Positions 1 through 64,000 of a stretch of DNA of 64,000 nucleotides are shown piece by piece. The notes beneath the pieces were generated by a model. That model was not told the origin of the DNA. It saw only the letters and a program-made list of their open reading frames with translations, and ran no database searches. Position 1 is the first letter of the stretch. Each line of letters begins with the position of its first letter. Where the stretch lies: NCBI RefSeq assembly GCF_006345805.1, contig NC_043001.1, positions 19,778,001 to 19,842,000 on the forward strand, read 5' to 3'. The translations under genes and the position numbers were made by a program. The stretch is from Octopus sinensis. Taxonomy: Eukaryota.

Positions 1-175
1 CTATTGGCACAAGGCCTGAAATTTTAAGGGAGAGCTAGTCAATTACATCAATCCCCAGCACTTGACTGGTTCTTAATTTATCAATCCTGGAAGGATGAAA
101 GGCAATGTCAACCTCGGTGGAATTTGAACTCAGAACGTAAAGACAGACAAAATGCCGCTAAGCCTTTTGTCTAGC
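1..175 (-). mobile_element. tRNA-derived SINE family A (Meta/RUDI-like domain), variant tail
   Basis: Reverse complement of gagttcaaattcc.ccgaggttgac.ttgcctttcatcct. Confidence 0.75.
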
Positions 176-664
176 AAATCTGTGCCGGCATGGAACATAG
201 ACATTAAATGATGATGATGATTTAAGCATGATAGCAAATGGTAACAATATTTTATGTTTGTTTTATGGTGATTGATAGACTGCTCTACACTTAACATAGA
301 AAAGCAATTAGGTAAGTGAAATAAAATTCTGACAACTCTAGCTTGGATTCTTGAAGAATGGATAACTTATGCAAAAAAAATCACGCTTATTAATTAATCA
401 TTAATATCGTTTATTAAATTTATATAATATTGTCCAACTCAATCTTAAGCCAAAATTTCACAAAATAAAAAAAAAAATTGGTGTAGTAGATACACTTTTT
501 AATATCAACACCTGGCACCTGGGGGTCCTTAGTGGACATTTGGGCAGGTCTTTGATCTCAAAATAACTTTCCCCAGTTACAAATACCCTGAAAAGGCAAC
601 AACTGCTACCTTTTCTCTTCTGACAGCTAGTAAATAAACATAAACCCCTCAGAATTTAAAGTAA

Positions 665-894
665 TTAACCCTTTCGTTACTAACCCGGCTGAAACCACCT
701 GTGGCTCTGTTGTACAAATGTCTTGTTTTCATAAGTTTTGAATTAAAATCTTCTACCAAACCTTAGTCAAAATTTGTGTTTCTAACACTAGCTTAATGAT
801 AATTAAGTTATTCTACTAAATTCTTTGTTATATTTAAAATTAATTGAAAGAAACACAGAGCATCTCAACAGAAATATGGTCGCAAAAGGGTTAA
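665..894. mobile_element. piggyBac-type MITE (TTAA-CCCTTT termini), copy 1
   Basis: ttaaccctttcgttac ... cgcaaaagggttaa; TTAA at both ends. Confidence 0.8.
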
Positions 895-917
895 AATATA
901 TGATAGAGAAACAATTC

Positions 918-1147
918 TTAACCCTTTCATTACCAACCCAGCTGAAACCAGCTCTGGCTCTGTAGTACAAATGTCTTATTTTCATAAGTTTTGAATTAAA
1001 ATCTTCCACCAAACTTTAGTCACAATTTATGTTCCTAACACTAGCTGAATGATAACTAAGTTATTTTACTAAAGTCTTTGTTATATTTAAAATTAATTGA
1101 AAGAAATACAGAGCATCTCAAAATAAATACAGTAACAAAAGGGTTAA
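918..1147. mobile_element. piggyBac-type MITE, copy 2
   Basis: ttaaccctttcattac ... gtaacaaaagggttaa; same body as copy 1. Confidence 0.8.
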
Positions 1148-1230
1148 GTAGAGTTTATAGAATCTCTGTTGACACTGTATTTGGTTAATGTCATTTAATA
1201 TTGTTGATTTCCATTTTGAATTTATTTCAG

Positions 1231-1396
1231 GTTCAAGCAATCAGCCAGTTTCGAACTACGACTACCCCTAGTTCATATTTTGGACAAAATCAGTATCCTA
1301 GTACGAATGGTTCAGCTGCCGCACCACAAATTCCATCTTATCCAACACATATGAGTTCTATGATGGCTCCATCAACTGGTGCCCCAATGTCTAAAG
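1231..1396 (+). CDS. SEC31: SEC31 exon A (VQAISQF...GAPMSK-G), Pro/Ser/Gln-rich region
   Basis: tttcag|GTT acceptor and AAAG|gtaaga donor; open frame ends in phase 1, matching the next exon. Confidence 0.85.
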
Positions 1397-1411
1397 GTAA
1401 GATCTTTACTA

Positions 1412-1459
<48 letters not shown>

Positions 1460-2376
1460 CATATATATCTTTACTCTCTTTTACTCTTTTACTTGTTTCA
1501 GTCATTTGACTGTGGCATGCTGGAGCACCGCCTTTAGTCGAGCAAATCGACCCCGGGACTTATTCTTTGTAAGCCCAGTACTTATTCTATCGGTCTCTTT
1601 TGCCGAACCGCTAAGTAAACACACCAGCATCGGTTGTCAAGCAATGCTAGGGGGACAAACACACACACATATATATATATACATATATACAACAGGCTTC
1701 TTTCAGTTTCCGTCTGCCAAATCCACTTACAAGGCATTGGTCGGCCCGGGGCTATAGCAGAAGACACTTGCCCAAGATGCCACGCAGTGGGACTGAACCC
1801 GGAACCATGTGGTTGGTAAACAAGCTACTTACCACACAGCCACTCCTGCGCCTATATATATATATTATACTAGTGACTTTTATTGATGATAATTATCTCT
1901 AAATTGTTTTTATACTAATTACTTTGAAATAAAATCTTGGAGTGAAGCATAAATACACAAAGTTTATTCACATATCAGCCTGCTTGTGTGTGTGTGTGCG
2001 TAAATGTTAGTTTTTATGTCAAGTTATGTATGAAAACAATTAAACACTAAATTGAGGAATTACTCAATGCATTTTTAATGGAGCACCTGCTTTTTAAACT
2101 TTTACAAGGGCTTACAATCGAACGGAGTTTAGTGTGTTGAAACTTCAGTGTCACAGATTCCTCTCTCTCTTTACTCTTTTACTTGTTTCAGTCATTTGAC
2201 TGCGGCCATGCTGGAGCACCGCCTTTAGTCGAGCAAATCGACCCCGGGACTTATTCTTTGTAAGCCCAGTACTTATTCTATCAGTCTCTTTTGCCGAACC
2301 GCTAAGTGACGGGGACGTAAACACACCAGCATCGGTTGTCAAGCAATGCTAGGGGGACAAACACAGACACACAAAC

Positions 2377-2433
<57 letters not shown>

Positions 2434-5400
2434 TACGACAGGCTTCTTTCAGTTTCCGTCTACCAAATCCACTCACAAGGCATTGGTCGGCCCGGGGCTA
2501 TAGCAGAAGACACTTGCCCAAGATGCCACGCAGTGGGACTGAACCCGGAACCATGTGGTTGGTTAGCAAGCTACTTACTACACAGCCACTCCTGCGCCTC
2601 TCTTGTAAAAGTTTAATAAATGTGTGTGTGTGTGTGTGTGTACACATGATGACATGGCCATGTGGTTAAAATGTTTGTTTCAAAACCACATGATTTAGAG
2701 TTCGTTTTCATTGCCTAGACACTATTACCTGATGTCTTCAACTATAAGCTATGGGCTACATATGTGTATGTGCATGTGTGCGTGATCAGTGTGGCTGTGT
2801 CTGCTTCTCAATGTTAATAAAAGCTGTTATTTCAGAACTAATGCAAAAAAAAAAAAATAGTGTAAGGACGCATGCATATTATTAGGTAAAAGAAGCAGAA
2901 GATTTCATGCATATATAAATATCTAAAGGACTTAAGGACTTCCAGGAGAAATTTATAACAAATGGGCCCTATACACCAAATCCTTACCTGTACAGGTGCC
3001 GGGTCAACCAAGGGGGGATCATTCCAGCCTGAATGCTACAGAGATAAAAATGGAAGTTCTACAAGGGATACATTTATAGTGCACAAAGCTAAATTTAATA
3101 AGCATAGATGCAAAATACTTTAGATTTACATTCTCTTCGGGATAGACTTTGTCAATTAGAACTTGGCATCTTGGAGTCTTTTTTTCTCACATTGCAGACT
3201 TGTGGAACTTTTGATTTAACTGATAAGATGTACATATTCCTGGTTTAGTTATACAGCACACTCATTTCATGTTCTGAACCCAATATTGTATATATATATA
3301 TATATATATATACACACAATATATATATTACGACAGGCACCCTTGCCAACCCCCTTTGCTTGTGAAGACATGTTGGGGCAAGCGAAATCGAAATCGAATT
3401 GAACCAGCCAGGATCCCTGGTCTGGTGGTACGTAAAAAGCACTATCCGACTCGTGGCCGATGCCAGCACCGCCTCGACTGGCTTCCGTGCCGGTGGCACA
3501 TAAAATACACCAATCTGACCGTGGCCGTTGCCAGCCCCGCCTGGCACCTGTGCAGGTGGCACGTAAAAAGCACCCACTACACTCACGGAGTGGTTGGCGT
3601 TAGGAAGGGCATCCAGCTGTAGAAACATTGCCAAATTAGACTGGAGCCTGGTGCAGCCTTCTGGCTTCCCAGAACCCCGGTCGAACCGTCCAACCCATGC
3701 TAGCATGGAGAACGGACGTTAAACGACGATGATGATGATGATATCGTCATGATAGATCGTTAGCCACTACACACATTTTTTTCTCTGCTTTTTTTCTCTC
3801 CTTGTTTTTTCTCAAACCTGATCATGTAGGTTCCCTTGCCTATACTGATATCCAGCGTGTTCTCTCTCACACCTTGCGTAGCAGTATGTGCAGGTCTGTC
3901 AGTGGACTTATTCAGCATTGTAGGTCCCAACATCGAGATGGTTGGACTTTTGCTGGAAGGCTGATTTTAGGTCTGTGTGAAAGAACTTCTAGGTGCCTTG
4001 CAGGTCTTTGGAGCCATATGAGCCTTCATCAAACTGCTGGCATCAGTTGTTAGTTGTCGGAGCACTGCATCCTTCAAAACTTCCATGGTACACCTGATTT
4101 TCTCCCCTCCATACACACGCAAGCATGTATCTGACTCATACACTGTTCACTTTCCAGACATTTGTACATAACTGCATATGCTTTATACACACTTTTGACA
4201 AGTTGTGGTGCACCTGAGCACTGTATACAATAATTTCATTATTATTATTATTATTATTATTATCAGCAATGGGGAAACCAAGCTTAAAATGTTTTTACTG
4301 TGAAGTTTATCTAAGCAGGGGTCTTTGTCAATCTTGAGTTGACTTCTAACATGTGGAGAGAGGGAGAGAGAAGGATTTTTACAGCTTTCTCTTTATCTTG
4401 GGAGAATGGTTCTGGAAACATATTATGTAACCCAAACAACATGATGGAAAATACTTGACTTAACTCTATTTTTCAGGTCCTTTAGCACAAAAATATCGTA
4501 CCCATTCTGGTTCTGCAAATGCTGGTTATGGAATGGAAAACTACAACCAAACCATTGCCTTAAATCCAGATTATTCTAATAAAAGTTCATACCAACAACA
4601 GAGTTATCCTAGGTTTGTATATGGAGATATTTTATTAAAATTTCCAAATTACTACTGTTTATTGCATTTTATTACTACTATACTTTATTTTTATTGTTTA
4701 GTCAGGAAAAAAAAGATTATGCTCAGAACCTTGACTGGACCTTACAAATTGCAAGAGAACTCAGATGATTGGGAATTGTGGTTGATGCATGTTCTGGAGA
4801 AGCAGACATAGTATAGCTAATGAGAGAGAAAGAGAGTGTGTGTGTGTGTATAACTAGTAGTAGAAAGGAAAGCAGCGAGCTGGCAGAAACATTAGCACGC
4901 CGGGTGAAATGCTTAGCAGTATATTGTCTGTCTTTACGTTCTGAGTTCAAATTCCGCCAAGGTCGACTTTGCCTTTCATCCTTTCAGGGTCGATAAATTA
5001 AGTACCAGTTATGCACTGGGGTCGATGTAATCGACTTAATCCCTTTGTTTGTCCTTGTTTGTCCCCTCTATGTTTAGCCCCTTGTGGGCAATAAAGAAAT
5101 AAGAAAGGAAAAGTAAAGAGACAATGTGTCTATGAGCCAGAGATTGGCGTGTTGGCAAGTAAAACTTTATCAACCAACCAGATGACTTTCCTTTGGATAT
5201 GATTTAGGATATTCATGTGAACGTAGCAGCAGCATCCCAGATTTAGGAGCAGCATTCCATTGTGAGTTTCACTTAAGCCTTGTAGAAACTCAAAAGTGTT
5301 TACTCACTCTAAAGAGAAATGCTAGTTTTCACTCCACTTTTTATATAAGTTAACATCGGAAGCTTTTTTATATTTTTAAATTAGTAATAAGGAAAATGTT

Positions 5401-8152
5401 TCAGAAACATTTGAGCGAGGTCGTTGCCAGTGTTGCTGGACTGGCTCCTGTGCAGGTGGCACATAAAAAGCACCTTTTGAGCGTGGCTGTTGCCAGTACT
5501 GCCTGACTGGCCCTCTTGCCGGTGGCATGTAAAAGCACCCACTACACTCTCGGAGTGGTTGGTGTTAGGAAGGGCATCCAGCTGTAGAAACTCTGCCAGA
5601 TCAGATTGGAGTCTGGTGCAGCCATCTGGTTTGCCAGTCCTCAGTCAAATCGTCCAACCCATGCTAGCATGGAAAGCGGACGTTAAATGAAACAATGAAG
5701 TCTGTAGCTTCAAATAGAAACTGATGCAGGGTTGAGGGTGTGGAAAGGTGTTCCTTAGTCCTGTCACAAACAGGCTCACTTCTACTTGTGGCATGATAAA
5801 ATACACCCAAAGGACTCTGTATGATGAAAAAAGAGCATCTAACCACATAAAAATATATCAAAAAGTGGAATATACAAGCAAGACATGGACTCCACAAGTT
5901 GCATTGCAAGCTTCCCGTCTAGAAACTATATGGTCAGAGGTTTGATCCCCTACATGAACACCGTTGGCTGGTGTCCTCTACTATACACATATGCAGCAAT
6001 GAAGTATCACCACACTTTCAGCACACAGAAAGTGTCATATGTGGTACCTTGTATGGTTATAGCCCCTGTTCAGACGCCATATGGTTGAAGTCATTATCTT
6101 CATTAATTATCAATGAACAAACTTGATGGCCCAAAGCATCTTCTGTTTCCTTCCTTGTTTTTTTGGCAGTTGCTCAGTCATTATCAAAGTTTACAGATTA
6201 ACTATCAAATGTGTTCATTTTGTAGCTAACATGCTAGTAAAGGCTATTTATATGTGGGTTCTGTGATAAGTTGATATAGGATTTTGGTGGAGGGGTTTTG
6301 CTGACAATGTCATGGTTAGTAACAATGCCTTTTTGAGCAGGAGTTGTCTAGAGGACATAATTCTAATTTCATGCAGTTGATTTACTTTTCTTTGGTGTTA
6401 TATAAGGACATAACCTTTTCTCAGCGGAATTGTACTATACAAGACTTTGATATAAATTTTATTAAAGAGTTGTGCCAGTGGCATGTGTAAAAAGATTCAA
6501 GTGAGGTTGTTGCCAGTACCGCCTGACTGGCCCTCATGCTGGTGGCATGTAAAAGCATCCACTACACTCTTGGAGTGGTTGGCGTTAGTAAGGGCATCCA
6601 GCTGTAGAAACACTGCCAGATCAAGATTGGAGCCTGGTGCAGCCATCTAATTTGCCAGACCTCAGTCAAATCATCCAACCCATGCTAGCATGGAAAGCGG
6701 ATGTTAAACGATGATGATGATGTGAGTGCTTAGAAAAAAAAAGAAAGACTACATAAATTCAAGAATTTACCTGTAGACTATTTTTATAATTTTTGCTTAT
6801 TCATTTAGAAAAAAAATTAGAACTTTCTGATTAGATTTTGGGAATGAATTGATTCCTTATATTACAGAAATATACAAGAAATCACCTTTTTATTTCTCTG
6901 CATTTTAATTAAAATTGCACCTTTCAGTAATTAAAACAATAATCTCTTCTCTTCTATATTTTAGTCCAAATTCTTACCAAACTTCAAATACTTATCATCA
7001 ACAACAACCAATGCAGCCATCCAATGTATACAATCCAAATTCGGCACCAGGTAAAATATTTAATTTTGTCCTATGTAATAATATGCAAGTGTTGTATCAT
7101 AATAGTTTTGACAGGGTGCATGTGTTAATGATTACATAACAGGGTGGATACTGGTATCTTGAGATACATCATGATTTTGATTCATATCATTTGAGTGTTA
7201 CTTTTTCTCAGAGATTGTTTATTTTTCAACTTGCTTAAAACCAGAAACCAGTGAAGAAAATTCTATGAAATTATGTAGCATACTGGTATTGTGTAGAATG
7301 CATCGCTTGACCAGTTTCTTCCAATTCTAACATTGCATCCACATGTTTCAGTCTTAAATTATAGGTGAATAGCTTAGCAAGTATGGTTTGGTTACTAGCA
7401 TAATATTGTGATATCCATGATAGACATTAACAGGCAGAACAAAAATATATGGGAAAACAAGCACATTATCAGAAGTCTACAAGAACAAGTTACAACTTTT
7501 ATGTAGAATCAAGATCTGAAGTTGGGGCTTCTACATTTGTCTCTACTTACTGTCTCAATGATTAACCATGGCTCAATGGTTAGAGCATCGAGATTATGAT
7601 CGTCAGGTTGTGAGTTCGATTCCTGGACCGGGCTGCATGTTGTGTTCTTGAGCAAGACACTTTATTTCACATTGCTTCAGTTCACTCAGCTGTAGAAATG
7701 AGTTGTGATGTCACTGGTGCCAAGCTGTATTGGCCCCTTTGCCTTTCCCTTGGATAACACTGGTGGCGTGAAGAGGGGAGGCTGGTATGCATAGGTGACT
7801 GCTGGCCTTCCACAAACAACCTTGTCTGGATTTGTGCCTCGGAGTGTAACTTTGTAGGTGCAATCCCATGGTCATTCATGACAGAAGGGGGTCTCAACTG
7901 TCTTAATTTAAACATATACACTCAGATCCCCATCATTTCATCTTGTTACATATACACGCCAAACCTTCATAAAAATTTCAACCCAAATATATTGAGAAAT
8001 TAGTAATTATTTTATGCATTGAGACATAAATATACTCAAACTACAAAACAGATCATTGTTGTCAGTTGTGTAAAACATTAAAAAAATTGAATAAATTTAT
8101 AATTTACTTTACAAATGTGCTTAGCTTTCTAAGCTAGCAAGGATTAGATGTC

Positions 8153-8199
<47 letters not shown>

Positions 8200-11100
8200 C
8201 AGCCAAATACCCTATATATTGCTAACCCTTACCTGTTTTTCAAGTAATGGGTCCTTTAATCCATACATCCTCAAGAGCACAGGTCCAGCAAACTTGTTAA
8301 GAGGAAAAGAACAAACCTTGAGGATTATAGCTCAGAGCTTTTTCATTCAAAGTTCACAGGATATAAATTTGCACCCACTCACACACGACAGGCTTCATAT
8401 AGTTTCTGTCTAGCAAATTGACTCAAAAAGCATTGGTCAGCTCTGGTCCACAATAAAAGACTCAGAGGATGTTACACAATTGGACTGAAGTCAAGACCAC
8501 ATGATTGTTGGTTGTGAAGTGAACTTCTTAACCATAAGTCACATCTGCACCCAAACCAAATAACATCAACAAGTAATCATTTGTCTGATCTCTGTCTTTT
8601 AACTTGCAGAACATCAATTATACAATTAAAGTAGTCAACTTATTGAAACCCAAAAGCAAATTGTCACAAAAAAACCATTTGTTTTTCTTGTTAAAAACAT
8701 TCATACTGAAAATGTTATAGTAATTTAATGTATTAAAAGTTGTTTATACATTGGCAATTTTAGACATCTTTTCATTTTGATATTTCTGCTTTCTAGTGGC
8801 TCCACAAGCTTCTGCTCCAATGGGAGATATTCCTTCCTTCCAAGAATGAAACCTAACACACCTTGGAATGATCCACCTGTGTTTAAAGATAATGTGAACA
8901 ACTCACGTGTAAGTCAATCAAATCTAAAATGTGACACTGGTCTCGTATCCTATTTTGCAAAGCATTTTGTGTTTTTTCTTTTCTAATTATGTATTTAGTT
9001 TTTGTTGCAGAAAGTTCTTTTATAATGTGATATAAAGGTTCTTGACAAGAATCTTTTACCAAAATGTGATGGTTCTTAGATTGCTTGTTTATATAGTAAA
9101 AAACACTGCAACACTTTTCACATCTCAACTAGACCTTTTATTATTGATGTAACAATTCATTTTTCTCTTCATTATCTTTCATGCTGTCATTTCAACAAAT
9201 CAATTGAGAAACAAAAATTAAATGTTTGTAATTTCATTATTTTGTCATCTCATCAGAATTTATTCATTGAAATTGCTATTAACATATTCTCAGAGATGTT
9301 TTGTTACAGATAACTAACACTAAATTAGTATCGTCATGTATATTTATTCTGATGGTTGAATTACAAATAGCTTTTTGTATTATGTTTGCTTTAGGGATTT
9401 ACAAAAGTAACTTCTTACTTTTTCTGCTAAAAATATGTAGTAATTTTAATATTTTTCCTTCAAAACAGCTAGTGAATTACTATGCAGTCATGAAACCTAC
9501 CAGAAATAGTAGCCAAAAGCACATTAGATAACAATTACACCAGTTATACTTTAGTCTGAAATAAAGATTGGATAATTTGGGTTTGAATACCTTTGCTCGT
9601 AAATTTACTGGATCAATAATTGCCTCAGATTAAATAGCTTTTTTTTCTCAGAGCTTTTTAGGAATTTTGATTGTAAAAGATCACCACATTGGGTTTAGCA
9701 GTTTCTCTCACACCTTATTCAGAGTTACATGTTATAATATGTGATTATCATTTTTCTGATCTCCAAAATAGTAATAGCCCTTTGTACTCTAAGCACAAAG
9801 CTTGAAATTTTGAGGGAGATGGCCAGTTGATTACATCATCCCCAGTACTGAACTGGAACTTATTTCATCGAACCCTGAAAGGATTAAATACCAAATTGAC
9901 CTTGGCAGAATTTGAACTCAGAATGTAAAGCCAGAAGAAATGCCACTATGCATTTTGTCTGGCATGGTAACAATTGTGCCGGCTTTCTGCCTTCCACAAA
10001 ATAGTAATAATAATAAATAGTAATGAGCTTATTGTATAGTACTCAGGTGCTAAGTGCTTCTTTTACTTTGTTGCTCGTGTAAGCCTGTTGATATAATGAA
10101 GGCCGAAATTTATAGATACATATACTACTAATGAAAATAACATAATACAATAACTTAAGATTCATCATCATCATCATTTAACGTCCACTTTCCATGCTAG
10201 CATGGGTTGGACGATTTGACTGAGGTCTGGCGAACCAGACTCCAATCTGATCTGGCAGAGTTTCTACAGCTGGATGCCCTTCCTAATGCCAACCACTCCG
10301 AGAGTGTAGTGGGTGCTTTTATGTGCCACCGGCACGAGGGCCGGTCAGGTGGTATTGGCAACAGCCATGCTCAAATAGTGCTTTTTATGTGCCACCTGCA
10401 CAGGAGCCAGTCCAGCGACACTGGCGACGACCTCGCTCGAATGTTTCATGTGCCACCAGTACAAGTGCTAGTAAGGCGAAAAGCCGAAATGATGAAATAT
10501 AGTTTCAAGGTAAAAGTAAATTTAAATTGCTGTGTGTCATGTAACCAATGTTACTGGGAAAACTCTTTGATTACCTCAATTACCATTATTATTAATTTCT
10601 TACTGAAGTACAATATTTATAGAGGAAGAGAATACTTTTTTGCAAGGATAATAGCAGAGTCTCTCTCTTATTCTTTGACCTTTGTCTACTAACGTGGATT
10701 ACAGTTATATAAAAGTTAAAAGCTTGATATTTTTTATGGCATATGATTATTACTTTTATAATAGTCTGTGTTGTTTACTGTTCCTTACAAACTAAAATCA
10801 CAGAGGAAAATTTTTTAATATTTAAAAAAAATTTTAATTGTTATGATTTCATACCATTTTACTAACAGACAAGTTTGAAAATGTTAACTTCACCTTGTTC
10901 TCTTGAATTTTTCTCTTGATTTGCACTTGTTTCACTGAATTGAATTTGGATTGTGTCACAAATCACAACACAACACAAAGCAACATGTCATAAACTGAAT
11001 TAGATCAATAAACACCATTATGATAATGGTTGTGTGTTACACTTAATAAAAATTATGTTAACATGTTTTTTTTTTTCAAAGTAACATACGTAGATTAAGG

Positions 11101-14100
11101 AAAAACTGCAAATTAATCTGGTTATTTCCTTGGCGAACTTCTGTTTAGAAATTCTTATATTTGAAATAATAGAACATTTTTCAATAGATAGTATATGAAT
11201 AACATTTTAATAAGAATCATGCTGAACATCATTGTAGACTAAACATTTTTTTTTCCATATCTGTTCCAGTGTTTGGGGGTGAAATATTGCCCGAGAACTT
11301 TTCGTAGCAGTTTAGAATGTCTTAAGATATCTATTTTACTTGGGGCAAATGTTAGAACAAAATCCAATCTAAAACATTTGCAGGTTCTGTAAATATTTAA
11401 TAGATAAAGGTGAGATGAATCACTGATAAAGAAAGTCAAAGAAAGGCAAAAATTTTTCATTTATTTACCTTAACTTTGATAATAATTCTTGATAATATAA
11501 AACAGATTTTACCAGTTTGTTGACAAAGAAAAAAAACTATTGAATATCAAGAATTTGTCTTGTAAAATTATAAATCTACTTTCCAATAGGAATAGAAATT
11601 TTATGGTACTACAAATTTATAAATATGTATAATAATGTATATATTTTATAGCTAAATATGTCATAATATTCACTACTGGAGTGGAAAAAATTCACTTCAG
11701 TAGATGTAAAGTATGTTGAAAAATGTGTATACCTGAAGAACACTACAAATGGAAACGACAAAATTGAAGTTTAGTTTTGAACTATTTTTTAACTTTTAAA
11801 CCACTGTTAAGTTATTGTTTCAACTGCAATGGTTCGAAGCAGTGGAAATAAAGCAAACGATTGAAAAAGAACAAAATATAAATACACCGTTAGCAGTACT
11901 ATAAAATATTTTATATTTAAATATTCCATTGAGTTAAGAGTAATCTTTATAATTAACTATGAATAATCTAGAAAATTAAACAAATAGCTAATATTTACTA
12001 CAATTAGATGGAGTAAATATTGTCCATTCATAAAATAATTCTTCATTAAGGATACATATATATATATGTACTAGATTACCTATGACCTGTTGGGTCACCA
12101 ATAATTCAAGGTACCCAAAAAAACTGCATATCTCGGGAACCTGCGGTCCAATTTACATGAAACTTGTTTTATTCTGTTTGCATTCCCATTTCAATGGTAC
12201 CTCACTTTCAAAGTATTTTCTCATTATGCACCGGTTTGACTATTAAATTACAGACAAGCAAGCATGCAAACAAGCAATCATAACGGTACCTGAGAAAACC
12301 ATGTGTCTCAGGAAACTGTGGTCTGATTTACATGGAACTTGTCTTATTCAATTTGTAGTCTCATTTCAGGGGGACTACACAATAAAGGGCAATAACTCCA
12401 GGTTTCCACTGCTTCAATTTGTGGAAACAAACCCACAAAAACCATGTATCTTGGGAATCTTTGGTCCGATTTATGCAAAACTTATTTTACTCTGTTTGTA
12501 TTCACATTTCAGGGGTATCTTACTTTCAGAGGCTTTTCCCATTATGCGCCAGTTTGGCTGTATTAAGCACGCAAGCAAGCAATCACAGACTTTTAGTATT
12601 ATATAGATGTATATATCTCATTTAACATTTCCAAATAATAGACAAACTAATTGACATGTAAATAACAGTTAATGATTTTGTGTATTTTTTAAAAATTTTA
12701 ACAAAAGAAAATTTATTTTATAAAACTATTATATTATGTTTTCAACAATTGATAAAATAATTTTTCCTGCTTGTTATATTATTTTGCAAATGTTGCTTAA
12801 TGCAAGCTAGAATGTGGTTATTAGTTACCTCTGCACTTAATGCCTGCGTTGCCTTAAGGTTTTATACAATATTTCCCTTGTGAGAATGTGGTAGTTACAT
12901 TTGTATTGAGTTATCAATCTCAATATCTGTAACCATTTTTTTTCCCTAAGTGCTGGATCGAAGGAAAGGGCAGCACTTGTGGCCTTTGCAGGGCCTTCTA
13001 GACTGGTGAGATTGATGCCATTAATGGTACTCTTAAAACTTTGTATGTTAAACACGTGCTGGAAAGATAGAGCAGGAAGGGCATTCGGGAGAGGTTCCAA
13101 AGAGTTGATGTTCTGGGATGGAAGGACTTGCATAGTGATTAGTGTGAAGCTTAGGGAGCTGAACACAACAACAGTGATGAGGAAAAGAGAGGTGAGCAGA
13201 ATAGGAATGCTTGAGAGTTGGGGGCATGAGCCCAGGCAGCTCTGAGGAGCAAAAGCCAGATGGTAGCAGTAGAAGAGAGGGGGGTAGACAGCGTGCCTAA
13301 GAATCAGTGGTTGGAGCATGTCTGTGAGTAACTCTATGTCAGTCAGTCAAGGGCTCTTTTCTAGATGTACTCTGGGTTGTCTCATTACTATTTTGGTCCA
13401 TGACTGCTAGCTTTGCATCAAAGATAGTGTGTTCAGAGCAGTTAATGTTTATTTGGATATATGAGAGTAGGAAACAAAGCCCTGATGATTGACTTCAAAT
13501 GATATAAACAAGAATAATACATCATAGGATGGGGATAAGCCAACTGCAATAAACAGACTGCCAACTTAGAAACATCAAAACCTATATAATATTTATAGAA
13601 GACATTAAAGGAGATATACAGCTCTGTTATGAATAAAGACTGAAGATTGTGATAGCATGCACACTGCCAATAAACTAGTTGACATTTTCTGGTTAGCTTT
13701 AGATGGGAAATGATAAAAAGAAGATGTAGTGATTTGAATAGGGTAAAATTAATCCATTTCGTGTATATAAATATACTTTGTTTTGGAGTTGATGTACAAA
13801 ATAATGAAACTATAAAATATATAATTAACCTTGCTCAAATCATATAACGACTTGTGTGTTTGTGTGTGTGTGTAATAGTGGATTTCTATTAACAAAGATT
13901 CTGTTATTCAATCAACCAAATTACCAGCTCCTGAATTAATGTGTAATGGACTGAGTATTCTAAACATGTGTACCCTTATTGTAATTCTCAGGCAGAGCCA
14001 GCATGACACAGGGTGTGACAAGGCTGTGCCTTCTTGAACTGCTGAGATAATCCACCCAATAGGCTTCTACAGATATAGTAACATATGATCAAGAGGCCAC

Positions 14101-17100
14101 ATAATGGAATTGAACCCAGGACTTTGTGGTGGTGCTAAGAACTTCTTAATCATATTATACCTCTGTGTGTGCGTGTGTGTGGGTGTATTTATTTATTGGA
14201 CTTGGTGAGAGCTTATGGTGACTGGTGTATCTCAGTTGTTCTGTTACTGATTATCATTTGATCTTTCTTAATCTAAGTAAATCTTCACTCCAACATAGGG
14301 TGTATTTATATATATATATATATATAGGGAGAGTTTACGAAAAAAAACAAAAGACGAAGACAGGTGGTGTACAAAACAAACAGATGTATTAGTATAACGC
14401 TCAGGAATAGAAAAAGTCTTTTACATTTCGAGCCTACGCTCTTCTACAGAAAGGGACACAGAAAAAACAAGGAGAGAAAAAAAGCAGAGTAAAAAATGTG
14501 TGTAGTGGCTAACGATCTATCATGACGATAGATATATATATATTGTGTGTGTATATATATATATATATTATATATATATATTATATATATATATACATAC
14601 ATACATACACAATATTGGGTTCAGAACATGAAATGAGTGTGCTGTATAACTAAACCAGGAATATGTAGATCTTATCAGTTAAATCAAAAGTTCCACAAGT
14701 CTGCAGTGTGAGAAAAAAAAGACTCCAAGATGCCAAGTTCTAATTGACAAAGTTTATCCCAAAGAGAATGTAAATCTAAAGTATTTTGCATCTATGCTTA
14801 TTAAATTTAGTTTTGTGCACTATAAATGTATCCCTTGTAGAACTTCCATTTTTATCTCTGTAGCATTCAGGCTGGAATGATCCCCCCTTGGTTGACCCGG
14901 CACCTGTACAGGTAAGGATTTGGTGTATAGGGCCCATTTGTTATAAATTTCTCCTGGAAGTCCTTAAGTCCTTTAGATATTTATATATGCATGAAATCTT
15001 CTGCTTCTTTTACCTAATAATATGCATGCGTCCTTACACTTTTTTTTTTTTTTGCATTAGTTCTGAAATAACAGCTTTTATTAACATTGTTTATCTATAA
15101 ATATTTCATAAGACTTTCTAAAACTCTTCTTTTAATGAATCAGTTTCTTTAAATCCATTTTGTTATTTAACATTCTCTGCATGAAACTCAACAAGCATGT
15201 TTTCATTATAAATATTTCATATTTAATTCTTCTTTTATGTTTAATATTGTTTATGTCTGAGGGTAAGTAAATAACAAATGATGTCACTATATACACTATA
15301 CACTGAACTGAAAAAATATTGTTTCTAGAATCTTTCTAGAAAAGATTCTAGAAACAAAATGTTTAATCTCTGAATAATGCAATCCTTGATTTATGCAAAC
15401 AAACCAAGAATATTTGATGTTATGCATTAGTAAGATTTCTAGTCATCACTTATTTATAAAGCCATCAACCAACTATGATTTTTAAAAATTCATCATCATC
15501 AATCATCATCGTTTAATGTCCGCTTTCCATGCTGGCGTGGGCTGGATGGTTTGTCCGAGGACTTTCAAGCTGAGAGGCTGTACCAGGGTCCAATCTGATC
15601 TGGCAGAGTTTCTACAGCTGGATGCCCTTCCTAACGCCAACCTCTCCAAGAGTGTAGTGAGTGCTTTTTACATGTCAACCAGCACGGGAGCCAGTCAAGT
15701 GGCACTGGTACCAGCCATGCTCAAATGGTGCTTTTTGCATGCTACCAGCATGGGTGGCACTGGCATTGGCCACACTTGAATGGTGCTTTTTACATGCCAC
15801 CAGCACAGGTGGCAGTCGGGCGATACTAGCATTGGCCATGCTCAAATGGTGCCAGTCAACTTATACAAAATGGTAACTGAAAGATACTAGAAAGTTACAA
15901 GAGCAAAAAACTCTATGTAGTCACTGGACTTGCTATGAATAGTTGCCAAATCTCCTTCAAACCTCACTCTGCTTTCTCAAACGTGGAAGGTAACATTGGA
16001 GAATGTACTCCTAGCTATACTATGAGGCTGAGAATATGCATGGTTATGGCTCAATACTTTTGATCATTTGTCTGTTCAATCAAAGCTGACTTAAAGCTAA
16101 TCAACAATAATAACCAAAGATTAACCCTTTCATTACCAACCCAGCTGAAACCGGTTCTGGCTCTGAGTACAAATGTTTTGTTTTCATAAGTTTTGAATTA
16201 AAATCTTCCACCAAACCTTAGTCACAATTTATGTTCCTAACACTAGCTCAATGATAACTAAGCTATTTCGCTAAATTCTTTTGTTATATTTAAAATAATT
16301 GAAAGAAACACAGAGCATCTCAACAGAAATACAGTAACGAAAGGGTTAAAGCTAATCAACAATAATAACCAAAGATTAAGTGGGGAAAAAGCACTTTTGA
16401 AGAAAAATAACTGCTGATGAGTATGCTCTTTGATGTTGTAAACACAGAAAATATAATCCTGAAAATAATTTCAAATAAAATTTGTATGTTTATGCCTATA
16501 AGTGTCAACTTTACTGATACTCTATCACCGCTACCTTCAACATCAATCTTATGTGAAACAACAAAGAAATCAAGAAGCCATGGTAGCCTTAATGTGGTTG
16601 TTAGAGATATCAATCAATCCAATCCTTTTACATGGGACTTGATTTGTTATAAATAGCAATCAGATTTCCCTGCCACCTTGAAAATAAAAGGAAGCATACG
16701 TCAAATAATGTTCTAGATGTAATGTATGGAACATTTTTAATCATAAATTTGCTCCATTAAAAACATTTTTAATCATAAATATGGTCCATTAAAAACATTT
16801 TTAATCATAAATATGGTCCATTAAAAACATTTTTAATCATAAATATGGTCTATAGCCCCGAGCTGACCGGAGCTTTGTGATTGAATTCGGTAGGTGGAAG
16901 TTACTGCCGTGTGTGTATATGTGCGTGTAGGTGCTTGTGCCTCTCCCAAAGAGAGAGAGAGGGGGGTCCATTAATAACATTTTTAATCATAAATCTGGTT
17001 CATCAAGAATACAGAATAAATTGATGATAGTTTCTTTAATGTTTCAAGTTTTCTAAACTGTATGTGATTTCTTTTTTTTTTTTTTTGTAAAGTTTCTGTT

Positions 17101-20100
17101 GTTATTATGAACCAACAAAGTCATTAAACCAATAAGGGAACTTCTCTGTGGTCACTTGTGCTGCTTTTTTATTGTATTTTGTGACTGTCAGAGGTTGAAG
17201 GACCAGCCCACCTGACATTTGGAAGGTCTCTGAGACTGAAACCATGGCCCAAGAGTTACCCTCCGACCAGAGACATGTAAGCTAAATGCTTACAACAGAA
17301 TGGACTCTGCTAAAGCACTTAAGGACCTAGTGGTACTATATTAAATTTTCAGCCAGATTCTGCATAGTTTCCATCCACCCAGTTTCACTCACAATACTTG
17401 GGTTGACCCATGGCTGTGGTAGAAAACACTTGCTCAAGGTGTCCTGCAGTGGGATCTAGTCTAGAGCCTTAAGAGTGTGAAATAAACTCATTAACCACAT
17501 AGTTATATTTCTTAGAAATATAGCAGTTGTACTTAATCTGGTTTTCCCACCATCTTAAGAAAAATGTCTGTATGATTGCTACTTCAGAAGCTTGATAAGA
17601 CTATAAATAGTATCTCTATTATTTGATATGCTATCTATAGATAGCATATTTCTGAAGCTCTAGTATGAAACCTTGTAGAAACATCTTAACAACTATTTCA
17701 TATCTTTAACAATGCCATGGGAAGTATTTCATTTCAGTGACCAGGTTGTAGGTGTATAAGAAAACATTTTGACATTATATAGCATACTGTCAACAAAACA
17801 CAAAATTTCATATAGTTTGTGTGTGTGGGCGTGTGTGTGTGTTGACTTTTCTCACAGTGTAAAACATTTTAGTTTCAACACATGGTCTCATAGCAAGCCG
17901 TTTGTCAAGCATTTAAAATGCCAACAGTTTTATAATTATGTTGGTGTGTAGTCAAGTCTCACAACTGGTTCTAGTTGTGGGAATATTTATTTTACAACTG
18001 TATCTAAAAACAGCTCTTTAGTAAAATGTTTAGTTTAAGCCATTGTGGTTTTAGCCTTACGACTGCTTTTATCCTTTTCTGCTTTAGCTTGGAGAAGGTG
18101 CAGTGCCCATGATTTTCCCAGGCCCTCCAAGCTGGTGAGATTCATATGAATCCGTCTGAGCATTAATAGACTGATATCTAAGGGAATAATGTAGATGGAG
18201 AGGAAATTCCTAATGATTGGTACTCTACAGAAGAAGGATTGGTTTAAAAGGGCTAATGTAAATAAAGTGGGGTTGGATTTGGCAATAAGATGAGAGCTCA
18301 GGTTCAGTCCCTCTCTATAGCATCTGAGGCAAGCTTTGAAGGGGAAACTGGCTAGACAGGAAATATGAAAGACTCAAATGAATTGTTCTTGCAATTCAAA
18401 GGGTTTGTCATGCTAATTTAGTCTGAGAACTATGTTAAGAGTACATGTGCTTTTTGAGTACTCAGCCTTTTACATGCTAATTTAATGAGTAGGTAGTTCA
18501 GTTGTTCAAATAACTGAGCACTCATCATTAAAACTGATGGAGGACCCTTTGTGCTAGTTCAGAGGACCAGAGGGCTTTCAAAACAACAACAGAACAGGCA
18601 GTGAGAGGAGACAGGATGTCTAAGCTCCACTACAAAAAGACTTTCCGAGATACCAATATCTTTTTGCCTTAAAAGATAGAACATTAAATTGACATGTTAT
18701 TCATATTGACCTGCGAGTATCCTTCTAAAACAATTGTCAAGACTGACGAAGGACAGTGGTGCTACGACTATTGATAAATTTAAGCAACTAATAATGTAAC
18801 AGGATATGAGCCATTGTCAGTTTCTATAATAACGAAATTATTGTATACAGTGCACAGGTGCACCACAACTTGTCAAAAAGTGCATATAAAATATATGCAG
18901 TAATGTACAAATGTCTGGAAAGCGAACAGTGTATGAATCAGATATATGCTCGTGTGTGTATAGAGGGGAGAAAATCAGGTGTAGTGTTGGCAAATCTCAG
19001 GGGCCTGGAAGTTTTGAAGGATGCAGTGCTCCAACAACTAACAACTGATGCCGGCAGTTTGTTCCATACTTCAGCAACTCTTAGCGTGTACACAGTACAA
19101 GTTGTAGACAATCACTCACTCGTTTGTTTTACATTTACAACCCACACACAAGTACATGCCGAGGCATTGCTTTACAGCTGGATGCCCTTCCTTTCACCAA
19201 CCTTTCTCTTTTTTTTTTTTTTTTTTTGGTAAGAAGTTTTCATTCCACTTGTCTTCAAGTGCGGGGCTGCTGTAATATTTGTTGACACAAAAATGTGAAC
19301 AAACATCACTGTCCATAGCTTAGCACTGTGCAGAATGCAGACATTCAATTGGCATGCACATGTATGCAGTACACTCTGCAAGGTGGTGGGCATTAGGCAG
19401 GGCATTCAGCTGCAAAAGCCATGCCGAAACAGACAGTGGAGCTTGGTGCAGTCCTGTCAAACCATCCAGTCCATGCCAGCATGGAAGATGGATGTTAAAT
19501 GATGATGATGTGCATACATACACACACATGAAAGGCTTTGTGCAATTTCCATCTACCTAATTCATTCCCAAAGGATTGCTCAACCAGGGGCTACAGTAGA
19601 AGACATTTGCCCAAGGTGCCATACTCAAGGACTGAACTCTAAACCTCATGGTTTTGAAGTGAACTTCTTCACCAAACTGCCAAGCCTGCTCCAATCAATG
19701 ATGATAATTCATATTGATTAATAATGCTCAACTTTATATCAATATAAAAAAAGAATGTGTTTCTTTTTACAAATTATTTTCTGCCTTTATTTCTTTCATT
19801 AACTATGTATTCACCAAAGAGTGAATATTTGAACTTTCTTATAATGCTAAAATTCATTAACCATTTAACAACTATCACATTGTATTAATATGATATGGTT
19901 TTCATATTCAGTCTCCTGTAGGTGCACCAAACGTCATATATTTGATAGAGACTGAAAATTAGTTCAGCTAAAAATCGCCTTTTAATATCAATGGTTTCTT
20001 CTACCTGCAGACTTACCTGAATTAAGCTTATGTTATTTTTCGAAAATTACCTGTAGAGCTGCTGTTAATCTTTGCTTATGTAAATTGCAGCAATTTGAAT

Positions 20101-23100
20101 CTCCAAATGCAATTCCCAATCAAATGTATGGAATTCCTGGAAACACTGATCAACAACAACAACCTGTCAACAGTTATCCAAACATTTACAACCCCCAGGA
20201 ACATCAGCCTCAATTGCCGGTAAGATATCTTTATATATAAAAGAGAAGTTGTGTGTCTGTCTCCTACAATTTAGATTCCTAACTACTCCCACATTTTGCA
20301 GTGCAGTTTAACCAAAGCCGGGTATCTTATAGCCGTGATTCATATCGAGCCCTTCTGGGTATTAGCGCGCGTTTACGATTTAAAAGAAAATTTACCATAA
20401 TTTTTTTCCATTTTAATGCAATTTTTCGCTATTATATAAGGGAAGTAACTCTCTAAAAATGTCTGCGATGAATCAACGATTTAAAAAAAAATTTACCATA
20501 ATTTTTTTCCCATTTTTAATGCATTTTTTTGCTATTTTTTGGCTATAACTCTCTAAAAATGCTTATATAGTTATTTCCCTTACAAACCCGAGCAACACCG
20601 GGCGATACTGCTAGTTTAATAATATTTTACTTTTATGATTTCACTTATAAATTTAAACACCTGTATGTTTTTTTATTAAAACTTATTAAAATATTTTACT
20701 GTTTGTAGCAATCAGCACCTGTAGTTAACCAAGCTCCAGAACCTGTACCTGAAGTTGTAAAAGGACCGTTGCCAAATGAACATCAAATTTTACAAGACAT
20801 ATTTGATGCTTTGGTTGAAAACTGTTTAAAAGTTGCATCAAATGCTGTAAGTAAAACAATGAAACATCCTTACTCTTTACTCTTTTACTTGTTTCAGTTA
20901 TTTGATTGTGGCCATGCTGGAGCACCGCCGTTAGTCGAGCAAATCGACCCAGGGAATTATTCTTTGTAAGCCCAGTACTTATTCTATCGGTCTCTTTTGC
21001 CGAACCGCTAAGTGACGGGGACATAAACACACCAGCATCGGTTGTCAAGCAATGCTAGGGGGACAAACACAGACACACACACACACACACATACTCATAT
21101 ATATATATATACATATATACGACAGGCTTCTTTCAGTTTCCGTCTACCAAATCCACTCACAAGGCATTGGTCGGCCCGGGGCTATAGCAGAAGACACTTA
21201 CCCAAGATGCCACGCAGTAGGACTGAACCCGGAACCATGTGGTTGGTTAGCAAGCTACTTACCACACAGCCACTCCTGCACCTATTTCATAATTTTTAAT
21301 CTAAATATGCACTGCAATACAGACTTATTCTTTGTAAGCCTAGTACTTATTCTATCGGTCTCTTTTGCCGAACCACTAAGTTACGGGGACCTAAACACAC
21401 CAGCATTGGTTGTCAAGTGATGATAGGGGGACAAACACAGACACACAAACATATACACACACATACATATATACGATGGGCTTCTTTCAGTTTCCGTCTA
21501 CCAAATCCACTCACAAGGCTTTTGTCGGCCCACGTCTATAGTTGAAGACACTTACCCAAGCTGCCACGCAGTGGGACTGAACCCGGAACCATGTGGTTGG
21601 TAAGCAAGCTACTTACCATCACAGCCATTCCCGTGCCTATAGTAATATATAGTAATAATAATCTAACAAGTTCTGAGATTCTTAATTTTTTTTCTTTTTT
21701 TAATTATTTTAACAAAGCATGGTTTCCATTTATTTACTTCTTTCCCTGATATTTCATGATGTCGGACGTCCACTTCACAGTTTTTTAAATGCTGATTTTT
21801 TATCTCTTTTTCGTATTTAGCAAACTAAAAGAAAACTGGAAGATGTAGTTAAGAAACTGGAAGCTTTATATGACAAGCTAAGAGAAAATTCGGTATGATA
21901 CTTTGCAGTTTTATAACTCCCCTCTCCCCCCTCTCCCTCTCTCCTTCACAGACTTGTACTTTCATCATTATCATCATCATCATCGTTTACCGTCCATTTT
22001 CCGCCCTAGCACGGGTTGGACGGTTCGACCGGGGTCTGGGGAGCCAGGGGCTGCTCCAGGCTCCAGTCTGATCTGGCAGTGTTTCTACAGCTGGATGCTG
22101 CCCTTCCTAACGCCAACCACTCCGCGAGTGTAGTGGGTGCTTTTTACGTGCCACCTGCACAGGTGCCAGAGGGGTCTGGCATCGGCCGCGATCGGTTGGT
22201 GCTTTTTATGTGCCACTGGCACAGAAGGGCTTAGCCGTGTGGTTACTTCGTTAATCTGAACTCTCGTTGTACTTTGTATTGCAATTATCATTAATTTCAG
22301 ATAATTGTTTTAACTTCAGGCTTCAATTTCACCAACTGACCTTTTCTTCTTTGATTGAAGTAGCTCTGCAGTGATCTTCAGAAAAATTATAATTCCTTGA
22401 TCAATTGGCCTCTTGTTTATAGATGAGGTTAATAGTCTAAAAGCATAATCTTTTTAACAATACCTAATGTCAGTCATTCGATGATCTTTAACCCTTTCGT
22501 TACCAACCCGGCTGAAACCGGCTCTGGCTCTGTATACAAATGTCTTGTTTCCATAAGTTTTGAATTAAAATCTTCCACCAAACCTTAGTCACAATTTATG
22601 TTTCTAACACTAGCTTAATGATAACTAAGTTATTTTACTAAATTCTTTGTTTATATTTAAAGTAATTGAAAGAAACACAGAACATCTCAAAATAAATATA
22701 GTAACGAAAAGGTTAAACTTCTAATTTTCTAGTTATCATTGTATTGGTATTACAACAGAATGTTTTGTCACATATTTCTGTAGCTGTAATCCAGAACATT
22801 TAACTTTGATATTAACTTATCACTAAATATACATAATATGGAGGTGCAATGGCCCAGTGGTTAGGGCAGTGGACTCATGGTCGGAGAATCACAGTTTCGA
22901 TTCCCAGACCAGACGTGTGTGTTTATTGAGCGAAAACACCTAAAAAGCTCCAGGAGGCGCCGGCAGGGGGTGGTGGTGACCCCTGTTGTACTCTTTCACC
23001 CCAACTTTCTCTCACTCTTTCTTCCTGTTTCTTGAGTAACGCTGTGATGGACTGGCGCCCCGTCCAGCTGGGAGGTGGGGGAACACGAACCTGGCTAGGC

Positions 23101-23860
23101 TTGAAAAGGGCGCATAAATAAAAAAAAATATACATAATCCCTTTTGATTTTCTTTTCTATTGCCATCTTACTTAGCCTTTCACTTGTAGCATCCACCATT
23201 TTTTGTAGAACTAAAAGATGTAATCAAGAACATTTTTATGTGTCTAGGAGGAAGTTTAATATTTTAGTTGCTCTTGTCTACTTAATTTTTACTGGTATTC
23301 CGTTGGTGATGACAATGAGGGTTCCAGTTGATCCGATCAATGGAACAGCCTGCTCATAAAATTTATGTACAAGTAGCTGAATAATCCACAGACACGCGTA
23401 CCCTTAATGTAGTTTTCAGGGAGATTCAGTGTGACACAGAATGTTACAAGGCTGGCCCTTTGAAATACAGGCACAACTCATTTTTGCCAGCTGAGTAGAC
23501 TGGAGCAACATGAAATAAAGTGTCTTGCTCAAGGAGACAATGTGCCACTGAGAGATGAACTCACTATCTTACAATTGCAAGCCAGCCACCCTAACCACTA
23601 AGCCACGCGCCTTCTACCTAACTAAGGAATGAATAATATATTCTATCCTTCATTATTGAATGGTTAACTTTCTGAAAGATCATCTGGCTATAGATTTGCT
23701 TGAAAAGGTTCCCTGGTAAGATTCCAGAAAGGCATCTACTCATGTCTGTGTAATATTGTAAGAATAGCTGAAAACAAAATTTTATCATTACTCACCAATT
23801 TGATTTTGTTGACAAACTTATGAGGATTAAACCTCAGTTGTCCCAAACTGCTGACTTCAC

Positions 23861-23896
<36 letters not shown>

Positions 23897-24685
23897 ACAC
23901 ACACACACACATATATATATATATACAACGGGCTTCTTTCAATTTCCGTCACCAAATCTACTCACAAGGATGTGGTCGGCCCAAGACTATAGAGTAGAAG
24001 ACACTTGCCCAAGGTGCCACGCAATGGGACTTAACCCGGAACCATGTGGTTCACAAGCAAGCTACTTACCACACAGCCACTTCTACGCCTGTTCTCCATA
24101 TCTTAATTGTTTGGCATAAAAAAGAGACCAACAGGATAAGTACCAAACATAAAAAATTATTATTGGGGTTGATTTGTTCGACTAAACCCTTCATGCATGG
24201 CTACAATCCTATGAGTGAAACATCATCATCATCATCGTTTAACATCTGTTTTCCATGCAAAAATGGGTTGGACGGTTCCACCGGGGTCTGGGAAGCTAGG
24301 AGGCTGCACCAGGCTCCAGTCTGATCTGGCAGTGTTTCTACAGCTGGATGCCCTTCCTAACGCCAAGCAATAAAAGATAAAAGAAATGCTGGTACACACA
24401 TTTATGCACACTTTGTTGTCTTTCTTTTTTTTTTTTTTTTCAAACATTTTTTTCATCGTCTTTTTAAGTAAACGTTTCCATCTTTTCTATTGTTCGTTTC
24501 AGCTGTCCCAGAACATCATTCAAGGCTTGCATCAAATTGTACAATCATTGCAACAATATGACTACGACACAGGACTACAAATCCATGCTCACATGATTAA
24601 GCACGGAAACTTTTCTGAAATTGGAAGCTTTATGCCTAGTTTAAAAGTGTTAATGCAAACGGCAAACAATCTCCAAGTACAATGA
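1231..24685 (+). CDS. SEC31: Protein transport protein Sec31 (COPII outer coat), 3' portion; multi-exon, 5' exons lie upstream of the window
   Basis: Exons 1231-1396, 4477-4612, 6965-7050, 8797-8908, 14864-14911, 20091-20219, 20709-20846, 21821-21892 and 24503-24685 all have AG/GT ends. The spliced C-terminus KGPLPNEHQILQDIFDALVENCLKVASNA-QTKRKLEDVVKKLEALYDKLRENS-LSQNIIQGLHQ...NFSEIGSFMPSLKVLMQTANNLQVQ* matches the recalled animal Sec31A C-terminal domain (QTKRKLDDASKRLEFLYDKLRE...NFSETSAFMPVLKV). WNDPP motifs are present. Confidence 0.95.
1480..1852 (-). mobile_element. tRNA-derived SINE family B (CORE-like, internal (CA)/(TA) tract)
   Basis: Minus-strand head aggcgcaggagtggctgtgtggtaag...ggttcagtccc, then cttgggcaagtgtcttct. 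Confidence 0.82.
2165..2598 (-). mobile_element. SINE family B, full length
   Basis: Same head and tail as 1480-1852. Confidence 0.85.
2809..3289 (-). repeat. Inverted near-identical duplicate of 14609..15089, containing an antisense copy of SEC31 microexon D2 (2988..3035)
   Basis: Direct comparison: the reverse complement of 2809-3289 matches 14609-15089 with only scattered substitutions; the exon copy is identical. Confidence 0.92.
3340..3741 (+). mobile_element. Truncated RTE LINE 3' UTR
   Basis: Matches 49440-49969; (GAT)n tail. Confidence 0.85.
4031..4262 (+). mobile_element. CR1-type LINE 3' end
   Basis: Matches 58415-58650, including the (TTA)n tail. Confidence 0.8.
4477..4612 (+). 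CDS. SEC31: SEC31 exon B (GPLAQKYRTHSG...QQQSYP-S)
   Basis: tttcag|GT acceptor (phase 1) and AG|gtttgt donor (phase 2); open frame. Confidence 0.85.
4871..5103 (+). mobile_element. SINE family A, full length
   Basis: A-box-like tggcagaaac, B-box-like gagttcaaattcc, core gtcgactttgcctttcatcctttc.gggtcgataaattaagtacc, tail gtttagccccttgtgggcaataaag. Confidence 0.85.
5411..5690 (+). mobile_element. Truncated RTE 3' UTR
   Basis: aaaagcacccactacactc..gagtggttgg.gttaggaagggcatccagctgtag core. Confidence 0.82.
6471..6722 (+). mobile_element. Truncated RTE 3' UTR
   Basis: Same core plus tail. Confidence 0.82.
6965..7050 (+). CDS. SEC31: SEC31 exon C (PNSYQTSNTYHQQQPMQPSNVYNPNSAP)
   Basis: ttttag|T acceptor (phase 2) and CCAG|gtaaaa donor (phase 1); Pro/Gln/Tyr-rich like neighbouring exons. 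Confidence 0.85.
7565..7897 (+). mobile_element. tRNA-derived SINE family C
   Basis: tggctcaatggttagagc (A box), gagttcgattcc (B box), cttgagcaagacacttt...cagttcactcagctgtaga. Confidence 0.7.
8797..8908 (+). CDS. SEC31: SEC31 exon D (VAPQASAPMGDIPSFQE / MKPNTPWNDPPVFKDNVNNSR), apparent 1-nt frameshift near 8845
   Basis: ttctag| acceptor, CGT|gtaagt donor and a WNDPP motif. The phase-1 frame from exon C stops at TGA 8847-8849; the WNDPP frame is shifted by one base. Confidence 0.8.
9775..9985 (-). mobile_element. SINE family A variant
   Basis: Diverged reverse complement of the family A core. Confidence 0.7.
10161..10480 (-). mobile_element. Truncated RTE 3' UTR
   Basis: (CAT)n then the reverse-complement core. 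Confidence 0.82.
12071..12607 (-). mobile_element. Non-autonomous Helitron
   Basis: The minus strand starts A|TCTATATAATACTAAAAG and ends with a tgacc/ggtca hairpin then CTAG|T. There are three internal subrepeats (ctcgggaacctgcggtccaatttacatg-like). Confidence 0.65.
12960..13325 (-). mobile_element. Degenerate L2/CR1-like LINE RT C-terminus (different family)
   Basis: Frameshifted LQPL..R....LFYCYH.GFCSSEL...P ... PRT..LWN.LP ... FNIQSFKSTIN.I.L pattern. Confidence 0.55.
14326..14525 (-). mobile_element. About 200-bp (AT)n-embedded repeat with hammerhead-like motif (PLE terminal-repeat / retrozyme-like), copy 1
   Basis: Near-identical to 31414-31594; the minus strand reads CTTT-CTGTAGA-A-GAGC-GTAG-GCTC-GAAA-TG-TA-AAAG at 14417-14453. 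Confidence 0.6.
14864..14911 (+). CDS. SEC31: SEC31 microexon D2 (HSGWNDPPLVDPAPVQ), second WNDPP motif
   Basis: tttttatctctgtag| acceptor and CAG|gtaagg donor; 48 nt, phase 0-0, fits between exon D and exon E. An alternative acceptor at 14870 gives a phase-1 start. Confidence 0.75.
15488..15860 (-). mobile_element. Truncated RTE 3' UTR
   Basis: Reverse-complement core. Confidence 0.8.
16121..16349. mobile_element. piggyBac-type MITE, copy 3, with a 34-bp flanking duplication
   Basis: ttaaccctttcattac ... gtaacgaaagggttaa; 16091-16124 is identical to 16346-16379. Confidence 0.85.
16731..16998. repeat. 32-bp minisatellite (about 4 copies) interrupted by a degenerate SINE fragment, resuming at about 16966
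   Basis: Unit acatttttaatcataaatatggtccattaaaa. Confidence 0.85.
18835..19088 (-). mobile_element. CR1-type LINE 3' end
   Basis: Reverse complement of the same 3' sequence. Confidence 0.8.
19350..19510 (+). mobile_element. Truncated RTE 3' UTR, diverged
   Basis: Diverged core plus tail. Confidence 0.7.
20091..20219 (+). CDS. SEC31: SEC31 exon E (QFESPNAIPNQMYG...EHQPQLP)
   Basis: ttgcag| acceptor and CCG|gtaaga donor; 129 nt, phase 0-0, open. Confidence 0.85.
20228..20614 (+). mobile_element. Non-autonomous Helitron
   Basis: A|TCTTTATATATAAAAG start, subterminal hairpin cccg-agcaacac-cggg (20587-20602) and CTAG|T end; no TSD. Confidence 0.8.
20709..20846 (+). CDS. SEC31: SEC31 exon F (QSAPVVNQAPEPVPEVVKGPLPNEHQILQDIFDALVENCLKVASNA)
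   Basis: ttgtag| acceptor and GCT|gtaagt donor; matches Sec31 K.PIP.EH..L...F..L...C. Confidence 0.92.
20872..21291 (-). mobile_element. SINE family B
   Basis: Full-length match. Confidence 0.85.
21325..21640 (-). mobile_element. SINE family B
   Basis: Adjacent second copy. Confidence 0.82.
21821..21892 (+). CDS. SEC31: SEC31 exon G (QTKRKLEDVVKKLEALYDKLRENS)
   Basis: atttag| acceptor and TCG|gtatga donor; highly conserved Sec31 motif. Confidence 0.95.
21962..22225 (-). mobile_element. Truncated RTE 3' UTR
   Basis: Reverse-complement core. Confidence 0.82.
22488..22716. mobile_element. piggyBac-type MITE, copy 4
   Basis: ttaaccctttcgttac ... gtaacgaaaaggttaa. Confidence 0.8.
22840..23115 (+). 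mobile_element. tRNA-derived SINE (family C-related)
   Basis: tggcccagtggttagggc ... gtttcgattccc head. Confidence 0.65.
23350..23620 (-). mobile_element. SINE family C-related
   Basis: Reverse complement contains cttgagcaagacactttatttcatgttgctccagtc.actcagctgg. Confidence 0.65.
23860..24088 (-). mobile_element. SINE family B, 5' half
   Basis: Head plus CORE-like part. Confidence 0.78.
24221..24367 (-). mobile_element. Truncated RTE 3' UTR
   Basis: Reverse-complement core. Confidence 0.8.
24503..24685 (+). CDS. SEC31: SEC31 terminal coding exon H
   Basis: tttcag|CTG acceptor; LSQNIIQGLHQ...NFSEIGSFMPSLKVLMQTANNLQVQ then TGA. Confidence 0.95.
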   Translation: MSQNIIQGLHQIVQSLQQYDYDTGLQIHAHMIKHGNFSEIGSFMPSLKVLMQTANNLQVQ

Positions 24686-25530
24686 ACAATGGGTGATGTA
24701 AATCTCTCTGTTGCATTTATTCTGATTATTCATAAGTCCTTAACTACAAGAAAAGAACTGAACATTTCTCTGAAATCGTGTTAGCAGTTTCTTGCGTCTA
24801 CACAACTGCTAAATACTGGAAACTCGGGTGGGTCAGCAGAATGTTAGCGATTTGGATACTATATATATATATATTCTTTTGACATCATGATTTATTAATA
24901 AAATGTCACGTTTTTTTTTTTTTTTTTTCAAACAATTCTCAAGGAACCTTCATTAGAATTTAATTAAACATTTATATGTTTATTTATTATTATTATTATT
25001 ATTATTTTAATATTTTTTTTTTGCTGCTAATTCTTAAATTATACTTCATTTGATCTATAGTATAATTCTTCTAATTACTGCATGCACTTTGCCGCCTGTT
25101 TTCTTGTCCCCCAAACAGGATAATTTGATCACACATTGATAAAACTTCTGCTGATAACTCAATAAATTTTAATATTTCAACAGAATTTACTTCTGTTAAA
25201 GGTTTTACTTGTTTCTTTATTCCTATCTTGTTCTGTTCATGCTTCTAATTAACTTGTTAAATATCCTCTTGTTTACTTAGTTATGGCTTCTTAAGCCAAT
25301 CATCCTCATGTTCATAGATTAAATATCTCAGTAATAAAAAAAAAAAAATTAAGAAAATTTCTGGGAACAGGGCAGAAAAATATCTATCTTTATTGTACAG
25401 AGCAGTTTGACTTTTCTTTCCTGAAGATAAAATCATTAAAATTTTTTTTTTTAATTATATTTTTAGTGTCAACAATCAGAACTTGATAATAATGCAAATT
25501 TGACTGAATATTATTATTATTATTATTATT

Positions 25531-25757
25531 AGGTGGCGAGCTGGCAGAAACGTTAGCGCGCCGGGCGAAATGCTTAGCAGTATTTCGTCTGACGTTACGT
25601 TCTGAGTTCAAATTCCGCCGAGGTCGACTTTGCCTTTCATCTTTCGGGGTTGATAAATAAAGTACCAGTTTCACACTGGGGTCAATGTAATTGACTTACT
25701 CCCTTTGTCTGTCCTTGTTTGTCCCCTCTATGTTTAGTCCCTTGTGGGCAGTAAAGA
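25531..25757 (+). mobile_element. SINE family A in the putative SEC31 3' UTR
   Basis: Full-length match to 4871-5103. Confidence 0.85.
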
Positions 25758-26243
25758 ATTTTTTTTTTTTTTTTTTTTTTTGTAAATTGTATATTATTAG
25801 TCAAATTCTATAATTATATGGTAAATTTATATTTCATTGTGTGTGTTACACTGAATACTGGATTAAATTGTTTTGAAATGATCAAATGTATAAGTTCAAC
25901 ACTTAGAATGTTTCTAACTTGTATAGTTACAATTTATGATCAAAATTTCTGTAACCATGTTTTTAATCTTTCCTATATAGCATCTTAAATAAGTTTAATT
26001 TGTCTCCAAACTTGTCATCAGTGTAAAATACTAAATCAGGCTTGTGTGTAAATTAGTTACTTAAACAATAACATATCTGTATACAAATCTGGCACTTTAA
26101 GCATCCAATTGAGGCTTTGTGTAGAAAAATTTATTATAAAAGACATATTTAAAAGACATTTAAAAAAAAAAATTCTTATTGATTTGGTGTTATTTTAAGT
26201 TCAGGCAAATACTCTTCATTGAAAAATGTTGTTATCTTAGAAG

Positions 26244-26481
26244 AAGGCGGCAAGCTGGCAGAAATGTTAGCATGCCGGGCGAAATGTGCAGCCATATTTC
26301 TTCTGTCGTTTACGTTGTGAGTTCAAATTCCGCCGAGGTCGACTTTGCCTTTCATCCTTTCGGGGTCGATAAATTAAGTACCAGTTACGCACTGGGGTCG
26401 ATGTAATCGACTTAATACCTATGTCTGTCCTTGTTTGTCCCTTCTGTGTTTAGCCCCTTGTGGGTAATAAAGAAATAGGTA
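26244..26481 (+). mobile_element. SINE family A with 15-bp TSD
   Basis: TSD ttgttatcttagaag at 26229-26243 and 26482-26496. Confidence 0.88.
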
Positions 26482-26883
26482 TTGTTATCTTAGAAGTTAG
26501 GTAAATGATAAATCTGTCAGAAAATAGAATAGCGATTTTTTTTTTTTTTGCATAAAATTTTTTTTAGAAAAACAAAAAAAAGCAAATCATGATGCATAAG
26601 GTGTATAAATGTACAGCAAGTAAAAAAAAAAAAAAGAAAAATAGTTCTTTTTCTTTTGAGAAATTGGGAAAAAAAAAACAACAAAAATTTGTTTTCAGAC
26701 CAATATTGAAATATTTATTTTTGTATATTTTTTCCAGGAAATAAAAATTGTTTTCTGATAAATTTAACTTCTTCCCAAGTGTTAAATGATTGTCTCATTT
26801 GTACTCATTAAGAATAATGCATTGAAAATGTATGGAATAAACTTGTAATTGTATTACAGTTAATTAACACATTATAAATGTGC

Positions 26884-26903
26884 AATAAACTTTGTTCAAT
26901 AAA
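26884..26903 (+). terminator. Candidate SEC31 polyadenylation signals (two AATAAA)
   Basis: AATAAA at 26884 and 26898, followed by the T/GT-rich tract gctgtttttctttgttt. The 24686-26900 stretch is AT/U-rich and UTR-like. Inference only. Confidence 0.45.
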
Positions 26904-27364
26904 CATCTGAAGCTGTTTTTCTTTGTTTATCAAATTTAAGGTCAACAACTAATAAATTTATTTTCTGCCAGTAATAATAATTTTCTCGGTTATTTTACTC
27001 CCGTAACAAATAATCAGGGATTAGTGTAGGGTGCAGGTATGGCTGTGTGGTTTAGAAGTTTAATTTCCAATCACACGGTTTTAGGTTCTGCTCCGATTGT
27101 GTGGCACCCCAGGCAAGTGTCTTCTATAATAGCCCTGGGTCAATCAAAACCTTGTAGTGGATTTGGTTGAGGGAAATATGTTAGTGAGTGAATGGTCATG
27201 CTTAGAAATATGTGAGTGAGTGAATGGTCACGTTTGGAAACCAGTAAAGATTGGTGACAGAAGGAGCATCGACCATAGAAAATCTGCCTCAGTGATGAGG
27301 ATTATACTTTCTTGAACTATAACTAAAGCTTTCCTACATTGTAAATGTTTCGATTTCTACTAAC

Positions 27365-27790
27365 CTCATCTTAAACAATAACTCTGAGCACCTTTTCAAA
27401 CTCCACCCATCTAACACCCGTGGACATATTTACAAAGTCAGAAAACAGCACAGCTCCCATGACTTCAGGAAACATTTTTTCACGCTGAGAGTTGCTGAAG
27501 CATGGAACAAACTGCCGGCATCAGTTGTTGGTTGTCGGAGCACTGCATCCTTCAAAACTTCCATGCTTTCTGAGATTCGCCAACACTACACCTGATTTTC
27601 TCAAAACTTCTATGCTTTCTGAAATTCGCCAACACTACACCTGATTTTCTCCCCTCCATACATACACAAGCATGTATCTGACTCATGCATTGTTTGCTTT
27701 CCAGACATTTGTACATTACTGCATATACTCTGACAAGTTGTGGTGCACCTGAGCACTGTATACAATAATTTCATTATTATTATTATTATT
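27365..27790 (+). mobile_element. CR1-type LINE 3' end with an internal ~42-bp tandem duplication
   Basis: Same 3' sequence and (TTA)n tail; ...atgctttctgagattcgccaacactacacctgattttct occurs twice. Confidence 0.8.
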
Positions 27791-28065
27791 TAGAGATGAC
27801 ATTCATCTGTCCATGGCCAAATGGATAAGCAGGTGATATTACTTGTTGTTCATATCCAGTTTGTTACTATGTTAGATGGTAGGTATCATCTGCAACAGGA
27901 TGAGGAAAGACTTCCGTCCTTTCCCCATTTTCTTCCAAATTTGTTTATTTAAAAAAATTTTTTTTCCAAAAATCCCCATTTTACGATATGGAAAATAGCC
28001 AAAAATTGGCATTGTGAAAGTTTTTTGTCCCTAACTCCTTCAATTTTGACTTTTTTCTGCAACAC

Positions 28066-28096
28066 TAACCCTAAAACCCTAACCCTAACCCTAAAA
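28066..28096. repeat. Short interstitial (CCCTAA)-like tract
   Basis: ctaaccctaaaaccctaaccctaaccctaaaacc. Confidence 0.7.
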
Positions 28097-28629
28097 CCGC
28101 AAGTACAAAAATGTTTTGAAATTTTTGTCCGAACCCTGATGTCTGTATTTTTCCGCATATTTAGAAAAGAAAAAATTCTTAAAAAAAATTTCACAAAGGT
28201 TTTTGGAAAATTTTTTCAGAATCATAATCTCCATATTTTTCCGCTTATTTTGAGAAAAAAAATTCTGAAAAAAGTTAAAAATGAAGGAAATGGGGGTGAG
28301 GTGGGGTGGGATGGTAATTTAGAATTGTCAATTTTTGCCATTTTTTTGCAGATTCGTATTCCCCGTAGCCAAAAAGAGGGTTTGACAAAAAAAAAAAAGG
28401 AAAAAGAAACGTTTTAAAAAAGGGTGGTTTTTTTGGTAGGGGACAGGCGGAAGTCTTGCCCTGGATGGATAATGAACTCTCAATAACATCACCTTCTTCA
28501 GATACTGACCAGCTTTTAGAATGATTAAAGGGCTTTCATTACATTTTCTCCATTAAATTTTTTTCCAATAAATTAGGAGGTACTCAGACAGCAATTCACA
28601 TATCCAAGTGTTTTTAAATGCCTTATATA

Positions 28630-28860
28630 TTTCCTTATTACCCACAAGGGGCTAAACACGGAGAGGACAAATAAGGACTGACAGACGGATTAAGTCAATT
28701 ACATCGACCCAAGTGCGTAACTGGTACTTAATTTATCGACCCCAAAAGGATGAAAGGCAAAGTCGACCTCAGCGGAATTTGAACTCAGAACGTAACAGCA
28801 GACGAAATACGGCTAAGCATTTCGCCCGGCGTGCAAACGATTCTACCAGCTCGCTGCCCT
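28630..28860 (-). mobile_element. SINE family A
   Basis: Full-length reverse complement. Confidence 0.85.
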
Positions 28861-29144
28861 TTTAAATGCCTTATAACTCTCATGAAATAAGTGGAGTATT
28901 TGCGACATCTTGTATTGCGTAACCTAGATTATTTTTTTATTAGAGTTTTGATTCAATCAACAACAAACTATAGGCTTTCTGCAATACTCATGGTCTTCTA
29001 GATCAAAATTTTCACTCTTGGTTCTAGCAAACTACTTACAAACAGTTCTCACAGTTGTGGCACCATCTCCATAAACTTCATATATCCTCTATTACCCTGT
29101 TTATAGAGTGGTGTTTCCTTTTTTGAAATAAAAGAGCATCATAC

Positions 29145-29541
29145 TCTTTCTCTTTTACTTGTTTCAGTCATTTGACTGCGGCCATGCTGGAGCACCGCCT
29201 TTAGTCGAGCAAATCGACCCCGGGACTTATTCTTTGTAAGCCTAGTACTTATTCTATCTGTCTCTTTTGCCGAACTGCTAAGTGACAGGGACGTAAACAC
29301 CAGCATCGGTTGTCAAGCAATGCTAGGGGGACAAACACAGACACACATACACATATATATATATATATACATATATACAACAGGCTTCTTTCAGTTTCTG
29401 TCTACCAAATCCACTCACAAGGCATTGGTCGGCCCGGGGCTATAGCAAAAGTCACTTGCCCAAGATGCCACACAGTGGGACTGAACCCGGAACCATGTGG
29501 TTGGTTAGCAAGCTACTTACCACACAGCCACTCCTGCGCCT
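29145..29541 (-). mobile_element. SINE family B
   Basis: Full-length match. Confidence 0.85.
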
Positions 29542-29639
29542 ATCATCTTCACTTCTAATGTAAAAACAGTAGAAAAATCTATCTATACAGTAATCATATA
29601 GAAAGATGTGTTGAAATGTCACCTTTCAGAAAATATATG

Positions 29640-30065
29640 TATCATCATCATCATCATCGTTAAGCATCCACCTTCCATGCTGGCATGATTTGAACGGTTT
29701 GAGTGAGGGCTGGCAAACCAGAAGGCTGGACCAGGCTCCAATCTGATCTGGCAAGGTTTCTACAGCTGGATGCCCTTCCTAACACCAACCACTCCGAGAG
29801 TGTAGTAGATGCTTTTTACGTGCCACCAGCATGAGTGCCAGTGAGGTGGTACTGGTATCAACCACACTTGAATGGTGCTTTTTACGTGCCACCTGCACGG
29901 AAGCCAGTCAGGCGGCACTGGCAACAGCCACGCTCAAATGGTGCTTTTTACGTGCCACCAGCATGGAAACCAGTCAGGTGGTACTGCAATGACCACGATC
30001 AAATGGTGCTTTTTGCATACTACCAGCATGGAAGCCAGTCAGGCAGTACTGGCATCGGCCTCAAT
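29640..30065 (-). mobile_element. Truncated RTE 3' UTR
   Basis: Core plus ~50-bp subrepeats. Confidence 0.8.
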
Positions 30066-30449
30066 GTATATATATGTCACATACTCCTGTCATGTAAAAA
30101 AATAATCATGTTTAAACACCAACCATTGAAAAATAGTACCAATATTTGTTCCAATCTAATATAGTTGTGCACCTGAGCACTGTATACAATAACTTCATTA
30201 CATTGATATGTAGAATGACTAGGGGAAATAACCAGGAATATCTGCTGCATGAAAACGAAACTGTAAAGTAGTCACTAGCATGTTTAATGCAGCATATTGC
30301 AAAACTATTGTTGGAATTATGCATTTACTGACAGAATCATTTTCTGATTGTTAGTAGTTAAGATAGGGGAGACAACCCTGAGATTTTGGTTAAGTCTCGA
30401 ATGCAGTTAGGAAGTTTTGATCTGAAGAAATTCAATGAGAACTACATAC

Positions 30450-30662
30450 TCTTTACTCTTTTACTTGTTGCAGTCATTTGACTGTGGCCATGCTGGAGCA
30501 CCGCCTTTGGTCGAGCAAATCGACCCCAGGACTTATTCTTTGTAAGCCTAGTACTTACTCTATCGGTCCCTTGCTGAACTGTTAAGTTACGGGGACATCA
30601 ACACACCAGCATTGGTTGTCAAGCGATATTGGGGGGACAAACATATACATACATACACATAT

Positions 30663-30710
<48 letters not shown>

Positions 30711-30853
30711 GACGGGCTTCTTTCAGTTTCCATCTAACAAATCCACTCACAAGGCTTTGGTCGGCCTGAGGCTATAGTAGAAGACACTTGCCCAAGGTGC
30801 CACACAGTAGGACTGAACCCGGAACCATGTGGTTAGTAAGCAAGTTACTTACC
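30450..30853 (-). mobile_element. SINE family B
   Basis: Near full-length match. Confidence 0.82.
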
Positions 30854-31203
30854 ACCCCTTTTTTTTTTTTTAGTATTATTATACTTTGTCACAAAGCATA
30901 GCGTAAGAAATTTGCATCCCATTTGTTTGACATCCGAAGCAAGTGGCTTTTGATATAGCAATAGACTGGCCAAAACTTTGAGGGGATTACGCTGATGGAA
31001 ACTACAAGAAACCCATCTCACACATATATATATATATATGTATGTATATTTATGTGTGTTTGTGTCTCCTTGTCTCGACATCATGAGATTGTTGCAAATG
31101 AATGCCATTCATTTTCGATATTCTGTGAAAACTTTTGTCTGGCCATGGGAAAATATTACCTTGCTTGGAAACAGGTGAGGATTGGTGACAGGAAGTGGGG
31201 TGA

Positions 31204-31365
31204 AAGTCAATTATAGGCGTAGGAGTGGCTGTGTGGTAAGTTGCTTGCTTATGAATCACATGGTTCTGGGTTCAGTCCCGCTGTGTGGCACTATAGCCTC
31301 GGGCCGACCAAAGCCTTGTAAGTGGATTTGGTTGACAGAAACTGAAAGAGGCCTATTGTATATAT
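31204..31365 (+). mobile_element. SINE family B, 5' half
   Basis: aggcgtaggagtggctgtgtggtaag head. Confidence 0.78.
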
Positions 31366-31413
31366 GTGTGTATATATATATATATACACTCTCCCTATAT
31401 ATATATATATATA

Positions 31414-31590
31414 GGGAGAGTTTACGAAAAAAACAAAAGACGAAGACAGGTGGTGTACAAAACAAACAGATGTATTAGTATAACGCTCAGGAATAGAAAA
31501 AGTCTTTTACGTTTCGAGCCTATGCTCTTCTACAGAAAGGGACACAGTAAAAACAAGGAGAGAAAAAATGTGTGTAGTGGCTAATGATCT

Positions 31591-31594
<4 letters not shown>
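31414..31594 (-). mobile_element. Hammerhead-like repeat unit, copy 2
   Basis: The minus strand reads CTTT-CTGTAGA-A-GAGC-ATAG-GCTC-GAAA-CG-TA-AAAG at 31503-31539; (AT)n on both sides. Confidence 0.6.
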
Positions 31595-31629
<35 letters not shown>

Positions 31630-31857
31630 CTTCTGCACGCAAAAATTTTTTTTCTCTCCTTCTTTCTGTGTTTTTTTTTCTCTGTGTATCTTTCTGTTGA
31701 AGAGCGTAGGCTCGAAACGTTAAAGACTTGTTTTATTTATATTTCCTGAGCGCCATACTAATACAATTGTTTGTTTGTATTCCACCTGCCTTCGTCTTTT
31801 GTTTATTTTCCGTAAACCTGCCTTCGTCTTTTGTCTATTTTCATAAAGCTTCCCGTT
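31630..31857 (+). mobile_element. Hammerhead-like repeat unit, copy 3 (related subfamily, inverted relative to copy 2)
   Basis: TCTTT-CTGTTGA-A-GAGC-GTAG-GCTC-GAAA-CG-TT-AAAGA at 31689-31726. Confidence 0.6.
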
Positions 31858-31869
31858 ATATATATATAT

Positions 31870-34200
31870 ATATATTTAAAAAAGGAGATGTGGAACACGA
31901 GTTGTGATATATAAAAAAATGAAATGAAGAAAATGCTGACAAAATAATTTAAGTAAGGCAGAGTGTATTTAATTAGGTGAAAGTTTTTACCGGTTGCGCA
32001 TTTGTTATGCTTATCAAAAGATATTTTTTAAGAGAGATAGAGTTCCTTTCTGATAGATTTTTTTCTCTTATCTGAATTTATGTTGGGTTTGCTGTCTCTT
32101 ATATGTGAAAAAAGAGGCTCCAGAGTTGTTTAAGATTTGCTTGGTTTCGCGCCTAAAATTTCTTGTGGACAATGGTCAATACAATTTTGATTGGTCATTA
32201 TAAAGGGGTCACATGAATGTTTGAATGGAAGTTGGTGTTGGGGTAAGAAAATAGGCTCCAGAGATGTTAAAATTTGGCTAGTGTCGCGCCTAAAATTTCT
32301 TATTGGTCATAATAAAGAGGTCACATGGATGTGGTCATAATAGAGAGGTCATGTGAATGTTTAGAATGAATGTTGGTGTGGGTGGAGTATGGAGTTTTCG
32401 AAAATAGCATTGTTGAAAATTCTTATTGTTCAGGCTGGTCAGTAGACGTCATGTGGAAATTTTAAATAGCTTTTTAGTGAGTAGTTAAGGAGTGTATTTT
32501 CCGCTTGACTGAATTTGAGCTGGATAAGTAAGTTCATTTAGGACAGGAAGAGCTATATGTATGTATGTGTGCGCGTGTGTGTGTGTGTTTATATGTATGT
32601 TGGGGCGCGCGCGTGTGTATATGTGTGTGTGTGTGTGGGTACAATTTTCAATATTTATAGTTCTGCTGGCCTTGTGCCTGTATCGGGAAGCAACGTGTTT
32701 GTGTGAAGTTAATATTTACAGTCATTTCCAAAAAATAGTGTTGGATGTTTTGCACCCGTATCAAATTATGTGTATGTGTGGAACCATATATTTGCGTGTG
32801 TCATGGTGTTAATATCTGGGTAAAAGTGTGTGTAGCGTGTGTGCAGGTGTAAGTGTGTTTGTTGTGGGTTCGTGTTAGGGGGATGTGTTTAGAAGTGGTC
32901 TGTATTTATTAATAAGGTGAGATTCCATGGTTATTCGCTGGGTATGAGTGGCATTGTCTTTAAATTTGTAGAGGGGAAAGATTCTAAAATTGGGATGAAG
33001 TTGTGCGGCACAGGTATCAATATGTGCACTAAGTGCTATTTTTCTGTATTCCTGTATTTTTATTTGGGATCTGTGGACAGTCATGCGTTGGCGAAGGCTA
33101 TTTTTAGTTTGGCCTATGTAGTGTTCATTACAGCCCGAGCAAGTTAAGACATATACTAGGTTTTCTGATGCGCATGTGAAGTTGTGTTTTACTGTGAAAC
33201 GTTGTCCTTGTTTAAAAAGGAATTCCGGACCTTCTATTAGGTTGATGCATATACCACAGTTGGGTCTATTGCATTTGTTTACTGTGGGTTTAGTTGTTGT
33301 GGTTAGCAGTACTTTGGCATTTGTTAGGATGGTTTTCAATGATTTGGGTTGCCTTTTGCTCTTTATGATTTCGTGTGTTAGGAGGATTTGGTTCATTCTA
33401 TGGTCCTTTTTTAATACAGGAATGTTCTGGAGGATGGTGTCAAAAGCTTCATTGTTGAGGGGGTTGTGTGTAGAGATGTATGATAGAGTATGGGGTTTCG
33501 ATGTAACAGGTTTAGGGCGTCTAAGTTCCTGTGTGCTGAGTTTTAGGGCACGTTGGATCCCATTGTCAATTAGTGACGTGGGGTAATCCCTGCTTGTTAA
33601 TGTGTCCTTAAGTTCTTGTAGATGTAAGAGACGGGTGTTTTTATTGGAGACTATAGTGCAAATTCTCTTGGCTAAGTTGTAGGGAATGTTAATTTTAACG
33701 TGTCTAGGGTGGCATGAATTGAAAGGGAGGTATTGCTTGGAGTCTGTGGGCTTGTAGTATATGTCTGTTTCTATTTTTTTGTTGTGAATTTTAATGAGGA
33801 TGTCGAGGAAGGGAATTTGTTGAGGGCTGTATTCCATTGTGAAAATAATGTTTGTGTTGAGCCCATTTATAAGGGTGTGAAATTCTTTAAGCTTCTCGAT
33901 GGTTTCGGGCCAAAGGATGAAGCAGTCATCAAGATATCTCTTCCAGTTCTTCTCTATGTGTGTGTGGAGAGTGGTGCCAAATTGGTTAAGAACGTTATTA
34001 TAGGTGATTTCCAGGTATCCCATGACTAGGTTGGCGTAAGTGGGAGCTGTTTTCGTTCCCATTGCCGTCCCTGATTTCTGTCTGTAGAATTTGTTGTTGA
34101 AGGTGAAGAAATTATTCTCTAAGATGAATTTGAGTCCTTCTAAAATAAATTCCTTTTTGATGCGGTGTGGGAGTTCGTTGGAGTAATTATCCAGCCTATC
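31870..34200 (-). mobile_element. Penelope-like retroelement (RT + GIY-YIG endonuclease), 5'-truncated, with 3' tail
   Basis: ORF reads GTAMGTKTAPTYANLVMG, WKRYLDDCF, FLD, YYKPTD..QYL..HP, then LVYVLTCSGCNEHYIGQT..LRQRM..H. Frame is open from about 34195 to 32875. Confidence 0.92.
32875..34195 (-). CDS. Penelope-like RT C-half plus GIY-YIG endonuclease (truncated ORF, about 440 aa)
   Basis: 395-aa ORF in the track, extendable upstream (LDNYSNELPHRIKKEFILEGLKFILENNFFTFNNKFYRQKSGTA). Confidence 0.85.
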
Positions 34201-35458
34201 TCCTGGGGCTACAAGCTACAGTAGCATCCACCCTTAGTGGTTAACCACATTTAAGTGGCAAACATACTTCACATTGTCATGCAGCTACTGTTTATACCTG
34301 GTTCAGAGATTTATTATATATATATATATATATACAATGGAATTTTTTTTTACTTTCCATCTACAAAATCTACTCACAAGGCTTGATTTGGCCCAAGGCT
34401 GTAGTTAAAGACAATTATCGAAAGTGTCACACAGGAGGACTGAAACCAAAACCATGCAATTGGAAAGTAAACTTCTTAACCAAACACATCTGTTGCAGAT
34501 GTGGGAACAATATTTCATTGTGAGTCACAACTGAGCTATGATGTGGGTTAGTAGCTGTTGGGGTTTGAAGTACTTTCTAACCCTGAATGGAAAGGCCAAC
34601 CTTTGTAATACAGTCTTTACTATGTTAAATATGTTCCCCAATTTGAAATATACCCACAGTGCAATTTCTTGTGGTGGCCACCGGTATACACCACAGTTAA
34701 GAGAAATAAAATAAATCCTAAGATATCCAAACTACACTGGAGAAGGCTAGCCACTGGATTTGGTTAAAAAGATACGATGAGCGATGGCTAGAAGAATATT
34801 GAGCTTTATTTGATAACCAGCTGATCTAGCAAGTGGGGCTTCATATCAGTGAGGGGGGCCGGTGCGCATTGATGCCGTCAAGAGGTAGGCCCTGAAACGG
34901 CGCGCATTCTCTCCTGATTACCCCATACACTTGCTGGCTTCCGGTATGTGGAGTTTTTGACTGGTAGCACTTACATGTGCAAGTTGTTTGCAAGACATCT
35001 GAGTTCAATGCTCACTAAAGGTGATATTTCAAAGACAAATAGGAGTCATGATCTCAAAGGGCTCAGTTCCCTTAGACGGTCTGGACCTAAAAGACCAAAG
35101 TGCTTGATGAAAATTCTTCCTCAAAAGATTTATCTTGCTGTCTGCTCTTCTAATGACCTTGAAGGTTCTAATCACATGATATATCTAGAGGAGGAAAAGT
35201 ATAAGAGTATTTTTCTTGATATGTGTAGTGATTGTGTCTGACTCATAGCTAATGATATTGAGGTACTGAGGTGATTCAAAGCATGTTTGAGGGGCAGGGA
35301 TAAGCAAAATTTCGAATTAGATAACATTTAGGAATGATACCATCTGCCACTACTTAATCACCATTTAACTACATTTTTATCTCTCTCTCCACCTACGTCT
35401 GACTCTGGCTCTCTGACCCCACCCCTCCTCCTCTTTATAATATATATATATGAAAAAA

Positions 35459-35497
<39 letters not shown>

Positions 35498-35736
35498 CTG
35501 TACAATAACTATATAATATATATCATAATGATATTTAATCTCCGATTTTGAAGCGACAATTTTTAAATATAAACAAATGACCGAAAACTGATGAGCTAAC
35601 CTCAGGCTGAATTGAACCCACTAATTGTAGCTGTCATGGCTCCTTGCAAATCTGATTGGTCAAACACTCACCCATCAATTTCAGTCAAATTTAGTTAATA
35701 TATATTTAAACTGTCTGAATACTACATCATCAATGT

Positions 35737-35787
<51 letters not shown>

Positions 35788-36484
35788 TGTGTATGTATGT
35801 ATGTAAATATATCTAAATATATATACTTTATTAATAAAGCTGCAAAGAATGTGACTCGTGTCTGGCCAACCAAGATCTTTCTTTCTTGGCCTGACTGCCA
35901 GCCACCAACACCTCTTGTGTCCATCTCCCATGTTCCTGCCTTTAGGCTTTCACTTCATACGCACCAGCTCAATTTAATTCATTCTCAGTCAAAAGACACC
36001 TGTTGTTATTTTCTTGTTGGTTGTATTTGTAATTGCGTACATGCTCTCCGTTTTTTTGTCTTTGTTGTCGTACACATTTACTATCTTTCTTACCAAAATA
36101 TCTAATGCTCTTAGCTTAGATTGTTTTGAGGGAAGCCAGATCGAACTGTTCCATGTGTAACAGCCTGAAACAGTAAGGACTTCTGGTAAACTTGACTGAT
36201 GAAAGAAAGCCACAAATGACCCGTCTTTTTTTCCTGTCCTTCTAATTGTTGTTTCTCTTGTCCGCCTTTGTATCATTCATCTGTACGAATGTTTAATTGT
36301 CCTCTATTGCATTTTTGTTCCATTATATATATATATACACACAAAATTCAGGAGAAATGAGAGGTAAAAAATATTCATTACCTCTCACTTCTGCATAATT
36401 TGATTAATTATTATGTGTATACACCACAATTGTGATTCATGGATTTTCTGCTCTACTGAGTTTCATTAGAAGCCCATTGCACCC

Positions 36485-36790
36485 ACCAAAGAAATATATA
36501 GGTCTCACAGAGGGAAATTTTAAAGCCAGGTTCAACAATCACGGAAAACAATCAAATTTTCCAGTCATATATGGTCCTTAAAAGAAAAAGGTGCCAGCTA
36601 GAAGATTCACTGGAAGATCTTGGCCAAGTGTAAGCTTTACACCAACAGCAGTGGAAAGTGCAGTCTTTGTGATATGGAAAGATGGCTCATCTGAAAAAGT
36701 TCTTAAGACCCTGCTACATGTCTAAATTGAAGAACTGAAATTTTTGGGTCATGTCCACATATGGAAAAACATTTGCTACGTTTTTGGAAC
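36485..36790 (+). mobile_element. Degenerate GIY-YIG C-terminus of a second Penelope-like family
   Basis: Manual translation with stops and frameshifts: KYIGLTEGNFKARFNNH...HIWSLKEK...IHWKILAKCKLY...KCSLCDMERWLI...LN*RTEIFGSCPH. Confidence 0.65.
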
Positions 36791-36974
36791 CCACCCCACA
36801 AGATCACAGATAGAACCTGCTTTTTATATTATGTCCATGTACAAGCCTTCCATATGTCTTGCCATTTCTTATATATTTCTTATATATATTTTATTGCTTT
36901 ATATATTTTTCTGTATATTATTTTTCACCCTTTATAATTGTGTAACTATATACGCATGTATATATTATATATTA

Positions 36975-37293
36975 CCAGCATCGCCTTACTGGCACTTGTG
37001 CTGGTGGCACGTGAAAAACAACATTCGAGTGAGGTTGTTACTAGTGCCGCTAGACTGGCTCCTGTGCATGTTGCATGTAAAAAACAGTATTTGAGCGTGG
37101 CCATTGCCAGTACCACCTAAAAGCACCCACTACACGCTCGGAGTGGCTGGTGTTAGGAAGGGCATCAAGCTGTAGAAACTCTGCCAGATCAGATTGGAGC
37201 CTGGTGCAGCCATCTGGTTCGCCAGACCTCAGTCAAATCGTCCAACCCATGCTAGCATGGAAAGCAGACGTTAAAAGATGATGATGATGATGA
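36975..37293 (+). mobile_element. Truncated RTE 3' UTR
   Basis: Core plus tail. Confidence 0.82.
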
Positions 37294-37509
37294 CAATGAC
37301 ATATATATATATATACATATACATACAGTGAGAGAAATGGAGAGAGAGAGAGGAGGGGAATAAAAACTGCACAGAAGGATGGCAGAGGAACACACAAAAA
37401 AAAAACACACACAGGATGTGGACATGCTCATCCCTTATCAATTATCACAATTTTGCACCAACACACACACACCCATACACATACATACACATACAATCAT
37501 ATATATATA

Positions 37510-37561
<52 letters not shown>

Positions 37562-37621
37562 CATAATATATACTATATATATTTATAAATAAATGTATAT
37601 TATATATATATATATATATAT

Positions 37622-37883
37622 ATCATCATCATCATCATCATCGTTTAACGTCCGTTTTCCATGCTAGCATGGGTTGGACGGTTCAACTGGGGTCTGGGAA
37701 GCCCGAAGGCTGCACCAGGCCAGTCAGATGTGGCAGTGTTTCTACATCTGGATGCCCTTCCTAACGCCAACCACTCCGAGAGTGTAGTGGGTGATTTTAT
37801 GTGCCACCGACACAGGTGCCAGACGGCCACGCTTGGATGGTGTTTTTTATGTGCCACCGACACAGGTGCCAGACGAGGCTGGC

Positions 37884-37885
<2 letters not shown>
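37622..37885 (-). mobile_element. Truncated RTE 3' UTR
   Basis: Reverse-complement core. Confidence 0.82.
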
Positions 37886-37921
<36 letters not shown>

Positions 37922-38066
37922 ATATTTCGGAATGGTCATATTGCCAGTTTAGCCAATAAAAACACACGCACTATATATTTGGTGTTATTTTGCTTCAGTG
38001 TTATTTATTTTTTACATTAATCTTAATCTTATTTCAGCCAGAGTTCTTTCGTCACACTCCTGTGTG

Positions 38067-38577
38067 TCCTTTGTTTTCTTCTTTCATATTTGCGTCTCTC
38101 CTTACTAAACAATATCTGTTTCAACACACGACTTCACATAAAAAATCAGTGGTCCTTTGTTTCCTTCTTTCTTATTTGCGTCTCTCCTTACTAAACAATA
38201 TCTGTTTCAACACACGACTTCACATAAAAAATCAGTGGTCCTTTGTTTCCTTCTTTCTTATTTGCGTCTCTCCTTACTAAACAATATCTGTTTCAACACA
38301 CGACTTCACATAAAAAATCAGTGGTCCTTTGTTTCCTTCTTTCTTATTTGTGTCTCTCCTTACTAAACAATATCTGTTTCAACACACGACTTCACATAAA
38401 AAATCAGTGGTCCTTTGTTTTCTTCTTTCTTATTTGCGTCTCTCCTTACTAAACAATATCTGTTTCAACACACGACTTCACATAAAAAATCAGTGGTCCT
38501 TTGTTTCCTTCTTTCTTATTTGCGTCTCTCCTTACTAAACAATATCTGTTTCAACACACGACTTCACATAAAAAATC
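38067..38577. repeat. 86-bp minisatellite, about 6 near-identical copies
   Basis: Unit gtcctttgtttccttctttcttatttgcgtctctccttactaaacaatatctgtttcaacacacgacttcacataaaaaatcagtg; ORF-track starts recur every 86 nt. Confidence 0.95.
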
Positions 38578-39106
38578 TTGCACAACAAATATTTAAACGT
38601 ATATAATATATATATATATATATATATAATATATATATATATATTATATATATATATTATATATGTATGTATATGAATAAAGATTATTTACACACACCTA
38701 TGTGTATGTATATATATATATATATGTATGTATTATGTATGTATGTTTGTACAAGAGTGTGTGTGTGTGTATGTTTGTGAGTGTGTGTGTGTGTGAGTGT
38801 GTGTGAAAATATATTACTTCCATTGTCTGCAAAGCATATGATCTTGCATTTAGTGAATAAATAATGTTACCTCTTATCTGTATATATATATATATTTGCT
38901 ATAATGATAAAAGGTGACTGAAATATTTTATACTTTCAACATCCTGTTACTGCAATTTACAGATAAAAGTCAAGGAAAACAAATCATGTGGTATTTTTCA
39001 TAAATTCCCATGAGTTCTGATATCTTTTCTTTGTCAATTCCTTTCTCCCCCATTTCTCGTCTCCTTCTTTTCTCTCTCTCTCTTTTTCTTGTTTATTTTA
39101 TTTTTT

Positions 39107-39343
39107 GTGCGGGTGGCACGTAAAATGTGCGGGTGGCACGTAAAATGTGCGGGTGGCACGTAAAAAGCACCCACTACACTCACGGAGTGGTTGGCGTTAG
39201 GAAGGGCATCCAGCCGTAGAAACACTGCCAGATTTGACTGGGCCTGATGAAGCCTTCTGGCTTCACAGACCCCAGTAGAACCGTCCAACCCATGCTAGCA
39301 TGGAAAGCGGACGCTAAACGACGATGATGATGATGATGATGAT
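39107..39343 (+). mobile_element. Truncated RTE 3' UTR with a 20-bp triplication at its 5' junction
   Basis: gtgcgggtggcacgtaaaat x3, then core. Confidence 0.82.
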
Positions 39344-39374
39344 GTCTTGTTGAGTATTTGTACACCTCATTCAG

Positions 39375-39640
39375 AGGAAGTCGTATGGCTCAGTGGTGTG
39401 GGTATCTGGTTCGTGACTGTAAGGCCATGAGTTTAATTTCCAGCGGTGTGTTGAGCCCTTGAGCTAGACACTTTATTTCATGTAGCTTCAGTCCACTCGG
39501 CTGGCAAAAGGAGATTGTACCTGTCATTCAAAGGGCCAGCCGTGTCACATTCTGTGTCATGCTGAACCTCCTTGAGAACTATGTTAAGGGTATGTGTGTC
39601 TGTGGAGTACTCAGCCAGCTGCATGTATATTAATTTCATA
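39375..39640 (+). mobile_element. SINE family C-related
   Basis: tggctcagtggt head; cttgagctagacactttatttca. Confidence 0.65.
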
Positions 39641-39925
39641 GGTCGTTGCCAGTAATTCGAGCAAGGTCGTTGCCAGTACATTCAAGTGAGGTTGTTGCCA
39701 GTACCGCCTGACTGGCCTCCGTGCCGGTGGCACGTAAAAAGCACCCACTACACTCTCGGAGTGGTTAGCATTAGGAAGGGCATCCAGCTATAGAAACTCT
39801 GCCAGATCAAGATTGGAGCCTGGTGCAGCCATCTGGTTCGCCAGGCCTCAGTCAATGTCGTCCAACCCATGCTAGCATGGAAAGTGGACGTTAAACAATG
39901 ATGATGTTGATGATGATGATGATGA
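39640..39925 (+). mobile_element. Truncated RTE 3' UTR
   Basis: Core plus tail. Confidence 0.82.
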
Positions 39926-40067
39926 GCAGGCTGTTCCGTTGATCAGATCAACTTGAATCCACACTGTCATTGTAACCAATGGAATGCCAGTACATCCAGA
40001 GGATAAAGACTTCATTCCATTCCAACTTGTTCAGTTCACACTTTTATTTAACATGAATAATTAGAGA

Positions 40068-40712
40068 CATCATCATCATCATCGTTTAACATCCGCTTTC
40101 CATGCTAGCATGGGTTGGACGATTTGACTGAGGACTGGCGAACCAGATGGCTGCACCAGGCTCCATCTGATCTGGCAAAGTTTCTACAGCTTGATGCCCT
40201 TCCTAACGCCAACCAATCCAAGAGTGTAGTGGGCGCATTTACGTGCCACCAACACGAGGGCCAGTCTGGCGGTACTGGCAACGGCCATGCTCAAATGGTG
40301 TTTTTTATGTGCCACCTGTACAGGAGCCAGTCCAGCGGCACTGGCAACGACCTCGCTCGAATGTTTTTTCCTGTGCCACCAGCACAAGTGCCAGTAAGGT
40401 GGTGCTGGTAACGACCACGCTTGAATCATGCTTTTTACCTGCCACCGGTACGGAAGCCAGTTAGCTGCTCTGACATCGATCACGCTCGGATAGTGCTCTT
40501 AGCACTCCACTAGCACGGATGTCAGTCATTGAATTTGATTTCAATTTCGATTTCACTTGCCTCAACAGGTCTTCGCAAGCAGAGTTTGGTGTCCAATAAA
40601 GGAAAGGTACGCATAAGCGGTCTGGTTACACCCCTGGCATAGGCCATGAGGTTATGGTCTCACTTGGCTTGCCGGGTCTTCTCAAGCACAGCATATTTCC
40701 AAAGGTCTCAGA
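40068..40712 (-). mobile_element. RTE 3' UTR plus ORF end
   Basis: Extends into sequence homologous to 49310-49460. Confidence 0.82.
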
Positions 40713-40741
40713 GGTAATTTGTATTATATTTATTGCTTATA

Positions 40742-41015
40742 GCCACTGACTGGCTCCCGTGCCAGTGACATGTAAAAAGCACTATCGGAGCATGATTGAT
40801 GCCAGGCCCGCCTGACTGGCTCCTGTGCCAGTGGCACATAAAAAGCACCCACTACACTCTCGGAGTGGTTGGTGTTAGTAAGGGCATCCAGCTGTAGAAA
40901 CTTTGCCAGATCAGATTGGAGCCTGGTGCAGCTGCTGGTTCTGCAGACCTCAGTCAAACCATCCAGCCCATGCCAGTATGGAAAACGGACGTCAGATGAC
41001 AACAATGATGATGAT
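40742..41015 (+). mobile_element. Truncated RTE 3' UTR
   Basis: Core plus tail. Confidence 0.8.
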
Positions 41016-41170
41016 GTGTTACCCCATCCTCCAATTCACCAGATATTGTTCCTTCAGATTTCCACTTATTCAGGTTTCTACAGAATAGTCTTAATGGTAA
41101 AAATTTCAATTCCTTGGATGACGTAAAAAGATACCTTGATGAATTCTTTGGCATGAAATCACCTCCCATC
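41013..41170 (+). mobile_element. Mariner transposase C-terminal fragment (same family)
   Basis: Matches 52801-52955. Confidence 0.8.
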
Positions 41171-41626
41171 TTTATAAATTCACTATGGGGAACCAAACAG
41201 GAAGCACTTAAACACATATGCCCCCTCAGAAAAGGGCTTGCTGTGATTCCACAAAAAATGGTGAAGCTGTCAACAATCTGGACCATTAATTATACAGATT
41301 AACAAATAAGCTTTCTTTTACACTAGAGATCAAAGTAGTTTTTTTGTTTTTTGTTTTTCTTTCTCAATGCATTTTAGATGCTGATTCAATCAAAAGCGAA
41401 ATATTAACTTGCTTTGGAAACAAGTGAGAGTTGGTGACAAGAAGGGTATCCAGATGTTGAAAATCTCCCTCAGAAAATTCCATCTGGTCCCCAATGAAAA
41501 AATTGATAAAAATCATTCACAAAACAAATAAATAAAGTCAAAATTTGAACTACTGAAATTCCTATCACACTTTATATCTGAACACCTTGAAATGTCATCT
41601 GACACAATATAGGTTCATATATAAAA

Positions 41627-41666
<40 letters not shown>

Positions 41667-41764
41667 GTATGTGCGTGCATGCATGTTATATGTCCCCACA
41701 TGTGTTGTAGTGTCCCTCTCTGTGCAATGTCTTTATGGCAATCTAAAAGAGATAAAGAAGCTTG

Positions 41765-41923
41765 CTTCTCAGCCACATGGCTTGCGGTTCAGTTCCACTG
41801 CATGGCACCCTGGGTAAGTGACTTCTACTATAGCCTTGGGTCAACCAAAGCTTTGTGAGTGGATTTGGTAGATGGAAACTGAAAGAAGCCTGTTGTATAT
41901 ATACAACAGGCTCCTTTCAGTTT
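41765..41923 (+). mobile_element. SINE family B 5' half ending in a ~48-bp palindrome
   Basis: aaactgaaagaagcctgttgtata|tatacaacaggctcctttcagttt. Confidence 0.7.
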
Positions 41924-41936
41924 ATATATATATATA

Positions 41937-42277
41937 CTGTTGTGTCTGGGGAGAGTCATTTTCTTTTTGTGCCTTATTATTTAAAACACTCACCGGTAAA
42001 ATTTCCACTTATTTTTTATTTTTATTTTCCTAAAATTTTCAAACAAACAAAGAAAAAGGAAAGCAGTGTAAATAATGGACAGAGTCAAGACTATTGAAAA
42101 GGTTGCAAGACGCAACGAAAATTTTAGGAAAATAAAAATAAGAAATAAGTGGAAATTTTACTGGTGAGTGTGTTAAATTATAAGGCACCAAAAGAGAATG
42201 ACTCTCCCCAGACACAACAGAATATGCTTCAACACATGAACTCACATAAAGAATCTTGCAAACCAAATCCCAAAATG
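41937..42277. repeat. Foldback repeat: ~200-bp unit (42081-42277, minus) plus inverted partial copy (41937-42040)
   Basis: Arms ctgttgtgtctggggagagtc...cctaaaattttc and its reverse complement at 42117-42220. Confidence 0.75.
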
Positions 42278-42281
42278 AAAC

Positions 42282-42317
<36 letters not shown>

Positions 42318-42318
<1 letters not shown>

Positions 42319-42740
42319 CATCATCGTTTAATGTCCGCTTTCCATGCTAGCATGGGTTGGGCGAATGGCTGAGGGCTGGTGAACCAGATGGTTGCACCAG
42401 GCTTCAATCTTGATCTGGCAGAGTTTCTACAGCTGGATGCCCTTCCTAACGCCAACAACTCTGAGAGTGTAGTGGGTGCTTTTTATGTGCCACCAGCACG
42501 GGGCCACTCAGGCGGTACTGGCAATCGTTTACACATGCTTGAATCTTTTACACATGCCACCAGCACAGGTACCAGTAAGGCGATGCTGGCAACAATCACG
42601 CTAGAATGGTCTTTTATGTGCCACCAGCATGGAGGCCAGATAGGTGCTCTGGCAATGATTACGCTTGGGTGGTGCTCTTAATACCCTACTAGCACGGGGC
42701 TCGGGTGCCAGTAAGGTGACTTTTAAGTGCCACTGGCACT
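42318..42740 (-). mobile_element. Truncated RTE 3' UTR
   Basis: Reverse-complement core plus subrepeats. Confidence 0.8.
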
Positions 42741-42769
42741 ACACACAATGGGATTCTTTCTGTTATATA

Positions 42770-43410
42770 TATGTGTGTGTGTTTGTGTGTGTGTGTGTGT
42801 TTGTCCCCACTGCCATCACTTGACAACCAATGCTGGTGTGTTAATGCCCCCATAGCGTAATGGTTCGGCAAAAGAAATCGATAGAATCAGTACTAGACAT
42901 ACAAAGTATAAGTCCTGGGGTTGATCTTTGTAACTAAAACCTATTAAGGTGGTGCTCCAGCATGGTCACAGTCAAATGACTGAAATTGGTAAAAGAATAT
43001 TTATATATAGGTGCAGGAGTGGCTGTGTGGTAAGTAGCTTGCTTACCAACCACATGGTTCCGGGTTCAGTCCCACTGTGTGGCATCTTGGGCAAGTGTCT
43101 TCTGCTATAGCCCCGGGCCAACCAATGCCTTGTGATTGGATTTGGTAGACGGAAACTGAAAGAAACCTGTCGTATATATGTATATATGTATGTGTGTGTA
43201 TATGTTTGTGTGTCTGTATTTGTCCCCCTAGCATTGCTTGACAACCGATGCTGGTGTGTTTACGTCCCCATCACTTAGCGGTTCGGCAAAAGAGACCGAC
43301 AGAATAAGTACTGGGCTTACAAAGAATAAGCTCTGGGGTCAATTTGCTCGACTAAAGGCGGTGCTGCAGCATGGTTGCAGTCAAATGACTGAAACAAGTA
43401 AAAGAGAGAA
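42770..43410 (+). mobile_element. Two SINE family B copies (3' half 42770-42985; full copy 43009-43410)
   Basis: Match to the family consensus seen elsewhere in the window. Confidence 0.82.
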
Positions 43411-43734
43411 AAAGAGTAAAGAGTATATAAGTATGTGCATATATATGTGTGTGTGTGTTACTTTCTCTCAAATCACACTTACTACAGTCTTTAAAAAATG
43501 AAGGACACAATGTAATTGATGGTCATGGTTGGAATGCCTTTAATCCTAGGTCTGCCGAACCAAAACTAAACGTCAGTTTAAACAGTAATGTGTAAGGGAA
43601 CATCTATGTAGCAACTAGTGGCAGAATTTCTGAGTGGCCATCATGTCTGATAGAAAAAGCAGGTAAATCTTAGCCCAATTCACTCAAATCTGAAAACAAC
43701 GGACACAAATACACAGGCTTTTATAATAATAATA

Positions 43735-44065
43735 AAAACATTGTGTACAGTGCTCAGGTGCACTACAACTCATCTAAAGTGCATATATAATCAGGTGTAG
43801 TTTTGGCGGATTTCGGAAAGCATGAGGGCCTTAAAGGATGCAGTGTCATGGCAGTCAACAACTGACGCAGGCAATTTGTTCCATGCTTCAGCAACTCTGA
43901 ACGCGAAAAAATGTTTCCGAAAGTCATGGGAGCTGTGTTGTTTTCTGACTTTGTAGGCATGTCCACGTGTGTTAGACACATGGAGATCAAAAAGGTGTTC
44001 AGTGTTGTTGTTGGTGAGGTGGTTGATAACTTTGTGGGTGTTTACCAAGTTATCATAGGTTTGTG
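43735..44065 (-). mobile_element. CR1-type LINE 3' end
   Basis: Minus ORF NTRGHAYKVRKQHSSHDFRKHFFAFRVAEAWNKLP. Confidence 0.82.
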
Positions 44066-44177
44066 AATCAACCATACTCCGGGGATCAACTTCACTACAG
44101 ATTAACCAGCTAAATGCAGAGCCAGCGTTCCCTCAAACCACATGCTACAACTTTCAAACTACAGAATATAGTTCCTG

Positions 44178-44523
44178 CAAAATTCCGCCGAGATCGACTT
44201 TGCCTTTCATCCTTTCGGGGTGGATAAATTAAGTACCAGTTACGCACTGGGGTCGATGTAATCGACTTAATTCGTTTGTCTGTCCCGTCTATGTTTAGCC
44301 CCTTCATCATCATCATCATTTAGCGTCCGTTTTCCACGCTAGCATGGGTTGGACGGTTCAACTGGGGTCTGGGAAGCCAGAAGGCTGCACCAGGCCCAGT
44401 CTGATCTGGCAATGTTTCTACGGCTGGATTCCCTTCCTAACGCCAACCACTCCGTGAGTGTAGTGGGTGCCTTTTACGTGCCAGACGGGGCTGGCAAGGT
44501 GCCTTGTGGGTAATAAAGTAAAT
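44178..44523 (+). mobile_element. 5'-truncated SINE family A with a nested RTE 3'-UTR fragment (44305-44497, minus) and 15-bp TSD
   Basis: TSD agaatatagttcctg at 44163-44177 and 44524-44538. Confidence 0.8.
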
Positions 44524-45144
44524 AGAATATAGTTCCTGATATACCTGCAGAAATATGGATGGAAGGCTTTCATAGTGGGTCTACTCAAGCTAGAAATAAC
44601 AAGAAAAATTTCCCCCTAATTACTCATCCTACAGTCTATCAAAAGGAAGGTCAACATGTATGAAAACCAATGTCAGTGATAAAGGAATTATCCTAAGATA
44701 GCGTGTTTGCGCTAGTATGTGTGTGTGTGTACTCGCGTACACACACACACATGAGCTTTAATTCAACCTGTGTATATTTTATCGTTTAGTTTTAAATTCA
44801 TTTCATACCCTTATCAAAATAATCTGATAAAAAAGTAGGTCAACATGACATGAACGGAGCAAAATTACCGCCATACGGACATTATTTTGGTATCTTTGAG
44901 AAAATATATAAAATCTATAATAATTCTATTTGCTTTGTGTACTATTTTGAATTTCCAAAAATTAAAAATAAATTTGCATATTTCAAAAATAAGATTTGGC
45001 AATTTTCGTTTTATAGATAAATTATACGAAAGTAAACCGGATATTGATAATAGTTGTTGACTAAATATATGTAACAGGTGCCCTTTGATTCTGCTTCAGA
45101 TCGCATCGGTGTTGCTTGCTGTCCTCTGAATCTACCCCTGCAAT

Positions 45145-45357
45145 ATGTCTCAAACACACAAATTCCACGTGGATATGACCTGTGATGGCTGTACGTCAGC
45201 TGCGAAGAGGGTCCTCTCAAAGGCCGAGAATATTGAGAAAGTTGAAGTGAGTTACGAGACGAAAACTGTATCAGTTACAACTACACAATCGGCTGACTAT
45301 ATTTTGGAAGTTTTAAAGAAAACCGGGAAAACTGTCACACATGTCGAAACACTGTAG
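45145..45357 (+). CDS. ATOX1: Copper transport protein ATOX1 (HMA-domain copper chaperone), single coding exon
   Basis: 70 aa MSQTHKFHVDMTCDGC...LEVLKKTGKTV has the MxCxxC Cu(I) motif and the C-terminal LKKTGK typical of ATOX1/Atx1. ATG has A at -3; ORF is intact. Confidence 0.93.
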   Translation: MSQTHKFHVDMTCDGCTSAAKRVLSKAENIEKVEVSYETKTVSVTTTQSADYILEVLKKTGKTVTHVETL

Positions 45358-45822
45358 AATGTAACTGGATCTGCCGACCGCTCTTGTAAGAACCAACATT
45401 CATTCGCTTCTTCGTTCTGTTTGGAATAATGATTTGTTTTAAAAGCCTCATTAATTGGTATAAAAGCCTCACTAATTGGTATATCCAGGCAACACCTACC
45501 ACGACTTTACCATTCTTTTTTTTCTTTCAGTTCGTGTATATACCGTCTTTTGTTTATACATTGGACTCACTGAAAATGTTTCATACTACGTAGAAAAAAA
45601 AAACATTAAAAAACAAAAATGAAAGTGGTCTTTACATGGTTAAACCAATGCATTCGATAATGTATTGTAAATCTCGTTACATTATTCTATTTGACTTCAA
45701 TGCTTGTATCTCATCGATATTTTTATGTCCAAAATATCCAAAATAAAAAAAATAAGATTTTATTTAGTTTTTTGCTTAATTTTTCAAATCTCTTTTTCAG
45801 TTCTTATGGTATGAGCCCGTTT

Positions 45823-45867
45823 GGGTAAAATTACAGATTAACACCCGCTAAATCTGTAATTTTACCC
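45823..45867. other. Perfect 17-bp-stem hairpin downstream of ATOX1
   Basis: gggtaaaattacagatt-aacacccgcta-aatctgtaattttaccc. Confidence 0.85.
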
Positions 45868-46612
45868 TAGTTTGTGCCAATTATATTGCATTATATCATT
45901 TTTTCATTTTGTCCTATATTTTTCTTGGATTTCCCAGTTTTGTTTCCCCACACACTCCCATTTTTTGCCAACGTGTAACCGAGTTATTTCCTTTCTTTAT
46001 ATGTTAAATGTGAGATTGTTTAACTTGATGTTTTTATTTTTAAAGCACACATGAGTTAGGCGACAATTTCTTTTACAGGTCACATGAATTTTCTCTAGTT
46101 GTGGCAGTTAGCATCATTAATTGGCCTTAAGTGATCTTTCTGAATCTTAAAATGCTCGTCTTCATTAGCAATACTAATTAAAATCCTATTTGGAAGTCAA
46201 GTTTGTTTTGTATTCAAACTATACAGACATGAATCTACAGATTTTTTGGAAGCTAATATGTTCGCTGGTATTAAAACTTTTTCTGTTGCTTCGTCTCGCC
46301 AGACCAAGAGCTGTAATTAGATTATTTATCAATAACCTCAAAGATATCGGACACCTGGCAGCAAAATTTAATGGGCGTTTTAAGACAGCAGGAGTGATTT
46401 CAACGAAATTCAGCTAATTCTTGCAGGTCGAGCCACTATAGAATTTCCCGAGTCGATTCGAAGCTATTGATATTTTCTGTGACAGGTTGAGCTACCAATG
46501 AAATAAACTGCGGAGATTCTTTTATCTCTTATATGTTTGTCATTGGACTGCAGCACCGTCTTGGATGTAGTTTAATTTGCTTCTCGTCGATTGTAAACCT
46601 AGATCTTATTTC

Positions 46613-46652
46613 GGTTAATATCTAGATCCGCACCCGGATCTAGATATTAACC
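46613..46652. other. Perfect 18-bp-stem hairpin with a 4-nt loop
   Basis: ggttaatatctagatccg-cacc-cggatctagatattaacc. Confidence 0.9.
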
Positions 46653-46902
46653 CTTATTTCTTTATTGCCCACAAGGGACTAAACCTAGATCTTGCGCGTG
46701 AAAACAAGTGCTACAGAATATAAATCTTTGTTTTTCATAACTCGTGACAAATTCTGTTTATTTCATTGCTTTGGTAATTAATCTTCAATAGAAGAAATTA
46801 ACTAAAGCTTGCTGAGTAAGTGTTTTCTGTATCATCTTGAAGCAATACTTTCTACGAAGATGTGAACATTCCGCCCCGATGAGGAATTGCTTGCACTAAA
46901 GA

Positions 46903-47172
46903 CATTCTTTCGATATAACTCGACAAAATCAAAACATTTCACTTTCAGTATTTCTGTGGGTTGTGGAGTATAGATATAACGAAATTATGCCAGCAATGTC
47001 TCATTTTAAACTTGAAGTAAAAAAAGCCTTGCATATTTGTTCTTATCTGCTTAATGTGTGTATGTAAAATCCGCGAATTTCCAAACAAAACAGAATCGAA
47101 CTGTCATTTGCTTCCACGGAAATACCCGATGTGAAATGTTTTGATTTTGTCGAGTTATATATCGAAAGAATG
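46903..47172. repeat. MITE-like element with ~40-bp inverted ends
   Basis: cattctttcgatataactcgacaaaatcaaaacatttcac (46903-46942) is the inverted counterpart of 47131-47172 (2-nt insertion). Confidence 0.55.
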
Positions 47173-47545
47173 CCGCACTAAAGGCAATCTAAGTGATCAA
47201 CCCGTCTTTTACAATGTTTTAGCTCTGAACTTGGTGTGTCTCAGTATGTGTGTGAGCCCACCAAATTTTTCTTTTCTTCGTATTAAATTCCGATATAATC
47301 GTTATCTACATCATCTGAGGGGTATGTGCAGAATATTTCATTAAAAAAAAAAAAACTATTTTTCTTGAAGTATGCAGAAACCGCTGACTTAGAATTTTCG
47401 TTACCTTCAGAAAACTTTTTACACAAATTCCAATATAATCAGAATCTGTACCGTATGAAACATCCAGTTTTCTGAAAGTCTCGGGGAAACAAAATCGGTG
47501 GAGGGGCCACATTTGTGGGGGTATGCCTGAAATTATGATTTTGTA

Positions 47546-48308
47546 GGGCTAATGCAGTTTCGCACCTCTCTTCGAAAAATGTATTTAAAAAAAAAAAAGT
47601 TTTCGGATTCTTACGTTTTAGATGTTGGAGATTATGAATATGCAAAAAAAAAAAAAATTATCCCCTCCCCCAATTAAAATTGTCGATTTTGTTTACTTTA
47701 AAGAGATCGTACCGAATTGACGAACATAAGCAAATCGAAATTAAATACAGACGAAAACATTAAAGTGAAAACAATTTGCGTTTTACTTGAATTTGCCCTA
47801 AATAATCGTAAATAATAATTTAATGTAAATTAATTATACTCTATTTTATGAGAAACATTAATGTTTAATAATTAATGTTATAAAGTTTAATAAGGGGCTC
47901 AAAATTCACCCCTCCTCCAGTTTTAAATTTTGAATTTCATTCATATCTATCTCTTTTTTCTTTCTTTCCTTTCTTCTTTCTTTCCTTTCTTCTTTCTTTC
48001 CTTTCTGCTTTCTTTCCTTTCTGCTTTCTTTCCTTCCTTTCTTTCCTTCTTTCTTTCCTTCCTTCCTTTCTTTCTACACATATCTATATGCTTATTGAAT
48101 TTAAAGTTTTGAAAACGTCATTTCTTGCTTATTCGAAATCTGTCATCTAAAACAAAGGGAAAGAAATTTCGGAAAAGTTCAAAATTTTGAACTTGGTTAA
48201 ATTTTTTTTTTCCTATTCGTAATCTCTGACATCCAAAATGTTAATAACGAAAAAAATTTTTCTTAAAAAATGCATTTTTCAAGGAGAGGTGCGAAATTGC
48301 ATTAGCCC
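47546..48308. mobile_element. Putative non-autonomous DNA transposon with ~95-bp imperfect TIRs
   Basis: gggctaatgcagtttcgcacctctc... (47546-47640) is the inverted counterpart of ...gagaggtgcgaaattgcattagccc (48216-48308). Confidence 0.55.
47950..48075. repeat. Imperfect (CTTT)n microsatellite
   Basis: Visible pyrimidine tract. Confidence 0.9.
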
Positions 48309-48342
48309 CAGTTTTTGAATTACATTGGTTGTGATGACTATC

Positions 48343-49969
48343 ATTTATCATAGTCCTCCAGGCAATAACGGAGGAATTCAAGACAGGATGCCCTTGGGAG
48401 CTCCTCTATGCTGATGACCTTGCTCTAATTGCTGAGTCGCTATCAGAACTGGAGGAGAAGTTTCAGGTGTGGAAACAAGGATTAGAATCGAAGGGCCTCA
48501 GAGTCAATCTAGCTAAAACCAAAGTCGTAATCAGTAGGAAGGTAGACAAATCACAAACACCTTCAGGTAGATGGCCCTGCTCGATCTGTAGAAAAGGTGT
48601 AGGTAGAAACTCTATAAGATGCACCAAGTGTAAGCTATGGACACATAAGAGATGCAGCAATGTCAAAGGAAGGCTAACTAGGAAGATGGTTTTTGTATGT
48701 GGCAGATGCTCAGGAACAATAAACACTGAAAATGCTCTGAGACCAACTTCCGTCACTTTCCAGGGAGAAAAACTAGAAATAGTTGATAGTTTCCGTTACC
48801 TAGGTGACCAAGTCAGCAGCGGGGGCGGGTGTGCTGAAAGTGTAACTGCTAGAGTAAGAATAGCTTGGGCAAAGTTCAGAGAGCTCTTACCTCTGCTGGT
48901 GACAAAAGGCCTCTCGCACAGAGTGAAAGGCAGACTGTATGATGCGTGTGTACGAACAGCCATGCTACATGGCAGTGAAACATGGGCCGTGACTGCTGAG
49001 GATATGCGTAAGCTCGCTAGAAATGAAGCCAGTATACTCCGATGGATGTGTAATGCCGGTACTCACACTCGGCAGAGTGTAAGTACCTTGAGAGAAAAGC
49101 TGGACCTAAGAAGCATCAGTTGTGGTGTGCAAGAGAGACGTTTGCGCTGGTATGGTCATGTGGCGAGAATGGATGAAGATAGTTGTGTGAAAAAGTGCCA
49201 CACCCTAGCGGTTGAGGGAACCTGTGGAAGAGGCAGACCAGGAAAACCTGGGACGAGGTGGTGAAGCACGACCTTCGAACTTCAGGTCTCACTGAGGAAA
49301 TGACTAGAGACCGAGACCTCTGGAAGTGTGCTGTGCGCGAGAAGACCCGGCAGGACAAGTGAGTCCATAACCCGTGGCCTTCTACATGGGATGGAGCCAG
49401 CCTACGTATGCATACCTTCCCTTCTTGGGACACAAAACTCTACTTGTGAAGACGTGATGAGGCAAGTGAGGATCAGAATCGAAATCGATCAATGGAAATT
49501 GCGGATGTGCTACCAGTGCCGGTGGCATGTCAAAACTCTGCTTGTGAAGACCCGTTGAGGCAAGTGACGATCAGAATCGAAATCGATCAATGGAAATCGA
49601 TCAATGGAAATTGCAGATGTGTTACCAGTGCCGGTGGCATGTAAGAGAACTTTCCGTTTCGCGACCGTTGCCAGCACCGCCCCGTTTCGTGTCCGTTGCC
49701 AGCCTCGCCTGGCCCTCGTGCCGGTGGCACACAAAAAGCACCATCCGTTCGTGGCCGTTTGCCAGCTCTGTCTGGCACCAGTGCGGGTGGCACGTAAAAA
49801 GCACCCACTACACTCACGGAGTGGTTGGCGTTAGGAAGGGCATCCAGCCGTAGAAACACTGCCAGATTTGACTGGGCCTGATGAAGCCTTCTGGCTTCAC
49901 AGACCCCAGTAGAACCGTCCAACCCATGCTAGCATGGAAAACGGACGCTAAACGATGATGATGATGATG
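48343..49969 (+). mobile_element. RTE-clade LINE, 5'-truncated (RT C-half, Cys-rich insert, 3' UTR, (GAT)n tail)
   Basis: LLYADDLAL, GLRVNLAKTK, FRYLGD, MLHGSETW, RRLRWYGHVARM and GRGRP motifs; continues into the 3' UTR that ends aacgatgatgatg. Confidence 0.93.
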
Positions 49970-50718
49970 GTTGTAACGATGTAATTGGCAAAGAAACTGA
50001 CAGTGCAGCTAGCAATTGCTGCATTCACATCTAATCGGAATGATTGTGTGTGTGTATGACAGTATTTTCAATGACTTAATATTTCTATATATTATACATT
50101 TGATAAATGGTCTGTAAAATATGGAAATATGTGTAGAGGAACTTTCAAAATATCTTGTAATTTTGTATTCATTTCAAATGTGTGTGTGTGTAAAAGATCA
50201 CCTCACAAAAGTTTGGCACAGACATCTGCAAAAATACATACTCATGAATACTGTATCTGCATTTTAAATGGTTTCTGTGATTCTTCAGTCTTTCCACAAG
50301 TAAGTACTGTTGTTGAGTCCTAGGGGACACACAGGGTCAGTACCTCAGTTCCCATGGCACATAAGTGACCAAGATCACATTTTCATTGAACAGGACACCA
50401 ATCCATCAATAGGGCGACCTATTTACAGCTGAGTAGACTGGAGCAGTGTGAAATGAAATATTTTGCTCAAGAATCCAATGCACCACCCACTCTAGGAATC
50501 GAAACCACAATCTTGTAATTACAATACTGGTATGGTAGGTCATGCACCTTCTCTTCATCACATCAGTTAAACTAAATTATTTGTCAAGGAAATTTTGTTT
50601 ATAAAAATATGACTTCAGGGGGAAAAATGGAAAACTTAATTAAAAATAATTTTTCAATTTGTTTTGTTCCATTCTTTAATTAAAAATATTAAATCATTTT
50701 TGCTTTTCATATATGTGT

Positions 50719-51127
50719 CCCTTCTTGGGACACAAAACTCTACTTGTGAAGACCTGTTGAGGCAAGTGAGAATCAAAATCGATCAACATCAATGGAAATT
50801 GCAGTTGTGATACCAGTGCCGGTGGCACGTAAAAGAACCATCCGAATGTGGCTGTTGCCAGTGCCACCCCGACTGGCCTCGTGCCGGTGGCATGTAAAAT
50901 GCACCAATCCAACCGTGGCCGTTGCCAGCCTTGCCTGGCACCTGTGCAGGTGGCACGTAAAAAGCACCCACTACACTCATGGAGTGGTTGGCGTTAGGAA
51001 GGGCATCCAGCTGTAGAAACACTGCCAGATAAGACTGGAGCCTGGTGCAGCCTTCTGGCTTCCCAGATCCCCGGTCGAACCATCCAACCCATGCTAGAAT
51101 GGAGAACGGACGTTAAACGATGATGAT
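50719..51127 (+). mobile_element. Truncated RTE 3' UTR
   Basis: Matches 49420-49969. Confidence 0.85.
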
Positions 51128-51231
51128 AATGGAGTTTATGATACTCAGCAAGTTAGATATGATTTACTTTTTTACTAGTGTCTTTTTTTTTCTACTTTTT
51201 AGCTAAGTTTTACCATGTTCCATGGTTTAAC

Positions 51232-51545
51232 ATCATCATCATCGTTTAACGTCCGCTTTCCATGCTAGCATGGGTTGGACGGTTTGACTGGGGTCTGGGA
51301 AGCCAGGAGGCTGCACCAGGCCCAGTCTGATCTGGCAGAGTTTCTACAGCTGGATGCCCTTCCTAACACCAACCACTTCGTGAGTGTAGTGGGTGTATTT
51401 TTTTACGTGCCAGGCGAGGCTGGTGACGGCCACAATCGGTTGGTGCTTTTTATGTGCCACCGGCACGGAGGCCAGTCGGGGCGGCGCTGGCAACGGCCAC
51501 GTTCGGATGGTTCTTTTACGTGCTACCGGCACTGGTATCACAACT
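51232..51545 (-). mobile_element. Truncated RTE 3' UTR
   Basis: Reverse-complement core. Confidence 0.82.
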
Positions 51546-51999
51546 ACAATTACAACAGGATCTGACTAATCCAAAGACTGTATCATGCTTTTTCTATAGC
51601 TAAATGCCTTTCCTAACACTATGTTACGATAGTTATTTTCATGACACCTAGTGAGGTTACTGTGCAGCTTACAAGACTATGGACCCCATTGGTGGGAATG
51701 GCTTTTTGCTTGGAAGCGATAGGGGTGGATATGACAAGGGAGCAGTTTTGAAATGTTTAAACTTATCCTATAATCTAGCAAAGTAACAAGAATTATTTGG
51801 ATACAAATCTTCTTTGTCTCCTCATTAACCCTTTAGCATTTAAACTGACCATATCTGGCCAAAATATTCCACCTGTTTTCTTTTCTAACTGGTTTGATCT
51901 GGCCTCTCGTACCTACTTGACAATGTTATTCTAAAAATAGTCACATTGTCAAAATCTCAAAACTATGAGATAATGCATGATTAATTCAAAATAATCCTT

Positions 52000-52372
52000 T
52001 CTACAATAGGCACAAAGCCTGATATTTTTAGGGAGGGGATTAGTTGATTACATCAATCCCAGTGCATGACTGGTACTTTATCGACCCTGAAAGGACGAAA
52101 GGCAAAGTTGACCCCCAGCAGCATTTGAACTCAACGTGATGACAGATGAAATACCTATTTCTTTACTACCCTCAAGGGGCTAAACACAGAGAGAACAAGC
52201 AAGGACAGAAAAATGGATTAAGTCGATGACATTGACCCCAGTGCGTAACTGGTACTTATTTAATCGACCCCGAAAGGATGAAAGGCAAAGTCAACCTCGG
52301 CGGAATTTGAACTCAGAACGTAGCGGCAGACGAAATACCACGAAGCATTTTACCTGGTGTGCTAACAATTCT
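52000..52372 (-). mobile_element. SINE family A dimer
   Basis: Two head-to-tail cores. Confidence 0.75.
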
Positions 52373-52559
52373 GTCAGTTTATCACCTAGGTTAATTCAAA
52401 ATAATGATAATATTATATTCAACAGTGTAATCTGAATGCTAAAGGGTCAATAAAGAAGTGCAGATAAAAGTATTCCCTAATATTGTTTTTGATGGGAGGG
52501 AGTTATTAGCTGGTTTGAGAATTACTGATTTCAATGAAATATGTTTTTTTCTTGTAATC

Positions 52560-53112
52560 TATTGGGTTGTCCGGAAAGTTCGTGCCGATTTATAGTAGCT
52601 TACTTTTTGACTTATTTTAGAATATGGTTGAGTCCATAAAATAGGATTTGACTACACCTCCATTTAGAGCACAGTTTAAGCTATCTTTTCTTCCTATAAC
52701 CTGTGTTAATTCTGTAACCCTTTATAATGGAAGATAAGAAAGTTCATTTTTGGCACTTGATGCTTTGGGAACCAGACAAAAATTGCTGCAGCTCGGCTGG
52801 GATGTGTTACCCCACCCTCCATATTCACCAGATATTGCTCCTTTGGATTTCCACTTATTCAGGTCTCTGCAGAATAGTCTTAATGGTAAAAATTTCAATT
52901 CCTTGGATGACGTAAAAAGATACCTTGATGAATTTTTTGCCATGAAACCACCTCAATTCTGGGAAGAGGGTATTTTCTAGCTAAAGGAAAGATGGAGACG
53001 CTTTGTGCAACAAAATGGTTCATATTTGGTTGATTAAAAATGTAATGGCAAGTATTTATTGACCTTTTACTTTCCTTTAAAAATCGGCACAAACTTTCCG
53101 GACAACCCAATA
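52560..53112 (+). mobile_element. Mariner (Tc1/mariner) internal-deletion derivative with intact TIRs
   Basis: TA + 30-bp TIR ttgggttgtccggaaagttcgtgccgattt and aaatcggcacaaactttccggacaacccaa + TA (1 mismatch). Transposase N-terminus MEDKKVHF is fused to the C-terminus HPPYSPDIAPLDFHLFRSLQN. Confidence 0.92.
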
Positions 53113-53569
53113 TTTTCCAAACTACAATTGTGACTTTCTTTCAGTGACATTGTTTTCTTTTCACTCTGGCTATGATCTTTGTATCTTTGATTATATTCTC
53201 TTTGGACATTAAACTCTGTATTTCTTTCTTCCTTTTCCTCCTCTACCTCCTATAGAAATAATGAAGTTACTGCTAATATTGATATAGCAAGACATTTTAG
53301 GTTAGGTCAATAATAAAAACAGGAAATGTAATATAAAAAAAAAATCCAAGTTGACTAAAGGTAGACCTTCTACATCAACATGTTACTAACCTTTCAATTG
53401 CTATGTCTGAAACATCAATCAAAATCCCAGTTGTCTCACAGCATAGATGCTGTCAAGGCTGTATGGTTAGAAAGGTCACTTTGTATCTATGTGCTTTTCT
53501 GTTTGGCTGTGTCAACTTGAATAAGAGAGTCTTCAATCAAATCTTTGTGAGTGAAATTTATTCTTTTCT

Positions 53570-54115
53570 ACTCTAGGCACAAGGCTTGAAATTTTTGCGA
53601 AGGCCAGTCGATTATATCGACCCCAGTGTGTAACTGGTACTTATTTAATCGACCCCGAAAGGATGAAAGGCAAAGTCGACCTTGGCGGAATTTGAACTCA
53701 GAACGTAACAGCAGACAAAATACGTATTTCTTTACTACCCACAAGGGGCTAAACACAGAGGGGACAAACAAGGACAGACAAACGGATTAAGTTGATTATA
53801 TCAACCCCAGTGCATAACTGGTACTTATTTAATCGACCCCGAAAGGATGAAAGGCAAAGTCGACCTTGGCGGAATTTGAACTCAGAACGTAACAGCAGAC
53901 AAAATACGTATTTCTTTACTACCCACAAGGGGCTAAACACAGAGGGGACAAACAAGGACAGACAAACGGATTAAGTTGATTATATCAACCCCAGTGCATA
54001 ACTGGTACTTATTTAATCGACCCCGAAAGGATGAAAGCCAAAGTCAACCTTGGCAGAATTTGAACTCAGAACGTAGTGGCAGACGAAATACCGCTAAGCA
54101 TTTCGTCTGGTGTGC
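53570..54115 (-). mobile_element. SINE family A head-to-tail trimer (181-bp period)
   Basis: The two 181-bp units are nearly identical; ORFs at 53568 and 53749 share sequence. Confidence 0.85.
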
Positions 54116-54159
54116 TAATGTAATGACAAAAACTGTGGATGCCAGTCAGAGACTTCCTG

Positions 54160-54278
54160 CTCTTGGGTGGTCATCATTTCTCACCTGATTTAACACCACT
54201 TCTCACAATTGAGAGTTTTCTTCTTGGGTGGTCATCTCCATTTCTCACCTGATTTAACACCACTTCTCACAATTGAGG
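54160..54278. repeat. About 60-bp tandem duplication
   Basis: cttgggtggtcatc...atttctcacctgatttaacaccacttctcacaattgag occurs twice. Confidence 0.85.
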
Positions 54279-54586
54279 ATTTTAACTGAGTTTATTCTGT
54301 TGCAAAGATTCAGGTCAAGGTTTTCCTTCCTCTAAGAAACATTATCTACATATAAAGTCCTTAGTATCTCTGTCTGTTCCCAATGCATTCTCAAATGCCT
54401 CAACCAAATCAAATCAGATTTTACATGGTAATACTATCACACCGCAGAAGTGTCATGTAATTTTTTGGGGATTAAAATAATGCAACATTGGCACTGGTTC
54501 TGTATCATATCTCAAAACTTGAAAAATAAAAGTGAAACCTTCAATGGAGTAAGTTATAAATAGTTTCACTTTTAATAGTGCCACTA

Positions 54587-54639
<53 letters not shown>

Positions 54640-54640
<1 letters not shown>

Positions 54641-56317
54641 TCAGGCTTGGAAGAACGGTGGTAGCAGGGAATTGCATCAGACTGCCAGAAGAGAAGCTAG
54701 GAGACAGGTTTATTTAGCCAGATGGTAAGCAGATAAGAAAAAATTTGCCAATGTACTGTGCCATAAGGACCAAAGACTTGAGGTATTTCGTGTTGCAAGA
54801 CAGTGTGTGAGAGAGAATTGTGATGTGGTAGGAGAGAAATGTGTCCACATGGATGATGGCTCTCTTGCACTAAATGGGGCTGCAAAGAGAGAGGTTTGGA
54901 GACACCACTATGAACGGTTGCTAAATAAAAAAAATGAATGGGAGAAAGAGAGTCTGCCGAATGTCAACTCAACAGAGGGACCAGCTACCCGAGTTGACAG
55001 TACCTTGGTAGATAAAGCAATTAAAAGTATGAAGACAGGGTAAGTCCCCGGCCCATCAGGAATTACTGCCAAAATATCTGGCAATATCAGCTATAGCCTG
55101 GTCACCCGTATAGTTAACTAGGTGATACACGAAGGAGTTATACCCAATGACTGGTGTAGCAGCATAATAGTCACCTGCTACAAAGGTAAAGGTGACGCTT
55201 TAGATACAAATAATTACAGAGGTATCAAGCTGTTGGACCAGGTAATGAAGATCATGGAGAGAGTCTGTTTAGATGAGATGCAGTTTGGCTTCGTGCTTGG
55301 GAAAAGCACCACTGATGCTATATTTCTGGTAAGACAGCTGCAGGAGAAATACCGAGCCAAAGATAAACCTCTGTACCTGGCTTTCGTTGACATGGAGAAA
55401 GCCTTTGACAGGGTCCCCCAATCCCTTATCTGGTGCTCAATGAGGTAACTAGGGATAGATGAATGGTTAGTGAGAGCTGTGCAAGCCATGTACAGGGATG
55501 CTGTCAGTAAGGTGAGGGTTGGCAACGAGTACAGTGAAGAATTCAGGGTAGAAGTAGGAGTCCACCAAGGTCCAGTCCTCAGCCCCCTCCTATTTATCAT
55601 AGTCCTCCAGGCAATAACAGAGGAATTCAAGACAGGATGCCCCTGGGAGCTCCTCTATGCTGATGATCTTGCTCTAATTGCTGAATCAATATCGGAACTA
55701 GAGGAGGAGTTTCATGTATGGAAACAAGGTCTAGAATTGAAGGGCCTTAGAGTCAACCTAGCTAAAACCAAAGTCCCAATAAGTAAGAAGACAGGCAAAC
55801 CACAAATCCCTTCAGGTAGATGGCCCTGCTCAATCTGTAGAAAAGGCGTAGGTAGAAACTCTATAAGATGTACCAAGTGTAAGCTATGGACACATAAGAG
55901 GTGCAGCAATATCAAACGAAAGCTAACTAGGAATATAGTTTTTGTATATGGCAGATGCTCTGGTGCAATAAACACGGAAAATGTGCAGAGAACAACTTCC
56001 ACCACATTCCAGGGAGAAAAACTAGAAATAGTTGATAGCTTCCGTTACCTAGGTGACCAAGTCAGTAGCGGGGAAGGGTGCACTGAAAGTGTAGCTTATA
56101 GAATAACAATAGCCTGGGCTAAGTTCAGAGAGCTCTTACCTCTGCTGGTGACAAAGGGCCTCTTGCTCAGAGTAAAAGGTAGACTATGAACAGCTGTGAC
56201 TGCTGAGGACATGCGTAAGCTCACAAGGAATGAAGCCAGCATGCTCCGATGGATGTGTAATGTCAGTGTGCATACTCGAAAGAGTGTTAATGCCTTGAGA
56301 GAAAGGTTGGACCTAAA
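54640..56317 (+). mobile_element. RTE-clade LINE, degenerate RT (stops, frameshifts, deletions)
   Basis: DWCSSIIVTCYKGKGD, NYRGIKLL, QFGF...STTDAIF, AFVDMEKAFDRVP, GVHQGPVLSPLLF, LYADDL. Confidence 0.92.
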
Positions 56318-56479
56318 ATGTCTCAAAAATACCTTGGGTCCTATATGCAAAGTTAAGTCTCTCATAAACTAATTTTGTTCCTGACGATCTTTTTCCTGAA
56401 TATGTCCTGCTGAAATTTGGTAGCGTTTACTATTCCAGTGCTCATTGTACACAGACAGATACGGTGCTCACTTTTTTGG

Positions 56480-56764
56480 TTGTCAACGTTTTTGGATTTG
56501 GTTTGCAAGATTCTTTATGAGTTCGTGTGTTGAAGCATATTCTGTTGTGTCTGGGGAGAGTCATTTTCTTGTTGTGCCTTATAATTTAACTCACTCACCG
56601 GTAAAATTTCCACTTATTTCTTATTTTTATTTTCCTAAAATATTTTTCGTTGCATCTTGCAACCTTTTCAATAGTCTTGACTCTTGAGAGTGGAAATTTT
56701 ACCGGTGAGTGTGTTAAATTATAAGGCACAAAAAGAAAATGACTCTCCCTAGACACAACAGAAT
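56480..56764. repeat. Foldback repeat, same family: unit 56480-56686 plus inverted partial copy 56688-56764
   Basis: Same sequence family as 41937-42277. Confidence 0.75.
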
Positions 56765-57850
56765 GTTTAGAGTTGTTTCCCTTAAAGTTGTAAGCCGGCA
56801 AAAACAAATTCAAGAAAACGTATTAGTCTACTTAATATCCCAACTTACGCCAATATTACAAAGAAGCATCCTGTATACTAAATATAAGTGCAGTGGGATT
56901 TTACGAATGTAATATTGTAAGTTGAAAAGCTTCGAATAATTATAATTTTTCATGCAGTTAGTTGGCAAAAACTCTAAGGGTGGTGAAACTCTATAAGATA
57001 ATGCAAAGTAGAGTGGATCAGATTTTTAAAGTTAAATATTTAGAGTAACGATTATTCTCAACGAAGTAAATTTTATTATGTTGGCAATTAGAAATAGAAA
57101 TAAAGCTACTGAATGGCATACATGAAAATTCTCTGAAATCTCGCTCGAAATTTGAACCGGGTAATAATTGTTAGCAACTATCAGTCAAAGGGAGATAATT
57201 TTGGGAAATTTAAAATTAGCAAAAGCGAAGTTGTTTCCCTTATATTGGCATTTATACAGTCAGCCATCATTTTCGATTGAGAAGGACTTGACAACGTAAA
57301 CTATGATTCTATTGATAGTTTTAAGTGTCTTTGTAGTCGCAAGCAGACAGAGACGCCTTCTTGTCCTCCTTACCTTTGATCCAGGATGTGACAAATGATA
57401 GGAGGAGAGGTCTGCACCAGCACCGAACTTGTACCTATTTACAGTTGACTGGAGCCACATAAACGGAAATACCTTGTTCTCGAACACAACGCACCAACCT
57501 ATGAAGGAGTCGAACCTGCGACTTCATGATCATAAACCGAACACCTTAACTATGTCACGTGTCTTCACCAGTAACCAGGATGGGGAACCACGGATGTCAT
57601 ATTTCTAGAGGGACAACTACAGGAAAAGTTATGTAATAACAAAGTGACACAATTTTCATTCATTAATTGAAGGTCATGTCGACATGGTCCTACTCTCTGC
57701 AGCGCGGGGAATGGGCCTTTAGTTTAGGGCTGGTGATAAATTTAGAGAAGTATTGAGACTACAAGCGAGTGTTTACAGAAGCCCTGTTCTCATCTCATCA
57801 AGCTGTTCCTTGAAATAAAGAGGACAGATCCTGTACATTATAGATCTCTA

Positions 57851-58650
57851 TTGCAATCAGACCTGGACACAATGCAGCAGTGGATCATGGACTGGCAACT
57901 CAAGCTGGCTGTGGACAAATGTACCACCATGCATTTTGGGAGGAGAAACCCAGCGTCCACTTACTCCCTCCACAACACTAATCTCAAAAAGTCTTCTTGT
58001 GAACGTGACCTGGGCATTATTGTCGACAGCGATTTGCGTTGGACAAAACACATCGCTAAAATTACCAAGAAGGCTGAGGGTGTCTTAGCATCACTCACCA
58101 AGTCCTTTGTGAGCCGCTCTCCGGCTATCTATCTGAGGCTTTATATAGCTATGGTGCGACCTCACCTGGAATTTGCATCACTGGTCTGGAACCCCTATCT
58201 GCCCAGGATATTAATCGTCTGGAAACCATTCAGCAACGTGCAACCAAGAGAATAACCTCCATCAGGCATTTGCCAAATTCTGAACGCCTTACTTCCCTGG
58301 GCATGGATACATTGAAACTCCGACGTCTGGCAGCTGACTTGGCAGACACCCATAAAATTATTAACCATCTTACAAAACATTTTTTCACGCTAAGAGTTAC
58401 TGAAGCATGGAACAAACTGCCGGCATCAGTTGTTAGTTGTCGGAGCACTGCATCCTTCAGAATTTCCATGCTTCCTGAGATTCGCCAACACTACACCTGA
58501 TTTTCTCCCCTCCATACACACGCAAGCATGTATCTGACTCATACACTTTCCAGACATTTGTACATTACTGCATATACTTTATACGCACTTTTGACAAGTT
58601 GTGGTGCACCTGAACACTGTATACAATAATTTCATTATTATTATTATATT
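57851..58650 (+). mobile_element. CR1/L2-type LINE 3' fragment with (TTA)n tail
   Basis: LQSDLD...W...WQLKLAVDKC..MHFG, ERDLGIIVDSDL, LYIAMVRPHLEFA..VWNP; tail aataatttcattattatt. Confidence 0.88.
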
Positions 58651-58851
58651 ACTACTAGTTCAGCACTGCTTGTTCTTTTAAACTTTTGATGCACTCGATT
58701 AAATGTGGTGCTCCAGCATGACTGAAACAACTAAGAGAAGTATCTATAAAACTAGTTTTTAACATTGAATGGCTATGAAGGTCCACCAGAATATTACTTC
58801 AGTAAATTATAATAATTAGTTTTTGGCCATTTCATCATAACAGTTTTTGGC

Positions 58852-59322
58852 CATCATCATCATCATCGTCGTCGTCATCGTCGTTTAACGTCTGCTTTCC
58901 ATGCTAGGATGGGTTGGACGATTTGACTGAGGACTGGTGAGCCAGATGGCTGCATCAGGCTCCAATCTTGATCTGGCAGAGTTTCCACAACTGGATGCCC
59001 TTGCTAATGCCAACCACTCTGAGACTGTAGTGGGTGCTTTTACATGCCACCAGCACGAGGGCCATTCAGGCAGTACTGGCAATGGCCACACTCAAATGGT
59101 GCTTTTTATGTGCCACCTGCACAGGAGCCAGTCCAGCGGCACTGGCAACGACCTCGCTCGAATGTTTTTTTCGTGTGCCACCGGCACAAGTGCCAGTAAG
59201 GTGATGCAGGTAATAATCACGCTCGAATGGTGTTTTTTACGTGCCACCAGCACAGAGGCCAGCTTGATGCTCTGGCAATGACCACGCTTGTATGGTACGC
59301 TTAGCGCTCCACTAGCATGGAT
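58852..59322 (-). mobile_element. Truncated RTE 3' UTR
   Basis: Reverse-complement core plus subrepeats. Confidence 0.82.
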
Positions 59323-59811
59323 TCTGTAAAATACATTTGAAAAAAACTAATTATAATTAAGCATCATGTAAAATTACAATGTAAACATTAAATATTCTTT
59401 AAACATAAGCAACAAGATTACGTTTCAACAAAACAGTAGCAAATAAGTAATTAGAAGAAATATTTACAAATATTTATGGAAAAGAAGTAAATTTTCAATA
59501 AAATTTACGTGATCTTTGATTTTAATTATAAAAGATTACATTGTATAGATAAATATGTTTTCGTCTTTAATTGTTTTAGTATATATAAGTAGAGACATGT
59601 CTGTGGGGTTACAAAATTTGTTTTATTTTCAAGTGGTTTCACTTCCAGTTCCACCACTTGTAGTTTTGGTTAAATGCTTTCTAGCACAAATTGTTTTATT
59701 TCATTTTAATATCCATATTTCCATGCTTGCATGGACCAGACAAAATTCAAAAAATAAAACAAGAAAACATATATAGATGCATGCAAGCAAGCATGCATAC
59801 GTGCATGCATG

Positions 59812-59950
59812 AAGGAGTACTGGTGAAATGTCCCATTGAAAGCCTCAATAAAATGTAAACAGTAGACCTGACATAGTTTTTTGGGACAGAAAAATGAAAC
59901 TGTGTACAGTTGTGGAAATCGGCTGCCCAGCAGATATTAACATAATTGAC
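59812..59950 (+). mobile_element. Relic of a restriction-like endonuclease (RLE) non-LTR retrotransposon (R4/NeSL-type)
   Basis: KEYW*NVPLKASIKCK/SRPDIVFWDRKMKLCTVVEIGCPADINI: PD-(x)-E-x-x-P RLE motif, with one stop and one frameshift. Confidence 0.6.
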
Positions 59951-60509
59951 ATTTCCCTGTCATTTGTTTCGCTCTTAAACACGATCCTCAACTTGGGCCT
60001 TTTCTTAATTTCTTTCCATAACTTTTGATCTGGAGGTGAGAGAAAAATAATTAATGGTGCAAAAGAAAGATCTCAACGAGATCTATTCATCGATATAATG
60101 GGTTTAGCAGTAAAAACTAACTGAGTAAAACACAAAACAGACCTCAATGGTGTTGCGAACTGTTAAAACTGTTGTATCTCGAGATCTGCTATAAATTTCG
60201 AGTGTGTGTGTATTTTCGGCCTCTCTTTGAATAGGGACAGACTTCTGATGAAATATGCCCTTCCTTGTTAAGGCGATAGGATGTGATTTGAAGGAAAGTT
60301 GGCTGGTATTGTAGTTTCTTGTAGGTGCACAATGGTCTGTGGTTGCTGTTACTGTTGGCTCTCTGGCCCATGGTTTTAACAGAAGGTCAAAGGACATAAG
60401 ACGTGCCTTCAGACTGGCAGATGTAAGGGAGATAACTTCTATTTTCTAAAAGAACGAAAAAAAACCCACGAAACCTTTAGAACAGAAATGGGAAATATTT
60501 TAATATAAT

Positions 60510-60970
60510 AATATAATGAAATTATTGTATACAGTGCTCAGGTGCACCACAACTTGTCAAAAAGTGCATATAAAGTATATGCAGTAATGTACAAATGTCT
60601 GGAAAGTGAACAGTGTATGAGTCAGATACATGCTTGCGTGTGTATGGAGGGGAGAAAATCAGGTGTAGTGTTGGCGAATCTCAGGAAGCATGGAAGTTTT
60701 GAAGGATGCAGTGCTCCGACAACTAACAACTGTTGCCAGCAGTCTGTTCCATGCTTCAGCAATTCTTAGCGTGAAAAAATGTTTCCGAAAGTCATGGGAG
60801 CTGTGCTGTTTTCTGACTTTGTAAATATGTCCACGGGTGGAGTTTGAAAAGGTTCTCAGAGTTATTGTTAGTAAGATGGTTAATAATTTTATGGGTGTCT
60901 GCCAAGTCAGATGCCAGACGTTGGAGTTTCAATGTGTCCATGCCCAAGGAAGTAAGGCGTTCAGAATATG
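60510..60970 (-). mobile_element. CR1-type LINE 3' end
   Basis: Reverse complement of the 58250-58650 sequence. Confidence 0.82.
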
Positions 60971-62039
60971 GCAGGATTGAATTAGAAGAGCAGAAGAACC
61001 CGCGTAGAACGTGTTAGTGCTCAGAAAAATAATCCTTAATTTTACAAATTCAAAGGATTAAATCATTTTTCTATTTGGAATTTCAGAAACTTCGTCAGTA
61101 CATGGTTTCAAATTTGTGTGAGACAAGATCTCATCTGCTGGAAAATGGTTCCCGACACCCGCTTTTTTTTCTTTCTTTTTTTTTTTTCTCTTAAATTTAA
61201 ATCGTGAAGGAATGGATGTCGCAATAGGAACAATTGTCCATCTTCTGTTCAATACTGTATCAACCAAAAGTTAATGTAGGGTATTAAATAAAAAAAACCA
61301 ATGTAAAACACAATAGGCTGAACTAGCAATATACAAGATGGAATACAATAGTCAACATCAAGATATTTAGATAGACAGACATTGATAACAACTTTACTCA
61401 TTAAAACGTATATACATAGACACAAATGAAGATGTAATAATAAAATAAGTTCTTTCCAAAATTCTGACGACTTTTTCTCAATATTCAAATCTGTACATCA
61501 CACCTAACACTCTACACATATACACAAATGTATGCGTATATCGTATATACATACGTACGAACGTACGTGTGTGTGTGTGTGAGTGTGTATGGGAGGGTGT
61601 GTGTATTGAGAAAAAGGAGGTAGTCAGAATTTTGGATAATCATTTATTAGCGTTTTCGTTCATTTACGAACTCGTGAAGACAAAATCAAAATTGATCCAA
61701 AATTTTGAATGCCTCCTTTTTCTCAATATACAATATCTGTACACCACTTCAAACACTGTGTGTGTGTGTCTGCGTTTGTGTGTTTGTGTGTGTGTGTGTG
61801 TGTACACATACATACAGAGAGGTGGGGAGGAGGAGATACAAAGAGAGAGAGATAAAGAATGGTGAAAAGTTCCCACGTCCATTACCCAAATTCAATTCCA
61901 CTGTAGATAATTCCATTATCTTCTAATGTTAGCATTCTAAATTTAATTCGTTTCAGTTGAGTGAACATTAAAAAGGAAAATAGAAAATAATAATGATTCT
62001 CTCTCTCACTTTTTCTGCCTCTTTCTTTCTTTCTTTCTT

Positions 62040-62074
<35 letters not shown>

Positions 62075-62465
62075 GGCTGTGTGGTAAGTAGCTTGCTTAC
62101 CAACCACATGGTTCCGGGTTCAGTCTGATTGTATGGCACCTTGGGCAAGAGTCTTCCACTATAGCCCCGGGCCGACCAAAGCCTTGTGAGTGGATTTGGT
62201 TGACAGAAACTGAATAAACCCATCGTATATATATATGTATGTATGTGTGTGTGTATATGTTTGTGTGTCTGTGTTTGTACCCCCAACATCGCTTGACAAC
62301 TGATGCTGGTATGTTTACATCCCCGTAACTTAGTGGTTCAGCAAAACAGACCAATAGAATAAGTACTAGGCTTACAAAGAATAAGTCCTGGAGTCGATTT
62401 GCTCGACTAAAGGCGGTGCTCCAGCATGGCCACAGTCAAATGACTGAAACAAGTAAAAGAGTAAA
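62075..62465 (+). mobile_element. SINE family B
   Basis: Full-length match. Confidence 0.83.
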
Positions 62466-62725
62466 GGAATAATATGTAAACCAACTGACACAATACAATT
62501 GGAGTGCTGTGTATGGAAGTTATATCAAAATAGCCTTTATTTTTGTGTTTTAATTCACAATTTTGGATTATTTAAAATAAAAAAGAAGCTCTGAAAAATT
62601 TCTAAAAAAAATAAGATAATTTAGAATTTTCAACAACAATTTTCCATTTTTCTGTACAGTAAGGGACCTTGATAGATATAGATTTGTAGATAGATACTCA
62701 TACTTCATAAGTTTTGATGGTTAAC

Positions 62726-63430
62726 ATCATCATCATCATTTAATGCTCGCTTTCCATGCTAGCATGGGTTGGACGATTTGACTGAGGACTGGCGAACCAG
62801 ATGGCTGCACCAGACTCCAATCTGATCTGGCAGAGTTTCTACAGCTGGATGCCCTTCCTAATGCCAACCACTCTGAGAGTGTAGTGGGGGCTTTTACGTG
62901 CCACCGCACGAGGGCCAGTCAGGTGGTACTGGCAATGACCACACTCAAAAGGTGCTTTTTATGTGCCACCTGCACAGGAGCCAGTCCAGCGGCACTGACG
63001 ACTTCGCTCAAATGTTTTTTCATGTCCCACTAGCACAAGTGCTAGTAAGGCGATGCAGGTAACGATCACGCTCGAATGGTGCTTTTTACATGCCATCGGC
63101 TCGGAGGCCAACTTGTTGCTCTGGCAACGATCTCACTCATATGGTACTCTTAACGCTCCACTAGCACGGATGCCAGTCATCGAATTTGATTTCGATTTCA
63201 ATTTCACTTGCCTCAACAGGTTTTTGCAAGCAGAGTTTAGTTTCCAATGAAGGAAAGGCATGCATAAGTGGGCTGGTTACACCCCTGGCATAGGCCACAA
63301 GGTTATAATCTCACTTGCGCTTGCCAAGTCTTCTCAAGCACAGCATATTTCCAGAAGTCTTGGTCACAAGTCATTGCCTTGGTGAGGCCCAATGTTCAAA
63401 GGTCATGCATCACCAACTCATCCGGTCATG
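62726..63430 (-). mobile_element. RTE 3' UTR plus ORF C-terminal end
   Basis: Extends into sequence homologous to 49260-49460. Confidence 0.82.
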
Positions 63431-63739
63431 CTTCACCAAATATTTCATAATAGTATTTCACAGACTAAACCTATCTTTGCTATACTGATTTCAGTCAAAT
63501 AACAGTCATGACATTCCATGTCAGTTCATCATTAGTCTACACACATTTAAAGCACATTTCAATTGTCACAAGTTGAACAGTGAAGGACTGTGAAGGGCAA
63601 TTCATTTGTGTACAATTCTCTTCCTAATTGAAACCCGACACAGGTACTTTTTATGGATTCTTTTCTAATGGTGTGAAACAGGCTTCTGGGAAAGATTATT
63701 TGAGCCATAAACAGTCACAATTAATATAAATGCTTCAAA

Positions 63740-63880
63740 AGGCAGTGAGCTGACAAACGTTAGCATGTCGGGCGAAGTGCTTAGCAGTATTTCATCTGTC
63801 TTTATGTACTGAGTTCAAATTCTGCCGAAGTCAACTTTGCCTTTCATGCTTTCATGCTTGATAAATTAAGAACCAGTTAT
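63740..63880 (+). mobile_element. SINE family A, degenerate
   Basis: gagttcaaattctgccgaagtcaactttgcctttcat. Confidence 0.7.
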
Positions 63881-63884
63881 ATAT

Positions 63885-64000
63885 ATATATGTATGCGTGT
63901 GTATATGTTTGTGTGTCTGTGTTTGTCCCCCCAACATTGCTTGACAACCGATGCTGGTGTGCTTACGTCCCCGTAACTTAGCAGTTTGGCAAAAGAGACC
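63885..64000 (+). mobile_element. SINE family B 3' half (runs off the window)
   Basis: gtgtctgtgtttgtccccc...ttgacaaccgatgctggtgt. Confidence 0.78.

What the first reader, a model, noticed from the sequence alone, without database searches (positions are those of the whole stretch)
2809..15089. Inverted copy of a SEC31 coding microexon and both its splice sites inside the same pre-mRNA
Seen: 2809-3289 is the reverse complement of 14609-15089 with only a handful of substitutions (e.g. gacaaagtCtatcccGaagag vs gacaaagtTtatcccAaagag), so it looks like a real, recent duplication rather than a collapsed assembly copy. The segment is host sequence, not a repeat family. It holds the 48-nt exon 14864-14911 (HSGWNDPPLVDPAPVQ) with about 255 nt of upstream and 178 nt of downstream intron; the antisense exon copy (2988-3035) is identical. 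Known: the Trp-Asn of the Sec31 WND motif is the element that stimulates Sec23 GAP activity on Sar1, long intramolecular dsRNA is the ADAR substrate, and coleoid cephalopods recode extensively by A-to-I editing. Inference: the pre-mRNA can form a ~480-bp duplex that (i) buries this exon's acceptor and donor, causing skipping, (ii) exposes its codons and the acceptor AG to editing, and (iii) loops out exons B-D (334 nt), favouring back-splicing to a circRNA. This would be a self-made cis-antisense switch on a functional COPII motif.
Basis: partly seen in the sequence, partly recalled or inferred. Interest (0 to 1): 0.85.

Follow-up and report, generated by a model that had tools for sequence, protein, structure and literature searches.

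The report
Inverted copy of a Sec31 microexon
An octopus-type Sec31 gene carries, 11 kb upstream in an earlier intron, a nearly identical backwards copy of one of its own 48-base exons and both splice sites. The copy is real and looks like a repair or replication accident of a kind known from human disease genes. Whether it regulates anything is untested.

Summary
Bases 2809-3328 are the reverse complement of 14570-15089 (97% over 521 nt). The core has 5 substitutions and 2 one-base indels in 481 nt, and a perfect 229-bp block covers exon 14864-14911 and both its splice sites.

The duplication is larger than reported. The source is 14460-15089 (630 nt) and the copy is 2809-3812, split by a 413-nt SINE. 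Both junctions show microhomology (CAA and TTCT, so TTCTCAA sits at each end). One breakpoint cuts through an unrelated repeat. This points to a DNA-level, template-switch type insertion, not a transposon or a retrocopy.

Both arms lie in the same Sec31 pre-mRNA, in intron A-B and around cassette exon E. Together they could form a duplex of about -860 kcal/mol, by far the strongest of 19 inverted pairs in the gene.

Function is not shown. The arms are 11.3 kb and three exons apart. Exon E carries a second WNDPP motif; the orthologous one is in exon D, so skipping E would not remove the only motif. Human CHM and MANBA inverted duplications that cause exon skipping are direct precedents.

Verdict: a real, probably near-neutral young structural variant, and a new member of a known kind.

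The parts
2809..3328 (-). Upstream arm: inverted copy of 14570-15089 (intron + exon E + intron + TA microsatellite), lying in Sec31 intron A-B
   Evidence: 97.1% over 521 nt; core has 5 substitutions + 2 one-base indels in 481 nt
2988..3035 (-). Antisense copy of microexon E, 48/48 identical, with copies of its acceptor and donor
2859..3087 (.). 229-nt stretch perfectly complementary to 14812-15039; it encloses exon E, 52 nt of the upstream intron and 128 nt of the downstream intron
3329..3741 (+). SINE-like repeat with a (GAT)n tail, inserted in the TA microsatellite of the copy only and absent from the source
   Evidence: 19 related copies in the window
3742..3812 (-). Distal end of the inverted copy, matching 14530-14460 (70/71)
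   Evidence: (I13)
2805..2811 (.). Left junction TTCT|CAA: the CAA is shared by the source end and by the target sequence beyond the insertion point (3-nt microhomology)
3809..3815 (.). Right junction TTCT|CAA: the TTCT is shared by the source end and by the target sequence before the insertion point (4-nt microhomology)
14460..15089 (+). Source segment of the duplication (630 nt). Its left breakpoint lies inside an unrelated ~200-nt repeat (14326-14525) flanked by (TA)n
14864..14911 (+). Microexon E, HSGWNDPPLVDPAPVQ, 48 nt, phase 0-0 cassette. Acceptor Y-tract 15/19; donor CAG|gtaagg matches the U1 consensus at 8/9
8797..8908 (+). Exon D, which carries the orthologous WNDPP motif (KPNTPWNDPPVFKD); one of the three exons between the arms
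4477..4612 (+). Exon B, first exon inside the loop
6965..7050 (+). Exon C, inside the loop
1231..1396 (+). Exon A, upstream of the intron that holds the inverted copy
20091..20219 (+). Exon F, phase 0-0; it joins in frame to either D or E

Best explanation
This is a genuine, evolutionarily young, DNA-level inverted segmental duplication inside the Sec31 gene of an octopod.

Origin (inferred from sequence): a 630-nt piece of the D-F intron (half of a small repeat, a TA microsatellite, 255 nt of intron, cassette microexon E and 178 nt of intron) was copied in reverse orientation into the A-B intron between ...GCTTCT and CAAACC.... The mechanism was microhomology-mediated template switching or break repair. 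A SINE later landed in the copy.

RNA-level consequence (inferred, not shown): in those pre-mRNAs where intron A-B is still present when the polymerase reaches exon E, the arms can zip into a duplex of about 0.5 kb, 229 bp of it perfect. That duplex would bury E's splice sites and favour skipping of this optional exon. It would be a promiscuous ADAR substrate. It would also bring the D donor close to the B acceptor, allowing back-splicing or loop-out skipping.

Because of the 11.3-kb separation and the three intervening exons, I expect this in only a minority of transcripts. I regard the element as a near-neutral structural variant with side effects rather than an evolved switch.
For: Shown by sequence:
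- The inverted identity and its true extent.
- Unique flanks on both sides.
- Junction microhomologies of 3 and 4 nt, giving TTCTCAA at both ends. The joint chance is about 6e-5 if ends were joined at random.
- The source breakpoint at 14460 cuts through an independent repeat unit, so the copied unit is an arbitrary genomic segment.
- There is no poly(A) and no TSD-plus-terminal structure, and only two copies in the window.
- The SINE is present only in the copy.
- Both arms lie within one Sec31 gene model, with exons A-I in consistent phase.

Computed:
- Cofold of the arms gives -861.8 kcal/mol with 508 intermolecular pairs, against -98 and -96 for the arms alone.
- It is the top-scoring of 19 inverted pairs in the 25-kb gene part (878 bits vs 351) and the only one that touches an exon.

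Precedent:
- CHM exon 12: a 1,752-bp inverted duplication with 8- and 4-bp microhomologies, exon skipping and a predicted hairpin.
- MANBA: a 13.1-kb inverted duplication with exon skipping.
- Inverted Alu pairs and loop-out skipping.
Against: - No reads, second assembly or sister species could be examined, so misassembly and polymorphism remain open.
- The assembly has at least one probable 1-nt error nearby, in exon D.
- The SINE in the copy is 7% from the window consensus. That fits poorly with an insertion younger than a 1% diverged duplication, unless the master differs from that consensus or gene conversion has homogenised the arms.
- Nothing here shows that the duplex forms in vivo. By my own recollection, not checked here, Eperon et al. 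1988 found that hairpins affect splicing in vivo mainly when the loop is short. I did not read that paper; it appears only in the reference list of PMC13019027.
Confidence: 0.62

Rival explanations
1. One reading: the inverted copy is a functional, selected cis-antisense switch. It controls inclusion and A-to-I recoding of the WN-motif exon and drives a B-D circRNA, thereby tuning COPII GTPase stimulation.
For: - A 229-bp perfect duplex covers the exon and both splice sites, with very favourable energy.
- E encodes a W-N-D-P-P motif.
- In vertebrates a regulated microexon (24c) sits right next to the WND motif of SEC31A and affects secretion.
- Octopods edit heavily.
Against: - No RNA evidence is available.
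- E is a second motif; the orthologous WNDPP is in exon D.
- The clean block around the exon is not significant (p about 0.08).
- The arms are 11.3 kb apart and in different introns.
- About 1% divergence indicates a recent event with no time-tested conservation.
- Looping out B-D (334/335 nt, not a multiple of 3) would be harmful if it were frequent.
Confidence: 0.08
2. Assembly artefact: the upstream inverted segment is a chimeric or misplaced piece created by the assembler, not present in the animal.
For: - A probable 1-nt indel error in exon D shows that the assembly is imperfect.
- The two indels between the arms are in homopolymers.
- No independent data could be reached.
Against: - There are 5 true substitutions between the arms.
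- A private 413-nt SINE sits inside the copy.
- Both junctions are clean, with microhomology in unique sequence.
- By my own recollection, fold-back chimeras give adjacent palindromes, not an insertion 11 kb away.
Confidence: 0.07
3. Mobile-element or RNA-mediated capture: the exon and its flanks were picked up by a transposon (Pack-type or Helitron-like), or copied from unspliced pre-mRNA or intron RNA by a LINE reverse transcriptase. Further copies would then exist in the genome.
For: - The window is dense in SINE and LINE fragments; a LINE 3' fragment lies 218 nt from the copy at 4030-4268.
- The copy contains unspliced intron-exon-intron, as a skipped-exon intron RNA would.
Against: - There are no terminal inverted repeats, no poly(A)/poly(T) at either end, and no second family member in 64 kb.
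- The 218 nt between the copy and the LINE fragment is unique.
- The breakpoints show microhomology to the target rather than a clean TSD.
Confidence: 0.05
4. Older duplication kept similar by gene conversion between the arms: the event predates the SINE insertion by a long time, and the about 1% divergence understates its age.
For: - The SINE in the copy is 7% from the window consensus, while the arms differ by about 1%.
- All substitutions lie on one side of the exon.
Against: - The window consensus mixes subfamilies, and this SINE is the closest of 19 copies to it.
- The substitution clustering is not significant.
- The short 71-nt segment beyond the SINE is also 98.6% identical.
Confidence: 0.12

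Closest known systems
CHM exon 12 intragenic inverted duplication (choroideremia family; PMC8756506)
   Same: Both have an inverted copy of one exon plus flanking intron inserted in the same gene, short microhomology at both junctions (8 and 4 bp there, 3 and 4 nt here), and a predicted exon-sequestering pre-mRNA hairpin.
   Different: In CHM the copy lies about 290 nt from the exon (274-nt loop) in the adjacent intron, skipping was observed in patient mRNA, and the result is disease. Here the loop is 11.3 kb with three exons inside, the exon is an in-frame optional cassette, and no RNA data exist.
MANBA 13.1-kb intragenic inverted duplication (PMC6549551) and Solnick-type inverted-repeat exon skipping
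   Same: Both involve a template-switch origin with junction microhomology, and a large complementary region within one pre-mRNA proposed to force exon skipping.
   Different: The MANBA arms are kilobases long and contain several exons. Here the arm is 0.5-0.6 kb with one microexon.
Reverse-complementary matches flanking exons (inverted Alu or SINE pairs) that promote back-splicing and loop-out skipping (PMC8330042, PMC13019027)
   Same: The arms sit in introns on both sides of exons B-D. The same gene also has ordinary inverted SINE pairs, e.g. 5404-5690 / 10174-10447.
   Different: The arms are unique host sequence, much longer and more perfect than the SINE pairs (878 vs 351 bits), and one arm contains an exon.
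ADAR editing-site complementary sequences and hyper-edited inverted repeats (PMC9989829, PMC5625713)
   Same: An intronic sequence complementary to an exon in the same transcript; young inverted repeats are the main ADAR substrates across Metazoa.
   Different: By my own recollection, classical ECS elements are short, imperfect, close to the exon and conserved. This one is a 229-bp perfect, distant, very young duplicate, which predicts promiscuous rather than site-selective editing.
Drosophila hpRNA loci and plant proto-miRNA genes born by inverted duplication of their target gene (PMC10317233, PMC10292708)
   Same: A fragment of a gene is duplicated in inverted orientation, creating long dsRNA that matches the parent gene.
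   Different: Those are separate transcription units with adjacent arms, and they produce siRNAs. Here the second arm is the parent exon itself, 11 kb away in the same pre-mRNA, and no small-RNA data exist.
Vertebrate SEC31A microexon 24c (PMC12265942)
   Same: A short, frame-preserving, alternatively used exon in the disordered active fragment of Sec31, immediately downstream of the WND motif.
   Different: 24c (39 nt) does not itself contain a WN motif and is regulated by RBM47. Exon E (48 nt) encodes a second WNDPP, and its usage is unknown.

Membership tests
Intragenic inverted exon duplication causing pre-mRNA hairpin (CHM/MANBA type) | Inverted copy of an exon with its flanking intron inside the same transcription unit | tested here: met
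   gene model
Intragenic inverted exon duplication causing pre-mRNA hairpin (CHM/MANBA type) | Microhomology at both breakpoint junctions (replication-based template switching) | tested here: met
   CAA (3 nt) and TTCT (4 nt)
Intragenic inverted exon duplication causing pre-mRNA hairpin (CHM/MANBA type) | Observed skipping of the duplicated exon in mature mRNA | not testable with these tools
   No transcript data; no cephalopod Sec31 in the protein libraries
Intragenic inverted exon duplication causing pre-mRNA hairpin (CHM/MANBA type) | Arms close together (loop of a few hundred nt, as in CHM) | tested here: not met
   11,241-11,319 nt between the arms, with exons B, C and D inside
Complementary-intron-driven circRNA locus | Reverse-complementary sequences in the introns flanking the circularised exons | tested here: met
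   The arms lie in intron A-B and in the D-F interval, bracketing B-D
Complementary-intron-driven circRNA locus | Back-splice junction reads (8908 to 4477) | not testable with these tools
   No RNA-seq access
ADAR editing-site complementary sequence | Intronic sequence that base-pairs with the edited exon | tested here: met
   229-bp perfect complementarity over exon E; cofold -861.8 kcal/mol
ADAR editing-site complementary sequence | A-to-G mismatches in RNA, and conservation of the pairing between species | not testable with these tools
   No RNA data and no related genomes available
Transposable element / repeat family | Multiple dispersed copies with defined termini, TSD, or poly(A) | tested here: not met
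   Only two copies in 64 kb; no TIR; no poly(A); the breakpoint lies inside another repeat. Genome-wide copy number was not testable
hpRNA / endo-siRNA hairpin locus | Adjacent inverted arms in an own transcript that yield ~21-nt siRNAs | tested here: not met
   The arms are 11.3 kb apart within the host pre-mRNA. Small RNAs were not testable
Sec31 active-fragment WN motif | Trp-Asn (WND/WNDPP) in the proline-rich region, between the solenoid and the C-terminal domain | tested here: met
   Exon D TPWNDPPV and exon E SGWNDPPL. 72 of 153 relatives have exactly one such motif and none has two. GAP stimulation was not testable
Known structured RNA family (Rfam) | A match at gathering score anywhere in the window | tested here: not met
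   0 matches

The most novel reading that the evidence does not exclude
Octopods have a lineage-specific cassette microexon that adds a second Sar1-GAP-stimulating WN motif to Sec31. In this lineage a self-templated inverted copy has been retained as a long, perfect editing and masking partner. Intron-retention kinetics and ADAR activity (for example with temperature) would then set how much of the two-motif isoform is made, or whether its Asn is recoded.
Probability: 0.06. Interest if true: 0.8.

Novelty: new member of a known kind. Interest (0 to 1): 0.4.

Why it matters
If the junctions are confirmed, this is a natural, apparently tolerated counterpart of the pathogenic CHM and MANBA inverted exon duplications, and it sits in an animal with very active ADAR editing. 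It offers a clean in vivo test of how far apart two perfect complementary arms can be and still affect splicing, editing and back-splicing. The affected exon is optional and in frame, so effects can be read out without lethality. Separately, a cassette exon that adds a second WNDPP motif to Sec31 would interest COPII biology, given the regulated microexon next to the WND motif in vertebrate SEC31A. As it stands, however, only the DNA structure is established.

Tried and rejected
1. Cross-species and independent-data checks all failed.
- The protein search with spliced exons returned only 6 distant Sec31 proteins and no cephalopod.
- The exhaustive representative search returned 150 listed hits (152 distinct relatives when combined), again with no cephalopod.
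- Exact look-ups of the ATOX1-like ORF and of three ORFs spanning the junctions found nothing on record.

2. I tested whether exon E is a recent duplicate of exon D. There is no nucleotide similarity beyond the motif: local score 34, against 33 +/- 5 for shuffles.

3. I tested whether the mismatch-free block around the exon indicates selection or conversion. It is not significant (p about 0.08).

4. I looked for an A-to-G bias between the copies, which would suggest an edited RNA intermediate. The differences are mixed transitions plus one transversion, with no such signature.

5. I tried to date the SINE in the copy against a window consensus. The result was inconclusive: 92.9%, the highest of 19 copies, but far from about 99%.

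6. I looked for strong donor-like sites created on the sense strand by the inverted copy. None matched the consensus at 7/9 or better.

7. The Rfam scan of the whole window gave no family.

8. I considered a 7-nt target-site duplication (TTCTCAA). I rejected it because both halves are also present at the ends of the source, which fits microhomology rather than a TSD.


Full report
**Observation.** The repeat finder lists the pair 2846-3185 / 14714-15053 (340 nt, 99% complementary), with adjoining pairs 3179-3328 / 14570-14719 and 2809-2857 / 15041-15089. Self-BLAST merges them into one hit, 2809-3328 against 15089-14570, 97.1% over 521 nt. The antisense exon copy 2988-3035 is identical to 14864-14911. 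A mismatch-free run of 229 nt (2859-3087 / 15039-14812) encloses the exon and both splice sites.

**True extent.** The copy does not stop at 3289 or 3328. After a 413-nt SINE-like element (3329-3741, (GAT)n tail, 19 related copies in the window), the homology resumes: 3742-3812 matches 14530-14460 at 70/71 positions. The source unit is thus 14460-15089 (630 nt) and the copy is 2809-3812. The SINE sits in the TA microsatellite of the copy and is absent from the source.

The left 70 nt of the source belong to an unrelated ~200-nt repeat flanked by (TA)n (14326-14525). That repeat has a 97% copy at 31396-31595 and an inverted copy at 31647-31875. The breakpoint at 14460 cuts through the middle of it. 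The duplicated unit is therefore an arbitrary stretch of genomic DNA, not a mobile element's own unit. The flanks of the copy (2600-2808 and 3813-4029) and of the source (15090-15500) are unique in the window.

**Junctions.** The four sequences are as follows.
- Left junction: gtctgcttct|CAATGTTAAT.
- Right junction: TTGTTTTTTCT|caaacctgatc.
- Source ends: gataaa|CAATGTT and TTTTTTCT|gtgtccc.

The inferred empty site is gtctgcttct^caaacctg. The first 3 nt of the insert (CAA) equal the target sequence after the insertion point. The last 4 nt (TTCT) equal the target sequence before it, which is why TTCTCAA appears at 2805-2811 and at 3809-3815. Under random joining the two coincidences have a joint probability of about 1/64 x 1/256.

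A true 7-nt target-site duplication does not explain why both halves are also present at the source ends. There is no poly(A) or poly(T), no terminal inverted repeat, and no A-to-G bias between the copies. The simplest origin is microhomology-mediated template switching or break repair. This is the mechanism proposed for the human CHM inverted duplication (8- and 4-bp microhomologies) and the MANBA one. This step is inferred from sequence.

**Gene context.** The plus strand of 1-24,685 encodes the C-terminal half of Sec31. Exon boundaries follow AG/GT and reading-frame continuity, and the exons align with gastropod and other Sec31 proteins:
- A 1231-1396
- B 4477-4612
- C 6965-7050
- D 8797-8908
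- E 14864-14911
- F 20091-20219
- G 20709-20846
- H 21821-21892
- I 24503-24685 (stop)

The C-terminal part hits Pfam PF07304, as one of the Sec31 relatives does. E, F, G and H all start and end in phase 0. E has a 15/19 pyrimidine tract and a donor CAG|gtaagg that matches the U1 consensus at 8/9, as good as or better than its neighbours. E is therefore a credible in-frame cassette, but its use in mRNA could not be checked.

The upstream arm lies in intron A-B and the downstream arm surrounds E. Exons B, C and D, and 11.2-11.3 kb, lie between them. A retroelement ORF in the window is most similar, among named proteins, to Octopus vulgaris (84%) and O. bimaculoides (80%) sequences. This supports an octopod origin.

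**The WN motif.** The pattern TGGAAYGAYCCNCC occurs three times in the window: exon D (8864), exon E (14873) and the antisense copy (3013). Exon D's ...SFQE-KPNTPWNDPPVFKD aligns with the single motif region of gastropod Sec31 (SYQDRPAETAWNDPPIVQEK), so D holds the orthologous motif and E adds a second one 17 residues later. Among 153 Sec31 relatives, 72 have exactly one WN[DE]PP and none has two. D and E share no nucleotide similarity outside the motif.

Masking or editing E would modulate an extra copy, not remove the motif that stimulates Sar1 GTP hydrolysis. The comparison with vertebrates is still suggestive: SEC31A has a regulated 39-nt microexon (24c) just downstream of the WND motif that affects lipid secretion.

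**RNA potential.** Cofolding the two 520-nt arms gives -861.8 kcal/mol with 508 intermolecular pairs, against -98 and -96 kcal/mol for the arms alone. The best SINE pair in the same pre-mRNA gives -446 kcal/mol. Of 19 inverted pairs in the first 25 kb, this is by far the strongest (878 vs 351 bits) and the only one that overlaps an exon.

If the duplex forms, several consequences follow from established knowledge:
- It would hide the acceptor and donor of E.
- By my own recollection, a near-perfect duplex this long is edited promiscuously rather than site-selectively. That would put the 9 adenosines of E at risk, including AAT (Asn) to D, S or G.
- It would juxtapose the D donor and the B acceptor, which favours back-splicing or loop-out skipping.

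Young inverted repeats are the main ADAR substrates across animals, and octopus recodes far more than other metazoans.

**Why I do not accept the switch model as the best explanation.**
1. Nothing here shows that the duplex forms. The upstream arm sits in an intron whose 3' splice site is transcribed about 10 kb before the downstream arm. By my own recollection, not checked here, Eperon et al. 1988 found that hairpins affect splicing in vivo mainly when loops are short. I did not read that paper; it appears only in the reference list of PMC13019027. In the CHM precedent the loop is 274 nt.
2. The arms differ by only about 1%, so there is no evolutionary record of retention.
3. The clean block around the exon is within chance (p about 0.08).
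4. Frequent looping-out of B-D (334 nt as assembled) would shift the frame of an essential gene, so strong pairing would be harmful.

I therefore rank a near-neutral young structural variant first, with partial RNA-level side effects: probably detectable hyper-editing in intronic reads, and possibly reduced inclusion of E.

**Caveats.**
- No reads, alternative assemblies or sister genomes could be reached.
- The assembly contains a probable 1-nt deletion in exon D. In the frame set by A-C it reads ...SFQE then TGA, and the WNDPP follows in the +1 frame. One extra A would restore SFQEMKPNTPWNDPP.
- The two indels between the arms are in homopolymers and may likewise be errors.
- The SINE inside the copy is 92.9% identical to a window consensus, the highest of 19 copies but not obviously as young as the duplication. 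The master may differ from that consensus, or gene conversion may have kept the arms similar.
- Misassembly seems unlikely, given the substitutions, the private SINE and the clean junctions, but it is not excluded.

**Comparison and novelty.** The closest known cases are the pathogenic intragenic inverted exon duplications of CHM and MANBA. These share inversion, microhomology junctions and a predicted exon-masking hairpin. More broadly, reverse-complementary intronic matches drive circRNA formation and exon skipping. This case differs in arm distance, in affecting an optional in-frame microexon, and in occurring in an octopod. It is a new member of a known kind. No Rfam family is present.

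**Verdict.** The DNA observation is confirmed and extended. The origin is explained with reasonable confidence. The functional reading is plausible in principle but unproven and overstated. Interest is moderate.

Noticed in passing
window 8797-8908 (exon D), around 8843-8848: In the frame set by exons A-C, exon D reads VAPQASAPMGDIPSFQE then a TGA stop. The conserved KPNTPWNDPP follows in the +1 frame. One extra A (GAATG to GAAATG) would restore a sequence that aligns with gastropod Sec31. This is probably a 1-nt homopolymer error of the assembly. Alternatively, skipping the 86-nt exon C also restores the frame.
   Followed up: partly
window 8864-8877 and 14873-14886: One Sec31 gene has two sense WNDPP-coding stretches: exon D and cassette microexon E. 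None of 153 Sec31 relatives examined has two such motifs. E shares no nucleotide similarity with D beyond the motif.
   Followed up: partly
window 45145-45357 (+): An uninterrupted 70-codon ORF encodes an ATOX1-like copper chaperone (HMA domain, E 7.4e-12, MTCDGC motif). It is apparently intronless. The exact protein is not on record in the look-up collection.
   Followed up: partly
window 14326-14525, 31396-31595 and 31647-31875: A ~200-nt repeat is embedded in (TA)n microsatellites. Two direct copies are about 97% identical, and a third, inverted copy lies next to the second one, forming a local palindrome. It resembles a MITE but is unclassified.
   Followed up: partly
window 5404-5690 and 10174-10447: An inverted pair of SINE copies (287 nt, 89.5%; 214 nt at 93%) brackets exons C and D of the same gene. 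It is a conventional complementary pair that could also promote looping or back-splicing.
   Followed up: no
window 38066-38577: A tandem array of six 86-nt units, 98% identical.
   Followed up: no
window 48338-49261, 54729-56186 and 57746-58497: Retroelement ORF fragments. 48338-49261 has RVT_1 and a sub-threshold PHD finger (22.4 vs 24 bits); its closest named relatives are Octopus vulgaris (84%) and O. bimaculoides (80%) proteins. The other two look similar but were not scanned.
   Followed up: partly
window 53606-54091 and 665-1147: Local tandem duplications of repeat-derived sequence: 184 nt x 2.6 copies at 96%, and 253 nt x 1.9 copies at 90%.
   Followed up: no
window 2625-2645 and 2750-2805: (GT)n and imperfect TG/CA-rich tracts lie immediately upstream of the insertion point. 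The source breakpoints lie next to an A-rich run and a (TA)n tract. Such sequences might favour fork stalling; this was not tested.
   Followed up: no
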